In this document: positions 1-64,000 of the stretch, piece after piece
How positions within the stretch are numbered: position 1 is the stretch's first letter
Layout: each line of letters starts with the position of its first letter
NCBI RefSeq assembly: GCF_001194135.2
Contig: NC_068983.1
Coordinates: forward strand, 74,055,763-74,119,762
Direction: 5' to 3'
Source of the DNA: Octopus bimaculoides
Taxonomy: Eukaryota
DNA: 64,000 nucleotides
Position numbers and translations under genes: made by a program
Notes under the pieces: model-generated
The model's input: the letters and a program-made list of their open reading frames with translations, nothing else
Told to the model about the DNA's origin: nothing
Database searches by the model: none

Positions 1-116
1 CGATGCCGAGGCTCTTTTGGCTGCTAGCTCGATGCCGAGGCTCTTTTGGCTGCTAGCTCGATGCCGAGGCTCTTTTGGCTGCTAGCTCGATGCCGAGGCT
101 CTTTTGGCTGCTAGCT
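1..116. repeat. Tandem repeat, 29-nt unit x4 (CGATGCCGAGGCTCTTTTGGCTGCTAGCT), may extend left of the window
   Basis: Four perfect copies starting at 1, 30, 59 and 88. Confidence 0.95.
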
Positions 117-1374
117 CGTATCTGTCTTTGATCACAGTTTAATCCATTAACATTTTACTGGCTGTATCTGGCCCAGATATTCAGCCTGTATTATGTCCAA
201 TTTGACCAGTTCTAACCTCTCACACACCTCTACAATGTCATTTTTAAAATAAACCATCACCTCATTGAAATCTCGAAGCTGCAAGATAATGCATGATAGT
301 TCAAAACCATCTGAATAAGCATTTAATTTGACAGTAATCTGAAAGCCAAAGGGTTAAAACACCTAAAACAGTCAGGCTCTTAAAACAATTAGAAGCATGG
401 TACAGTTTACCAAGTCAAACTCACTTGTGAGTGACAGCTATACTTTGCTTTAAGTTTACCTTCAACTCCAATTAGACCTTGAAGAAGGAAAAATGATTTA
501 CTTTTAACTTTGTTTTTTTTAGAACATGAAATGACTTTTCAAGTAGAGGAAAACTGACGACTTTAATAGATCTGAGAACTATTACTAAGAGCTGGTTTGA
601 ACTTAGATATGAGAATTTGTGTTGCTCTTCGACAAAATTTAATGCCAACCAGAGATATGAACTCTGAGCAATCTACATGATAGCCTTTGGGCTACTTGTG
701 GGCTGTGTTGCTTGCAGGACTAGCATGCTTAATGAAAAACTAACTTGAATTATTTTTTTAGTTGTGCAGTTCGATTAATAATAAGCCATATCTCATGTTG
801 CCTACCTTTTGCAAAAGGTTGCTCATTCCTGCTCTGATTGCTTGACCTGCTTCAAATAGCAGCAAAATCTTCCATGAATAATTTTTTAATGCCTTAAATA
901 TAAAAGACTCATTGAAAACAGTCTGGGTGGGGGGATGCAGGATGGTCATAGTAGCTGAAAAATTTCCTTTGATCAAAGGGTAGTTCAATTAGAGCTGAAC
1001 TGGAGCGAAACAATAACAACAAAGAACATGAGTTATTTTTGAAAGACAGGTAACTGATGTCAATTAAGATTAATCTTTCTTTTCTAAATTTGCAATTGTC
1101 TGAAACTTAACTCTGAAAGGACGACAGGCAAAGTTGGGATTTGAGCTGGTGGGATTTGAGCTCATAAATTCCATTGAGGTCAACTTTGCCTTTTCAACTT
1201 TGCCTTTCATCCTTTCAAGGTTGTTCTCTGTAATCAAAGAGTTCCCTTCAAAATTGCTGTCTTTTGCCTATGCATGGAAATTCAAAACAATATGAATAAG
1301 TTTCCTTCAAATTCATTGGCTTTTGCCTATATTTAAAAACAATTATTAATATTTATTTTTCTTTCAATTTCCAG

Positions 1375-1425
1375 GATTACCCCAGTTGTCATTCTGATAG
1401 GTTGGTTCTCATATTTAAGAAAAGA
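1375..1425 (+). CDS. 7TM receptor-like host gene, first exon recognised in window (TM4: (W)ITPVVILIGWFSYLRK)
   Basis: tttccag acceptor, AAGA|gtaagt donor, phase 2 joins in frame to exon at 5008. Confidence 0.75.
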
Positions 1426-1489
1426 GTAAGTTAATTTTTTGTTTTTCAAAATGTTTATAGTATAGAAAGTTTGCTTCTGCATTGAAAAG

Positions 1490-1945
1490 ACCCATCAAGC
1501 CAAGTGAAATCAGTCATGATTTCACTTGGCCGATGCTGGTGTCACATAGCTGGCACTTTTGCTGGTGGTATGTAAAAAGCACCTTTTGAGCATTGGCCTT
1601 CAGGGAGTCAAGGTGACCAATGCTGGTGGCACGTGGAAAGCATGTTTCTAGTGTTGGGCCTCATGGAGGCAATGATGAATGATTGAGACCTGGCATTATA
1701 CTGTGCTTGAGAAAACCCATCAAGCCAAGTAAAGTCATAGTTGTGGCAGATAATGTTGTCATGCAAGTGGCACCCATGCAGGTGGCACATAAAAGCACCC
1801 ATTACACTCTCAAAGTGGTTGGCGTTAATGAAGGGCATCCAGCTGTAGAAACCATGCCAAATCAGACTGGAGTCTGCCTTCCAGCTTGCCAGCCCTGGTC
1901 AAACTGTCCAACCCATACCAGCTTGAACAATGGACGTTAAATGAC
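1490..1945. mobile_element. Interspersed repeat (SINE-like, family C)
   Basis: Homologous to 10920-11185 (GGTGGCACATAAAAAGCAC ... GGGCATCCAGCTGTAGAAACC ... AACGGACGTTAAATGA). Confidence 0.7.
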
Positions 1946-3828
1946 GGTGATGATGATCAATATTTTTCTGGTTATTCAATTATTTATGAAATAGCTTAAT
2001 CTGGAATTTTTGTAAGTTTCATGACAAAAGAATCAGCAGCTGAAGATAATTTGTAAGGCAATGACATTTTAAAAAGAAAAAAAAATTATCTTTTACATTT
2101 TAGCTTGTTTCAGTCATTAGACATGTTGGGGTACCACCTTGAAAATTTTAGTCAAATGAATTGACCCTAAAACTATTTAAGTCTGTTACTCTATCAGTCT
2201 CTTTTGCCAAACTGCTAAGTTATGGGGATATAAATACATCAACATCAGTTGTCAAGTGGTGTTAGGGGACACACATAGCTATATATTGTGTCTAGGGAGG
2301 TTCATTAAGCCAATAAAAATTAAAATGCAAAAATGGGGGAGTGCGCACGCGCACGCGCACGCGCACGCGCGCACGCACACGCACAGGTGCCATGTGGTGG
2401 GGCTGAACCAAAAATCCTGTGATTAGGAAGCAGACATTTTACCATGCAGCCATACTTCATAATTTTTATTTTATTCCATTTTTGGCTTGGGTAAAATGAT
2501 AGTAACAATACTCTAAGTACTTCAACTGCAGTTTTTCTCCAGTTTGAAATTTTGATAGTGGTGGTATTTTGTTTTAGATCAGCTCTGATCAGAGGCATGC
2601 TAACTGTGATCATATCCCCTTTTATTTAAACTTAGTGGATCTAAGATTAAACATGCCTTATTTTCAAGATGGCAGAAGTGATTTAAAAAAAAATTTTTAT
2701 TGGAAGAGTTATTTGCCATTTCTAGCAGGATAAATGACCACATTGATTCTGATGCTTAAAGTTGAGAAACATCATTAAAAAGGAAATCTCAAAGGGTCTT
2801 TAACTTGCAGAGCCTGGATTTCAGGAAGAGCCCAAGGCTTTTGCTGGCACTCTTGGATCACTATTGAGATATATATCCTTGAGGCCAACTCCTGCCAGTA
2901 TTGAAAATAGACATTAAATGATGTTGGTGACATTCCTCTTGAATTTTTTGTAAGTCAGCTCCTATGAGAAAGAGATGAATAGGGAGGTAATTCCTGTGAA
3001 CCAATTGTTTGAGAAGGAAGGGAGGGGGAGGGGAGGTTTCACCACAACAGTGGTGATGAGGGGAGACAAATGGGTCAGGAGTACTCGAATGTACCTTACT
3101 GACTTTGAGGCAGGGACCCTGGGAACATGAGGAGCAAAGGCTTTGGTAGTAAGGAAGAAAAAGCAGATGCAGGATACAGCATATCTGTGGGCCAGAGGCT
3201 GGTGTAGGTTTTTGCATGACTTTATGTCAGTCAGTTTGTCAGGCCCTTTTCTGGGTGTGGTTTAGGGTGTCTGTGTAGCAGCAGCATCCCAGCACTGGGT
3301 ATAATACTGTGGGCTTCATCTGAGCTTTGCAATTTCAGCAAAGTGATAAACAGAAGTGAGATGGGTGAGCTGAATTTACATATTACATATTACAATCTCT
3401 GACTCACACATTTGCTGTTACTGCTCTCTCTCTCTCTTTACTTCATCAGTTACTATGAATGGCCTTTGTTCCTGGTATCATGTGTGACAAAGCAAATTAT
3501 ATTTATTTTCATTTGTTAACCTTTTGACTAGTATCTGGTTAAATGTGTCTTCTGGTGATGGAAAAGAACAGGAGAGATGTAAATTGCATAGTCCAATTTG
3601 TTTTTGTATTCATTTCAGTACCATTTTAATTTTAAAAATAACAAAAATAGTAACTACTCTGGCAAAATCAGTGAGATGAACATAGTCTAAAATTAACATT
3701 AGTTTTAAAATGGTAGAGTATAGCTGGAGGTGAAGTGGGGATTTAGTTATATATCTATCTATCTATCAGGTCACATGACAACAGATTTGTTGTCTTATGT
3801 AATAAATCTGGGGAGTATACCTGTGGGC

Positions 3829-4206
3829 TGTGGAGGTGCAATGGCCCAGTGGTTTGGGCAGCGGACTCGCGGTCATAGGATCGCGGTTTCGATTCCCAGA
3901 CCGGGCGTTGTGAACGTTTATTGAGCGAAAACACCTAAAGCTTCACGAGGCTCCGGCAGGGGGTGGTGGCGAACCCTGCTGTACTCTTTCACCACAATTT
4001 TCTCTTGCTCTTTCTTCCTGTTTCTGTTGTGCCTGTAATTCAAGGGTCAGCCTTGTCACACTGTGTCATGCTGAATCTCCCCGAGAACTACGTTAAGGGT
4101 ACACATGTCTGTGGAGTGCTCAGCCACTTGCACGTTAATATCATGAGCAGGCTGTTCCGTTGATCGGATCAACTGGAACCCTCGTCGTCATAACCGACGG
4201 AGTGCC
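3829..4206 (+). mobile_element. tRNA-derived SINE, family A
   Basis: tRNA-like head (GCAATGGCCCAGTGG...GGTTTCGATTCCC); 12-nt TSD ATACCTGTGGGC at 3817-3828 and 4207-4218; near-identical copies at 5244-5676 and 34408-34796. Confidence 0.9.
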
Positions 4207-5007
4207 ATACCTGTGGGCCATAACTTGCCATATGGCCAACTGTTTACTTGCATGATCTGACCCAGGACTGCAAACAACAAGAAGCACACATTAAAGAACG
4301 AAGTACAACATTCAGTATACCTGATGTTAGATAGTCTAGTCATGGTTGGAATGCATTTGGTTATATATTTGCTCATTCATGTCATAACAACAATAATTAA
4401 TACTATATAAAAATGTAATAAAGACAATCTCAATAGCTTAGAGTATTCTCTGGAGTCACTCATTTGTAAGGAAGGGTGGTTATTATGATTAATGTACTCA
4501 ACCCAAATGCCAGTGATTTTGATTCAGCTTGGTTTGGTTGATCACACTCCTCTTTCATTTTCCATACTGGCTGAATCTAGAAGAGGCAGTGCCCATGACC
4601 TTTTTAGGCCTCACCAAAGCTGGTGAAGTTTATGTTGTTGGTGTTCTGTCTTAATTGTTGCAATTCAGCAAGTGCAGGAAAGATATGACCAAGAAGCTTC
4701 CAGTAACCCTATATTTTTAGGAGAAATGTCTAGGAATAGTAGTTAGTGTAAAATGTGAGGAGTTGGACAAACAACTGATGAGGGGTGGAGAGATAAATGG
4801 ATCAGAAGTGTCTGATTAGAGAAGGTTTCAGAATAACCAGATCTGTGGTACAGAGACTGTTATTGTAACTATAATAAACACATTTCAACCTCTGCCCCAC
4901 ATTCATGCTGTCTCTGTTATTGATGTAATACTAATCGTTACATATGTGTGACTATGTACCATGTACTCTTGGGAAAACAAAACAATCATCACATTATTTT
5001 TGAATAG

Positions 5008-5068
5008 TTATATCTACCTTTTGAACTCCTCTTGCAACTGGACAATTCCAAAAGAATATTCTGTGAAG
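5008..5068 (+). CDS. 7TM receptor-like gene exon (ECL2: DYIYLLNSSCNWTIPKEYSVK)
   Basis: aatag acceptor, GAAG|gtaagt donor, phase 2 in / phase 0 out; Cys-x-Trp typical of ECL2. Confidence 0.8.
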
Positions 5069-5243
5069 GTAAGTTTGATTTCATTATTTTGTGTTACATT
5101 TTCCATTTATGGGTGGAATAGATATTTGCAAATATCCATTTTTTGACCAGTTAAATGTCTCTCAGATCATCTCTCCCAAAATATACACATACAAGAGGTA
5201 ACTATAGAGGTTGACAAAAAAATGGTATTTGACCATATTGTTC

Positions 5244-5676
5244 GCACTCCGTCGCTTACGACATCGAGGGTTCCAGTTGATCCAATCAACGGAACAGCCT
5301 GCTCATGAAATTAATGTGCAAGTGGCTGAGCACTCCACAGACACGTATACCTTTAATGTAGTTCTTGGGGATATTCAGCGTGACACAGTGTGACAAGGCT
5401 GACCCTTTGAATTACAGGTACAACAGAAACAGGAAGTAAGAATGAGTGAAAGTTGTGGTGAAAGAGTACAGAAGGGTTCGCCACCATTCCCTGCTGGAGT
5501 CTCATGGAGCTTTAGGTGTTTTCGCTCAATAAACACTCACAACGCCCGGTCTGGGAACCGAAACCGCGATCCTATGACNNNNNNNNNNAAACACTCACAA
5601 CGCCCGGTCTGGGAACCGAAACCGCGATCCTATGACCGCGCGTCCGCTGCCCTAACCACTGGGCCATTGCACCTCC
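5244..5676 (-). mobile_element. tRNA-derived SINE, family A
   Basis: Reverse complement of the 3829-4206 element; contains a 10-N gap with an artefactual duplication. Confidence 0.9.
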
Positions 5677-6920
5677 ACAATTGTGCATGTATACATATAT
5701 GTATGTGAATCTTATGCATTTATAAATAACATACAAGTTTAAATTGGTAGATGTTTATAAGGCTGGAAGGTATAATATTTCTATATTTGGGGTCCATTGC
5801 ACAATATATACCCGTTTCCTCTTCTGCTCTCTGTTTATTTGCTACTCTTTCATCTGTCTATCACTCATCTTTTTTATCAATGTCTCTCTTTCTTCAGCCA
5901 AACTGTTTCTATTCACTTATCCACTGCCTGACTAAATAGGGTGTGTGTATGTGTATGTGTGTGTGTGTAAACTAGATTTTTGGAATGAGCATGAATGTAT
6001 ATATGTATGCATATATATGTATATATATTATATTTATATCCACTAGCACTCATTGTTGAGTATTCAAGTATGCACACATTTTCCTTACCTATTGAATGGC
6101 ATAAGGGGCAAACTATATTTGAAAAATATGAATTATTCACGTAACATTGTAATTGTTGTTATTTGTTCTAGAACTATCCATGGAAATACCATTATCACCA
6201 GTATATAAATGTATAACCCCTTAATTTGTAACTAGCTTGAGTGCTAAAATACGAAACTCACTGTCCTTGAGTCACTCTTACTTCTGCTAAATATTCTTTC
6301 ATATAGTTATATTTTGAAAGATAAGGAGGTATCAAATTACTTATTCACTTTAAGGTAATATTTAGTCTTCTATGTAACCATGAAATAGACATGTAACCTG
6401 TAATCAGATTGTGTCAGATATAAATAAATTTGTAATTTTGGATGAATTCACATGCAGTGGATAAATATGTTTGAAGCTTAAATTTGCGTAAAAAACTACA
6501 AAAATGAAACAAATATATCGTACCTTATGTGCAAGAGAATTACGCAAAGACTGAGTAAATTAAACGGCGAACTAATTTAATTTCAATTTAGATTAATGCT
6601 CAACAATAATAAGATATACGTATTTAAAGGTCATAATGACGTAAGGGAAATAACCCCGTCCTTAAATGTAAGGGAGGCCACTCTATCAGCACCGAAAATT
6701 GACTTGTCAATGAAGAAACTTCCTCGACAACGACCAAACTGGTCTCGCTGTTTATTAGTCTATCAAAGAAAGGAATATATTATATAAAACCGTCCTAGAT
6801 ACACAATACCCGAGAAAAGAACAGGAGTTTTTTGGATACAGATCTACTTTATTACAGTTAACCTAGAGTTAAACAATTATTTGAAGAGACCAGTGATCTT
6901 TGTCTGCTGATTTCTGTTAC

Positions 6921-7118
6921 TCTTTTATTTGTTTCAGCCATTTGACTGCGACCATGCTGGAGCACCGCCTTTAGTCGAGCTAATCGACCCCAGGACTTAT
7001 TCTCTGGAAGCCTAGTACTTATTCTATCGGTCTCTTTTGCCGAACAGCTAAGTTACGGGGGACGTAAACACACCACCATCGGTTGTCAAGCGTTGGTGGC
7101 GGGACAAACACACACACA

Positions 7119-7156
<38 letters not shown>

Positions 7157-7310
7157 TATACGACGGGCTTCTTTCAGTTTCCATTTACCAAATCCACTCA
7201 CAAGGCTTTGGTTGGCCTAAGGCTATAGTAGAAGGTGCCACACAGTGGGACTGAACCCGGAACCATGTGGTTGGTAAGCAAGCTACTTACCACACAGCCA
7301 CTTCTGCGCC
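6921..7310 (-). mobile_element. tRNA-derived SINE, family B, with internal (TA)n/(CA)n
   Basis: Head GGCGCAGAAGTGGCTGTGTGGTAAG...GGTTCAGTCCC on - strand; homologous to 62103-62500. Confidence 0.85.
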
Positions 7311-8423
7311 TAATAAATTTTTTAAAATTGAAGGTGCTGTGGTGTGAAGAGGCAAATTCTAAAGGTTGTGAGCTGGAACCTTTGTCAAAAGAAGATTACC
7401 AATTATACAAGACACTTATTTCTACACCACTTCAATAATACTGTCTCCCCACTTTTTTTTTTTCATAATGTTACTCCAGATTATTCCATTGCCTTTCAGG
7501 CACATCAAACAGAATAGTCTGTGTGTGCTGTTTAACTCTTTCACTGCAAAATTAAATTTCATGGCTATTCTTGTAATCTTAAATATCTACCAACAAAATA
7601 GAATTTGTATTTTCTGGAAGCCACATAGCTTCAATAAATTTGACAGATCTTGACAGAAAATAGTCTCAAATATTAAATTCCTCAACAAAATATAGATTGG
7701 TATATAAAATTGTTTCCATAGTGAAGGATAATAAAATTTTGTGGGTACACACCTGCTTTTTGTAGTGAAAAACTGAGGAAAATGTCTTTCTTAACCATTT
7801 TACTGCATACCTGCTGCATGAAGACTTAATAGTAAAGTTGGTGTTAGGCCATTTATACTAAGCCAAGAAACCTTAATTATGCCATTAATTATATGGCTTA
7901 GTCTGTGGAAGAACATTGAAACTCTAAAATAGTTTGGTGGGTTGGACATGAATGCAACTTTCTTCAAGTTAGTAAAAAAATGACATTGAAGAAATGATTT
8001 GGAAAACTTAAAGATCTCAAAAACAGACTGGTGTTGAAAGGTTGTCAATGTGTAAGATAAAAGCATACTTGTTATGAGCAATTCTGGCCAAACAATACTG
8101 AAAGACAAACCCTCAATATTGGGGATTGAATCTGACTTTCAGCAGTTCAGTGACAAATGTAGGCATGTTTCTGTATTATCCCATCAAGAAAGTGTAATCT
8201 TACCATGACTGCAAAAGGTAGTGAGGGAGAACACTGACTGAGGTAATACCAGTTAAGAATTATTTCAAGATTGTTTTCACTGCCTTTACTGACTCAAATT
8301 AGTTTGTTCTCATCACTGTGGATATAATTTAAAAAAAAAATTAATCTGGATAGTGTGTATATTATCTTCAATAGATAATGTATGTTTGAAATCTTTACAA
8401 ACCCATGTTTTATTCTGTTTCAG

Positions 8424-8504
8424 AACAACTCCATGGCATTCCTGTTCTGGTTCAATAACAGCTTTCCAGTAGGAATCTACATCATAGTTTTAATTGCTAT
8501 CCTG
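8424..8504 (+). CDS. 7TM receptor-like gene exon (TM5: NNSMAFLFWFNNSFPVGIYIIVLIAIL)
   Basis: tttcag acceptor, CTG|gttagt donor, phase 0/0, hydrophobic helix. Confidence 0.8.
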
Positions 8505-9754
8505 GTTAGTACACTTTATAAAATGAGAATGGCTTGCAATATTTTGTTTGGAGGGGAAATTTACAGATGGTGTTTACATATCATTGGTGGTTAAAAAAAG
8601 GAATAACATCTAAGAGAAAGAAATGAACAGTTTAAGTTGATATTCCTTGTAGAGTCAAAATTGTTTCTATCACTTGAACATGGTTCTGGTGGGTCTACTT
8701 TATGGTAACTCTATGAATCTACCTTTTGTTTAGTTGCCTCCTTTTCTGTAAGAATGAACAATTTGTTTAAATTAAAAAATTATTAATTGTTAAAATGTTT
8801 ATAGTAGGAAGCAAGAAGCACTTTTTAATTCTGTCTCAACTAAGGAGTGGTAACTGTTTATACCTAAGCATTAGATAATTTTACATTGCAATATATTTCT
8901 ATAAATACTTGAAATTGATTTTTAAGGTTATAACTCCAGTATGAGTGGCCTGATGGTTAAGGTGTTGGAATCACTATTGCAAGATCATGATTTTGGTTTC
9001 CAGACTGGGTAGGCAGTGCATTCTTTTTGCATTTCTCCAATCCATTCAGCTGAAAATTAGCACCAACAACAGCTGAAAGTTAGTCCTGTAACTGACTTGT
9101 ATCCCATTTTAGGGCTGTGTTGTACTCTGTTGCTTATATACCTCAAAAACTTGGATAAACCCTTGCCTAATAATTCTGTAGGCTCATGTTAAACCTAACC
9201 CTATCCAAAAGGGAATATATGACTTTGGTGAGGTTTCCAATGTTGACCTTCTGCTTCTGTGTAGTTAGAACCTTGCATATTCAATCATTTAGGTTGTGTC
9301 AGGGGATATCTGAAAAAATAATATTTTGGTAAAATAATTTCAGTAATTAGTACTTCAAGTCTTGTAATACACTATTGAACAGATGATTTAGTCTGAACAT
9401 TAACATATGAAAAATGGTTAATGCAAGGAGCATTAACCCTTTTAATAACAAACCTGTCTAATACATTCCCTGGTTTGATGATACAAACTGCTTATTTTAA
9501 AATGATTTAATTAAAACCATCCATCAAAATTTCATACTAACTTTTGTTCCAAACACCAGCTTAATAATGATGAATTTAATTTAAATTCTTTATTATTTTG
9601 ACAATTAATCAAAATAAAGACTGAAATATTATAAGAGTTAAATAGCTAGCTCAAAATAATTGTAAAGCAAGAAAAAATATATTAGTCATTGACTTATTTG
9701 ATGAAATAATATAACTAATAGGTTTCATATTAATGATTTTATATTTACTGGCAG

Positions 9755-9806
9755 ATATTGAGTTGTAAAGTAATTAAAATGTACACCCAAGCAAACAGAA
9801 ATCGGG
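9755..9806 (+). CDS. 7TM receptor-like gene exon (end TM5/ICL3: ILSCKVIKMYTQANRNRG)
   Basis: ggcag acceptor, CGGG|gtaagt donor, phase 0 in / phase 1 out. Confidence 0.8.
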
Positions 9807-10919
9807 GTAAGTTAACATATTGCTCACTTTCTCTTTCATTTTTCCATTTTTTGTTTTTGTCTTATTTATATGCAAACAGTATCATTCTGACATCCATTCT
9901 TGCATGGACTGGATGGAATTTGTGGCAGACTTTCTGCTAGGGTTGAATACCCTCCCTGTTGCCAACCCTCAGTTTCCAGGCAAGGTAGTATTACCCAATG
10001 GCCAGATGTTTTCTTGCAGAATATTGGTAATGAATGATGCTGCTTGTATGACAATGACTAGCATTTTATAAGTATTATGCAATGTCACGACAAGGTAACC
10101 CATGCACACACACAGACACACACACACAGACACACACACACATACATTGTGATTGTTTTTCTTCCATTTCTGTCTACCAAATATACTCACAATGCTGTGG
10201 ATGACCCAAAAGACATTTGCCCAAAGTGCCATGCAGTGGTACTGAATGAACTCCGATCCACGTGGTTGGGCAGCAAACTACTTATCACATAATCACGTCT
10301 GTGTCTATGTCTTCTGCAAATCTTAGTGATATTTACAAGATAGATTCTGATTTTAAAGAGATGATAGAGGGATAAAAATGGGTGGACATTTACCGTATCA
10401 CAGACTTAAGCAACCTGGACCAACATGACAAAGTGGATGCCAAAATATTGATGGTAATGATGATACACATACAAAGGGTGTGGTGTGGTGCAATTGAAGA
10501 AAGGTTTAACTTCTGAATTTAAGGATACAACTTCAAGAGGGTTACTGACCTATTTTATAAACACTTCTGCAGGTTGATACTTAAGATTATAGAGTATTAG
10601 CCAGTAAAAGTGGTTATTTAGCTCCAGAAGGGTTGTAATGAAGCACTTATAGGATCAGAAGTATTCAAACTATGATCATACATGTCTTTGTGCATATAGG
10701 ATTATATTATCTCCTGTCTATTTTTTGCAAAATGACAGTTTGATGGAAGGTGGTGGTGGTAATTTGGCTGCTATTTCTAGCAGGTCAGTATCCTGAAGAG
10801 AATTGCTTAGATCAGGCAAAGTAAAGATCTAGCAGATAGATTGCCATTTTTTTCTTTTCTTTTTACTTTTTCTCTTTTTTTACAAAGACATTTGGAATAC
10901 AGTTTAGAATAAGTGTGGG

Positions 10920-11185
10920 TCAATGCCAGTGGCACATAAAAAGCACCATCTAAACGTGGCCAATGCCCCTTGACTGGCTCCCATGCCAGTGCTGCTTGAC
11001 TGGCTTCCATGCCGGTGGCACATAAAAAGCACTCACTACACTCTTGGAGTGGTTGTCAATAGGAAGGGCATCCAGCTGTAGAAACCTTGCCAGATTAGAT
11101 TGGAGCCTGGTGCAGCCCACTGGCTTGCCAGACCTCAGTCAAACTGTCCAACCTATGCCAGCATGGAAAACGGACGTTAAATGAT
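10920..11185. mobile_element. Interspersed repeat (SINE-like, family C)
   Basis: Homologous to 1490-1945. Confidence 0.7.
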
Positions 11186-11243
11186 GAATATTTTAGTGAT
11201 TAATTGTCTTTTCTTTTGTTTTAATCAATTTGATCCAATTTAG

Positions 11244-11336
11244 GTATAATTGGTTATTGCCAGAGACGTCGAGAACATCAGCTGAAAGCTCATCTTGCAT
11301 TTGATGTTGTCATTTTTATGATTTGTTGGGGACCTT
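11244..11336 (+). CDS. 7TM receptor-like gene exon (ICL3/TM6: IIGYCQRRREHQLKAHLAFDVVIFMICWGP)
   Basis: tttag acceptor, CCTT|gtaagt donor, phase 1/1; FxxCWxP TM6 motif. Confidence 0.85.
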
Positions 11337-11812
11337 GTAAGTAACAGTTTTCTTTTATCAGCAAACCTTTCTTGTGATATGTAACCAATATCTTTTTACT
11401 ATCTATCGGTATTTGGCTCTAGATCAGCTTTTATACAGCAAACCAAAGCTCAAAGGTATTCCAGCTGTGATTGTCTGACATAGTGTTTTTTTAAAAATTT
11501 TTTCAAATGAATTTTTTTTTTATCAGCATAGAGTAGCCAAGACGTTATCATTTCAAGTACTGTTATAATGCAATATTGGTAAGACTTGCTGGCTATTTCT
11601 AAGATTGTTAAATATTGAGCAGCCTCTCTCTGAAGTTCTTATTTATAGTTAAAAGTTTAAAGATCCATAGTCCTATGAATACACTGTTTCTATTAGTTGG
11701 ACTGGTATCTTCATCTTGATTGTTGCTTTCATTACAATCAAGATGAAGGCACCAGTCTAATATAAACAGTATACATAATATAAATTCCTCATCTCAGAAA
11801 TATAGAATTGTA

Positions 11813-11960
11813 TTGGGTCATCCCATAAATAATGTAGTTTTTTTCAATTGCATGAACTAAAAGTTGGAGGGGGACGGGATAAACTTACTATAAAAGCAGG
11901 TAGTAATTTTACCTTGTCCTTATTCTTAGTGCGAGTTTTGAAGAGGGCAGTTCGATTTGA
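11813..11960 (+). mobile_element. Mariner 5' end fragment (TIR) in host-gene intron
   Basis: TATTGGGTCATCCCATAAATAATG matches the TIR of the mariner at 60401-61240; similarity continues about 120 nt. Confidence 0.75.
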
Positions 11961-12407
11961 AAGAAACACATTTAGCAGGGCTTACATATATTACTATTTA
12001 TAACAGTTTGATTTGGCCCCATACAACTTTGTGTTTTGTAGGCTTTTTACAAAACCGTGGCTCATTGGGCTCAAGTAGTAGAATCATTATACACACACTC
12101 TTTTACTGATTTCAGCTATTTGATTGTGGTTGTGCTGCAATACTATCTTTTTTAAGGTATAATGGCTTACATCAATCCCAATAATTACTTAATTTTCAAT
12201 TGTATGGTTGAAATGATCCAAAACACAGCTGTGGGAAATTTGAACTCAGTGTATTTAGTACAAAATATTTTGACACTCAACAAATTCTGCCATCACCCCG
12301 TCATAATGATTTTTATATAATTCTTATATAACACTCATTTAAAAAAAAATACACTAGCATTTTTTAAATGTGTTTAATGTAATTATTGTATGTGATATCT
12401 TTTTCAG

Positions 12408-12490
12408 CTATTATCATCAATATTACCATGTTGTATAACAGCTGCAACCATACCCCAATTTGTATTTCTAGGATAATCTTCTTATTACAG
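12408..12490 (+). CDS. 7TM receptor-like gene exon (SIIINITMLYNSCNHTPICISRIIFLLQ)
   Basis: ttttcag acceptor, CAG|gtaagt donor, phase 1 in / phase 0 out. Confidence 0.85.
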
Positions 12491-13115
12491 GTAAGTGACA
12501 TGGCTTTTAGCATAACTACAATAACTAAAAACTTAAATATTTTAGTAGTAAGCTTCAATAAATTTTGTATTGTCAATGAAACAAGAAAAGATATGAGCTT
12601 TGCTTAACTGCTCAATAAAATGGCTATAGGAGTAGTTTAACCATACATGAGCTCTGATCGTATAGTCAAAGATGGTATTAGATTAAGACCATGTCACCGT
12701 TTTATGTTAGTGATCACATTGCTCAGTGTATCCTATATTTAATAAGACATGTTTTGAGGGAAATTTGGTTTCTGTTTTAGCAGGTTCTGTGACCATACAG
12801 ATCAGGCACAGGCAACTTTTTTCAAGAAGCAGGCTGCATGTGACAGGGATCATCAGATGGGTTGCATTTCTCAAATTTTGATGATAATTTTTCATTGAGC
12901 ATACAATTCAGAAATCCTATGGGTCACAGTTTGCCCATGACTTCTTGACTTGAAGTAGTAGTAAAGTTGGATCCCTCTATTCTATTGTCTGTATTTTAAC
13001 TAACATAACCTCATAGCAACCTTACAATATTTGCAGACATAACTACATACTTTGTTTCATTTTGAGGAATCCAAGTTTAACCTTCTATTATTACCATCTT
13101 GGTTTTTGTTTACAG

Positions 13116-13241
13116 GCAATATTGGCACCATCACAAGGAATTATCGATTTTGCTGTCTTCTACTTCAATGTAAACCACTGGTGCTTGTTTTTGGCAGAAG
13201 ACGACCCAAATATCATGACACCACTTCTACACAGCAGTTAG
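13116..13241 (+). CDS. 7TM receptor-like gene, terminal coding exon (TM7 + tail: AILAPSQGIIDFAVFYFNVNHWCLFLAEDDPNIMTPLLHSS*)
   Basis: ttacag acceptor, in frame, TAG stop; LQAILAPSQG resembles TM7 of GPR143 (NPAQG) and TMEM116 (TSQG). Confidence 0.85.
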   Translation, partial: AILAPSQGIIDFAVFYFNVNHWCLFLAEDDPNIMTPLLHSS

Positions 13242-13639
13242 CAGTAATTTTGTTTATATTAAAAGATTGTTTTGATTCAACTTGAAAGTCTAAAAACATT
13301 TACCACATCAAGAATGCCAGGTAATAATAGAAATTTGTTGCATCATCCTTGATAATGAAGAGATGTGAAGTGGAAATAACAAAAAAAAAAAAAAAATTTT
13401 TTTTCTTGAAAATCATTATAATTGGAAGAATGTGTTGCTAAATTTTGTAGTTCAAATGATTTAACAAGACATTTCAATCTTCCTACTTCTCCACAAGAAA
13501 ATATAAGAAATAGTTGGGAGAGAGGAGTTGAGTTGGAGAGAGGACAAATGATGAAGCATTGTTATTATAATTATTATTTGTTTAATTATAACAGTTATTA
13601 TTACCCTTATGTTAAACAAAATACTTAGCAGCATTTTGT

Positions 13640-13810
13640 CTGTCATTGTTCTACGTTCAAATTCTGTTGAGTTAGACTTTGCCTTTCATCTTTCCAGGGC
13701 TGATAAAATAAGTACCAGCTGAGCACTGTGGGGTTTTTGCAGGAGGCCACATAAATGACTTACCCTCTCCCCTGAAATTACTTGCCTTATGCCAAAATTT
13801 GAAACTATCG
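13640..13810 (+). mobile_element. SINE family D fragment
   Basis: GTTCAAATTC..GAG.TAGACTTTGCCTTTCATC..GATAAAATAAGTACCAG; related pieces at ~1120-1230, 13890-13980, 14100-14180 and 56260-56425 (-). Confidence 0.65.
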
Positions 13811-14518
13811 TTATTACAATTATTCTTATTTTTATAATAATTATTATTCTCATTAGCAGACCAAATAAAATTCTTATCAGCATTTCTTCTGGCTTTACAT
13901 TCTGAGTTCAGATTCCAACATGGCTGACATTGCCTTTCGCACGTTCAAGTTTGATAAAATAAGTACCAATCAAGCTCTGGTGTGTGTGTGAGTCAGTCAG
14001 TCATTGTAATCGAGTAGACCCTCTACCAAAATTTCTATAGTAGAAAGGATTATTATTATTATTATTACTACAGCAGTTAGAAAATCCTTAGTGGTACTTG
14101 TTCTGGTTCTTCACTTTCAGAGTTCAAATCCATCCTGCTGAGGTTGACTTTCTTGTTATCTTTCTGGGACTGATGAATTAAGGTACTGTTAAATGTACTG
14201 AGGACAGAATTAGCTTCAGCATAGAAGATTGTAGAAATAAGTATGCTAGCAATTTACCATGTTAAAAAAAATAAGACCAGGAACTGCAGGTCTTGAGCAA
14301 TTGGCTTTCCAAAACTGACATATATATTATGTAAGCAGGCCTGAGAGACTGGATGCTATGGGTAGTCTGTGGTTTGTGTTATATCACATGTTCGGATGGC
14401 GTGCCTTCACCAATAATGTACCTCTAATCAACTACCGAACTCTCACTTCCGACGACTCGACTCAACAGAACTCGACGTCTAGACTATCGATGGCTCCAGC
14501 TCGCTCTACCAACACTTC

Positions 14519-16132
14519 TTTTTCTTTATTATAGGCGTAAAGCCTGAAAAAAAAGAGGGGACATCACAAGGACAGACAATACAAAACATGGGGTACATAG
14601 AACGTATCATATGAATATAATAAATAAAAGAATGAAATGGCTTACCTGCTCCCCAAAGCAAGCAGTTCCATTCTACTATTCTAATTAATCATAATTTCAT
14701 CATTCTTTTTATACAGTCTTACATATCCTGTATGTATTCCAACAAATCATCGAACAAAACCACGTTCGGTAATGTGTCATACTGGAAAAAGTCTTGTTAG
14801 TTTTACTTCCTTACCAAACAGTGCCACCAGTTTATATGCTCTATCTTCCTCTAATAGTGCTGCTATCTCATTGCTGTGAAACAAGTCTAAGTCTTTGTCC
14901 AATTTTTCTCTTGTTAAATTTTATACTTTCACAATCCTGTTTTCAATCTCTTCTTATACATCACCATCATTCTTAAAGTCTGTCCTCTCGGCTGCCTTGT
15001 TTTCCTTGTTTGCACTATTTTTTCTCTTATCCTCTTCCTCCACCTCTCATATCTCTCTTGACTCCTACTTGTTGTCGGCTCTGGTTCCAGGATTCGAATC
15101 ACACCCTCTTTCTCTTCTGTTTTTGCCGCCTTTCTTTTTTTTTTCTTTGTTTGGACTTTTTGGCAGTGACTCTGCACTTGTCCTTTTCTTGTTTGCCACT
15201 GTTTCTCCTACCGTTTCTTCCCCCACCACTGCTTTACCATCTCTGCCTGGTTTTTCTCCAATTCCTCCTGTTTATGGGGACACTGCCTGCATGTGTCCTC
15301 TACTTCTACAATTATAACATATAGGAAGTCTTCCCTCTACCACGATTCTCAATTGGGTCTCATCGGGGAGCATCAGCTCCTCTACTATTTTATGCATGTC
15401 TGGTAGGCTTATATGAATCACGACTTCTAGACCATATCCCCATCAGTTTATCTCATCAAACTTCTCCACCTTAATCACCTCCGCTTCCTTTTCACAATTA
15501 TAGAGGATGGCTGCCACTAGCCATGCCTCATCTATTTCTGGGGGCACTCTCCCTATCCTGACTCTTGCAGCTCGTTTTCCGTAGTAGGTTGGCAAGAGTG
15601 CCCACTTAGCCATTCTCAAAGGCACCATGGAGCACCTTTTTGCTCCTTCTTCATTCATGAAGCGCACTTCCACTGTGCCGTATTTCCTTCCTCTGGCGTA
15701 GACTGTGGTCACTCCTTTGACTTCCTGCATACACTCTTCAATGGCTACAATCTCTGCTACTTCCACACGTTTAATTTCAATAAACTATTATTTTCTTCTC
15801 GGCTTTTTGTAAAGCGTCGACAGGTGGCATTAATCGGAGGCAATCCCTCTCCTTTTCAAACAATCCATTAAACTTAAAAAAATTTTTCCTTCTAACTTCA
15901 CTTATTTCAGTTGCAGCATGTCGGCTGAAAGGCTCTTGCCTGCTACTGCAGTGTAACTGCAAGCTTCCATATCTTCACCCCAAAATGGGGAAGAAATTAA
16001 TAAATTAAACAATAATTAACAAAATTCCAACAATATAGCAGTTTCAAAAATTCAAGATACAACTCCCCACTCGCGACAACAACACTATCGTCCAACCAAA
16101 TCAACAACGCAACTTGAAAAGCTGCGCGACAC
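14519..16132 (-). pseudogene. Unit 1: ORF1-only element, frameshifted, with 3' tail
   Basis: ORF 15443-15766 (YARGRKYGTVEVRF, LLPTYYGKR); knuckle CYNCRSRGHM in another frame near 15290-15330; tail 14519-14673. Confidence 0.85.
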
Positions 16133-16914
16133 TTATTTCTTTATTTGGCGCTACAGCCACAACACAGAGGGGGACACTACAAAGACAGACACAACACTAC
16201 AACAGGGACATAAAACGAATGAGAATGAGATGTTATATAAAAATGAAGATATGAAATGGCTGCATGGGCTCCACTCTCATGGAGTACCATTTGAACGTTT
16301 ATATACACTATTTACAATCGTTCTATTTTTCTATTGTTTTTTTTCTTAATCATCTTTTTTTCTTTTTTTAACATGAAACACTTTTCTTTTTCTTTTTTTT
16401 TTACCTTTCAACAAAACAATTTTATTTNNNNNNNNNNNNNNNNNNNNNNNNNNNNNNNNNNNNNNNNNNNNNNNNNNNNNNNNNNNNNNNNNNNNNNNNN
16501 NNNNNNNNNNNNNNNNNNNNNNNNNNNNNNNNNNNNNNNNNNNNNNNNNNNNNNNNNNNNNNNNNNNNNNNNNNNNNNNNNNNNNNNNNNNNNNNNNNNN
16601 NNNNNNNNNNNNNNNNNNNNNNNNNNNNNNNCTTCTTGGTTTTCTCTTTTTCTGTTCCACTTCCTTTTCTTTCGCCACTCTGAACAGTCTCTCCATTTCA
16701 CCCTCGTACAGTTGCACTCCTGAATCTTTTTCCTTCGCTGAGATAACCGGTATCTTCAACACTGTTTCCTCCTTCTATAACTCCTTCTCGAACACTTTTT
16801 CAATTTCTTTCTCCACCACCCTTTTGTCTTCCTTCCTTCCGGTCGCAGCTTTCATTTCCACCTCTTCTTTTTCTGGTTCTCTGGTGGCGGGCTAGCTCTT
16901 CCACTTCTCTATTT
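16133..16914 (-). pseudogene. Unit 2: 5'-truncated ORF1 C-terminal remnant plus tail; related to unit 15
   Basis: QLYEGEMERL shared with 46221-46817; tail 16133-16292 alignable to 45988-46157; N gap inside. Confidence 0.75.
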
Positions 16915-18311
16915 CATTAAATTGGCTATTAAGGCCTTACAAAGAGGGGACAAACAAGGAGAGACAAACGTAAAGAAGCTGTGGGCTGGACACGGACATT
17001 AATGAGATGAAGGTGATAACAAAAAAGGTTGAAATAAAAATGGGAGGGGCACCGGCGCCCACTGACCGATAACCCCTCGAAAACATTGTTCAATTTAAAT
17101 ATGCATGAAAAAAAAAAAGAACCCAATCATTTGGGTCCCCAAGCAATTTGACTTGCCGCCCGCAGACAACTCTGCAGCGACAAGTCAGGGCCCGCAAAAA
17201 GGAATGCGAGCTCTTTTTTGTCAAGGGTCATGGAGACCCTTGACAACAATGAATGCTGTACTATCTCCGCAGCTACCTGCGGAGGCCACAATGGACTGAG
17301 TGTGTGCTTNNNNNNNNNNNNNNNNNNNNNNNNNNNNNNNNNNNNNNNNNNNNNNNNNNNNNNNNNNNNNNNNNNNNNNNNNNNNNNNNNNNNNNNNNNN
17401 NNNNNNNNNNNNNNNNNNNNNNNNNNNNNNNNNNNNNNNNNNNNNNNNNNNNNNNNNNNNNNNNNNNNNNNNNNNNNNNNNNNNNNNNNNNNNNNNNNNN
17501 NNNNNNNNNNNNNNNNNNNNNNNNNNNNNNNNNNNNNNNNNNNNNNNNNNNNNNNNNNNNNNNNNNNNNNNNNNNNNNNNNNNNNNNNNNNNNNNNNNNN
17601 NNNNNNNNNNNNNNNNNNNNNNNNNNNNNNNNNNNNNNNNNNNNNNNNNNNNGCGGGCACTTTATCCTGCTCCATGGCCTTATTACGGCCTTTGGGGCAG
17701 TTCTTTTTGATGTGGCCAGCTTCCAGGCACATATGGCACCTCGGTTGCCAACCCTCAATATTAACCGGGTACTTTGCTCCGGCCAACTTCAAGAAATCCG
17801 GAAAGCACACGTCTCCTACAGCCACTGGGGACCACAAGGTCAATGTCGCCTTGGCGCCCTGCCAGTTGACTGCAGGTGACATGTGCACATTAAGGAGCCT
17901 AGGTCCACTGTCNNNNNNNNNNGCGCCCTGCCAGTTGACTGCAGGTGACATGTGCACATTAAGGAGCCTAGGTCCACTGTCCCCCAAGCCCTGCCGAATG
18001 GTATCAGCGATCCACTCGGCCTTGTAAATTGGAGGTAGTCCATGAACCCAGGCTCTAATTATTCTTCTTCCGCAGTAAGAGGGGAGGAACAAAATTTCCT
18101 CCCCCTGCAGAGTCTGGCTTGCCGCATTAGCAGCTTCCTCAGGGGAGTCAAACAACAACCACACCGTTGCATATTTGACCCCCCTGGAGATGTAATATTT
18201 CTTTGTTGGCAAACAAATTGCCAACTCTTTTTCAATTACCTCTTTATTGAAGAGAGTAATGGTATTGCGTGACCTACAATAGGTCCGCATGACCACCGTC
18301 CTCTTCTCCAT
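16915..18311 (-). pseudogene. Unit 3: divergent ORF1 subfamily B plus tail
   Basis: ORF 17127-18311 (ISRGVKYATVWLLF, FLPSYCGRR, CHMCLEAGHIKKNC); gapped; homologous to unit 22. Confidence 0.85.
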
Positions 18312-18971
18312 TTCTTTTAACCACTGCTTGGGTGGGCACAGTTCCCACTCGACTTATCGTTTTCCTTCCCACCACCGTGAATTCCTCCTCCGTTGTTTTT
18401 TCTTCCATCTCCACATGTACTACCTTGTCCGTACTCTCCTGGTTCTCCGTCTGTTATCTCTGTGGGCACCTCGCCTTCATGTGGTCTTTTTCCCCACATG
18501 TAAAACATACAGGCGGCCTGCCCTCCACCACCACCACTCTCAATCTCAAGTCATCGAGCAGCACTATCTCCTCAACAATTCGGTTTAAGTCCTCTATTGT
18601 TGCTTGGATGGTCAACTCAATCCCGTATCCCCAGTAGTTGATTCTTTGTGTCCTTGTGGCCTTCAGTATCTTGGCCTCCCCCTTCATGTTAAACATTATC
18701 TCTGTCATCAGCCATGTTTCTTTTAGTTGTAGGGGCACTTTGCCAACTCGCACTCTGGCCACACGTTTGCCACAGTATGATGGCAAAAGCACCCACTCCT
18801 CCGATCTTATTGCCTCCGTGGAATGCTTAATTGCCTTTTCCTCTGTTGCAATATCAATAACAATATCAACAATTTGAACAGTAATAATCAAACAAACAAA
18901 TATTTAACGCTCTGACTGACGACAAAAACACTCCGTTATGAATAAATCAAACCACCTACACTACGCGACGC
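18312..18971 (-). pseudogene. Unit 4: ORF1 fragment fused directly to unit 3, no tail
   Basis: ORF 18454-18891 (LLPSYCGKR, CFTCGEKDHMKARC). Confidence 0.8.
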
Positions 18972-20517
18972 TCTTTCTTTTTGGCATTACGGCCATAGCA
19001 TAGAGGGGGACACCACAAGGACAGACAACACAAAACGTCGGGTACATACAAACATATAACGAATGAATAATGAAAATGAAATGGCTTTCCTACCCACCAA
19101 AGTAGGAAGTTCCATTTTTCAGTTATTTAAAATCAGTAATTATTTTCCAGTTTGTATAGTGTTCACACCAAATAGTTTATTAACTCCTCGAATTCTGTCA
19201 CTGATGGCATTTCGTCATATCTAAATCGTAATGCTGTTATTTGTATCCTGTCTGAATATTTCTCTCAATCTTGTTGCTCTCTCATCTTCCAGCAACACTG
19301 CTTTCATATTCCGGTTCTCCACCTTGTCTGCCAGTTTTATCCTTATTACGCCTTCCATCTTGGAAATTATTTTTTCTATTTCCACGCTCTTTCCGTACTG
19401 AAGCATCACTCTTTCGTATTTCCCTTTCGTAAGTGTGTGCTTTTTCTTTTATGCTAAGGGCGTATTGCTTCTGCTTGTTGTTGCTGATGGATCTGCTTCC
19501 TCCCGTGTTTTATGTTTCTTCTGTTGTAGCTCCATTTTATGTGATGAATTTCTATCTTTCTTCCTTGTTTTGGCCTCTATGAACTTTGTGTCTTGTTCTA
19601 CGTCTTCTGTCTTCTTCCCTACTTCCATTCCACCTTCTTGTGCTTCTGTTTCTGTAGTTTCCTTCGTTAGTTTAGGACACCTTCTTCTGATGTGACTCTT
19701 CTCTCCCCACTCATGACAAGTCGGAGGCCTCCCCCCCCCCCAACATTACTTCGAGTTTATCCTCATTGGGCAGCTCCACTGTTTCTGGAATTGCTCCGTA
19801 TTCGCTCTGATTTGCCATGAAATAAATCTCAAGTCCGTACCCTTATCAATTTATTTATTGGGTTTGGGTTATCCGTATCACTTTCACATCACCGCCTCCC
19901 TCCCCTTCTCCTGCAGTAAAAACTGCTGCTATTATCCATTCGGGATCAATTCTAAGTGAGATACTACCCACCCTGATCATGGTTGTGCGTTTACCCAGGG
20001 ATGCAGGCAGGAGTGTCCATTTTTTCCCACGTAGCATCTTAGTGGAGTGTCTTCTCGCCTCCTCTTCAGAGACAAAGGTAACCGCTACTGAGGCGTACCT
20101 TCTTCCTCTAGTATAGAATGTTATATTTTCTTTCAACTTTTCCAGACACTCGTCCACCTCCTCCTGCGTCACATTCTTGAGTTTCTGACTTCTTTTCGAA
20201 AACGTTCTGTAAGTTATTGCTCTACTTTCCATTTTCTCCATTTCTTCTGGGGAGGAGGGTCAACTTTATGTTCGACCCCTCCCTCTTTATCATCTTTTGC
20301 TATTTTTTGAGCAGCTCCGCATTACATTACAATACAATTCACTTTGTTCCAGCATACCTGGGACGACAATGCCCTGACTTCCCGTTGCTGCCGCGTAGCT
20401 CTTCATTTCGATAAACAGTCACAGGCCGCCAAATAATGATGGCGTCACACTCACAAAACTCCCTCTTGATTCAACTCGTAAAACTCCTTTTTTTTTTAAT
20501 ACAATTCGCAAAAAGAC
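18972..20517 (-). pseudogene. Unit 5: ORF1-only element, degraded, with tail
   Basis: SYAAA near 20390; ORF 19855-20241 (YTRGRRYASVAVTF); degenerate knuckle near 19700; tail 18972-19116. Confidence 0.85.
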
Positions 20518-20541
20518 AAGTATAAAGTATACATAGATGTA

Positions 20542-22182
20542 TTTATTACCCACTAGGGGCCAACAAAGAGGAGACAACACATCACATGCGGGACAAAGAA
20601 CAAGTAAAAAAAAAAGGAACAAAACAACTTATGAATAATAATGAAAAATGTAAATGGGACCCACTTACGAGCAGCTCCGTTTTCTACCCTTTACTTCCTT
20701 TTGAAACCCGTTCCCTCGATCCCTCGGGAATATCAATCCCAGTTTCTTTCAGAAGCCTATCGTACATCGTAATTTCCGGCAGTGCTTCCCAATCGAAATC
20801 CACCTCGCCGAAACTGTAACCGTGCTTATACTTAAATATTTTTTCCCCTTGTTCCTTTGTTGGTAGCACGCACCTGTGCCAATCCTTAATGTTATCGAAA
20901 CACACAGTTCCTACTTCGTTTATATCGTCCCAGGACAACACCTCTTCAATCAAATCGTCATTAGATCTATATATAAAAATTTTACATTTTTTCTTCCTTC
21001 TTGTTGACTGGTAAGAGGGAGTTTGTGAGTCTTTGTGTGTACTTGTCTTTTTTTGTTTTTGTGTCGGAAGGGAATGGGTAGGCTTGGTGTCTGTGGGCAA
21101 GGGTGGGTCTGAGAGGGTGTGGGTATGGTTTGCGGTTTAGAGTTCGAAACACTTGCCTTCTTTCTCTTTTTCCCACTTGTCTTCTGATATTACTTCCACT
21201 TCCTTTCTGGTTTCTTCTTCCCATTTGGTGGTACTCTCCAATCCTATTTCCATTTGCTCCTCCATATTCTTCAGTCGCTCTTCCTCTACTTTTTTGATCT
21301 GTGAAGGGCAGTTCGCTCTAATGTGGCCTTTTGGGCAATATTTAAAACATCGAAGGACTCTTCCCTCCACCCTGTCCCTCATTTTCACGTGATTCTGTGA
21401 TATTTTCCAGTATTTCACTTCAAACTTGGACAGTCATATTCAGTACCTGTCCTTTCCATATGGCACTTTATTTTTTTGTGGCCTGGAGAACCACTATGTT
21501 GTCCTCGTTTCCTAGAAGGACAGCGGCTGCTACTCAAGCCACATCAATCTCTGGTGGAATTCCTACGCTAATTCTCGTCGCACGTAGACCACGGTAAGTG
21601 GACAGAAGCACCACTTCCTCACTCTTGATGGATGTCGCTGCTTGTTTCCTTGCTGTTACCGCGTCCTTAAACCTCGCCTCCACTACTTCAAACATTGAAC
21701 CTCTTGCGAGGTACACAATATCACTCCATATCGGTCTTAATGCCTTCTCTACCTGGCCTGTAGTCACAACGTCGATTTTTCCTTTTGAAACTGAAAATGT
21801 TCGGTACATAATGGTTCTTTCTTTAATACTATTACGCGTCTCTTGCGGGAGGGACAGTTTCACTTCAGAATTATTCCGACTCAAAAATTCATTGTACATT
21901 CCCAAATTCTCAATATCAATCTTCTTTCCCTGGCATTTTGCCACGTCAGCAAAATTCCTCTTTTCCTTGTTCAATTTCTGGTCCATCTTCCGGACCGCCT
22001 CCAACAATTCCTCCTCCAAAGACGATATGTCTGAGAAGCTGAAGTCTTCTACAGACATATTTTCCCAAAGCTAACTCTCCTCTACGAGAAGAGAAAGCAT
22101 AAACAAGCAAACAAACCGCAGCAAAGCAGCACAAAACGTTCACACACGATAGAAAAAACACTATGAAAAACGCTAACAACCA
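20542..22182 (-). pseudogene. Unit 6: full-length ORF1-only element, frameshifted, flanked by a 27-nt direct repeat
   Basis: ORF pieces 21534-22058, 21137-21418, 20684-21100; tail 20542-20685; repeat at 20518-20544 and 22183-22209. Confidence 0.9.
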
Positions 22183-22206
22183 AAGTATAAAGTATACATA
22201 GATGTA

Positions 22207-23766
22207 TTTGTTTATTACCCACAAGGGACCAATGCACAGGGGACAATACATCACATGTGGGACAAAAAAAAAACAAGAAAGAAAAACAAAACTATGTATG
22301 AGTAACCTGTATGATAAAGAAAAATGTAAATGGGACCGCTCACTCCACTTACGAGCAGCTCTATTTTCTACCCTTTACTTCCTTTTATAATCTGTTCCCT
22401 CAAGAATATTAGTCTGTTTCCTCTAGAAGCCTATCGTACGTTGTAAATTCCAGCAGTGCTTCCCAATCGAAATCCACCTCCCGATAACTGTAACCATGTT
22501 TATGACTGAATATTTTCCCCCCTTGTTCTTTCGTTGGTAGCATTACACCTGTGCCAATCCTTAATATTATCCCCCCCCCCACCAAGTTCCTACTTTTAGA
22601 TCACCCCAAGACAAAACTTCTTCGATTATAAAAACTTTACATTCATTCTTTTTTTGACTGGGGGGAGGGAGTTTGAGGTTCTTTGTGTGTACATTTTTGT
22701 TCTTGTGTCGGAGGGGAATGGGTAGACTTGGTGTCTACGGGAGGAGGGTGGGTCTGAGAGGGTGTGGTTGGGGTGGGTGTGGGTTTAGAGTTCGAAACAC
22801 TTGCCTTCTTCTGTCACTTTTTCCAGCTTGCTGTTTCCCACTGGTCTTCTGTTGTTATTTCCTCCTTCTGGTTCTCTCCAACTTCTCTTCCATTTGTTCC
22901 TCTACATTCTCTTGTCTTTCTTCCGCTGCTTCCTTGGTCTGTGAAGGGCAGTCCGCTCTGTGGCCCTTTAGGCCACATTTATAACATCGAGGGATTCTGC
23001 CCTCCACCCTTACTCTCAGCACTGTACCTTCTATGGTAATCGTTTCTGCTAGTTTTTCTAGGCTTTCCGTTGAACCCTGAATAATTAGGTCCAGCGTCTG
23101 TCCTTTCCAGTTAGTACTTTCTGTCATAGTGGCCTGGAGGACCACTATTTCTTCCTCGCTGCCGAGAAGTACAGCGGCCACCACCCAGGCCACGTCAGCC
23201 TCAGGTGGGATTCCTTCTACCCTCACCCGAGATGCCCGCCTTTCCAGGTATGTAGGTAGAAGCACTGTACTATCCGTTCTCAGTGTTTCCGCCGAGTATT
23301 TCTTCGCTTCAGCGACGTCTTTCAGACGAATCTCTATATCTTGCCAGATTGTTGCCAAGGCCTTCTCAGTCTTCTCCGCCGGCATAATCCCTTTCTTTTT
23401 TTTCAATGGAGTACACCTTGAATACAATCGTTTTTTCGTTTAGTACTTTCAAAACTTGTTGTGAAGGAGACAACCTAACATCGCCTTCCTCTCTCACTAA
23501 CATTTTCTCATAACATTTTAAATCCGATACATTTACCCCCTTACTCTGGATTTCAATGATTCTACCGAAACCCTTCTAATCTTTTGTCCATCCCCTTTAT
23601 TCACGCTACCAATCCTTCTTCGGAGGAAGACATGACAGACGCACTAAAACCAACGCACAACATTCTTCAGCTGCTCTAAAGCAGAACACACACACACACG
23701 CACACGCACACGCACACACATTAAACCGTCTTACCACTGTAAAAATACCAGTAGAATACCGCATCC
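22207..23766 (-). pseudogene. Unit 7: ORF1-only element with tail
   Basis: ORF 22855-23427 (LLPTYLERR, CYKCGLKGH); C-terminal module like unit 6; tail 22207-22370. Confidence 0.88.
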
Positions 23767-23792
23767 AAGTATAAAGTATACATAGTTGTTGA

Positions 23793-24487
23793 TTTTTTTA
23801 ATTACCCATAAGGGGCATACACAGACAGGACAATACATGACATGTGGGGACGTATAACAATTAAAAAATAATAAAATTATGATAAATATGAATGAAAATG
23901 ATATATGGAAATGTGCTACTTACCCCACCTCAGCAACATCATTTACTTCCTTTTAGATCCAGTTCAAATTAATTCCATATCGTTCTTCCAGTTCCCTTCA
24001 CACTGCCTCTAGAAGTTCTTCTTCCAAGGTACGTGGGTAAGACAATCATCCCTTTCCGTCTTCATAGAGTTTACGGAGTATTCCCTGGCCTTTTCCTTAT
24101 TTTTAAAATGCACATCAATTGTGCCGTATCGGTTTTCTCTGACAAGATATGCTATATCTTGCCAGATTGGCTTCAAAGCATTTTCTATTTCTTCCGTAGG
24201 TTTGTTTTCTATTCTTTTTTTCCTTAATTGAATATACCTATATACTATTTTCCTTTCTTCCATGTTTCTTAAAACTTCTTTAGGTGGTAAGTTTTACATC
24301 ACCACCTTCTCAATTCAACATTTTTTCGAAATTCAAATTTTTTAGGCTTGCCTCCTTCTTTGGAACCTCCGTCGCCCCCACGAAACTTTTACCCTTTAGG
24401 CACTTGTCCATTTTTTTACCGATTTTACAAGCTCCTCCTCGGATGACGACAGTTCTGAAGACGATACCTCTGATCCGCTCAGGTCCG
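23793..24487 (-). pseudogene. Unit 8: 5'-truncated, internally deleted ORF1 element with tail
   Basis: N-terminal pieces 24284-24487 and 24009-24263 (YLVRENRYGTIDVHF); knuckle absent; tail 23793-23950. Confidence 0.8.
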
Positions 24488-26683
24488 AAGTATACATAGA
24501 TGTATATAGTGGTCAAAGTATTGCGCTTTATATTTGTATTTGTAGAACTGGAAGATGTCAATTTAATTTTTTAAAGTTAATGCAACTGTAAGAATCCATT
24601 TATCGTAGATGAGATGTGCACGGATTCGAATTTCAGGAAGAACTATTTAACATTCATGTAGTGTATAATTTATGTTGTGTAACTATGCGTATACTCAAAT
24701 AATTCTAATTAATTTATCTACCAACTCGTTTGTAAATATCCCCTTATTTTGATATCACTACTAGAAAGAGCAAAGAATAGTCACAAATGTAAATCCTTGT
24801 TAGATCTTTTATAATATTTAAAAGTTTTATAGAACCTATGTATACATGTTGATAGCACTTCCGATTGACAATTTTTAAAATTCTTTTGTCTATATAATAA
24901 TAGATATAGTTTCTATTATATTTGAGGAAAGCTGTAGCGATTCTTTTGTATAGAAACGGCAACTAAAAGATTTGTGTGTATGGTGTAGCTGAGTCTATTA
25001 TTGACCAATCTAATCTGCAGTTAACTTTGTTTTGTTTAAGTTTGTGTATATAAGTAGCTAATGAGGTAGTATTACTAGTTATACTCAGCTTAAAAGAATG
25101 TATGTGTGCTAAAAAATCTTTAAAATTAACAGAACTCTGTTTGTATACCATACTATTTGAATTATCAGTTAATATAATGATGCATTTGTATATTACATTA
25201 AATCTTCTACATTTGCCTTCTAAAGGACATAATTCTTTATTTTTACATGAACAATTTTTATTTTTATATTTCTGTTCAGAGGTATAATGCCTAATATTAT
25301 TATGATTATTTGTTAAGGTGCATGGTATTATCATTGAATTTACTGTGGGATCGTTTGTCGTAGAGTTAGGTATATTTACTATTTGTGAATTATTATTATT
25401 AGCTTGTGGTGTTGTTATCTAAGGCATGTTGTATATTTTCAAATGCATGATTTTTAGAATTTTGCTGGGATTTTGTGACATCTATATTATTGCTAGGTGT
25501 TCTCGCATTTTGAGTATTAAATGAAATCCTAGTGCTACTGTTTATTTCGTTACTAATATTGTTATTGTTATTTCTAAAGTAATTTTTATATTTATTAATT
25601 TTTCTTCTATTAGAACTGGCGATAATTGATCCTATGTTTGGCGTTGTAGAGAAGGATATTTTAATTGATGATCTGTTAAATATGTGGTGATATTTATGAT
25701 TACTAGGAAAGCTTTTTTTAAAAACTATATTTAAAAACATTTTTGCCTAACTCTTAACGTTTAATGAAAAGGGAGGTGTATACCAAATAATTTCTCTCTT
25801 TCCGCTCTTAAGTAATTTATTACATTTATATATTGATTTAGGGATTTGCGTAATTTTCACTGAGTGTTTTTTTGTTATTACTATATTTAGTAACTTTTTT
25901 TATCATCACGTTTTCTAGATTTGTCGTTGTTTTATAGAAGTTTCTTCGTTTCGTATTGAGTATTATTGTTATAGTTAAGGTTACCTTTATTTCTTGTTTT
26001 AGTATAACATGCAGTTTTGATTGATTCCATCTGTGCGATGTAAATCTTTAGTATCCTTTATATATTTAATGCTTTGTTTTAATCCACTAGCAGCTTAAGC
26101 CTGATTGTAATAGCTTGCATGATTATTAAAAAATTCTTCATTATAAGATAGATCAGATACTCTACAAGATATACTATTTACGATACTATTAAGTAATGAT
26201 ATATGATGATTTGAGTTAATGTTTATATATTTAAGGTATTCGTTGGGTTTATGGAAAGGAGAGTAAGTAGAAGTATTAAGATCTAGAGTTACGTCTAAGA
26301 AATTTGCTTTAGAGCAGCTTTCCTCAAATATAACAAATAAAAATTTTAATAAAATTTTTGTAGTTCTTCTCCCATTTTTCCTATTTTTCTTTTGGATCTG
26401 CCGTTATATACTAGGAGAGTATCATCTCTCTATAATCCTCCCTTCAGAGACGGGAAGTAATGCTTGGTCTCGTATAACAAATATAATCTTACTAAGTCGG
26501 TAATTTGTGCGGAATTGGACAATCTCATGGTGATATCAAATAAATAAAATAAATTATTATTGTCAAAGTGGCACCATAATTTGTCATTGAATTTAATAAG
26601 TGTTTTTCTAGCTAATAGAATAATATCGATTTCTAGTGGTGTAATATCAGTGAGACTTGACTAGAATTATAGTTTTATTTAAT

Positions 26684-27354
26684 ACTAGCAGAAATACCCG
26701 GCATTGCCCGGGTGAAAGAGAATAATGAAATCTAAAAACGCCGTCTAGACTACGCAACCCTCAACTGTTAGTAGCTACGATACCATATTTCTACATTAAT
26801 ANNNNNNNNNNACTGTTAGTAGCTACGATACCATATTTCTACATTAATAACTCTCCAATCCATGCCAGCATGGAACATAGACATTAAGTCGAATGCCAGT
26901 CTCTCATCTGGGAAGGTTTGGAATCAATGTTACCAACTGGGGACTGTGTCTCGCAGTGATAATAAAAAGACTCAAAGGAGGTCTGCAACGAAATAATTTT
27001 ACTCAACACTTTGCAAGTGAATCAGTCGAGGCAAATATGCGTCTCATTTACTTGACAATTTATGCACCACATTGCAGAAATCACAATGTAAGTATATCTG
27101 AAAGGGTAGTCTTACACTGTTGTACCGTTGAATTACAAATAATGCTCATCTGTTATGTTCGGCTTAAAATTTCATTAACATCAAAAATATATGAATTTTC
27201 ATGGGAGTTATGGCCGTTATACATAGAATATAATTTCCAAATTTCATAAAGATCCATTTAGTACTTTTTGACCTAGTTTTGGATAAGAAAACAAATGCCT
27301 AATGTGTGTGTTTATGTGTGTGATGGGTGTATATATGTATAGATATCTGTATGC

Positions 27355-27397
<43 letters not shown>

Positions 27398-27897
27398 TAT
27401 TTCATGTACGTCTATATATATATATATATATATATATACNNNNNNNNNNTATACATCTACACATATGTATACATATACATGTATGCATATAGATCTATAT
27501 CTCTATATATATATCTATACATATACGTGTACATATACATCTATATGTATACATATACATCTTTCTCTCTCTCTCTCTAAAGGTATCTGTCATTACAGTA
27601 TCGAAATATGATTGTTTCAGTTAGTGGAATAGTTTCATTTTTAAAGTGAAAGTATTTGACATGAGTGTTTTTGTTTTACTTTTGACACGTAATACTTAAA
27701 TAGTGGAGGAGATATTATGTTGCCGTGGGCTCGAACTCTGCAAGAAGTTAAAAATTTTCTTTGACTAAAACACAACTGGAACCTTAAGTAAGGCATCTGT
27801 AAAATTTGAATGAAATTGGTTGCGTAGTTCTCGAGTTTTAGGGATTGACAGACAGACAGGCAGACAGACACACATTCTTATTTTTATATATATAGAT
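26684..27897 (+). mobile_element. Non-autonomous Helitron/Helentron-like element inserted in the Penelope element
   Basis: Starts ACTAGCAGAAATACCCGGCATTGCCCGG; ends with (GACA)n...TTTTTATATATATAGAT; internal (TA)n. Confidence 0.6.
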
Positions 27898-28930
27898 GAT
27901 CGCTAATATAGATGCATAATAGTTATTAATGTCAAATTGTAAGAATGACAAATTGGTTTTATTTGGTAGTAAATGGAGCCAAGTTATTACTTCCTCTGTA
28001 CTGAACCAATGGTTACAATTGAGTTTTTTTTCTTTACTATAGGTATAACTCTGTCTAAAATATTTTTTCTGATCTTCCTGAGGTCTGATTTAGTCGGACA
28101 AATTAATATTATAGTAGGATTAATATTAAAATCCAATTTGTGGCCCTTCACATTAAAATGTGTATTTGGAGTGTATATTTCCGCGCGGTTTTAACATCCA
28201 ATTTATGCACAATTATACATTGTTCTTTGTGTCATTTCTAAATGTGACGGGTTAGTAATTTTGCATGATTTACGTATTTCATTATGTATAAAATCTTGGT
28301 ATTGAGTTGGGGTTATAGAATATAAATTTCCAGTTTTATCAGAGAAGACGTGTATATTTGGTGGCTTAATAATTTGACTATTTTAGCTAGATTCTTTTGA
28401 TATTTGGAAGAAAATGTTGAGAATTTTATGGATTTTGCCATTTCTAATATTGCGTTTTCAAAGTCAATTAATAGTGGATTATATGGTGGATTTTTATAAG
28501 ATTTGAGTCTGTAGTTATTATTACTTTGGTCTTTTACAGTTTCTTTGTTAGCATAAAAGAATGCCTTCCATCTCATTCTTTTTATTAAGTCGTTGGTTTT
28601 CTGAAGTGAGGATAATAAGTATGTGTCCTTAGGAGGAATCTGTATATCTTTAAGTGATATTCCAAGATATTGCTTTTCCATGCTTAAAAAATCCAGTATT
28701 AAGTGCTCTTTATATATAAAGCTCTATATATATATCTTTAATTAAATATTTTCTATGGGAATATGATATACTGAATTTGAAATGAGTGCTCTTTGTATAG
28801 AAGTGTCAAAGTATTAATATTATTAAAGTATTTAGACATTTAATACGAGCGATTATATATAATATAGTGAAATAATAGGAAAATCAATATAAAAAAAATT
28901 TTCAAAGATATATATGTAAAATAATATTGT

Positions 28931-28969
<39 letters not shown>

Positions 28970-29018
28970 CATATGTAAATATATAAAGTGTGACGGTTTA
29001 AAAGTTTAAGTATTTAAC

Positions 29019-29110
29019 GCATCCTACGATCGTTTCGCTAATATTGCCTTTATAATGGAATCCAAGATTGATAGACATTGATAGGCAATAGTTCCGCTCA
29101 TCAGTGATGG
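29019..29110 (-). ncRNA. Hammerhead ribozyme (type I, minimal stem III) upstream of the Penelope ORF
   Basis: - strand: CCATCA CTGATGA GC-GGAAC-TATTGCC [35 nt] GGCAATA-TTA-GC GAAAC GATC GTA| GGATGC; one A.G mismatch at the base of stem I. Confidence 0.75.
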
Positions 29111-29426
29111 AGAGGGCGAAATTTGTATAATTAATCGAATGTTATTTTAAAAATATGAAAGAATATAGGAAAGGGTGCTTTTTTTTTTTTTTTATAAATT
29201 AAAAGTTACTGTCTTTGATTTGCGTAGATACACTTTTGTACAAAAATTATGGAGTCTGTATATGTATTCTTGGTAAATCTTCCGCAGTAATCCATAATAA
29301 TTTTGTGCTGTATGTATCCAGTATTTTAACTTGCATTCCATATGTGATTCATAAATGTAGAAAAGTGTAAAGTATACATAGATGTATAAAGTAGTCAAAC
29401 TATTGAGTTTTATATTTGTAGAACTG

Positions 29427-31400
29427 GCTAGGGTTTCCTTGCGGATTTGGCTGTAGTGTCTTTCTGAAGACGTGAGTCTTGGATATATTGGCAATTGGAC
29501 ACTCGCTTCCGTCTGGATAACGATGAAACGAGACCGCTCTAATTCCAACGTTGGACGTATCGCAAACCAGTCTTAAAGGCTTATCTGGATCGAAATGTAC
29601 AAGGAGTTGATCTGAGGGTAAGCTTTTCAACTGTTCAGACGCTACTTGTTCCTCATCTTCCCACTTCCAGTGAGTTGCCTTCTTGGTTAAGAGATAAAAT
29701 GGTCCGGCCGTAGTGACCAGGTTTGGGATGAACTTCCTGTAGAACTGAACTGAACCCAAGAAAAACTTTAAGCTTGAGACGTCTGGAGGAAGTGGCATCA
29801 TCATGACTGCTTCGAGCTAAGATCCCTTCGCAAATCCTTCGGCCGATAAGGTGTGGCCAAGATATTCCATACTGAGTTGTGGGAATAGGCACTTTTCACG
29901 ACAGAATTTGTCCTTTGTCGTTCAGACGTGAGAGCAAAAGCCTCAGGTTGCTCAAGTGGTCATTGGCACCTTGCCTGCTGACAAGCATATCGTCTTGGCA
30001 ACTCCGGACAGATCACTGGTTAGGATCTCCATGGACTCTTGGACGTTACCAGGCGCTGAGTTGATTCCAAATGGGAGTCGTTGCTGTAGGAGTATTCCAT
30101 AGTGACTGCTGAGGGCTAGCCTTCGTTGACTCTCTGGTGCCAGCTTGATCTGGTTGTAGGCATCAACAAGGTCAATCTTCGTGTAACTTTCCAGCTTCTG
30201 CATCACTTCCTCTAGGGGTGGCATTGGATGACGGTGTCCTCTAGTTGATCGTTGATACTGCGTAGTCACCACAAATTCAAAATTTGGGCTTCGGGGTGCC
30301 CGCACTATGTTCCGGGCGTTCCATATTCGTTGAACTGGACTTACTTCAAGACTCCTTTGGCGATAACTTATTCGTAACCTTTGATCAGGTTATCACGAAG
30401 AGCGATCGGAACCGGTCGTGCTTTGTGAAAAACCGGCTTCGCCTCAGACTTGAACTTCACTTCCAGTTTGAAATCCTTAAGACATCCCAACTCTTCTTTG
30501 AAAAGATCTGGGAACTCGTCACAGAGATTGTGGAAATGTCATTGCAGGGAAGCATAAGGCTCGTTAGAGGTCTTAGGATGCGATGTTCTTGCACTCTCAC
30601 TTTTGTCTTGACTCTATGCATCTCAGTCCAAAAGCATTGACCGCAGAGATTCCCAGTGTTTGGATAGTGTTTCGCCTCAGCAAGTTCAGGTCAGGGATCT
30701 TGGTGACTATGTAAGGAACTGAGCTTTGCTTACCAGTCATTGAATCCTTGGTTTAGCCTGGTCCTGGAACCGTGAACAGTTTCCTTGACAACCTTCACCG
30801 CATCTTCGGTATCGATCGCGACTTGGACAGCACGGGCAAAGTCCAGCTCTGTGTCCTTGATCTTGAAAAGAGCCTTCAAGACAGCTTCATTGTTGACAGA
30901 ACATATGAATCTCTAAGAACTTCATCTTGAAGGTCTGTGATCGCAGGAAAGTCACAGGTAGCAGTGTCTTGACGTATACGCGCTGCCAGCTCCTGGGGAA
31001 TTTCAACTAGCTTCCGTTGCATGTCACTCCAGAACTTGAAACATTCTCGCACAATGAAGCGTTTTGGGTTGAATTGTTCTTTCTTAAAGTTAATTTCCTC
31101 CATCGTCACCTCGTTAATATCCGCGGGCGGACTCTGTTGAGTAGCCAGATTCACCAGTTGTTTATAAATAGTAGCGGTTTGATTCATCAAGAAAACTTGA
31201 GCCTTGTGCTGGTCAGGCATGGCATTAACCACAACAAATGTGCAAAATCTTGACCAGTAATGAGGCTACAGTTTTGATGTTGAATCAAAATGGTGGGATA
31301 GCAGTTGAGGAAGTTGGAAGACGGAAACTTGGACTGAAATCCTTTTTAGAAATTTGAACTTGAATCAGCCTTCTCAAAGCTTCCATGTCTTTTCTATGCT
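29427..31400 (-). mobile_element. Ty3/Gypsy LTR-retrotransposon relic (gag, RT, RNase H fragments)
   Basis: YTKIDLVDAYNQI..LPFGINSAPG (29952-30305); FLGSVQFYRKFIPNL (29400-29804); YSQIRKETLA; gag-like 30876-31232. Confidence 0.88.
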
Positions 31401-31762
31401 GTTGCGCCTGTACCGCCATTTATTCCCTCTGAAGGTGTTGTATGAGCAACTTTATTAGTTCACTAGTTTGTTCTGCCATTGTTGTCAAGGTAAAAATAGG
31501 TTACAGTAAAACTCTATATTACATAAAATAACGTATATTCCGTAAAACTTTTGACAAAACAATAATTTAACTGATACTAGAAATACAGGAAGACAGAAGC
31601 TTATGTGCAAAACTGGTTGTTTACCTTTCAAGGATCGTCTTTCTTATCCTATCGGCGACGCCACTTTGCTGTGCTTCTGTCGTTCACTCGCAAAGAAGAT
31701 AACAGTGATATTCCAGATAGGTTTTGTTATGTTTTAATACAGACTTATGCACGTGAAAACTC

Positions 31763-32029
31763 TTTTTCTTTATTGCCCACAAGGGGCCAACACAAAGACA
31801 TGTGGGGATACATAACAAATAAAAGAAGCTTCTTTCATTCCTGTTGGCCCACGAAGTGTCCGACTGCTCAGAATCTGACGAGCTGATTTCTTCCATTTTT
31901 CACTTGGCTTACCCTCCTCTATGCGGAGGGAAAGCACAACTAGCCTGCCCCAAGGTAGCAAAAGCAAAAGCGTTCAAAGAACACAACAATTTAAACAATG
32001 ATAAACTCAACAGCAACTTTAACAATATC
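31763..32029 (-). mobile_element. Unit 9: 267-bp mini-element (leader + first ORF1 codons + terminal tail) with 13-nt TSD
   Basis: MEEISSSDSEQ start fused to tail; CACGTGAAAACTC at 31750-31762 and 32030-32042. Confidence 0.8.
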
Positions 32030-32069
32030 CACGTGAAAACTCGTCCAGCAATAAATGAGTGAACATCGA

Positions 32070-33962
32070 TTTTTTATTACCTATAAAAGGCTAGACTTAG
32101 ATGCTCTTCGACAAATACAATACAAAACGCGACAAAACATAAACTAGGGGAACTAAAAATTAACAAAAAGTGGATAAGATTAGAAGAAAAAATTAAAAGA
32201 AACGAATGATATAATGAAAGAATGAAAAGAGGCGCAATGCCCACTCAACCCCCGAAGTTGAGTGGTTACATTTTCACAGTCTTTTCTCTTTTTCTTTTTA
32301 AAGTCTACATATATTTTTCAGTCATTTTTTTTCTTTCCCCTTTTTTTTTCCAAGTTCATATTAGTATTGAAAATTCTTTTACCTTTATTTTTCCACATCT
32401 TTCTTATATATATATATTTATATATATATATATATATATATAAATGTATATATATTTTCACAGTCACTTTTTCCTTTCCTTTTTTTTTTTCCAAGTTCAT
32501 ATTAGTATTGAAAGTTCTCTTACCCACGCTTTCCAACCTCTCGTATTCCACTACAGAAAGTGTATCATCATCCAACCAGTACTCCTTTATCCATATACCG
32601 CTCTCATCCATCTCAAATCCTTCTCTCGGCAGCTTCACTTTCACCAGTCCCTTCCATTTAGCTATCCTTTTCTCTGTGTCCACATTCTTCCTATATATTG
32701 CCAGGTAAGCCTTATTTTTGTACTCTTCTATTGTTTTTTTGCGTATTTTTAACTTCGGTTCGTTCCTTTCCTTTGACTTTTTGTTTTCTGTTGGATACTC
32801 TCTTGTCTTTACTTTTTCCCTTCTTTTGGGGCTGATAAAGCCGTAACCCCGCTCTTTCACATCCTTCTCCTTTACGTCGCTGTCGCGCTCAGCATCACTT
32901 CCATCCTCACTCGTTTCAATTTTACTTCCATCTCCTTTTGTTTTTTTTTTTTGTTCCTCTTTTTCACTCTGGATAAATTCCAGCAAGGGGCACTGAGCCT
33001 TCATATGGCTCCGTGATCCGCAGATATAACAGTTAGGGCGTCTTACTTCTACCACTATATTCAGCATTCCACCTTCCTTAATCTCAATCTGGTAGGGGAT
33101 TCGCTCTGTCTTCGAATGTGTGGCCTGTATTATTATTTCGAGGCCTTGGCCCCATCAATTTTGTTGCAGCTTCGTGACCTGCAGTGTGGAAACGCTACTT
33201 TCCAAATCCAGCAAGACGGCGGTCACGAGCCACACCACGTCAATTTCTGGTGGGACTGCCTCAATTTTTATTTTAGATGTGCGTTTACCTATATAAGTGG
33301 GCAGTAGCATCAGTTCGTTGGTTTTCAAAGGCACTGTGGAGTGTTCTGCTTCTTTTTCGGAAGCTAACCTTTCGTCCAAAGTGCAGTATTTTTTCCCTCT
33401 TACTACGTATTTGGTATTGTCCTAAATGGGTTGCAGGAATTTTTCTATGGTTTCCTTTGGCATATGTTCAACTTTTTTCGTTATAAGTGAAAGTGTTTTA
33501 AATATTATTGTTTTACTGGCGTATTCCCTTCACGCTTTTCTACGCCTTTGTTTTTCGAGGTCAAGTTGGTTAAATTTTAGGTTTTCTGGTTTATAGTTTA
33601 CACCGACGCGAACCCGCGTCAGTTTGGTTTGCTCGATTCATTTTCTTTGTCAGTAAATTCTTGTTCATTGTACATTTGGGTGTCCTTCTTAGCGTTTACC
33701 GTATATATTTGTTTTTTTTTCTGTGTTCACTTCCTCCTGTTCGCGACAGTGAATAGCTGGAAACATTTCTTGGTACATCTCATTAAGTTTGCTGATATGG
33801 GGGGGGGGGGCGCTGTTTGTGTTTTGGCTGGAACCCATAGTTTTAAAAATGTGTAAATAAATTACACAAGAAGTTTCAAAAAAGTTCAATTCGCCCATTA
33901 ATAGGAGAATTTCTAGACTCGATACTTTCCCTGTTAAGCAGTTTCAGAGCTCGATAATACAT
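32070..33962 (-). pseudogene. Unit 10: ORF1-only element with tail
   Basis: ORFs 33155-33379 and 32318-33067 (CYICGSRSHMKAQC); tail 32070-32270. Confidence 0.88.
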
Positions 33963-33963
33963 A

Positions 33964-35210
33964 TTTCTTTATTGGCCACTGAGGGTCCAACATAGAAGGG
34001 ACAGCACAACGTGGAGACATAAAACATAGATAAATAAATGAGGATGAAATGGCTACTGAACTCCACTTACAGTAGTACCATTTGACTGCTTTTTTCATTG
34101 TGCACCCTTTTACTATAAAAACAAATACTTACCATATTCCACCACTGGAGGTAGAGTGTCAAATTTCACCCCCGGACCTAGTGGGTCTATTTTTTTTCCT
34201 AAATGTTTCTTTTAATTTTTTAAAGTTTTCTGTGTCAACAATGACACATTTCATGTCTGATGGGTACTCCTCTTCTGATACTTTAACTTTTATTGCTGTT
34301 TTTATTTTATTTATCAATGGTCGAGCTCTTCATATAGGTCATAATATATGTCCTGTTTCTATGCTCGGCCAGAGAGGTTTGTCGATTAAGTATGTCTGTT
34401 TGTGTGTGGAGGCGCAATGGCCCAGTGGTTAGGGCAGCGGACTCGCGGTCATAGGATCATGGTTTCGATTCCCAGACCGGGCGTTGTGAGTATTTATTGA
34501 GCGAAAACACCTAAAGCTCCACGAGGCTCCGGCAGGGGATGGTGGCGAACCCTGCTGTACTCTTTCACCACAACATTCTCTCACTCTTTCTTCCTGTTTC
34601 TGTTGTGCCTGTAATTCAAAGGGTCAGCCTTGTTACACTGTGTCACGACGCTGAATATCCCCGAGAACTACGTTAAGGGTACACGTGTCTGTGGAGTGCT
34701 CAGCTACTTGCACGTTAATTTCACGAGCAGACTGTTCCGTTGATCGGATCAACTGGAACCCTCGACGTCGTAAGCGACTGAGTGCCAGCAACATCGTCTG
34801 TTTGTGTGCCTGTATACATATTGAGAGAAGCTGGGTTGTTTGCAGTGATGGTTTCTTTTTCTGGGGTGTCTGCAGAGGTGAGGTGGGTGTGCTGTCTGTC
34901 TGTGTTTTCTGCGTGTTGAGTAATGTGTGTTGTTCGATTTCCTCCTTTTTTTTTGTTTTTGATTTTTTTGGGGGTGGTAGGAGTGGGGGTGAGTTTTCTT
35001 ACTCCTTCCTCTTCCTGCTTGGAACTTCCTGGAATTCTTCGACTGTGTGTGTTTTGTTCCTGTGTTTTCGATGTCGTTGTTCTTCTCATTTTGGTTTTCC
35101 TCTTCCGGCATTTGGTTATTAATCTCGGGGCAATTCGCTTTTATATGTCCCCTACTCCTACAGTGGTAGCAGGTGGGACGTCTCCCCTCTATTACCACTC
35201 GTTGATTTAC
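33964..35210 (-). pseudogene. Unit 11: 5'-truncated ORF1 element interrupted by a SINE
   Basis: VIEGRRPTCYHCRSRGHIKANC (34749-35198); C-terminal remnant 34085-34330; tail 33964-34083. Confidence 0.8.
34408..34796 (+). mobile_element. tRNA-derived SINE family A inside unit 11
   Basis: Near-identical to 3829-4206; direct repeat GTCTGTTTGTGTG on both sides. Confidence 0.9.
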
Positions 35211-35720
35211 ATCTAATAGCTAATGGATGATTTGTTTTTAATCACATGATACAAGTTAGTTTATGAGTATTGCTTAGATTAGCTATATTTATCAGTCTGC
35301 ACGGGGATGAATTGCTTAGATCTACTGTGCTATACAGGAGGTTATTCATATTATTCATGAATTCAGATTTTTCGCAATGTTTAGGCGCTAACCTGTCTGA
35401 GCAAGCTTAAATGTGTTTTCCCTATTAAAACAATGGCGGAAAAAGCTAAAACCGATTAGATTTCACAACATATGGACAAGTACGAGGCACACGATTTTTA
35501 TAACATGTGTGCTGTTATAGTTTAATATGAAGGGAAACAACTCAATAAACATGTTTGCAAGGGAAGTAACTCTTTAAAATGCTTGCATGAGTGACGGCTA
35601 AAACCCTCAAGGCAAGGAGACATTAAAATACGCACACACATACATAGGTGTATAGTTATATACACATGCATGTATACACACATAGGTACGTCACATCTGC
35701 GCGTGCGTGCGCACACACAC

Positions 35721-35766
<46 letters not shown>

Positions 35767-35896
35767 TATAGTAAAAATAGATACATAAATGTGGAAAACC
35801 ACAGGAACAATACTATATGTCCAACGCAAGATATATGTGTGTGTGTGTGTGTGTGTGCTCAATTCCTTCAAGAGTCAATAAATAAATTTATAGTTT

Positions 35897-37650
35897 TCAG
35901 TCTCTAAAGTGTCTAAAAGGTACGGTAAAAAGACAGGCAAATACAGAAAGCAAATATTGATTCTGTAAACCACATGTATTGAGTACATAAATTGCGACCA
36001 ACCTGACTGTCTTACCACGACTGAATGTCAAATCCAGGACGACCAGCTTGCCTCCTGGATCAATAAAAATAGACTTTACCTCAGGAACCCGGTCTCTTTT
36101 TAGTAAGACCAACACCCCACCCCACCTCCCGGCCGACATGGAGAGACGTATCTCTCGTAGCCGTTCAAGAGGGGGAGCAGATCTCTTGGCCTGCTTATCC
36201 GGGCTTCTGTGCTGAGTACGTTAAACATTTTCATAGTTGTTTTATAAACCGCTTTTCCTTTTTTAAATTCTATTCTTTTCATTTTTTCTTTATCAATAGT
36301 TGCTAGATGGTTCATTAGATCTCTATTTGAGGTTCGCACCACCATATAAACACTGTCTTTTACTTTTGATTCACATTTTTTTTTTCTTTTTGCTTTTCTT
36401 TCGTTGGGGAGGGTTGTTTTCTTTTGTTGGACACAATAGTCCAACCCTCTCCAACCTTTTCCACTGGCACCGGTGTTTGCTCCTGTTTCTCTTCCACCAT
36501 CTCTGGATTCTTTTCCTCTTCTTCTGTTTCCTTCCTTTTTTTTCTCCATTTTTCTTCCCTTTTTCTCCAGTTTCCTTCTTTTTTCCTTCTGTATCCTCCT
36601 GGTGGTTAGTCTTTCCTTCCTCCGTCTTCTGGTTGCAGTTCGCCCTGAGGTGACCCTTCTTGCCACACTGGAAGCAACGAGGTTTGCGGCCTTCCACTGA
36701 TACGACTAGTCGTGTGCCGCCAACCTCAAAGCTTTCAATTATTTCTTTCAGTGTGGCCTGTTCTGCTTGAATAGTCATTTTTAGGGCCTGGCCGAATCTC
36801 AGTTTTGGTTCAATCACAATTGCGTCTAGAATTGTGATCTTGTCCTCCAGGCCCATTGTCGTTGCAACGACTAACCACTCTGGGTCAACTTCAGGGGGAA
36901 TGTTTTGAATTGTTATTTGTGATGTTCTCCTACCCATGTACAGTGGTAGGAGAACCACATTTTCCGTTTCCAGAGGCTCCACAGCATGGAGTCGGGCAGC
37001 TTCCTCTGACTCCATTCTCACCTCTACCGTAGCATAACGCTTGCCTCTAGTTATGTATGTAATTTTTTTCAGTAATGTTTTTAGGCACTTTCCGACCTCA
37101 GCCTCTGAGACGTATTCTATTTTTTTCCCTTTTTTGCTATAGGTTTTGAATATTGTTGTTTGTTTCTGTGTTCTTTCTATAAAGCTTTGGGGAGGGGTTC
37201 TAACAACACCATGACCTTCCCTCTTCATCATATGTTTATGCCTCTCGGCATTACCGACGTTTACCGTTCTTTGCCTGTCGCCAGCGACTGCTGCAAAATC
37301 AGACCTTTTCCCTGATTCTTCATTGTCCTTTGCTACTTTCAGACTTCCTGCTTCGTTATTATTCCTTTTCGCCAATGCTGGTCAATCTTTTTCAATCAAC
37401 TGTTCTTCACATATTTTTTCCATTTCATGTGCAGGACTGACTCTTCCTGCTTCGGCCATCGTGCAGGCCTCCCTACACGGGGAAACCATTGCTGGTTTCA
37501 CCAACTGTGACAAAGAGATTTCTTCGCTTTCTTTCAAAATTTAACAATTAAAGTTTTACAGCACAAAAACAAACAAAATTCAAAAAATATTCCACTTGTA
37601 CGTTAAAGATCACACTATCCAAAAAACGTCCACTGCAAACACCTTACATC
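35897..37650 (-). mobile_element. Unit 12: bicistronic Tx1/L1-type element, ORF1 plus start of APE, 3'-truncated
   Basis: ORF1 36371-37375; APE fragment GGVLVLL..FIDPGGKLVVLDL..VRLVAIY (35897-36170). Confidence 0.85.
36371..37375 (-). CDS. ORF1p (RRM-like x2 + CCHC knuckle), 334 aa open through the knuckle
   Basis: YITRGKRYATVEVRM, LLPLYMGRR, CFQCGKKGHLRANC. Confidence 0.85.
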   Translation of the reverse strand: MAKRNNNEAGSLKVAKDNEESGKRSDFAAVAGDRQRTVNVGNAERHKHMMKREGHGVVRTPPQSFIERTQKQTTIFKTYSKKGKKIEYVSEAEVGKCLKTLLKKITYITRGKRYATVEVRMESEEAARLHAVEPLETENVVLLPLYMGRRTSQITIQNIPPEVDPEWLVVATTMGLEDKITILDAIVIEPKLRFGQALKMTIQAEQATLKEIIESFEVGGTRLVVSVEGRKPRCFQCGKKGHLRANCNQKTEEGKTNHQEDTEGKKKETGEKGKKNGEKKGRKQKKRKRIQRWWKRNRSKHRCQWKRLERVGLLCPTKENNPPQRKKSKKKKKM

Positions 37651-38934
37651 AAAATTTTTTATTACCCACAAGGGGCGACATAGAGGGGACNNNNNNNNNN
37701 NNNNNNNNNNNNNNNNNNNNNNNNNNNNNNNNNNNNNNNNNNNNNNNNNNNNNNNNNNNNNNNNNNNNNNNNNNNNNNNNNNNNNNNNNNNNNNNNNNNN
37801 NNNNNNNNNNNNNNNNNNNNNNNNNNNNNNNNNNNNNNNNNNNNNNNNNNNNNNNNNNNNNNNNNNNNNNNNNNNNNNNNNNNNNNNNNNNNNNNNNNNN
37901 NNNNNNNNNNNNNNNNNNNNNNNNNNNNNNNNNNNNNNNNNNNNNNNNNNNNNNNNNNNNNNNNNNNNNNNNNNNNNNNNNNNNNNNNNNNNNNNNNNNN
38001 NNNNNNNNNNNNNNNNNNNNNNNNNNNNNNNNNNNNNNNNNNNNNNNNNNNNNNNNNNNNNNNNNNNNNNNNNNNNNNNNNNNNNNNNNNNNNNNNNNNN
38101 NNNNNNNNNNNNNNNNNNNNNNNNNNNNNNNNNNNNNNNNNNNNNNNNNNNNNNNNNNNNNNNNNNNNNNNNNNNNNNNNNNNNNNNNNNNNNNNNNNNN
38201 NNNNNNNNNNNNNNNNNNNNNNNNNNNNNNNNNNNNNNNNNNNNNNNNNNATGTCGGAGGGACGGCGCAACCATGTCTTGCGAGTTTGTCCCGAACAGGT
38301 AAGGCCCCTCGGTAACACTGCCATGCCAGAGACTTCTGAAAATTATCCAGGGTCTTCGGCCCGAATGTACGTCGGAATAGACTGGGCAGCTGATTTTCGT
38401 CGAGACCTGGGGTTTCCCCTAAAGTGTCATCACATTTCGCCTCTACAAGCCCTCTATAGAAGAATGCGGTGGAACCCCCACCGCAGGCATTGCACAAGCA
38501 ACGGAATAGCAGGAGTGCCTTGCGGCACTCCGTGTACCATGTACCCAACTTCGATCTTCGATTCAACCAGGTTTCCTATCCACTGAAACTATTGAACTTG
38601 GGAAACATCTGCTTCGCCAGCGGAGACCACACCTGTTCACCATCCAGGTAGAACCAAAGATGCCTCAACCTCAGCGCATGTCTGCGCATCAACAGCCAAG
38701 GCATCCAAAGTCCACTTTTTAACGGTTCTTGGCAGCAAATAGAGCGTCTCACAAGCGGTTTCGATCACTTCCACAAAAAGCGGAAAAGCTGTCTTTCCAG
38801 CTTGATCAACCACGAATCAGGGCAAGGAACGACGGTTAGGCGGTAGGTGATGACCGATGCGATGAACACATTGGTTACCTCCGCCCTCCCTTTCAGGGAT
38901 AGCCACCGCCAAGACCAGGTCTTGACTATGTGGG

Positions 38935-40299
38935 TCACCCNNNNNNNNNNGCGATGAACACATTGGTTACCTCCGCCCTCCCTTTCAGGGATAGCCACCG
39001 CCAAGACCAGGTCTTGACTATGTGGGTCACCCTGCTCGATACCTCGGCCCAGTTCTTCTCTATTTGGAGGTTTGGTCCAAACCAAACTCCTAGCAACTTA
39101 ATCGGACCCTCCGTCCAACGTACTACGACGCTATCAGGAGGCATCGACTTGCCTCTCCAGGTGCCGAGCTGCAAGCCGACTGACTTTTCACGTTTAACTT
39201 TTGCTCCTGCCACCGTCTCGTAAACCTCTATGGCCTTTCCTACTATCTGTAGGTGGTCCATTTCGGTTACGATGATGGTGATGTCATCTGCGTAAGCTGA
39301 AACCGATTTTCCACAACCTGGCTGTCTCGGAATGACGCTCAATTTTCGCAGTAATGGCTCAAGAGCCATTACATACAAAATCGGGGAGAGTGGACACCCT
39401 TGACGAACCGAGCGTTTGATGTTGAACGGCTTCGATGAGAAGCCGTTCACCCGAACTACCGAGTCGATGTTATTGTAAATCTCGATGATCCACCTGAAAA
39501 AACCAAGACCCAGACCGAACTGCGCCAGAACGGACACCAGGTAGCGATGATCAACCCTATCGAATGCCTTAGATTGGTCTAAATGGACCAGTGCCCCACC
39601 CTTGCCAGCATCATTATTAAACTCCTCTAAAGTGTATCGTGTAAGATGGAGATTATCCTGGATGGTTCTGCCAGGAACGGCACATGTCTGTGCCTCCCCG
39701 ATCAGACCGTCCGTGACACGCGCCAATATTTTCGATAACACTTTGGCCAAAATTTTCAACTCTGCGTTTAGCAGAGTGATGGGCCGAAAATTATCAATGG
39801 AATCCCCCTTGTTCGGGTCCTTTCTGACAAGCGTCACCACTCCCCGGCGCACAGATCTGGGAATAAATCCGTTCTGCTGCCAGTTCGCGTAGACATTCGC
39901 CAGCATGTGCCCGAACAAGTCTGGCATACTCTTATACAACTCGTAGGGTAAACCACCCAGTCCTGGCACCTTACCCGCACCGCAGCCCGCCATCGCCTCA
40001 ATTACTTCCTCAGGTGTGATCGGCCCTTCACCGCGCTCCGCGTCCAGCCCCGATAGGCGCGGCAGCCCGCCGAGGAAGTCCGTTAGGTCCCTCCTNNNNN
40101 NNNNNNNNNNNNNNNNNNNNNNNNNNNNNNNNNNNNNNNNNNNNNNNNNNNNNNNNNNNNNNNNNNNNNNNNNNNNNNNNNNNTGGGTGAAGTACTCCTG
40201 AAAGGTCTCACACATCTCCTCGGGTTCGTTTATCAACTTACCTTGTTGGTTCGTTAAAGATCGAATTGTAGCATCATTACCACGTTGGGCTTCCACCAC
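38935..40299 (-). CDS. Non-LTR reverse transcriptase domain (L1/Tx1 clade)
   Basis: PG..GLP, FRPITLLNAELKILAK, DQSKAFDRV, VRQGCPLSP, AYADD motifs. Confidence 0.93.
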   Translation of the reverse strand: MVEAQRGNDATIRSLTNQQGKLINEPEEMCETFQEYFTXXXXXXXXXXXXXXXXXXXXXXXXXXXXXXRRDLTDFLGGLPRLSGLDAERGEGPITPEEVIEAMAGCGAGKVPGLGGLPYELYKSMPDLFGHMLANVYANWQQNGFIPRSVRRGVVTLVRKDPNKGDSIDNFRPITLLNAELKILAKVLSKILARVTDGLIGEAQTCAVPGRTIQDNLHLTRYTLEEFNNDAGKGGALVHLDQSKAFDRVDHRYLVSVLAQFGLGLGFFRWIIEIYNNIDSVVRVNGFSSKPFNIKRSVRQGCPLSPILYVMALEPLLRKLSVIPRQPGCGKSVSAYADDITIIVTEMDHLQIVGKAIEVYETVAGAKVKREKSVGLQLGTWRGKSMPPDSVVVRWTEGPIKLLGVWFGPNLQIEKNWAEVSSRVTHIVKTWSWRWLSLKGRAEVTNVFIXXXXG

Positions 40300-40517
40300 T
40301 CGGGCTCATCCTGCGGCCTTGATTCCCTCACAACCCATAGCACGAAGTCTAGCCCTGACAATGCAACCCATGTGTTTGGCTTCGAGGTCGAGGTGCTGGT
40401 TTAATGCCAGTCTCTTGGCCGTCACCTGAGTCGCAGAACCAGTTCTCATTGCTTCTTCTAATTCCTTAACTAAAACTGATACTCTCCTACTCTCTCTAGC
40501 CACTAAACTTATGCTTT

Positions 40518-41835
40518 CTTTCTATTTACCATCGGGACGTCTGGCATGTTCATTCTTCTGATTCGATCTTCTCGTAACTTCGTTCATCAGACATCTCATC
40601 TTTCCTTCTACATACCACTGGGGTGACTGGTATGTTCATTCTTGCCCAACCCAGCATTCCACAGCCCCCTCCGACAATAGGCAGTGCATCCACCCGATGC
40701 CAACAGCTCGTGGAAAGCAAATTCGTGCATCCACCCGATGCCAACAGCTCGTGGAAAGCAAATTCGTGCATCCACCCCTCCGAAATGGTGAGGTGTCACA
40801 CACCGTCGAAGCTCGAAACGATATGCGAAAAACCAGTGGTGATCCCCGGTGGTCATCCACCTGCAGTGGACCAGAGGTCACGACTCACCGGACCTCACCG
40901 AGACGAATGGATCATAACGTACCACGCAACCCCGTCCGGAGCGGGTCTTCACTTACAATTGACGCGGGTCATAACATACCCTGTGTCGGTCAGTCGATTT
41001 TACCAGGAGGCAGGCAATCGGCAGCCCACCAATCACCTCCGGAAGGCCCACGTCTTTCAATCGGGATCAACCCACACACTACATGGTCCCCACCAGACTC
41101 GCTAGAACCGCTACTGGGAAGGGACACATTTAGTTTGTTCATGCGGGGGCATATATTCGGCATGGTTTTTTCAACCTATCCGACATACCTCCCCACACGG
41201 ACGTAAGCACTTTCACCACGCCAAGGTAGTGTCCCAAAGAGTAAAGCCTGGCAGTGCATCCATCAATCAGGCAAAATTCAGTAGATCACCTCACTCGCCC
41301 ATCATCCACCGAATCCCGAATGATCATAACATACCAGGCAAACCCGATGGTGCATCCACCCACTGACTATTGGCGTCCTAGCTGCCAATATACCTTCACA
41401 GGGCAGGCACATAAACCCACCGCCACCAGTCACAGCGACGTATCCGTAGGCCATCGCAGGTGCAATTACTACTCGACAACCGGCCACCGACCGTCTCTCG
41501 ACTCCAATGTTCCAATAGGACACTGCAGGTGTTTACCCCAGCCGTAGCAACCCACACCGATGTTCCAATAGGACACCGCAGGTGAATCCGCTATCGATAA
41601 GAGAGGCCCACTAGCCTAGGGCGGGTGGGCCTCCTGGGGCCCACCCCCTGCAGGGGAACGACCGATGCACTCACCCAACGCGGAGAGATCGGTCAGACCA
41701 CATCTAATCAAGCCCCAGCATATCATAGTGTGGTTGTGACATCGTTCGGTAGAAAGCACACCCACCTGTGACGGAGCCATAGGTGCACCCACCCATGCAA
41801 GGGACAGTGGGTCATAACACATCAGGCCCCACGAA
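40518..41835. other. 1.3-kb GC-rich modular insertion splitting ORF2 of unit 13
   Basis: ORF2 breaks after GAGTCTGTT and resumes at AGCATAAGTTTAG; these are nearly contiguous in unit 19; internal 41-nt and ~25-nt repeats. Confidence 0.75.
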
Positions 41836-44291
41836 AACAGACTCAAATTTATTGGCTCTCTTGAGGACATACCACCATTTATTATTAATAATGGTACCGG
41901 TTAATGCCCTCTGAATCAACAACCTAATCCGATCTCTGTACTCCTTAATCGCCAAAAGGGACGTATTAAGTTTCCAGTAGCCGGAGCCTCTAGTATATCG
42001 CTTACTATATCAAGCCTACAGGTGATCATTTTATGATCACTGTAGCTGACTGGGTAAAACTGTGGACACTTAGCTATATTTCTATCTACTTTTCTAATTA
42101 ACACTATATATGACCTGGAAGATCCGTCGCTATTTGACCAAGTCCATATTGGAGCGTTCGGAAATTCCAACCTATAAGGGTCTGCGAGCTCAAAGCGACT
42201 TTGCAGTTCCAGGAAGCAAGAATTACCTTTTCTAGTAGTTTTTGAGCTAACATAATATACGCGTGCCTCGCAAATTGTGTTAAAGTCACCTGGTACAACT
42301 AAAGAATGTGAAGTACCGAGAAAATTCTCCAGATTTCGAAAAAAAATCACTTTTCCCGGATGGCTGGGGTGCATAATTTGCAACCAGTCTGAAAACTTTA
42401 CCATGGCTGAGCGTCAAGTCCATGACGACCAGCCTACCTTCTGGATCTGAATAAATTAACTTTTTCTCAGAAACCCAGTTTCTTTTTAATAGAACCCCAC
42501 CCCCTAGAAGGACAGCCTGGAGAGAAAAAACTCTCGTAGCCATTCAACAGGGGGAGCAGATCTCTCGGTTCTCTTAATCGGGTCTCTGTAGCAACAGTAA
42601 CATCCAAATCCCGCAACCTGATGTCATAAAGGAAGCAACCTTGCTCCCAGCCTAACATCAGGCCACGCACATTTAAACAACCTACATGAATGTTTGCCAC
42701 TACCTACCTCTGCATCAATGGTTCGGGGTTCCTTCTTCCACTTTTTCTTCCTCCTTTTCCTGGGCTCGTGCCGTATTTGGACGTAGGCCCTCGTAAATAT
42801 AAGGAGAAAAATCCATTCTGAGAGGGCCCATGTCGTGAAAGAATTCAGACTTGATCCGTCCGTAATCCTTCCGGCCTATCCTGTAGATTAGAAAGTTTTT
42901 TGATGTTGTTTTTTCCACTCGTTTGGCAGATGAAATAGCTGCCAAACGGTTTATTAGTCTATTGTTGGACGCCTTGATGGCTATGTACGTGTTTTCTTTT
43001 TCCTTGTCGTTTTTCTTTTTTAAATTTAGTGTGGTGGGGGCGGTCTGTGTCTTTTCTTTTGTTTTTTAGAAGCAGTCGACCACCCCTTCTCTCTATCCTT
43101 CTCTTCACTCTCTTCTGTCGATCTTGGTGTTATCTCTACTTTCGGTGTTGACGCTGGTGTTTCGTTTGTTTCTTCTAATCCTTCTTTCTCTTGTTCTTTT
43201 TCTTTTTCTTGTTCTTCTTTCGGTTTGCATTCCGACCTGATGTAGCCCTTTAACCCGCAATTAAAGCACCTTGGTTTTCTTCCTTCCACAAAAACTATTA
43301 GTCTTTCTTCTCCGCCTACATTTATGATTTCTGCAATTTCTTCAAGTGTTGTGGCTTCTGCTTGAATTAACATTATCAAGCATTGTCCCTTCCAGTGCTC
43401 CTCTTCTTCCACAGAGGCCTGGAGTATAGTTAGTTTGTCCTCCAGGCCCATCGTAATAGCTGCTACTAAACAAGTGGCATCAACTTCTGGGGAGATATTG
43501 ATTATCCTCATCTTTGACGTTCTTCTTCCCATATATACGGGAAGAAGAACCACCTCCTCCGTTCTGAGGGACTCCTAGGAGTAGTTTTTGGCTGCTTTCT
43601 CTGACCTAAACCTTACTTCGACCGTTCCAAATCTTTTACCGCGGTTAATGTATGTAATCTCTGGCCAAATAGGTTTAAAGCATTTTTCTACGATTTTCTC
43701 TTCTGTTTTGTAAATCCTTCCCCCCCCCCCNNNNNNNNNNNNNNNNNNNNNNNNCGCAATGTTGTACGTTTTGTGTGATTCTTCTCTTGTTGACTGTGTT
43801 GGTTGTTTCTTTTGGGGTGACCACTTGAATTTCCGACCCCTCTTTTTTTAATATTGCCATGAATCTTTGCAGATAACTTCGTTCCGTGTTTAACTGTGTT
43901 TCTTTCCTTCCTGCTACCTCGGCGAACTTTTTGGGCGACTACTGCCGGTGAATTTTCTTCCCCCAAAATATTTAGTTCTCTCGGTGTTACTATCGGTGAA
44001 ATTATTTCTTCACCTGCTTCAGACACAGGTGAGTACTTACTTGGTGGAAGCAAAGTAGTTTCCATTTTTTCCCCCACAAAATTGGCTTAAAAGCCACCAG
44101 ATATAATAACAATAATACCCCCGCAGGGAGGAATTTCAACAAGTAGCTTTCACAAAAGTAATTAAATTATCTTTAACAAGATAATAGCAACCACCCACAA
44201 CAGTACTTCAATCGAACAAAACACGGAGGAAAAGCAAAACGTACCAACAGCAGGTGCTTCCACAAGAATGAGAGTATCAAGACGATGTATA

Positions 44292-45955
44292 TTTTTTTTA
44301 TTACCCACAAGGGGCCAACAAAGAGGGGTCATACAATTACATTGGGGACGCATAAAATGTACAATAAAATAAAATACAAAACAAATGAAACGTATGATAT
44401 AATGAAAGATGGATAAATGTAAAGATGGAAATGGTGTTACCCGCCCCATCAGGCAACACCACTTGCTTCATTTCCCCTACACTCCATTATGTCCAACTCA
44501 AATCTCTCTGTCAGTTCGTCAGACCAAATAAACTGTGGTAGCTTCTCCATATCGAGGTTGACATTTCATAATCTACATTATGTCTCTGTATGTCCATCCT
44601 TTGCTGTGCCGATAATAGTAGCACCACAGCATTCATATCTTCTGCGCTAACATGGACCATATTTTCCCATTTGAAAGCTTCTGCAAACAGTTCTTTATCA
44701 TGAATTATACACGCAAAACTTCTATTGGAGGGGGAATTTTTTGAAACACTGTCTGTATGTACTCTCTTCTTTTGTCTTTGTGATGGAGGGGAATGAGAAG
44801 GCTTGGTGTCTGCAAGGCGAGGGTGGGACACAGAGGGTATGAGTGGGCCTTGGGTAGTTGATGTGTGAAGTTCTGAGTGTATTGGACTTGCCTTTTTTCT
44901 CTTCTTTCTCTTTCTTCTCTCTTCCCATTCTTCCTCTTTTTCTGAAATCAATTCCTCCTCCTCCTGTTCTTCTCGAGGCCTCTCCTGCATCTTCTCCTTG
45001 CTGCTGTCTTCTTGCACTTTCTCCACTCTTTTGTCTGGTAGAGGGTGCATTTCTTCCACTCTTTTATCTGGTAGAGAGTATTTCGCTCTCATGTGGCCCT
45101 TCTGACCACATTTGTAACATTGCGGTATCCTGCCCTCCACTCTTACATTCATTACAACTTCGTCCAGAGTTATTGTTTCCACCATCTCTTCTAATGCCTC
45201 ACTTGAACCTTGTACTATCATATTTAGGACCTGGCCTTTCCAGTTTGCACTTTTTAACTTAGTTGCCTGGAGCACCACTACTTTGCCGTCAGTCTCGGCC
45301 AATACAGCTGCCGCTATCCAGGCAACGTCAATTTCCGGAGGAATTCCTTCTACCCATACCCGAGACGCTCTACGTCCTAGGTACGTGGGTAGAAGTACAG
45401 GCTCTTCCTCCTTCAATGAAGTTGCCGCATGCTTCTTCGCCGTGTCTGCGTTTATAAATCTCACTTCTATTTCACCAAATTTCGGCCCTCTGGCAAGATA
45501 TGATATTTCGTGCCAGATTGGCCTCAGCACCTTCTCCACCTGCTCCGTCATCATGTGGTCTATTTTCCCTTTCTTGATTGAGTACGTTTTATACATTATT
45601 GTTCTACTTTTCATCTTTTTTGTGGTTTTGAGCGAAGGGGACACGTTAACGTTGTAACCGTTTCGACTCAACAACTTCTTGTATTTCTCCGTATCAATTT
45701 CCACATTGTCATCTTTTTCTCGGGCGATATTCGTGAACTTCCTCTTATCTAATTCTATATCCATTGCGTCAACAGCCTTCAACAACTCTTCCTCAGATGT
45801 CGACAACCCAAACCCGCTAAAGTCTGAGTAAAAGGAATTCCTTCTACTTTTATTAGCCATGCAAACTCTCAAGGAGAGAAAGCACAGCTACACCGCTGCA
45901 AAGCAGCACGCAAAAAACAAAATAATCCTTGCTGAACGATATTTCGGTATCTCGG
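44292..45955 (-). mobile_element. Unit 14: complete ORF1-only element (leader, intact ORF, structured tail, 21-nt TSD-like repeat)
   Basis: ORF 44511-45872; tail 44292-44463; ATGAGA(G/C)TATCAAGACGATGT at 44268-44288 and 45956-45976. Confidence 0.92.
44511..45872 (-). CDS. ORF1p-like protein, 453 aa, uninterrupted
   Basis: Acidic N-terminal SDFSG..STSEEELL motif, RRM-like core, knuckle CYKCGQKGHMRAKY, extra C-terminal module. Confidence 0.88.
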   Translation of the reverse strand: MRVCMANKSRRNSFYSDFSGFGLSTSEEELLKAVDAMDIELDKRKFTNIAREKDDNVEIDTEKYKKLLSRNGYNVNVSPSLKTTKKMKSRTIMYKTYSIKKGKIDHMMTEQVEKVLRPIWHEISYLARGPKFGEIEVRFINADTAKKHAATSLKEEEPVLLPTYLGRRASRVWVEGIPPEIDVAWIAAAVLAETDGKVVVLQATKLKSANWKGQVLNMIVQGSSEALEEMVETITLDEVVMNVRVEGRIPQCYKCGQKGHMRAKYSLPDKRVEEMHPLPDKRVEKVQEDSSKEKMQERPREEQEEEELISEKEEEWEERRKRKKRKKASPIHSELHTSTTQGPLIPSVSHPRLADTKPSHSPPSQRQKKRVHTDSVSKNSPSNRSFACIIHDKELFAEAFKWENMVHVSAEDMNAVVLLLSAQQRMDIQRHNVDYEMSTSIWRSYHSLFGLTN

Positions 45956-45987
45956 ATGAGACTATCAAGACGATGTCAAAACATGCG

Positions 45988-47055
45988 ATTTCTTTATTAG
46001 GCATAAAGCCCCAAACACAGATGGGGACACCACAAGGACAGACAAGACCACAGTGGGGGCCAAAGAACATAAAACGAATGTAAATGAAATGAAAGTTATA
46101 TAAAAATGAGAAAATGAAATGGACGCACGGGCCCCACTCCCATGCATTACCATTTGAACTGTTATATGTACATTTTACAATTGTTCTCTTTTTCCTTAAT
46201 TTCATACTTTTTTCTTGTCTTTAGTAAAACTTCATTAGTGGTTCAATTTCTCTTAACTCCACTACTGGTGGTAACTCTTTAAATTCCACCTTTACTCCTG
46301 GCGGGTCAACATTATCCCCACACATCTCTTTCAATTTTCTATAGTTTTCTTTTTCGATCACTATTGCCTTTATATCCTCCGCGTAGACGTTTGAAGGCAC
46401 CTTTACTGTTACTATTGAATGTAACTTGATTATTTTTTTCTCTGTTTCAACATTTTTCGGGTACGTTACATAATACCATACTCCTTCTCCTCCTCGTATC
46501 TTCTTTCCTTTCTCTTGGACTTTTGGTTCTCTCTTTTCTTCCTCCCTAACTAGTCTCTCCATCTCCCCTTCATACAGTTGGGTTTCCGACTCTTTCTCCA
46601 CTGATAACTCCACTTTCTTTTTACTTTCTTTTTCCTTCCTACTGCCCTCCTTCACAGTTTCTTTTCTCACCTCTTCTCTCTTCTTTTTCTGCTTCTCTGG
46701 CGGAGAACTCATTCCTCCGCTTCTCCTTTTCTTTTTAGCCATAGTGAATCCCTTCTCCGCTTCTTTTTCTGTTGCCTTGCCCTGCACTACCTGGTCCACA
46801 CTCTCCCGTCTCTCCACCTGTTCTGTTTGTAGCTTCCTTTGGGTGCACTATGCCTTCATGTGGCCCCTTTCTCCACATGTGAAACACACTGGTGGCCTAC
46901 CCTCCACCACGATCCGTAGTCGAGTGTCATCGGGAAGCACGAACTCCTCTGCAATATTATGTAGGTCCGGTAGGGTAATGTGGGTTAGGATTTCTACCCC
47001 AAAACCCCACCATTTGATTCCTTTTGACCTTTCCACCTTAATTATTTCTACCTTG
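45988..47055 (-). pseudogene. Unit 15: 5'-truncated ORF1 element with tail
   Basis: CFTCGERGHMKA (46848-47135); C-terminal ORF 46221-46817; tail 45988-46157. Confidence 0.85.
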
Positions 47056-48177
47056 TCTTTACATTTGTCGGAGGGGATTGGGTAGGTTTGGTGTCTGCAT
47101 GGGGAGGGTGTGGTGAAGAGGGAGAGGGTGGGCATTGGGTGAGTTGGGGCTCACAGGCACTTTCTTCCTCTTTCTATTTTTCTTCCTCTTGACCGTTTCC
47201 CATTCCTTATCCTCTGGTGTTTCTTTTGTCTCTTCTTCTTCCTCTCTCCTTTCCTGTGGTGGCGGCTGTCGCCCCTCTACCATTTTGGTTGATGGAGGGC
47301 AGTTCGCTCTTATGTGGCCCTTCTGACCACATTTGAAGCAGCGCGGTATCCTGCCCTCCACTCTTACGTTCATAACCACTTCGTCCAATGTTATCGTTTC
47401 CACCATCTCTTCCAACGCCTCGCTCGAACCCTGCACTATCATGTTTAGGACCTGGACCTTCCAGTTTGAACTTTTTGACTTCGTTGCCTGGAGCACCACT
47501 ATTTTGCCGTTAGTCTCAGCCAAAACAGCGGCCGCTATCCAGGCAACGTCAATTTCCGGCGGAATTCCTTCTACCCATACCCGAGACGCTCTACGTCCCA
47601 GGTACGTGGGAAGAAGTACAAGTTCTTCATCCTTCAATGAAGTTGCCGCATACTACTTCGCCGTGTCTTCGTTTGTGAATCTCACCTCCACTACACCAAA
47701 TTTCGGCCCTCTGGCAAGATATATTTCTTGCCGGATTGGCCTCAGCACCTTCTCCACCTGCGCCGTCAACATGTGGTCTATCTTGCCTTTCTTAATTGAG
47801 AATGTTTTGTACATAATAGTTCTGACTTTCATACTTTTTGTTATTTTGAGCGGAGGGGTCACGTTAACGTTGTAACCGTCACGCTTCACCAACGTCTTAT
47901 ATTTCTGTGTCAATTTCTACATTTTCCTCTTCTTTTCGGGCAACCGCCGCAAACTTCCTCTTATCGAGTTCCACGTCCATTGCGTCAACCGCTTTCAACA
48001 ATTCTTCCTCAGATGCCGAATACTCAGACCCGCTAAACTCTGAGTAAAAGGTATTCCTTTTACTTTTAGCCCTACCAACTCTCAAAGAGAGGACATACGA
48101 CTACACCGCTGCAAAACAGCACGCAACAAATACAACAATCCATTCTGAACGATATTTCACAAATAATACAAACCCTT
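47056..48177 (-). pseudogene. Unit 16: close paralog of unit 14, 3'-truncated and fused to unit 15
   Basis: ORFs 47897-48085, 47653-47913, 47059-47637 align almost residue for residue with 44511-45872. Confidence 0.88.
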
Positions 48178-48205
48178 ACTGGCGAACTCACACTTTGAAC
48201 ATCGA

Positions 48206-49945
48206 TTTTTTTTTATTGCCTATAAAAGGTAAAACAAAGAATCTTCCATTAACATTACAACACATAGAGACAATACCAACGCGACAAACACAAAATCGGG
48301 GAAATAAAAATACAAAAAGATGAAATCAGAAGAAATTAAAATAACGAATGGTAATATGTAAGAATGAAAAAATAAGAAATGGAAGTGATGTTACCTGCCC
48401 CTTCAAGTAACATCACTTACTTGCCTTTATGCCTGTCCTTCATAATATCTATACCGTATCTTAATTTCAGTTCTTCGTATTCTATATTTTTCGGTAAATT
48501 CTCCATATTGTAATTCACCTTCCATACTATAAAGTCCTCGAATTTTTTGATTTCGTTCAAATGTCTTTCTGTTATTAGAATTACTGTGATTTCTCCAGAC
48601 TCATTCATGATCGTCCACGTCCACATGGACTGTGTCTTTCCATCTCTCCACTATCTCCTGCAGTTCTTTCACTGCCTCATAATACACCAAACATGCATAA
48701 CATTCAGAGAAAGAGGAAGTTTCTAACACATTGTGTGTGGTGTCCTTCTTTTTCTTTTGTTTTCGTGTTGGTGAGAAATGGGTAGGTATAGTGTCTGCAG
48801 GGGGAGGGTGGNNNNNNNNNNNNNNNNNNNNNNNNNNNNNNNNNNNNNNNNNNNNNNNNNNNNNNNNNNNNNNNNNNNNNNNNNNNNNNNNNNNNNNNNN
48901 NNNNNNNNNNNNNNNNNNNNNNNNNNNNNNNNNNNNNNNNNNNNNNNNNNNNNNNNNNNNNNNNNNNNNNNNNNNNNNNNNNNNNNNNNNNNNNNNNNNN
49001 NNNNNNNNNNNNNNNNNNNNNNCTGTTTGTTTTTTAGTATCTCCTGTGTATTCCGCTCTTCTGCTTCTTTGTTCGGTTGAGAGCAATTCGCTCTAATGTG
49101 GCCCTTCAGACCACATTTATAACAGCGAGGGATTCTGCCCTCCACCCACACTCTCAGACTTATGTCGCCTATGGTTATTGTCTCTGCCAATTTTTCTAGT
49201 GTTTCTTTATCGCTTTGGATGTTCATTTGTAATGTTTTCCACGTCCCGTCTTCAGTTGATGTAGCCTGGATAACGGACACCTTTTCCTCACATCCGAGGA
49301 GTGCAGCCGCCGCCACCCAAGCCGCTTCCATATCCGGTGGTATTCATTCTACTCTGACCCTGGAAGTCCTTCTTCCAAAATACATGGGTAGAAGGACTAC
49401 ATTCTCAGTTTCACCGTTTTTATAGCCATCCTTTGTGCTGCCTCTTCCGACTTGAACTGTACTACTATTGAACCGAATTTATTGCCTCGTGAAAGGAATA
49501 TTACGTCTTTCGTTACAGTTCGTAACGCCTTTTCTATGGTTTCAATTTCAATAATTTCCACTTTATTTTTTTCTGCTGCAATTAATTTATACGTAATGGT
49601 TCTTCTTTCCATACTTTCCTGCGGTGGCGACAGTTTCACTTCTCCACCCACTTTCGTTGCCATTTTCTGATATTTCAACATTTTCGTGAGGTCCACTTCA
49701 CATGATTTAACCTCTGCTATTTCTGCAAAGCTTTTCTTCTCCTTCAAAACTTCATCCATTTTGTCGAGAGCCCTAACCAGTTCATCTTCCGAGGATGACA
49801 ATTCTGACCCACTCAGGTCAGAACAGAACATATTTTTTGCCATTTGGTCCAGTTAATTCTCCTCAACACGGAGAAAAAGCACCGCCGTCAAAAGCTTCAC
49901 ACAAAAATTCAAACAGACAGCAAATCACCAATAGCACGCACTGCC
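48206..49945 (-). pseudogene. Unit 17: ORF1-only element with tail and 19-nt flanking direct repeat
   Basis: ORFs 49397-49843, 48723-49331, 48417-48626; AACTCACACTTTGAACATC at 48185-48203 and 49946-49964. Confidence 0.88.
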
Positions 49946-49966
49946 AACTCACACTTTGAACATCTG

Positions 49967-50405
49967 TTTTTTTTTTTATTACCCATGCAGGCTAACATAG
50001 AGGGGACAGAACAAAACATGTGGGACGTAAAACATATATAAAAAAACAGAAATGAATGTTATAACGTATGAAGACATGAATATGATAAAATGGAAATGGA
50101 ACCACTNNNNNNNNNNNNNNNNNNNNNNNNNNNNNNNNNNNNNNNNNNNNNNNNNNNNNNNNNNNNNNNNNNNNNNNNNNNNNNNNNNNNNNNNNNNNNN
50201 NNNNNNNNNNNNNNNNNNTCGAACCATATATTCATGTATTTATTTCTCTTGCTTCTTATTTGGTATTACACACTTGTGATGCCCCTCCACGTTATCAAAC
50301 CCCACAGTTCCAATGCACTTTATGTCCCATTCCACCGAATCCCTCAACAGTTCGTCACTATGCAACATGTAAATCCTACACTTTTTCCTTCTCTTTTTTG
50401 ACTCG
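49967..50405 (-). pseudogene. Unit 18: ORF1 C-terminal module plus tail, fused to ORF2 of unit 19
   Basis: SKKRRKKCRIYMLHSDELL (50240-50405), near-identical to unit 20; tail 49967-50106. Confidence 0.8.
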
Positions 50406-53240
50406 TGATTGGCCCTTCGCAAGACTCCGCATCCGACCCCGAGAGACACTGCAGACCGGCAAGAAAGTCCTCGAGGGCTCTCCCACCACCAGGACCGCCG
50501 TCACCACCGAACAGCTGGGTGCAGTACTTCCGAAAGGCCTCACACATTTTCTCGGGTTCGTTTACCAAAACGCCATTTTGATTCGTCAAAGATCGTATAG
50601 TGGAACGATTTCCTTGCCGAGCTTCCACCACTCGGGCCCATCTAGCGGCCTTGATTCCTTCATTTCCCATCGCACGTAACTTAGCTCTGGCAATACTTCC
50701 CATGTGTTGGGCTTCAAGATGCTGGTTTAACTCCAATCTTTTCACTTTTGCTTGGTCCGTATTACCAGTCCTCCAGGCTTCTTCTAGTCCTTTAACTAAA
50801 CCATCTCCTATTCTACATCCCTTCTTAACTAAACTTATGCTAAACCTAATAGACTCATATTTGATGGCTCTTTTTAGGGCGTACCACTATTTGTTATTAA
50901 TGATGGTACCTGTCAATGCCCTCTGTATTAATATATTGATTCGCTTTCTGTATTCCTCAATCACCAAAAGGGACGTATTGAGTTTCCAGTAGCCAGATCC
51001 CTGACTATGTAACTTATCTATTGTCAGTTTACAGGTAACCAACTTGTGGTCACTGTAGCTGAGTAGAAAAAACTGTGGACACTTAGCTATGGACTTATCT
51101 GTTTCTCTAATTAAAATCATATCTAGATATGTTCTGGAACACCCGTCACTATTTGACCACGTCCATTGTGGATTGTTCGGGTGTTCCAACCTATATGGAT
51201 CTGCTAGCTGAAAGTGACTTAGCAGATCCCGTAAGCCTGGGTTACATTTTCTGTTCATGATCGAGCCAACACAATCTGTGTGTGCCTCACATATTGTGTT
51301 AAAGTCTCCTAACAATACTTGCGAATGCGACATGGCCAGGAACTTGCCCAGGTCACGAAAATATTCACATTGCGGGTCCATAATGTTGGGTGTATAAATA
51401 GCAACTAGCCTGATTATCTTGCCACAACTGAATGTCAGGTCGAGAACGATCAGCCTGCCTTCTGGATCAGAAAAAAAACAACTTTTTCTCGGCTNNNNNN
51501 NNNNNNNNNNNNNNNNNNNNNNNNNNNNNNNNNNNNNNNNNNNNNNNNNNNNNNNNNNNNNNNNNNNNNNNNNNNNNNNNNNNNNNNNNNNNNNNNNNNN
51601 NNGGGGGGGGGGAAGATCTCTTGGCTCCTTTACCCGGGTTCCGTTGCAACAATCACATCCAATTTTCTTGACAAACGAAGCGTCCTTGCTTCCAGCTAGA
51701 CATCAGGCCACGAACATTTACACAACCAATGTGAATAGACATGACTTACCTGTTAATCAGGGCTGTCCGGTGGAGAGGGACCCTCCACCTTTTCTTGATA
51801 CAGGGTCGGAGGTGGCAGGTCTTGGGAAATAGATTGGTTAAAATCCAGTCTCATTACTGACACAGACTTTCTATACGTATTTAATAAAATATTATGAGTC
51901 TTTTTGTCCATTTCATATAGTTCATAATTTTTGTATTTGTCCGACAGTTTTGCTACCCTGGTGGCTGATTTTTTTGTTTTTATCTCTCATTAAATCCTCA
52001 TTGTTACTAAGTAGTGCCACAATCCCTCTGTCTGCTATTTCTTTCCTTGTTGTTTTTGGTTGGACTCTTTTTGCTATCTTTTTTGGTCGTGGTTCTGCTT
52101 GTTTTGGTTGGTTTGCATTTTCTTTTTGCTAGTAACTTTATTTTCTTTTTTTCTTTTTCTTCCTCCTCATCTTCAGATTCCTCCTCGCCTTCCTTACAGT
52201 ATTTTTTTATATGGCCTAGCTGGCCACACAGAAAACATCGGGGTTTATACCCCTCGACAAAAACGTTGAGGAACTCCTCCCCAACTTCTATTTTTTCCGA
52301 AAGCTTTTCTAATACAGCTTGTTCAGTTTGAATAATGAGGTGGACCGTGTGGCCAGTCCAATTTGCCTTTTCAGAGACGGTAGCCTGAAGTAGTTTTATC
52401 TCATCTACTCTTTCTGACAGGACTGTCGCCATCAACCACATAGGGTCGACTTGAGGTGGAACCTTTGGTATCCGTATTTTGGCTGTCTTCATACCCATGT
52501 ATATTGGTTTTAAAATTACGTCTTCTGTTGCCAAGGATTTCACTGAGTGCAATTGTGCAGTTTCGATATTTTTTAGGTGTACCTCGATGGTACCGAACTT
52601 TTTTCCTCTGGCTAGATATGTGATATCCTGCCAGATGGGTTTTAAAGATTTTTCTACCTTATCCTCGCTTACTCGCTCGATTTTTCTTTCTTTTTGGCAG
52701 TATGCCTTGAATATAATAGTTTTTATCTTCTCTGACAATAAAAACTCCTCTGGGGGTTGAACCTTGACAACGCCATCTTGAACTGTAATCATGTCCTTGT
52801 ACATCAACAAATCATTTTTATTCGTCGACAGTTGGCGAGTTCTATCTCCAGCTGCAGACGCAAAACTTATTTTCTGTTTGCCTTCCTCCTTTGAAGGCTT
52901 TTCACCTCGATGTTCCTCTTTGCAACGGGAGTCTTCGACAATAGTGGGAATTCATTTTCAGACGAATCTGAAACATCTTTCAACAATATTTTTTCAACTT
53001 TTTTTGCCTCTAAATCTGTCGAATCCTCGTTAGACGAAGACAAACTTCTTGGCATTTTGCCGGCAATTAATGTTTTCCCCCACGGGGGAAAACACAATAG
53101 TTTTCGAACGAAAACTGTAAAACAAATTTAAACAGCAAATACAACAGGAAATAACACGGAAACAGTCCACAGAAACTACACTTAAGGTACAGACGCACTT
53201 CAGCAATAATACTTCCAGCTCACAGAGACGAAATACCAAT
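50406..53240 (-). mobile_element. Unit 19: bicistronic element, ORF1 + APE + linker, truncated before the RT core
   Basis: ORF1 52867-53097 and 52007-52810; APE 50887-51381 (LLGDFNTIC, WTWSNSDG, SDH, GYWKLN); linker 50406-50745. Confidence 0.88.
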
Positions 53241-53242
53241 TG

Positions 53243-54190
53243 CTTTATTGCCCACCGGGGGCTAAACATAGAGGTCACAAACAAAACATGTGGGATATAA
53301 AACATATATGAAAAATAAAATGGATGTTATAACGTATGAAGACATGAAAATGATAAAATGGAAATGGAACCACTCGCCCCACTTACGAGTGGCCTCATTT
53401 TCTACTTTTAAAATCCTGAACCTTCTAACACATCGATACCTGTTTCCTCCAACCACCAATCATATGTAGTAAATCCTAGGAATGAGCTCCAGCTGAGAGC
53501 TGCAGTCCACCTCCCAAAAATAAAATCCAACCATATACTCATGTATTTTTTCCTCCTGCCTCTTGTCTGGTATTACACACAAGTGATTTTCCTCCACATT
53601 ATTATACCCTACAGTTCCAATACACTTTATATTCCATTCCGCCGTATTCCTTAACAGTTCGTCGCTAAGCAACATATAAATCCTACATTTTTTCCTTCTC
53701 TTTTTTGACTTGGGGGAGGGGTTTTGGGCTTCTTCTGTATTTTCTGGTTGCTTTTTTCTTGGCTTTGATGTACATTCTACTCTTATGTGTCCCTTCAGGC
53801 CACATTTAAAGCTGCGTGGAACTCTTCCTTCCACCCTGACAGTCATAATTGTTTCTTCCATGGTTATTGTTTCTGTAATCTTTTTCATCGTTTCTTTTGA
53901 CCCTTGGACTATCATCTCCAGTTGTTGACCTCTCCAGTTGACACACTCTTTTCTTCGCCTGGAGCACAACCATGTTATCCTCATTACCACAGAGGACCGC
54001 ATCTGCCACCCTGGTCACATCAATCTCCGGTGGGATTCCTTCAACCGTGACCCTTGTTGCTCTCATGCCTCTATACGTGGGCAACAGCACCACTTCTTCG
54101 CTCCTAATTGTCGACCCTGCATGTTTCCTTGCTGCTGCTGCATTACGAAACCTCACTTCTACTGTTCCAAATGTTGGACCTCTAGTCAGG
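53243..54190 (-). pseudogene. Unit 20: 5'-truncated ORF1 element with tail
   Basis: ORFs 53806-54156 and 53460-54002; tail 53243-53400. Confidence 0.85.
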
Positions 54191-55137
54191 TATATTATGT
54201 CTTCCCAAAATCTGCTTTAACGCCTTTTCCTCACGTATCAAAATGCATTTCTCAGCACATTTCTCTGGCATTTTCACTCTTATTATTTCCTCCAGCCTCT
54301 CGACATTTCTCTCCATCTGCTCGCAATTCTCGTACTTTATCAAAACCCCATTGTATTTCACATCTTTATCTGTTCTCTCCTCCTCTTCTTGTACATTATT
54401 AGTTTCTGGCTTTTTAATCTCTCTTTTGTTTTCTGTTGACCGTTCCTTTGACTTATTTTTCCTTTGCTTTTTAGGGTTAGTAGCTCCATTTTCGTTCTTC
54501 ACCTTTGTTTTCTCTGTTTCACACTTCTGTCTCTCTTCTATTTCCTCAGTGTGGTCTACAATGTTTTCCTCCTCTGCTTGTGCTTTCTCTTGCTGTGGCT
54601 GTGTGAACTCATATGGGGGCATTTGGTCTTTATATGACCGCTTTCCCCGCATATGTAACAATTTGGTTTCCTTCCCTCGACTACAACATTTAACGTTCTC
54701 TCATCCTCCACTTCTATCTGGTAGGGAATTCTTTCTATGTTCTCGAATGTAGCAAAATGCCACATTTTGAGTCCAAATCCCCACCATTTGCGCACTTTTG
54801 ATTTCGCCACTGGTCCCAATTCCGGCTCCTCCTTGGTTGCAGCCAGCACTTTTGCAACCAACCATTCTGGTTTAATTTCTGGTGTAACTCTGGGTATACG
54901 TATTCTCACACTTCTTCTTCCTCTATAACTTGGTAGTAATGCTATTTTTTCACTTCTTAAAATGTTGGTTGCATGCTTGGTTGCCTCTTCTATAGTGGCG
55001 AACCTCACCTCTACCGTACCGAACTTTCTTCCTCTGTTGATGTACGTGGCTTCATTGACAATTTCACCCAGGCATTCCTCGATTTCCTCTTCCGTCACCA
55101 TTTCAATTTTACCGGTTTCGACAGCCTGTGTACGATG
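54191..55137 (-). pseudogene. Unit 21: ORF1 fragment fused to unit 20, no tail
   Basis: ORF 54556-55101 (YINRGRKFGTVEVRF, CYICGESGHIKTKC) and 54182-54661. Confidence 0.85.
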
Positions 55138-55541
55138 NNNNNNNNNNNNNNNNNNNNNNNNNNNNNNNNNNNNNNNNNNNNNNNNNNNNNNNNNNNNNNN
55201 NNNNNNNNNNNNNNNNNNNNNNNNNNNNNNNNNNNNNNNNNNNNNNNNNNNNNNNNNNNNNNNNNNNNNNNNNNNNNNNNNNNNNNNNNNNNNNNNNNNN
55301 NNNNNNNNNNNNNNNNNNNNNNNNNNNNNNNNNNNNNNNNNNNNNNNNNNNNNNNNNNNNNNNNNNNNNNNNNNNNNNNNNNNNNNNNNNNNNNNNNNNN
55401 NNNNNNNNNNNNNNNNNNNNNNNNNNNNNNNNNNNNNNNNNNNNNNNNNNNNNNNNNNNNNNNNNNNNNNNNNNNNNNNNNNNNNNNNNNNNNNNNNNNN
55501 NNNNNNNNNNNNNNNNNNNNNNNNNNNNNNNNNNNNNNNNN

Positions 55542-56160
55542 TTCGTTCTTGGGGGTAGCCCGTAGACCCAGGCTCTTCTTATTTTCTTCCCACAATAAGT
55601 GGGAAGGAACAATATTTTATCCCCTTCAAGGGGCCTGCTGGCAAATATACCAGCCTCCTCGGGGGTACCAAACAGCAACCATACCGTCGCAAATTTGGTC
55701 CCCCGAGAAATAAATTTTATAGTTGGCAGGTGGTCTGCCAACTCCTCCTCTATCACATTCTTGTCGAAGAGGGCGATGGCACCACGTGACCTGGAAAAGG
55801 TCTGTAGTACCACCGTCCTCTTAAGATCTTTAATCTAATGTTTGGGTGGGACCACCTCCCACTCCAAAGCAGCGGCACTGTCTATAAATTTCTGCTTCTG
55901 GTCACCTCCTCCGTATCCAACTTGATTAACTTGGTTTCTCGCGGCACTGGCTTCCTCACGGCAGTGGCCTTGGCATAGCTCTCCATACTAGAGACACTAC
56001 CACTTGCCATAGCTGGGAAAAAAACGCAGCAGCTCGCGTGAAACGTAACCGTAATAGTTCCACAAAAATCACAATTATTTACCGAGACAGTTTTCACAAA
56101 GTAACACAACAGTATTCACAATAATTCACAGAGCCGTTATACCGCCAAGCACTTCGTCCA
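55542..56160 (-). pseudogene. Unit 22: 5' part of subfamily B ORF1 element; 5'-most unit of the array
   Basis: SMESYAKATA (55882-56109); FISRGTKFATVWLLF, FLPTYCGKK (55542-55813); homologous to unit 3. Confidence 0.82.
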
Positions 56161-56259
56161 GCGTGCTAATGATTCTGTCGGCTCATTGTCTTAATAATAA
56201 TAGTAATGATGATGATTTCAAATTTAGGCACAAGGCAAACAATTTCAGGGAAAGAGAAC

Positions 56260-56425
56260 TAGTCGATTTCATCGACACTAGTGTTCAACTGGTACTTATT
56301 TTTATCGACTTCAAAAGGATGAAAAGTAAAGTCGACCTCGGCGAAATTTGAACTCCGAACGTATAGACAGAAGAAATGCTGCTTAATATTGTGTCCGGTG
56401 TGCTGAAGATTCTGCCAGCTCTTCT
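56260..56425 (-). mobile_element. SINE family D
   Basis: Reverse complement of the 13640-13810 type (AAAGTCGACCTCGGCGAAATTTGAACTC...GATTCTGCCAGCTC). Confidence 0.7.
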
Positions 56426-56785
56426 TGAAAACGTTATGTTAACATGTATTTTCGGATATATTAATTTGAATGATATTTTTTATATCTAAATATGGTAATA
56501 CAACAGAAATGAACGTTGGCCTTGCAACATGAATTCTACAAATAGAGATATAATTTTCTCGATCTGTATTTTTGTCGTCTAATACTCCGAATTCCTTAAA
56601 ATTCTTTTAAATGATATTTCTGCTTGTATTACACGAGGAAATACTTTGGATGTGTATTCTACTTGCATTTATTGGAGTCTGATTGTTTGATATAGGTAAC
56701 CAAATTCGTTTAAAATTGAGTGCTTTATTGATATCTGCCTGGAGTTTTTAATCCCATTTCTCCGTCTCTCTTTCTTTCTCTCTTA

Positions 56786-56826
<41 letters not shown>

Positions 56827-58715
56827 GTATCAATTAGAGTATTGAATATCATTATACATCGCTGGTCACACTGCGAAGAAGCGCATTGTTGTAGCATTCG
56901 AATAATGAATCCCGCTGGTAGTCGGGTAGGTCAACGTTCCCCTTGGGCAGAACGCTAGTCTGTCACAGACTTTCTCATTTATAGCTGAGTGGAATGGAGC
57001 AAAGTGAAATGAAGTGTTTTGGTCAAGAACACAATGCACTGCCAGTCTGAGGATTGCTAGTTTATATGATCTAGAGCATTTGCATACTTTTGAAGCTCTA
57101 TTGCTTTCTGTTGCTACTAGTTTTCATATATTCCGAGTTTAGTTTTGACAGCAGTGTTTGAATGTTTGATAGCGATTCTTTTAAAAGTATTAATCTGAAG
57201 AGTTTCTGTGACATCTGAGTCTTTTGCATATCATCGATGTGATGATTGAGCTTGATATTGTCGTACAAATCTTGGCACTTTTTTATTTTGTTTTGAAGAA
57301 GTCAATGATATCCTTCGTTATCTTAGTGATGCTCCTTCGAATTATGATCGACGGCTGTGGGTGGACAGTTTGAACTCTAGTCATTTGAAAGCTGCCTCTG
57401 ATGACAGGGTTTTGAAACTCCGAAGTGTCTTATGCATAAACATCACCATTCGAGGGCAAACCAATTCATTACCGTTTCAAGCATGTGATGACAAAACGGC
57501 GGTCTGCTCAACAGGATTCGGCTCTGGGAGCTATCCTGGTGATGAGAACATTATTTTTTTACCAAGTTGTAGGATGAGAGCACAGTTCAGAATATGTCTG
57601 TGTTTTGAGCAAGTACGCATCCACGTGGACTTAATTCAGTTAAAGAGTCGGAACTGAGTGTTGATGGAGGAATGTTCCGAAGAGGTCAAGTTGTTAGTTG
57701 GGGTTTCAATTGTTAGTACCTTCCTTATTAATAGTATCTTTTTATAACTAATTGTCTCTATTTCTGTTTCTGCATTAAATTTAAGTATCGACGTTTTTTT
57801 TTTAATTGGTACTTTCAAAAAGGTGTTACTCAGCTATTTGTAAAATTAATTTTAAAAATCTTAGACGCATTACACTTTACTCACTAAAATTCGTTGACGT
57901 TGTTCGTTAATGCCAGTTAAACTTAGATGATAGGCGTGAAGATGCTGGTCTTATCAGTAAACCGAATTCCTTGGATTATTCTCTGTGGTTTATCCTTTCT
58001 TTTGCGAAAGATACTAAAAACAGAAACTGATTCTTCAAGTTTTCTTTTCTCTGAGAGTTGTGCTCCACACTGAGCAGCGATACCGATGTTGAATTGAGAA
58101 AGTTCTTTCGAGAAAACGCTGTAGTACGATTATCTGGTCTTCCTCCGGCTTTGTTAAGCTCAAGAAATGTTCTTATGCTCTGGATTCCAAATATCAGGTT
58201 TCCAGATTCTGTTTTTCTTATTTTCTTAACCACACGGATGGTGACCCACTGGGGGTAGTTGTCTAGCCAGATACGTAAAGGGACTTCCTATTTTAACACG
58301 CATTTCTTCATAGCTTTTCTGTTTAAGGCTGACAGAGGTGTTCCCGAATAGCCCTGCCCACTTCAAATGTAGAAACAAATTCAAAAGTAACCACTGAATT
58401 TGAGAAGGCGACTATCACATTTCTACCGCTAAAAAACAGGTCCACACTAGAAGGTTCAAGTAACAGCAAACCTATTCCGACTGTCCCTTTCTTATCGCTT
58501 TAAGGTTTTTCAAGTAAAATAAAAATTATATAAAAAGAAATAATGCTTATTCCTTGTTCTCTCTCTCTCTTTAAGATATATTGCTTTTTTTGATGTTCAG
58601 TTATAAAAAAAGAAATTTTTTTGATAAAAACAATTTTTATTATAACTGAACATAAAAAAAAATTACATTAATCAGATGGGTTACTCTATATTTTTCTGGA
58701 GTAAAAATTATTTTT

Positions 58716-58750
<35 letters not shown>

Positions 58751-59788
58751 CCCGACACATCCAATCTAATCTGGATCTGTTGTTTATAAGCTGCGGTGAA
58801 CGTCCCGACAAATCATTTCTTGTAGACAAATGATAAAAATCATTGTAATTCTATATCAGCTGACTAAATTTCGCCAGCAACGACGGATAGCAATACCGTA
58901 TCACGTGATTTCACCGTATTGCGGATCGTCAGCGATAACCAGCCTCGTACCTAATAATGCCAGAACGGAAATCAGTCAAACCGATATAGTATAATGTTGG
59001 CTGGATCGACAGAGATCTACCTTCATCACTATATTCGTACATGTCTGTGTTATATATATATACTCAATTCAAATAAGCGAATAAAAATATGAACGTGAGG
59101 AGGTGCACAAGAAATGTATTAGCTTGATGGTATATAGGAAAACCTGTCGGATATCGCTAAATAAACAACTGAGAAAACAATTTTGACTGTGACCCATTTC
59201 CTGAGTTGTTTACTTAGTGACATCCGACAAGTTTTCTCATGCTCTCACTTTCTCTCACACCCGCACATTCTCAAACTTTTTCATTTGTGTATATGAAACT
59301 GCATGCAGGAAGTAGCAACACTATTTTCTTGATTTGAAAGAAAGGAAAAAAAAAAAAAAATGAAAGCTACATAAAACAAATACTAGAAAAATCAATGTTT
59401 ACTTTAAAGTGCTGCCAGTTTTACTTTAATCAGTCAGATATATTATTGATACTTACTTTATCAGCCACAGGGAAGAAGACCAGCGAAGTAGAATCCTATC
59501 CTCTCAGAATTTCTAACATCGAAATTTACAAAGCTCAGTGACGTCACTAAATGCTGTCTGATAATGTTACAACTAAAACATTTTGCAAGTTTGTCATCTT
59601 GTAATTTCTCAATAATTAATAGAAAAATATGTTATGAAGAGCTGCATTGCACGCGTATATATTATTCATGTATGCTATATCTGTTATACTAGTATATTAG
59701 TAAAATTTTCAATAATCTTAGATATGTTGAAATGATTTACATGAAAAATTCATAAATTTGAAATAATTTATATTCATTGGAGAGCGAA

Positions 59789-59830
<42 letters not shown>

Positions 59831-60400
59831 TATGTGTGAGTATATGATTGCATATGCGTGTATCTATGTATATGCAAATGTATGAATATGTGTGTGTGTA
59901 CTCACATATAGTCTAACGAAGTATTGAAAGGACAATTTATTTAACGAGGTGTTACCAGCGAATAACTGACCTATCAGTAAAATGTCCGCTTGATGTTGTG
60001 GAAGATATGAATTTTGAATTACATATTTTAAATCGACCTTACGATCGAAATCTCATTAATATTGTATTTATCTGGTAGGATGGCTGCAATAAAAATGCCC
60101 CTTTTCCTTTGAAAACTTTACTAAATTTTGAATTACTAAAAACTTACAATTATGATAAAACATTCAACAGTGTTAAAATATCACTATTTTGGTTGGTTGA
60201 CTCAATGGTTTGACACTCTTTGCTGGTGTAGTTGTTAGTTAACTCCATGTCTGTCACCGTCGAAGAGACTTATAAGAAAAAGCCTTGAAACTATGAAAAT
60301 ACGAGTATTTTTTTTCTTACATTGTAAATATATGAGTACATTATTTGCATACATGAATGCATAGGCAGCGCTTTCTTTCTAAGAAGAATTCCAATAAATA

Positions 60401-61240
60401 TTGGGTCATCCCATGAATAATGCGGTTTTTCCAATATTAAGATAAACAAAGTTCTTTTTAAATCTAAAACATACTCTCTTTCATTTTCTACAGTGTTCTT
60501 CCATCTATCTGGAAGGCCTCTCTCCCAAACTTCACTTGACGGTGAAGAAAAATACTCCTCCAGTACTGCTCTGACTTCGTCTACTGAATTTATCTTTTTT
60601 TCCGTCCAAATGTGGAATAAATGATAGTCAGATGGGGCAATATCAGGTGAATATGGAGGATAGGGCATCGTCTCCCATTCAAAATTCTCCAGCCTTTGGA
60701 ATGTCATCCTCGCTGTATGTGTCCGAGCACTATTGTGATTGAAGAACATCTTTTGTTTGTAACCAAAGATGGTCGTTTTTCTTCTAGCACTAACTTGAAT
60801 GACTGGTTAAATGACCAAATCCAAGCTTTTCTGATAGTTTCTCAAGAGTTACGATGGGATTTAGTTCCCACAGGGTTTGCAGGACGTATTTGTCTAGCTC
60901 TACAGATCTTCCAGGACGAAGCTCGTCTTCTAGGCTGTACTTTCCGGCTCGGAATTTCTGGAACCACTGTTGACACTGGCTTACGCTTATTGTCCGATCC
61001 CTATATACTGCATTAATATTCCTCGCACTTTCCGTTGTGTTGTTGCCTTTATTGAACTTATAAATCAAAATATGCCGAGTATTCTCCTTTGTGACTTATA
61101 ACTTTGAAAAAATAACTGTTAAAATTGAACTTCACTCTTCAAAACTTGCACTTAGTAACTTTACCTTGTCCATATTCTACCTGCTTTTATAGCAAGTTGA
61201 TACAATTGAAAAAAAACGCATCATTTATGGGATGACCCAA
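60401..61240 (-). mobile_element. Internally deleted mariner transposon (840 bp)
   Basis: TIRs TTGGGTCATCCCAT(G/A)AAT at both ends, TA flanks at 60399-60400 and 61241-61242; HTH part 60790-61068; YSPDIAPSDYHLF in 60291-60749. Confidence 0.92.
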
Positions 61241-62102
61241 TATACATTGATGCGTGTGTGTGCGTGGTTGGGTTACTAGATGTATAAACCATACATAGAA
61301 CATATTAATTCATGTAAATGAAGCATTTCTTCACTGAGAGAGCTCTGCAACTCATTTAGTCGGGGCTGCAACAAATATTCAAATGAATGAAATGAACAGG
61401 AAAAAATAAATTTTAAATACGCATGCAAGCACTCGTATTGTAATATTTTGGGACGGTCATTTGTTTTTGCCAGATATACACAGGCACTATATATTCGTTC
61501 TTCACTTCATCTTTATTATTGTTCATATTTTACTGTCCTATGTCTTAAACTTTACATCACTCATCGTGTGACCTCTTCAGCGTCTCTCCATCCCACACGT
61601 CTACTTCTGTTTAATCCATCTTATTTAAGTTTTATTTTCTAAGATGCCATGATTTTTCGACAACTTTTTATCTCTCCAGCTGGTGGTAATACAAATAGTA
61701 GTCAGCTACGAAGGGTTAATATATAATGCGATATGGAATTGGGGGGAAAAAAAGGAACAAAGCGAACGCTTTTATATAGTATAGAAGAATAATTCTGTTT
61801 TGTGAGAAAGCAAAAATAACAGTCAGTCCTACTGGGAAATATATTAAGTCAGAACGAATATAATATCCGGGAGCTAACAGCACACGTGCATACACAATCA
61901 CTTTCGTGTGTTTGTGTGTCTATGCTCACGTAATGTTTGCAGAGTTTTCATGCTAGAACGCAAAGTGATCAATATACAGTAAACTCTGTTGGACAGATTG
62001 GATTAACTCTTCATACTTTTGGCGAATCTTACTTCTCAGTCTCACGGATGACGTCGATGAGCCTCAAAAGAATACATAATTAACCGAAAAGTATATATAC
62101 AT

Positions 62103-62273
62103 AGGCACAGGGGCGGCTGTGTGGTAAGAAGCTTGCTTCCCAAACACATAGTCCTGGGTTCAGTCCCACTGCATGGTATCTTGGGAAAGTGACATCTACT
62201 ATAACCTCGGGCCGACCAAAGCCATGTGCATGGATTTGGTAGACAGAAACTGAAAGAAGCCCATAGCATATAC

Positions 62274-62318
<45 letters not shown>

Positions 62319-62500
62319 CATGTGTTTGTGTTTGTCCCTCCCACCGTCGCTTGACAGCCGATGTAGGTGTGTTTACGTCCCTGTAAATTAGCGGTTCGGT
62401 AAAAGAAACTGATAGAATAAGTACTAGGTTTACAAAGAAGAGGTCCTGGGGTCGAATTTTTTCGACTAAAGGCAGTGCTCCTGCAAGACTGAAACGAATA
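62103..62500 (+). mobile_element. tRNA-derived SINE family B
   Basis: Homologous to 6921-7310; ends at an N gap. Confidence 0.85.
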
Positions 62501-64000
62501 AAAGAATGTACTTGATTTCTGNNNNNNNNNNNNNNNNNNNNNNNNNNNNNNNNNNNNNNNNNNNNNNNNNNNNNNNNNNNNNNNNNNNNNNNNNNNNNNN
62601 NNNNNNNNNNNNNACTTCGAAGTTACTGTCAATAACATTCTTGTATATGAATAATATATAAAATACCCCCCCCCCCCACACCTCTATATGTATATATATA
62701 TTATATAATGGCATTAATTGCAATTAAACCACTGAAATATCAAAAGTATAGAGCAGCATTGACTGTATTGGATCAATATAACTTATTTCTTTTGGGTGTC
62801 TTCTATTATTCCGGTCTCAATTGACTCGAAGTGCAGATTCTTGTATGAACGCTTGGCTGATGCTAAGCAGTATTCACTAGTAACCTCTCAAAAATAGTGT
62901 ATTGTAATAAATGATCTTTTACCAAACTTGTGATATACTACGCTTTAGGTCTCTGCTTTAAAAATAATGTACGATTCATCTAAAATGTGAAGGGATACTT
63001 ACATTCAATAGTGGCTTTCATGTTGGATAAATTTTTCATAGACATAATCCGAAAAACCTATATAATGGTATGTAAGAAAATTACATTTAAAACACTCTAG
63101 CTAGAATTTCCCTTAAGCTCAGTAGAAATGAAAGATAGAGATAGAGATCTGCAAAGTATTCCTTGTCCAAAATACTCTTTATACACGATTACGACATAAA
63201 ACTGAAGCTATGAATGTCATCAAGGCAAGCAATAAATATGAAATATTTCAGAAATGAAGACCATGGCTGGAAAAAAAAAAGAAAAGAAATTTGAAAAGTA
63301 GAAAATACAATAGTAAGAAAGAATATCTCACGTTGCTTAACTAGATAAATCACTGACAAAAGAAAAAAAACTTTAAGATAGTGAAGCAAAATCAATTATC
63401 TCATGAAATTGGGAGCAATGTGAACAATAAAGGAAGTAAAAAGATAATTAAAAAATCTTAAATCTTGTACGGATTTACCAAAGAAACAAATTTAGGTCTT
63501 TACAAATTAGGCCAGTGTTTATGAAAAGTAGTTCACTTATTGCAGATTGTCAAAAAGACAGAAATTGTGAATAAACAAACAAAATTCTAACAACCTTACT
63601 AGTATGTGCATAGAAATGAACTAGATGAGTTATTGAACAGTATATTTATATAAGTATAATCGACAGACAACAATTAAATATATGATATGTGTTATATATA
63701 TATATATATATATATGTAAAATTAGCGTACATTCTAAAACTGCGCTTGCGCTGTGGATTTGAAAAACAATGTATAAAGATGAGACATGTGCTCCCTATTT
63801 GTCCCATAATTATACATTAATTATTAGCGCCCTTGCTGCTGAAGAACACGCGTAACAAATTATCTTATTTGTTCATTAATGTTCGAAACCTAGGTACAAG
63901 TGGTAACTATTGAACATGTTTCTATGTTTCAACCCCTTCGAAATTACTCTTAACCGTGGTTTGGACTTTGACTGTTCATTTTAGCATGTAAGGTGTCCTG

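Follow-up and report, generated by a model that had tools for sequence, protein, structure and literature searches.

A probable chain of target-site duplications built by successive LINE insertions in an octopus retrotransposon array

Long head-to-tail arrays of retrotransposons in a single orientation, in which autonomous and ORF1-only (Gag-only) elements are mixed and many copies are 5′-truncated, are known from HeT-A, TART and TAHRE in Drosophila and from Zepp in Chlorella. The telomeric HeT-A/TART/TAHRE arrays of Drosophila were reportedly described by George et al. in 2006; arrays of the HeT-A/TART type grow by end addition, and their junctions are free of target-site duplications (TSDs). 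ORF1-only derivatives of L1 are also present in mammals, as HAL1 ('half-L1'). Multiple-insertion tandems form a further class, exemplified by Drosophila R1, with identical 33-nt rDNA duplications between units, and by P-element dimers, joined at an 8-bp TSD (McGurk & Barbash 2018, PMC5932611).

We analyzed a window of 64,000 nucleotides from Octopus bimaculoides, in which at least 19 L1-superfamily LINE units occupied 14.3-55.9 kb, head to tail and on the minus strand throughout, with non-LINE DNA flanking the array at both ends. The assignment is based on ORF2 proteins with a predicted AP-type endonuclease and reverse transcriptase (RT), as seen in profile matches within array units to RVT_1 (E 4e-31, 38935-40299) and Exo_endo_phos (E 4e-5, 50887-51381), and on comparison with solved structures, among which human L1 ORF2p was the best match (1.5e-32; R2, 1e-20). 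A CX2CX4HX4C motif was seen in ORF1 translations, for which the zf-CCHC model fell just short of the Pfam cut-off (20.0 versus 20.8 bits, E 7e-4), and no model confirmed the RRM-like region of ORF1. One unit may serve the ORF1-only units as an autonomous partner, and a series of features at lower coordinates forms the locus considered here, with the layout c0-U8-c1-U7-c2-U6-c3 of site copies and LINE units:

37659-44267, minus strand: the candidate partner; no LINE in the array is more complete (ORF1, APE, RT), and several assembly gaps fall inside it
20518-20542, minus strand: site copy c3, full 25-mer, adjoining unit 6 at its 3′ end, with the original downstream flank GTCTTTTTGCG... beyond
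20543-22182, minus strand: unit 6, internally deleted L1-superfamily LINE
22183-22207, minus strand: site copy c2, full 25-mer, 27/27 identical to c3 counting the preceding AA
22208-23766, minus strand: unit 7, a LINE of the unit 6 type
23767-23784, minus strand: site copy c1, restricted to site positions 8-25, after the unit 8 tail ...AATTAAAAAAATCAACAAC
23785-24487, minus strand: unit 8, 5′-truncated LINE
24488-24505, minus strand: site copy c0, site positions 1-18, putative native copy within the Penelope-like 3′ terminal region
24488-29362, minus strand: decayed RT plus GIY-YIG-like (putatively Penelope-like) retroelement, of which 24488-24552 are the 3′ terminal 65 bp
26667-27906, no strand assigned: secondary insertion of 1.24 kb that splits the coding region of this AT-rich retroelement, with two assembly gaps and microsatellites
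29363-29427, minus strand: 65-bp upstream repeat of the Penelope-like terminal region, holding the unoccupied paralogous site 29363-29387
29428-30305, minus strand: LTR-retrotransposon pol fragment (RT, RNase H), cut inside RNase H at the 65-bp repeat

The 25-mer AAGTATAAAGTATACATAGATGTAT (minus-strand reading, ATACATCTATGTATACTTTATACTT) was exact at 20518-20542 and 22183-22207 and had three mismatches at 23767-23791 and one at 29363-29387, where 100 shuffles gave an expectation of 0. Its 16-nt core GTATACATAGATGTAT was exact at 20527, 22192, 24490 and 29372. The five occurrences listed in the initial annotation were all recovered, 5/5 places holding either the 25-mer or a 16-18 nt core of it, as were the 27-nt perfect match around unit 6 (20518-20544 versus 22183-22209) and the 19-nt and 18-nt matches (23767-23785 and 24488-24505). 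A metagenome scan for the 25-mer returned no match.

As had been reported, units 6, 7, and 8, all on the minus strand, each sit between two site copies, the low-coordinate copy directly following the A-rich 3′ end (...GGGTAATAA, ...GGGTAATAAACAA and ...GGGTAATTAAAAAAATCAACAAC, respectively). Unit 6 consists of a 5′ UTR, an ORF1 with a frameshift/stop, an ORF2 C-terminal remnant, which is all that any of the three units retains of ORF2, and a 3′ UTR ending GGGTAATAA. Unit 7 is 72.8% identical to it over 1096 aligned columns, and the tails of both are very short (AATAA / AATAAACAA), so that their tail/TSD boundaries are ambiguous by 1-3 nt. Unit 8 begins at approximately codon 9 of ORF1 and at its 5′ junction shares 2-3 nt of microhomology, TT(C), with the site. 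The three arose by separate insertions and not by copying from one another, unit 8 being set apart by its own 5′ truncation and by other nick positions. No further genomic copy of the unit 6, 7, or 8 families was retrieved, and no close relative is on record.

The site was probably supplied by the 3′ terminal region of the element at 24488-29362. This AT-rich element, with a single long ORF in which RT-like motifs precede a Cys motif and a GIY-YIG-like region, matched 10 proteins (E down to 1.7e-45) collinearly over 28741-24978, and these homologues carry YRDD, FLDV and CxC...VVY...YIG-like motifs. Its designation as Penelope-like is drawn from weak or motif-level matches: GIY-YIG (PF01541) reached only E 0.0047, under the cut-off, and neither an RVT_1 match nor a solved-structure relative was found. 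Searches retrieved no second genomic copy of the family, and no close relative is on record. Pseudo-LTRs and terminal extensions of 30-40 bp are known in Penelope-like elements (Craig et al. 2021, PMC8557442), and here the 3′ terminal region recurs as a short direct repeat (29363-29427 versus 24488-24552) just upstream of the element's 5′ end. The octopus repeat is only 65 bp, and neither a hammerhead ribozyme, which canonical clades carry in the pseudo-LTR, nor any other Rfam family was detected at E<=1. The repeat may be a short pseudo-LTR or an extension of the terminus; it may also be a long TSD produced by the element itself. The site exists within it without any LINE, and the copy at 29363-29387, earlier taken for a fifth product of LINE insertion, would instead be an unoccupied paralogue that was never hit; the empty-site comparison consists of this copy and an in-silico join of the flanks.

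We consider it likely that the repeated 25-mer represents a chain of target-site duplications. The original target would be the 25 nt closing the 3′ terminal region of the decayed Penelope-like element, into which target-primed reverse transcription, the presumed insertion chemistry, would have brought three L1-superfamily LINE copies, namely units 7 and 6, both of full length given the internal deletion of their ORF1-bearing kind, and the 5′-truncated unit 8. For units 6 and 7 the strand nicks would have been spaced by 25 bp, at identical positions both times, and for unit 8 by 11-18 bp, and fill-in of the stagger would leave one site copy on either side of each new element, such that every insertion would regenerate the target. 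Unit 8 appears to have arrived after unit 7, in the upstream-most copy, because c1 lacks site positions 1-7, which are kept in c2 and c3. Re-use could reflect a locally favoured nick or priming site beside a resident ...AATAAA end; alternatively, a good target, once chosen, could simply be doubled by every insertion. Serial insertion into one short sequence, with a long TSD and a regenerated target, had been the central proposal of the initial annotation, and the in-window controls and related loci described below agree with it. Two of its details apply in part: TSDs are long for units 6 and 7 (25 bp) but only 11-18 bp for unit 8, and insertion 3′ of a previous tail does not describe unit 8, for which the copy follows the Penelope-like element and no LINE tail.

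An unlikely alternative to such re-use is true sequence-specific targeting, in which the LINE endonuclease recognises the near-palindromic 25-mer itself, in the manner of R1, R2, or Tx1L. The first- and second-strand nick positions shared by units 6 and 7 would be expected of such an enzyme, and one site was hit three times in a relative as well. Specifically, a locus from a long-read assembly (L002, 0 N), whose RT is 49% identical to that of the window, contains three full-length LINEs on one strand, separated and flanked by four copies of a 16-mer, CTCTTCGAC[G/A][C/A]GCCAG, at 129, 6716, 13516 and 20104; the first lies in a non-LINE context and the other three each directly follow AATAAAT... 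A further locus, L004, has the same architecture with a different site sequence, and a solitary cuttlefish copy, in L005, ends ...AATAAATAT within a perfect 17-bp TSD. However, units of the same lineage inserted into unrelated sequences in the window, where nearby relatives that lack the 25-mer have flanking duplications of their own:

downstream 44268-44288, upstream 45956-45976, minus strand: 21-bp TSD of unit X, ACATCGTCTTGATA[C/G]TCTCAT, 20/21
downstream 48182-48203, upstream 49943-49964, minus strand: 22-bp TSD of unit Y2, GATGTTCAAAGTGTGAGTT[C/G]GC, 21/22
downstream 31750-31762, upstream 32030-32042, minus strand: 13-bp TSD of a 5′-truncated unit, GAGTTTTCACGTG, 13/13

TSDs in the window thus measured 13, 21, 22, and 25 bp, and those in the relatives 16 and 17 bp. 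As is typical of LINEs, insertions are flanked by TSDs and 5′ truncation is frequent, as in unit 8 and the unit at 31770, while A-rich 3′ ends remain intact. Across seven compared junctions there was no nick-site consensus, unit 8 was nicked elsewhere than units 6 and 7, and no element entered the paralogue at 29363. The dyad symmetry of the site, pointed out in the initial annotation, gave no structural signal (z about 0), and the sequences re-used at junctions elsewhere in the array are quite different.

That the 25-mer belongs to the elements is very improbable. It would then be a common 3′ terminus past AATAAA in the unit 6, 7, and 8 families, or else form the 5′ end of the unit that follows, and perhaps a recognition tail for RT common to the Penelope-like element, which it also terminates; its position, always ~0-25 nt past AATAAA, is where an RNA 3′ end is expected. 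Against this, homology among six aligned 3′ UTRs halts at TGGGTAAT(A)n, the 25-mer follows the tail in units 6-8 only, and related units stop at the A-rich tail with other flanks and TSDs. Since the LINEs end ...TGGGTAAT(A)n, the 25-mer would be target DNA outside the element. Moreover, when post-tail 40-mers from 15 tails were compared in all pairs (shuffled maximum 10.5), the top six pairs were physical neighbours (6/6): U6-U7 25, Y2-Z 19.5, U6-U8 19, X-W 18.5, U7-U8 18 and 31770-32074 13. These neighbours include different families, whereas non-adjacent units of the same family had no common post-tail flank among the 15 tails, such that flank sharing tracks adjacency and not family. The site also precedes unit 8 despite truncation of that unit within ORF1, the downstream units 5, 6, and 7 are of different families, and relatives stop at AATAAA(+0-4 nt), followed by unrelated TSDs. 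Transduction of 3′ sequence is unlikely because no A-run follows the 25-mer. These comparisons support a 25-mer that is target-derived and was duplicated as a long TSD by successive LINE insertions. The condition that the initial annotation set for rejecting its proposal, a 25-mer serving as the normal terminus of these LINE families, was not borne out. The earlier claim that it is target-borne is upheld to the extent that controls and relatives allow: absence of the 25-mer from dispersed copies was judged on relatives and not on the unit 6, 7, and 8 families themselves.

There is little to recommend the idea that contigs were mis-joined at a repeated k-mer and that the serial order is unreal. 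The window comes from a gapped, short-read-type assembly with 15 gaps; the 10-N gap at 26802-26811 has an exact 38-nt duplication at its flanks and is thus most likely an unmerged contig overlap, three other 10-N gaps are likewise flanked by duplications (48, 59, and 82 nt), and these four unmerged overlaps make the assembly imperfect. The gap at 27440-27449 falls in a TA/CA microsatellite of indefinite length. Both this gap and that at 26802-26811 are clear of all site copies and of units 6-8, being confined to the secondary insertion, and so are without bearing on the main finding. Furthermore, 20.4-24.6 kb is gap-free, each copy has coherent neighbours (a tail upstream, a 5′ UTR or truncated ORF downstream), and the same architecture is present in gap-free contigs of another assembly (L002). 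Finally, the idea that one unit with its junction was multiplied by tandem duplication or unequal crossing-over, and that the copies then diverged, deserves scarcely any credence: units 6 and 7 are homologous over ~1.05 kb, exactly from the 25-mer onward, but they are 72.8% identical while their 27-mers are identical (P about 2e-4 for 27/27 had these decayed at the rate of the units), unit 8 is truncated at another 5′ position and its site copy is shorter, and the X/W and Y2/Z junctions join different families with common flanks.

Having favoured a chain of target-site duplications, we compared the array with known systems. With L1 and HAL1 it shares an APE- and RT-bearing ORF2 closest to human L1 ORF2p, 5′ truncation, TSDs, and non-autonomous copies that retain ORF1 and lose most of ORF2; a putative RNA-binding region and a putative CCHC knuckle in ORF1 may be further likenesses. 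Unlike L1, the octopus elements end in ...AATAAA plus 0-13 A-rich nt without long poly(A), tend to have longer TSDs, and are strongly prone to sit directly behind a resident copy. The array resembles telomeric and Zepp arrays in being long, head-to-tail, mixed in autonomous and ORF1-only units, and rich in 5′ truncations, but TSDs at its junctions, the lack of TTAGGG repeats in the window, and non-LINE DNA on both sides exclude a telomeric array of the HeT-A/TART type. Repeated hits on one site, with identical nick positions for units 6 and 7, recall the site-specific LINEs R1, R2, and Tx1L; unlike these, other members of the lineage in the window occupy unrelated sites with no conserved target motif, and the flanks of its units in the window, L002, L004, and L005 are unrelated.

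The likeness to CRISPR array growth noted in the initial annotation is formal only, in that a short repeat is doubled with each added unit. The locus is eukaryotic, its units are whole retrotransposons with no dedicated integrase, in place of leader-end spacer acquisition by Cas1-Cas2, and the repeat would be a by-product of staggered nicking. Addition is not polarised from a leader: the youngest unit, unit 8, would have entered an upstream copy after unit 7 and lies upstream of older units. Because growth was not polar, the analogy goes no further, and the insertion order that the array had been proposed to record is recoverable only in part.

Array building by multiple insertion is real but previously known, and the octopus array matches the multiple-insertion model described for other transposons (PMC5932611). 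As in those tandems, elements in the same orientation are separated by exactly one TSD copy, the target is regenerated each time, and different elements with different 5′ truncations mark independent insertions. The junction sequence equals the outer-flank sequence both here and in L002, which has 4 copies around 3 elements. Unlike the R1 and P tandems, the octopus units belong to different subfamilies of an L1-superfamily lineage, their TSDs are long (11-27 bp), the target appears to be the terminal region of another retroelement and not rDNA, and the process repeats over a 42-kb array with changing site sequences.

Using tblastn with the array's own ORFs, we identified ORF1, apurinic/apyrimidinic-type endonuclease (APE), and RT segments belonging to at least 19 LINE units from ~14.3 to 55.9 kb, all of which (19/19) were on the minus strand and arranged head to tail over 42 kb (14300-55900). 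One ORF1 of the array matched Octopus bimaculoides proteins, which identifies the window as octopus DNA. Based on matches to RVT_1 (4e-31) and Exo_endo_phos (4e-5), and on human L1 ORF2p as the best solved-structure relative (1.5e-32), the elements were assigned to the L1 superfamily. APE and RT were missing from most units, units 6, 7, and 8 among them; these comprised ORF1 and a short C-terminal remnant of ORF2, and are internally deleted, non-autonomous copies. In composition, the array mixed such ORF1-only copies with a few APE/RT carriers, and inter-unit ORF1 identity ranged from ~25% to 82%, indicating many subfamilies. Additionally, in units 6, 7, X, and 17 the long ORF had a C-terminal portion homologous to a segment that, in unit Z, directly followed an N-terminal RT fragment (stretches involved: 20684-21100, 22415-22735, 44649-44810, 50228-50419, 53417-53768). 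This homology indicates that the 'ORF1-only' units carry a HAL1-like internal deletion, with ORF1 joined to the far C-terminal end of ORF2. Exact-protein look-ups for the ORF1 proteins of the window or of O. bimaculoides returned no record.

The initial annotation had described a near-palindromic site that recurs five times around units 6-8, and the 27-nt perfect match, 19-nt match, and 18-nt match on which it relied were all present. Specifically, the 25-mer AAGTATAAAGTATACATAGATGTAT was exact at 20518 and 22183, with one mismatch at 29363 and three at 23767 (0 expected by chance), while an exact match to its 16-nt core was also found at 24490. Units 6-8 run along the minus strand, and the 3' end of each is hence marked by its low-coordinate ('left-hand') copy. 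In minus-strand reading, the four copies that adjoin these units were as follows:

24488-24505, minus strand: site copy c0, with site positions 1-18, then unit 8 (23785-24487)
23767-23784, minus strand: site copy c1, with the unit 8 tail, then site positions 8-25, then unit 7 (22208-23766)
22183-22207, minus strand: site copy c2, with the unit 7 tail, then site positions 1-25, then unit 6 (20543-22182)
20518-20542, minus strand: site copy c3, with the unit 6 tail, then site positions 1-25, then old flank

The pre-LINE site, reconstructed on the minus strand, reads ...GACCACTAT-ATACATCTATGTATACTTTATACTT-GTCTTTTTGCG... A metagenome scan for the 25-mer gave 0 hits.

All five recurrences were confirmed. 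The copy at 29363 (29363-29387) is an unoccupied paralogue, situated within a 65-bp repeat and never hit by a LINE. The repeat belongs to an AT-rich element (24488-29362, minus strand), a decayed retroelement, the stitched translation of which matched ten proteins, one of them from O. bimaculoides, with E down to 1.7e-45 and homology that was collinear from 28741 to 24978. The homologues contained the RT-like motifs FDI..FYPS, MGS, YRDD, and FLDV, followed by CxC...CPL.G.C and then a VVY...YIG...R...E region, which gave a weak GIY-YIG match (E 0.0047). This motif order is the architecture of Penelope-like elements, of which the AT-rich element is a candidate member; Pfam and PDB searches for its RT and endonuclease gave the weak GIY-YIG match alone, and no RVT_1 match, solved relative, or hammerhead was found. 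The O. bimaculoides contig with the nearest Penelope-like relative (L001) was too divergent (~70% in coding sequence) and too rich in Ns (34%) for the 3' terminus to be seen there. A second copy of the last 65 bp of the AT-rich element (24488-24552) adjoined the element's 5' end on the upstream side (29363-29427), with 90% identity across 51 bp and a further 15-bp block. Penelope-like elements typically have pseudo-LTRs, which are short partial copies located upstream, and terminal extensions of 30-40 bp (PMC8557442); alternatively, the repeat could be a long target-site duplication (TSD) of the element itself. With either origin, the 25-mer existed within these 65 bp independently of any LINE.

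The coding homology of the AT-rich element is collinear apart from a 1.24-kb secondary insertion (26667-27906), which lies between the fourth and fifth site copies, splits the RT region, and contains two assembly gaps (26802-26811 and 27440-27449), neither of which affects a site copy or units 6-8. The former is most likely an unmerged contig overlap and not missing sequence, because an exact 38-nt duplication lies on both sides of it, as at three other 10-N gaps; exact tandem duplications of 48, 59, 38, and 82 nt were present alongside the gaps at 5579-5588, 17913-17922, 26802-26811, and 38941-38950, respectively. All four are probably unmerged overlaps, such that ORFs read across them would be artificially duplicated (e.g., that at 17127-18311). 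The gap at 27440-27449 is inside a TA/CA microsatellite of unknown length. Within the insertion, 27641-27897 was 91% identical to L001 4189-4433 and is therefore a dispersed short repeat, and the remainder, a TA/CA microsatellite, was the source of spurious miRNA-family matches. Apart from microsatellite-driven miRNA noise, nothing was returned when the window was scanned for Rfam families and tRNAs, also in an E-value scan of 24300-29600.

Four tests within the window all point to the 25-mer being target and not part of an element. The alignment of six homologous 3' UTRs ran to ...TGGGTAAT(A)n and no further, and sequences other than the 25-mer followed the tails of the units at 44298, 49976, and 53245. 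When the array was searched without bias for isolated direct repeats, three pairs were recovered besides the 25-mer group, all with the same placement, in which one copy was directly after the unit's tail and the other directly before the unit's 5' end:

44268-44288 and 45956-45976: ACATCGTCTTGATA[C/G]TCTCAT, 21 bp, around unit X (minus strand)
48182-48203 and 49943-49964: GATGTTCAAAGTGTGAGTT[C/G]GC, 22 bp, around unit Y2 (minus strand)
31750-31762 and 32030-32042: GAGTTTTCACGTG, 13 bp, around a 5'-truncated unit (minus strand)

These regenerated flanks of 21, 22, and 13 bp were each common to neighbouring units only, and a weaker likeness, GTGAG[C/T]TGG[A/C]AGT, was seen between the post-tail flanks at 49966 and 53239. 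In pairwise comparisons of the 40-nt stretches that follow 15 tails, physical neighbours, some of different families, accounted for all six of the top scores (13-25; maximum 10.5 after shuffling), and non-adjacent members of one family had no post-tail sequence in common. Finally, units 6 and 7 were 72.8% identical and their flanking 27-mers were identical, with P ~2e-4 for this outcome if decay had equalled that of the two units.

The opposite scenario, in which the downstream units would carry the 25-mer as their 5' terminus, is contradicted by three observations: the truncation of unit 8 at ~codon 9 of ORF1, the lack of relatedness among the downstream partners (units 5, 6, and 7 and the AT-rich element), and the absence of the 25-mer from the homologous 5' UTRs of units X and X2. 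The annotated view of the 25-mer as target-borne is thus upheld, an element-borne 3' or 5' terminus being ruled out by the 3' UTR alignment, the TSDs of other units, the adjacency-linked flanks, and the ends of relatives in other assemblies. A HeT-A-like 5' 'tag' from an upstream promoter was ruled out by the single site copy per junction and by the 25-mer not being LINE 3' UTR sequence, and 3' transduction by the lack of an A-run after the 25-mer. The earlier emphasis on the palindrome was not borne out, and a hairpin or structural role was rejected, in that the dyad carried no structural signal (z-scores -0.4 to +0.24).

Relatives of the array RT (~49% identity) were found in a long-read-style ENA assembly (ERZ21867824) and in the cuttlefish Acanthosepion pharaonis. 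One ENA locus (L002, 1-21947; no Ns) contained three full-length LINEs on one strand, among which A and C were 87% identical and B belonged to another family. Its site, CTCTTCGAC[G/A][C/A]GCCAG, occurred once in a non-LINE context (at 129) and three times immediately following AATAAAT.. (at 6716, 13516, and 20104); this ratio of four copies to three elements is exactly the architecture of the window. A locus on another contig (L004, 1-21689) had the same pattern with TTAGCCT[T/A]GCTA.., with at most 40 nt in common and a more complex structure. The cuttlefish locus (6060-13123) held a solitary ~7-kb full-length copy that ended ...AATACAAATAAATAT and had a perfect 17-bp TSD. Moreover, the conserved 3' motif of the relatives, GGCCTTGTGCC...AATAAA, corresponds to GGCCCCTTGTGGGTAATAAA of the window. 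Together with the ends in the window, the relatives indicate a lineage that ends at AATAAA plus a few A-rich nt, makes long TSDs, and re-uses sites.

An LTR-retrotransposon pol gene adjoined the array in both ENA loci, as in the window. Speculatively, the window's block with the pol fragment might be a polyadenylated retrocopy that inserted into the same TSD chain and was later disrupted, because A10 and the adjoining downstream GGAGTTTTACG at ~20488 are similar to the tail with GAGTTTTCACGTG seen at 31762 and 32042 (20470-20517 versus 31734-31776), and the preceding 30 nt have TGTATTAAAA in common with sequence at 31749. Elsewhere, a ~380-bp repeat formed an inverted pair ~1 kb apart (3829-4207, 5231-5679) with a third copy within the LINE array (34405-34798; 90-94% identity), and the first 60 bases of the window recurred exactly at 59-118 as a tandem duplication (1-118). 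Just outside both array ends, 56190-56400 and 13616-13968 had ~70% inverted similarity, and the former held the GCCTTGTGCC motif, a marker of LINE 3' UTRs in the relatives.

Units 6-8 are independent insertions in a single orientation, linked by chains of TSDs, which supports the serial insertion with target regeneration proposed at the outset. The presence of site positions 1-25 at both c2 and c3 shows that units 6 and 7 re-used identical nick positions, 25 bp apart; the unit 8 nicks were 11-18 bp apart, with TT(C) microhomology at the 5' junction. Site positions 1-7 were present at c2 and missing from c1, so unit 7 must have been present by the time that unit 8 went into the upstream copy; which of units 6 and 7 came first is ambiguous. 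Since unit 8 came after unit 7, into the upstream copy, growth was not polar and order was recorded only partly, and the CRISPR-like, order-recording framing first put forward was not supported. No nick-site consensus was evident across seven junctions. Growth of the whole array from a single site was ruled out, as nothing upstream of the top unit matched the flank after the lowest unit (14515) above noise (score 8.5).

The chemistry of these insertions would be target-primed reverse transcription with staggered nicks, and the ORF1-only units may have been mobilised in trans by fuller copies such as that at 37659-44267. In the simplest account of site re-use, each insertion would double a target that had been accepted once; more speculatively, an adjoining resident ...AATAAA end may favour priming by an AAUAAA-ending RNA. 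We regard as possible, though doubtful, that this cephalopod L1/Tx1-like lineage homes intrinsically to the short linker just behind a resident ...AATAAA end, and is an 'array-building' LINE that forms arrays of tens of kb with ORF1-only derivatives. Such homing might arise if AAUAAA-ending RNA primes best on an exposed TTTATT strand. If true, a homing LINE and its ORF1-only derivatives would build such arrays, in a single orientation, at internal loci. These would be the non-telomeric counterpart of HeT-A/TART arrays, and a dispersed transposon could by this means turn directly into a cluster- or satellite-like locus.

The window provides a base-resolved case in which staggered-nick retrotransposition regenerates its own target, such that a head-to-tail array can grow from a single accepted site. 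In three assemblies, this is done repeatedly by one cephalopod LINE lineage, which builds long single-orientation arrays in several genomes. This bears on how transposon clusters form, from which satellites or small-RNA source loci may derive, and on repeat annotation of cephalopod genomes, with TSD variants offering a way to read partial insertion order. The likeness to CRISPR is formal only, in that one repeat is duplicated per added unit, and no new kind of adaptive or recording system is revealed. Unlike a telomeric array, the window array has TSDs and TTAGGG repeats are absent from the window, and unlike a strictly site-specific LINE, other units in the window use other sites. A multiple-insertion route to tandems is known from Drosophila R1, with 33-nt rDNA duplications between tandem R1s, and from P elements (PMC5932611). 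The array-building process here is that same route, and the cephalopod L1-like elements add a new example to a mechanism that is already known.

What the first reader, a model, noticed from the sequence alone, without database searches (positions are those of the whole stretch)
44268..49964. 5' ends are shared with array neighbours, not with the closest paralog
Seen: units 14 and 16 are close paralogs whose leaders align up to TGAACGATATTTC (+ strand 45933-45945 and ~48147-48159) and then differ. Unit 14's outermost segment matches its neighbour unit 13's start (44268-44288 vs 45956-45976). Unit 16's matches unit 17's start (AACTCACACTTTGAACATC, 48185-48203 vs 49946-49964). Inference: these are 19-21 nt target-site duplications, an independent confirmation of the junction-insertion model at two further sites with different sequences. 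Targeting would then be positional (next to a tail) rather than strictly sequence-specific.
Basis: partly seen in the sequence, partly recalled or inferred. Interest (0 to 1): 0.72.

Follow-up and report, generated by a model that had tools for sequence, protein, structure and literature searches.

The report
Octopus LINE array target-site duplications
The short sequences shared by neighbouring repeat units are the footprints (target-site duplications) left when one jumping gene (a LINE retrotransposon) landed right at the start of another in an octopus genome. This is ordinary LINE biology, but the same spots are hit again and again, which builds a head-to-tail array.

Summary
GATGTTCAAAGTGTGAGTT (minus strand) occurs exactly twice (48185-48203, 49946-49964). 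ACATCGTCTTGATA[G/C]TCTCAT occurs twice (44268-44288, 45956-45976). About 0 copies are expected by chance.

The window is Octopus bimaculoides. Positions 15-56 kb hold at least 12 gag(CCHC) units, all on the minus strand, from an L1/Tx1-like LINE group with an APE endonuclease. Each motif pair brackets exactly one unit (unit 17, unit 14). The pairs have sharp edges and near-perfect identity, while the sequence beyond them is unrelated. They are target-site duplications (TSDs).

The same pattern recurs elsewhere:
- a 24-nt motif in five copies at 20.5-29.4 kb;
- a 13-nt pair around a 5'-truncated copy at 31.7-32.0 kb;
- an Octopus sinensis array;
- a second assembly of unnamed origin, with a 16-nt motif in four copies.

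Isolated copies carry 16-17-nt TSDs.

The gap at 48812-49022 lies inside unit 17. Its flanks are collinear with single units elsewhere.

Preference for the tail/leader junction is real. Its cause is unresolved: a nick next to an A-rich tail, or recognition of a sequence. The true 5' end of the unit 14/16 family could not be defined.

This is a known kind of event, repeated insertion with a TSD in each tandem junction. Interest is moderate.

The parts
49946..49964 (-). Motif C, copy 1 (GATGTTCAAAGTGTGAGTT). Upstream TSD copy, lying between the tail of unit 18 and the first base of unit 17.
   Evidence: Exact 19-mer, found only twice in the window. Preceded by ...GGGTAATAAAAAAAAAAACA.
48204..49945 (-). 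Unit 17, the inserted element bracketed by motif C. It has a leader, gag with RRM-like core and CCHC knuckle (49124-49083), an assembly gap (48812-49022), a C-terminal region, a 3' UTR, and the tail ...GGCAATAAAAAAAAATC.
   Evidence: tblastn with the unit 14 gag; CCHC scan; gap flanks collinear with units L, M and 14.
48812..49022 (.). Assembly gap inside unit 17, between the zinc knuckle and the C-terminal region.
   Evidence: Paralogous units predict 175-234 missing bases against 211 N. The frame across the gap is unknown.
48185..48203 (-). Motif C, copy 2. Downstream TSD copy, equal to the first 19 bases of unit 16.
   Evidence: The first 8 bases (GATGTTCA) also begin another unit directly after a tail at 32062-32069, so this is probably a native leader start.
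47060..48184 (-). Rest of unit 16 (leader and gag), the target of the unit 17 insertion. It is a close paralog of unit 14 and breaks off near 47060, where unit 15 sequence starts.
   Evidence: 85% identity to unit 14. UniRef gene model P0001 splices units 16 and 15 together.
45977..47054 (-). Unit 15. It begins inside gag. Its tail ...GCCTAATAAAGAAATC is followed by GCATGTTTTG, the first 10 bases of the unit 13 leader.
   Evidence: (tail family D12).
45956..45976 (-). Motif B, copy 1 (ACATCGTCTTGATAGTCTCAT). Upstream TSD copy of unit 14.
44289..45955 (-). Unit 14, the inserted element bracketed by motif B. It carries gag only, with an intact 449-aa ORF (45860-44511), a 3' UTR with a terminal hairpin, and the tail GGGTAATAAAAAAAATAT.
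   Evidence: (zf-CCHC).
44268..44288 (-). Motif B, copy 2 (ACATCGTCTTGATACTCTCAT). Downstream TSD copy, lying inside the leader of unit 13.
37655..44267 (-). Rest of unit 13, a degenerate near full-length LINE and the target of the unit 14 insertion. It has gag (43775-43233), an APE-endonuclease region (about 42700-41840), RT (40299-38935) and the tail GGGTAATAAAAAA at 37655.
   Evidence: RVT_1 E=4e-31; ORFs; endonuclease region homologous to the unit 18 ORF that matches Pfam Exo_endo_phos at E=4e-05 (23.9 bits, just under the 24.5-bit gathering cut-off); best solved-structure match is human L1 ORF2p.
49965..52813 (-). Unit 18 (gag, APE, start of RT, 3' end). Its tail ends next to motif C copy 1.
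   Evidence: (D9, D13, D16, D18).
20518..20541 (-). Motif A (TACATCTATGTATACTTTATACTT). Last of five copies, directly after the tail of unit M and before unit N.
22183..22206 (-). Motif A copy between the tail of unit L and unit M (24/24).
23767..23790 (-). Motif A copy between the tail of unit K and unit L (22/24).
24488..24504 (-). Motif A copy (first 17 nt) directly before the 5'-truncated unit K. It is preceded by non-tail sequence.
29363..29386 (-). Motif A copy (23/24) in non-tail context. It is the end of a roughly 60-nt repeat whose other copy is at 24488-24552.
31750..32042 (-). A 267-nt 5'-truncated LINE 3' end (31763-32029) bracketed by the 13-nt pair GAGTTTTCACGTG (32030-32042 and 31750-31762). 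It was inserted 27 nt into the leader that follows the tail at 32070.

Best explanation
What the sequence is. The window is Octopus bimaculoides. Positions 15-56 kb are a one-way, head-to-tail array of L1/Tx1-like LINE retrotransposons. Their parts are ORF1 (an RRM-like core plus one CCHC knuckle), ORF2 (APE endonuclease plus RT), a small hairpin, and an AATAAA(A)n(TC) 3' end. Many units carry gag only.

What the shared segments are. The 19-nt and 21-nt segments are target-site duplications from two separate insertions by target-primed reverse transcription.
- Unit 17 landed at the very first bases of unit 16.
- Unit 14 landed 10 nt inside the leader of unit 13.

In each case the bottom strand was nicked at the left edge of the motif and the top strand 19-21 nt further on. 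Fill-in then left one copy in front of the newcomer, where it looks like the newcomer's outermost leader, and one copy after the newcomer's tail, where it is the start of the neighbour.

Why the array grows. Every insertion regenerates the site and places a new A-rich tail directly upstream of it. The same site can therefore be hit again, in the same orientation, and the array grows.

Shown versus inferred. Shown: the repeats, their sharp edges, their bracketing of single units, and their recurrence. Inferred: that the endonuclease, like the L1 enzyme, prefers to nick the T-rich strand at or just past an A/T tract, so resident tails create the hotspot.
For: 1. Exact or near-exact repeats with about 0 expected by chance.
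2. Sharp edges. Downstream sequence aligns no better than shuffled sequence, and upstream similarity is only that of LINE tails.
3. Among 15 window leader starts, every isolated short match (13 nt or more) joins units of one neighbourhood, except one 14-mer that includes a tail.
4. The bracketed and neighbouring units belong to different subfamilies (34-53% gag identity). The close paralogs 14 and 16 (85%) do not share the motifs.
5. LINE identity: RVT_1 and zf-CCHC, a match to Pfam Exo_endo_phos at E=4e-05, just under the gathering cut-off, best solved-structure match L1 ORF2p at E=1e-31, and zf-RVT in relatives.
6. Isolated copies of the group carry TSDs of the same size: 17/17 in cuttlefish L002 and 14/16 in O. 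bimaculoides L004.
7. Serial reuse of a site: motif A in five copies, three of them directly after tails, and in L001 a 16-nt motif before E1 and after each of three tails.
8. In the gap-free O. sinensis array L005, element E2 starts with 18 nt identical to the native leader of family E1/E3. E2's own diverged version of that block lies 63 nt further in.
9. A 5'-truncated copy bracketed by a 13-nt pair shows ordinary target-primed reverse transcription at work inside the array.
10. The mechanism is documented for other transposable elements (McGurk & Barbash 2018, PMC5932611).
Against: - Only two copies of the unit 14/16 family were available, so its true 5' end is undefined. The 9 nt (unit 14) and 26 nt (unit 16) between the motifs and the shared leader are unexplained.
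- No empty orthologous site was seen.
- No common nick-site sequence emerges from the eight sites.
- At motif C the two bases before the motif differ (CA against TC). The nick was therefore not inside the A run, which weakens a simple L1-like TTTT/A model.
- Sites A and L001 were seeded next to non-tail sequence.
- Reuse of identical nick pairs three to four times could equally mean that the duplicated sequence itself is recognised.
- Unit 17 contains an unread gap.
Confidence: 0.82

Rival explanations
1. Sequence-specific homing. The insertions are real and the repeats are TSDs, but the sites are chosen because the endonuclease, as in many Tx1-clade LINEs, recognises sequence in the first few dozen bases of LINE leaders or in the duplicated segment itself. 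The neighbouring tail plays no part.
For: - The same pair of nick positions was reused three to four times at motif A and in L001.
- Both of those sites were seeded beside non-tail sequence.
- The first nick lies 10 and 27 nt inside leaders at motif B and at the 13-nt pair.
- Many Tx1-clade families target specific sequences, including other transposons (Kojima 2015, PMC4494074).
- O. vulgaris has recently active L1-Tx1 families (PMC13282606).
Against: - The six duplicated sequences share no motif, and no nick-site consensus is visible.
- Site A is AT-rich non-LINE sequence.
- The suggested homology between window motif B and the O. sinensis motif was not recovered by MAFFT.
Confidence: 0.3
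2. The motifs are native, alternative 5' modules of the families, exchanged between elements by recombination or RT template switching. They are not duplications of the target.
For: - LINE 5' ends are often modular.
- GATGTTCA also begins another unit at 32062-32069.
- In L005 the motif is native to the E1/E3 leader.
Against: - Sharing is confined to immediate neighbours and is 95-100% identical, while close paralogs (85%) lack it.
- Homology stops abruptly after 13-24 nt.
- Motif A is repeated in front of three different leaders and also before a 5'-truncated unit that starts inside gag.
Confidence: 0.05
3. Local DNA-level events copied the junctions: tandem duplication, unequal crossing-over or gene conversion within the array.
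For: Arrays of related repeats recombine. In L005 the Ea-to-E1 and E2-to-E3 junction regions align across the junction.
Against: - The duplicated tract is only 13-24 nt and brackets whole elements of different subfamilies.
- Identity drops from 100% to shuffle level at the motif edges.
- In L005 the paired elements diverge unequally (75% against 88-94%), so this is not one duplication.
Confidence: 0.04
4. The shared segment belongs to the upstream unit. Transcripts read about 20 nt past AATAAA, so each copy carries a piece of its source flank (3' transduction).
For: Every unit ends in AATAAA, and the motifs span the 13-25 nt where cleavage normally occurs.
Against: - No poly(A) follows the motifs.
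- The first copies of motif A and of the L001 motif follow non-tail sequence.
- Units 18 and 17 have different tails but the same following 19-mer.
- The cuttlefish isolated copy has its 17-mer on both sides.
Confidence: 0.03

Closest known systems
Tandem transposable elements formed by double or multiple insertion at one site, such as Drosophila R1 arrays separated by 33-nt rDNA duplications and P-element and jockey dimers (McGurk & Barbash 2018, PMC5932611)
   Same: There is a copy of the target-site duplication in every head-to-tail junction. Neighbours are independent insertions, shown by different subfamilies and different 5' truncations. The site is regenerated by each insertion.
   Different: Here up to four or five successive insertions by different subfamilies hit one site, and several sites are chained into a roughly 40-kb one-way array. 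There is no single target sequence as there is for R1. No sign of later expansion by unequal exchange was seen.
Tx1-clade (L1-Tx1) LINEs with target preference, such as Tx1L in Tx1D, Keno in U2 genes and crocodilian Tx1 families in Mariner or LTR elements (Kojima 2015, PMC4494074)
   Same: APE-type LINE with RT closest to L1 ORF2p, zf-RVT in relatives, an ORF1 with a CCHC knuckle, TSDs of about 13-24 nt, and insertion into other transposons.
   Different: Clade membership was not tested by phylogeny. The targets here are the starts or junctions of related LINEs, not one conserved sequence.
Human L1/Alu insertion into A-rich tails of resident elements (L1 endonuclease TTTT/A preference; from general knowledge, not tested here)
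   Same: New copies land next to a resident A-rich tail in the same orientation, and the TSD begins at the tail.
   Different: Octopus tails are very short (AATAAA plus 0-10 A, often ending in TC). The nick can lie up to 27 nt downstream. At motif C it is outside the A run.
Drosophila telomeric HeT-A/TART/TAHRE arrays
   Same: One-way head-to-tail LINE arrays that mix autonomous elements with gag-only partners.
   Different: The octopus array is interstitial, has TSDs, and shows no telomeric repeats. Drosophila elements add to chromosome ends without TSDs.

Membership tests
Non-LTR (LINE) retrotransposon, APE type | Reverse transcriptase of the non-LTR type | tested here: met
   RVT_1 E=4e-31 in unit 13. 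Best solved-structure match is human L1 ORF2p at E=1e-31, ahead of R2 at 1e-20.
Non-LTR (LINE) retrotransposon, APE type | Apurinic-like endonuclease upstream of the RT | tested here: inconclusive
   Exo_endo_phos E=4e-05 but 23.9 bits, just under Pfam's 24.5-bit gathering cut-off, in unit 18 (50887-51381). The homologous region of unit 13 is 71-79% identical, but the unit 13 ORFs gave no Pfam hit themselves. Relatives in L001 carry Exo_endo_phos next to RVT_1.
Non-LTR (LINE) retrotransposon, APE type | Variable 5' truncation, an A-rich 3' end and flanking TSDs | tested here: met
   Truncated units K and 31763-32029. AATAAA(A)n tails. TSDs of 13-24 nt.
L1/Tx1 superfamily | ORF1 with an RRM-like domain plus a CCHC knuckle, and ORF2 ending in a zf-RVT-type cysteine motif | tested here: inconclusive
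   The CCHC knuckle scores E=7e-4, just under the Pfam cut-off, and 10 intact gag CCHC motifs were found. The RRM fold was not tested. zf-RVT was seen only in relatives because the unit 13 C-terminus lies in a gap.
L1/Tx1 superfamily | Phylogenetic placement of the RT inside the Tx1 clade | not tested
   No reference set of clade RT sequences was available. L1-Tx1 families are annotated in O. vulgaris (PMC13282606).
Tandem transposable elements by multiple insertion | A TSD copy inside each tandem junction and at both outer ends | tested here: met
   Motifs B, C and A and the 13-nt pair. L001 has four copies, including both outer ends.
Tandem transposable elements by multiple insertion | Neighbours are independent insertions | tested here: met
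   Different subfamilies, different 5' ends, and unequal divergence.
Strictly site-specific LINE (R1, Tx1L or Keno type) | One conserved target sequence at all insertions | tested here: not met
   Six unrelated duplicated sequences at six sites.
Telomeric LINE array (HeT-A/TART type) | Terminal position and addition to ends without TSDs | tested here: not met
   Non-array sequence lies on both sides (1-14 kb and 56-64 kb). No TTAGGG repeats. TSDs are present.
3' transduction | The transduced flank is followed by a poly(A) tail | tested here: not met
   No A run follows any motif copy.

The most novel reading that the evidence does not exclude
Octopus genomes may host a guild of L1/Tx1-like LINEs, autonomous elements plus gag-only partners that share their 3' hairpin. 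These elements would home to the tail/leader junctions of their own kind. They would thereby build self-reinforcing, one-way interstitial arrays: a safe-haven strategy like that of the Drosophila telomere elements, but without a chromosome end, and conserved across cephalopods.
Probability: 0.3. Interest if true: 0.6.

Novelty: new member of a known kind. Interest (0 to 1): 0.38.

Why it matters
The result explains an odd-looking pattern, leaders that match the neighbour rather than the paralog, as ordinary insertion footprints. It also dates the order of events: units 14 and 17 arrived after units 13 and 16.

It shows that head-to-tail LINE arrays in cephalopods grow by repeated insertion at regenerated sites and not by DNA duplication.

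If the junction preference proves to be active targeting, these elements would be a tractable case of a LINE that finds a harmless niche inside its own relatives.

It also flags annotated octopus 'CCHC-type domain' proteins (for example A0A0L8G4Z0) as gene models that splice across two transposon units.

Tried and rejected
  - The unit 14 ORF, P0001, P0002 and P0135 are not on record for locus look-up.
  - A gag search of JGI metagenome contigs found no relative.
  - Gag homologues in the protein collection are all 49% identical or less.
  - A Logan contig (L006) held only a gag core without ends.
- An exact scan for the 19-mer in metagenome contigs gave one unrelated GC-rich coding contig, a chance match.
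- I suspected that window motif B is homologous to the O. sinensis motif AACTGAATACTCGTCAT, which would make B native to the unit 13 family. MAFFT did not align them, so I dropped the claim.
- A telomeric reading was rejected because there are no TTAGGG repeats and the array has flanks on both sides.
- An early BLAST of 'L004' mixed two records, because L004 and L005 share one file. It was redone per record.
- Pfam found nothing in the two ORFs of the 4.8-kb AT-rich insert. My impression that it is Penelope-like is unverified.
Full report
**Organism and setting**

The protein search with the unit 14 ORF returned two UniRef entries from Octopus bimaculoides. One of them, A0A0L8G4Z0 (P0001), is 100% identical, exon by exon, to window segments 47772-47152 and 46817-46224. 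The window is therefore O. bimaculoides draft sequence with 15 N gaps.

tblastn with the unit 14 protein finds 26 gag segments between 15.3 and 55.8 kb, all on the minus strand. Ten intact gag CCHC knuckles lie on that strand.
- unit 18: about 52813 to 49965
- unit 17: 49945 to 48204
- unit 16: 48203 to about 47060
- unit 15: about 47054 to 45977
- unit 14: 45955 to 44289
- unit 13: 44288 to 37655

**What the units are**

- Unit 13 is a degenerate near full-length element with gag, an endonuclease region and RT (RVT_1 E=4e-31).
- Unit 18 carries an ORF that matches Pfam Exo_endo_phos at E=4e-05, scoring 23.9 bits against a 24.5-bit gathering cut-off. That ORF is 71-79% identical to the corresponding part of unit 13.
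- Among solved structures the RT is closest to human L1 ORF2p (E=1e-31) and further from R2 (1e-20).
- Relatives in other cephalopod assemblies carry Exo_endo_phos, RVT_1 and zf-RVT.
- O. vulgaris is annotated with recently active L1-Tx1 families (PMC13282606).

I therefore treat these as L1/Tx1-like APE LINEs. Clade placement by phylogeny was not done.

Units 14, 17, L and M have gag, a K/E-rich linker, a further C-terminal region and a 3' UTR, but no endonuclease or RT. All units end in a short hairpin followed by AATAAA and 0-10 A, often followed by TC.

**The gap**

The gap at 48812-49022 lies inside unit 17. Its left flank matches units L, M and 14 at 22751, 21106 and 44826. Its right flank matches the same units at 22926, 21282 and 45060. 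So 175-234 bases are expected where 211 N are written. The flanks are collinear with one unit. The frame across the gap is unknowable. Both copies of the 19-mer lie in read sequence more than 600 nt from the gap.

**The observation**

Expected counts are 0.02 and 0.00. The homology between units 14 and 16 (85.3%) ends at 45945/48158.

Read on the minus strand, the junctions are:
- unit 18 tail ...AATAAAAAAAAAAACA | GATGTTCAAAGTGTGAGTT | GGCAGTGCG... (unit 17)
- unit 17 tail ...AATAAAAAAAAATC | GATGTTCAAAGTGTGAGTT | CGCCAGTAAGG... (unit 16)
- unit 15 tail ...AATAAAGAAATC GCATGTTTTG | ACATCGTCTTGATAGTCTCAT | CCGAGATACC... (unit 14)
- unit 14 tail ...AATAAAAAAAATAT | ACATCGTCTTGATACTCTCAT | TCTTGTGG... 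(unit 13)

After each motif, the two sequences align no better than shuffles.

**Interpretation of the two pairs**

Each pair brackets exactly one element (unit 17 and unit 14). That is the signature of a target-site duplication. The upstream copy merely looks like the newcomer's outermost leader. Unit 17 therefore entered at the first bases of unit 16, and unit 14 entered 10 nt into the leader of unit 13.

The bracketed and bracketing units are distant subfamilies (34-53% gag identity). The close paralogs 14 and 16 do not share the motifs. This is the opposite of what family-specific 5' modules would give.

**More cases in the window**

1. TACATCTATGTATACTTTATACTT occurs at 20518, 22183 and 23767, each directly after a tail and before a different leader (units N, M, L). 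Its first 17 nt occur at 24488, in front of the 5'-truncated unit K. It also occurs at 29363. The copies at 24488 and 29363 are preceded by the same roughly 60 nt of non-tail sequence. The site was therefore seeded outside a tail and then reused at least three times with the same boundaries.
2. A 267-nt 5'-truncated 3' end (31763-32029) is bracketed by GAGTTTTCACGTG, 27 nt into the leader that follows the tail at 32070.

Among the 15 leader starts compared all against all, every isolated short match joins units of one neighbourhood, with one exception. That exception is AAAATCGATGTTCA, shared by the junctions at 32070 and 48204. I read it as a family tail ending (AAATC) followed by a shared native leader start (GATGTTCA). 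This reading is an inference.

**Other genomes**

- L005 is Octopus sinensis CM016867.1, gap-free. It is another one-way array with tails at 648, 4183, 9330, 14626 and 19900.
  - Element E2 begins with CAACTGAATACTCGTCAT. This is identical to a block 31 nt inside the leader of E1, and its last 13 nt are identical to the start of the 5'-truncated E3, which belongs to the same family as E1 (94% over 103 nt).
  - E2's own diverged version of that block lies 63 nt further in.
  - E2 therefore inserted 4-7 nt into E3 with a 13-nt TSD.
- L001 is an ENA assembly of unnamed origin whose LINEs are about 70% identical to a cuttlefish copy. It has three full-length elements of two families head to tail. 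CTCTTCGAC[G/A][C/A]GCCA[G/A] lies before the first element, in non-tail sequence, and after each of the three tails.
- Isolated copies show what a normal TSD looks like in this group: 17/17 nt in Acanthosepion pharaonis (L002) and 14/16 nt around a gag-only unit in O. bimaculoides (L004).

The 19-21 nt of the finding fit this range.

**Mechanism**

The shown facts fit target-primed reverse transcription with staggered nicks 13-24 nt apart. Multiple insertion at one site, with a TSD left in each tandem junction, is documented for R1, P elements and jockey (PMC5932611).

Insertions here cluster at the junctions. At least eight events fall within 0-27 nt after a resident tail, in units of 1.7-6 kb. 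This cannot be chance or differential retention inside a dead array.

My preferred cause is an L1-like preference of the APE endonuclease for the T-rich strand at or just past an A/T tract. Each new tail would then recreate the hotspot next to the regenerated site, and the orientation would be fixed. This is inferred, with modest confidence.

Against a simple version of that model:
- The two bases before motif C differ between copies, so the nick was outside the A run.
- Sites A and L001 were seeded without a tail.
- No nick consensus is visible.

Recognition of leader sequence, as in many Tx1-clade elements that target other transposons (PMC4494074), remains a live alternative.

**Rivals to the TSD reading**

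Native alternative 5' modules, local duplication or gene conversion, and 3' read-through each fail on sharpness of edges, restriction to neighbours, unequal divergence, or the absence of poly(A) after the motif.

**What remains open**

- The true 5' end of the unit 14/16 family, and the origin of the 9 and 26 nt between the motifs and the shared leader.
- Whether unit 16 plus unit 15 is a nested insertion with a deletion or a single chimeric copy.
- Empty orthologous sites.
- The cause of the junction preference.

No other copy of the unit 14/16 family could be reached with the tools.

**Verdict**

This is a known kind of event in a new host and LINE group, made somewhat more interesting by the repeated reuse of sites that builds long one-way arrays in at least two octopus species.

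Noticed in passing
window 20518-20541, 22183-22206, 23767-23790, 24488-24504, 29363-29386: A 24-nt motif (TACATCTATGTATACTTTATACTT, minus strand) is present five times. Three copies lie directly after LINE tails. This indicates at least three successive insertions by different subfamilies at one regenerated site.
   Followed up: yes
window 24553-29369 (minus strand): A 4.8-kb AT-rich insert (about 30% GC) is bracketed by a roughly 60-nt direct repeat (29370-29428 and 24488-24552; 52/58 identical with one 6-nt indel). Its two ORFs gave no Pfam hit. My impression of a Penelope-like element is unverified.
   Followed up: partly
window 29400-29804 (minus strand): A fragment of an LTR-retrotransposon RNase H domain (RT_RNaseH_2, E=2e-10) breaks off just upstream of the 60-nt repeat. 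It is also in minus orientation, like everything else identified in the array.
   Followed up: partly
last ~17 nt before AATAAA of every unit, e.g. window 44304-44316, 48219-48230, 46000-46012; L005 and L003 tails: A 3-4 bp hairpin ends directly before AATAAA in 19 of 20 tails (shuffled mean 10.2, maximum 17 in 2000 shuffles). The stems covary: GCCC/GGGY, GCCT/AGGT, GGGC/GCCT, TGGC/GCCA, GGCC/GGCC. It is shared by autonomous and gag-only units and is probably the 3' recognition element that lets gag-only units be mobilised in trans.
   Followed up: partly
window 46224-47772: UniRef A0A0L8G4Z0 ('CCHC-type domain-containing protein', O. bimaculoides) is a gene model that splices the gag of unit 16 to the C-terminal part of unit 15 and skips a stop codon. 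It is a transposon chimera, not a host gene. A0A0L8GL55 (P0002) matches 54338-56010 at only 79-89%, so a very similar array or haplotype exists elsewhere.
   Followed up: partly
window ~47054-47062: Unit 16 breaks off after its linker, and unit 15 starts inside gag, with no 3' remainder of unit 16 after the tail of unit 15. This is either a nested insertion followed by a deletion or one chimeric copy made by template switching.
   Followed up: no
window 44511-44870, 20687-20989, 22415-22641, 48610-48810, 50228-50383, 53417-53687: A region of about 100 aa downstream of the K/E-rich linker is conserved among gag-only units and also appears near the 3' ends of unit 18 and the unit at 53.4 kb. It is absent from the full-length O. 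sinensis elements and has no Pfam match.
   Followed up: partly
window 3828-4207, 5239-5578, 34405-34793; L004 8039-9255: A repeat of about 380 nt (90-92% identical between copies) occurs outside and inside the array and twice in L004. It is probably one of the abundant octopus SINEs.
   Followed up: no
L003 (JGI metagenome 3300045642, contig Ga0486131_03187): A metagenome contig carries the 3' half of a closely related LINE (RT 59% identical). It ends ...GGCCAATAAAAGAAATC and runs straight into an (ATT)n microsatellite. This is cephalopod-like host DNA in a metagenome.
   Followed up: no
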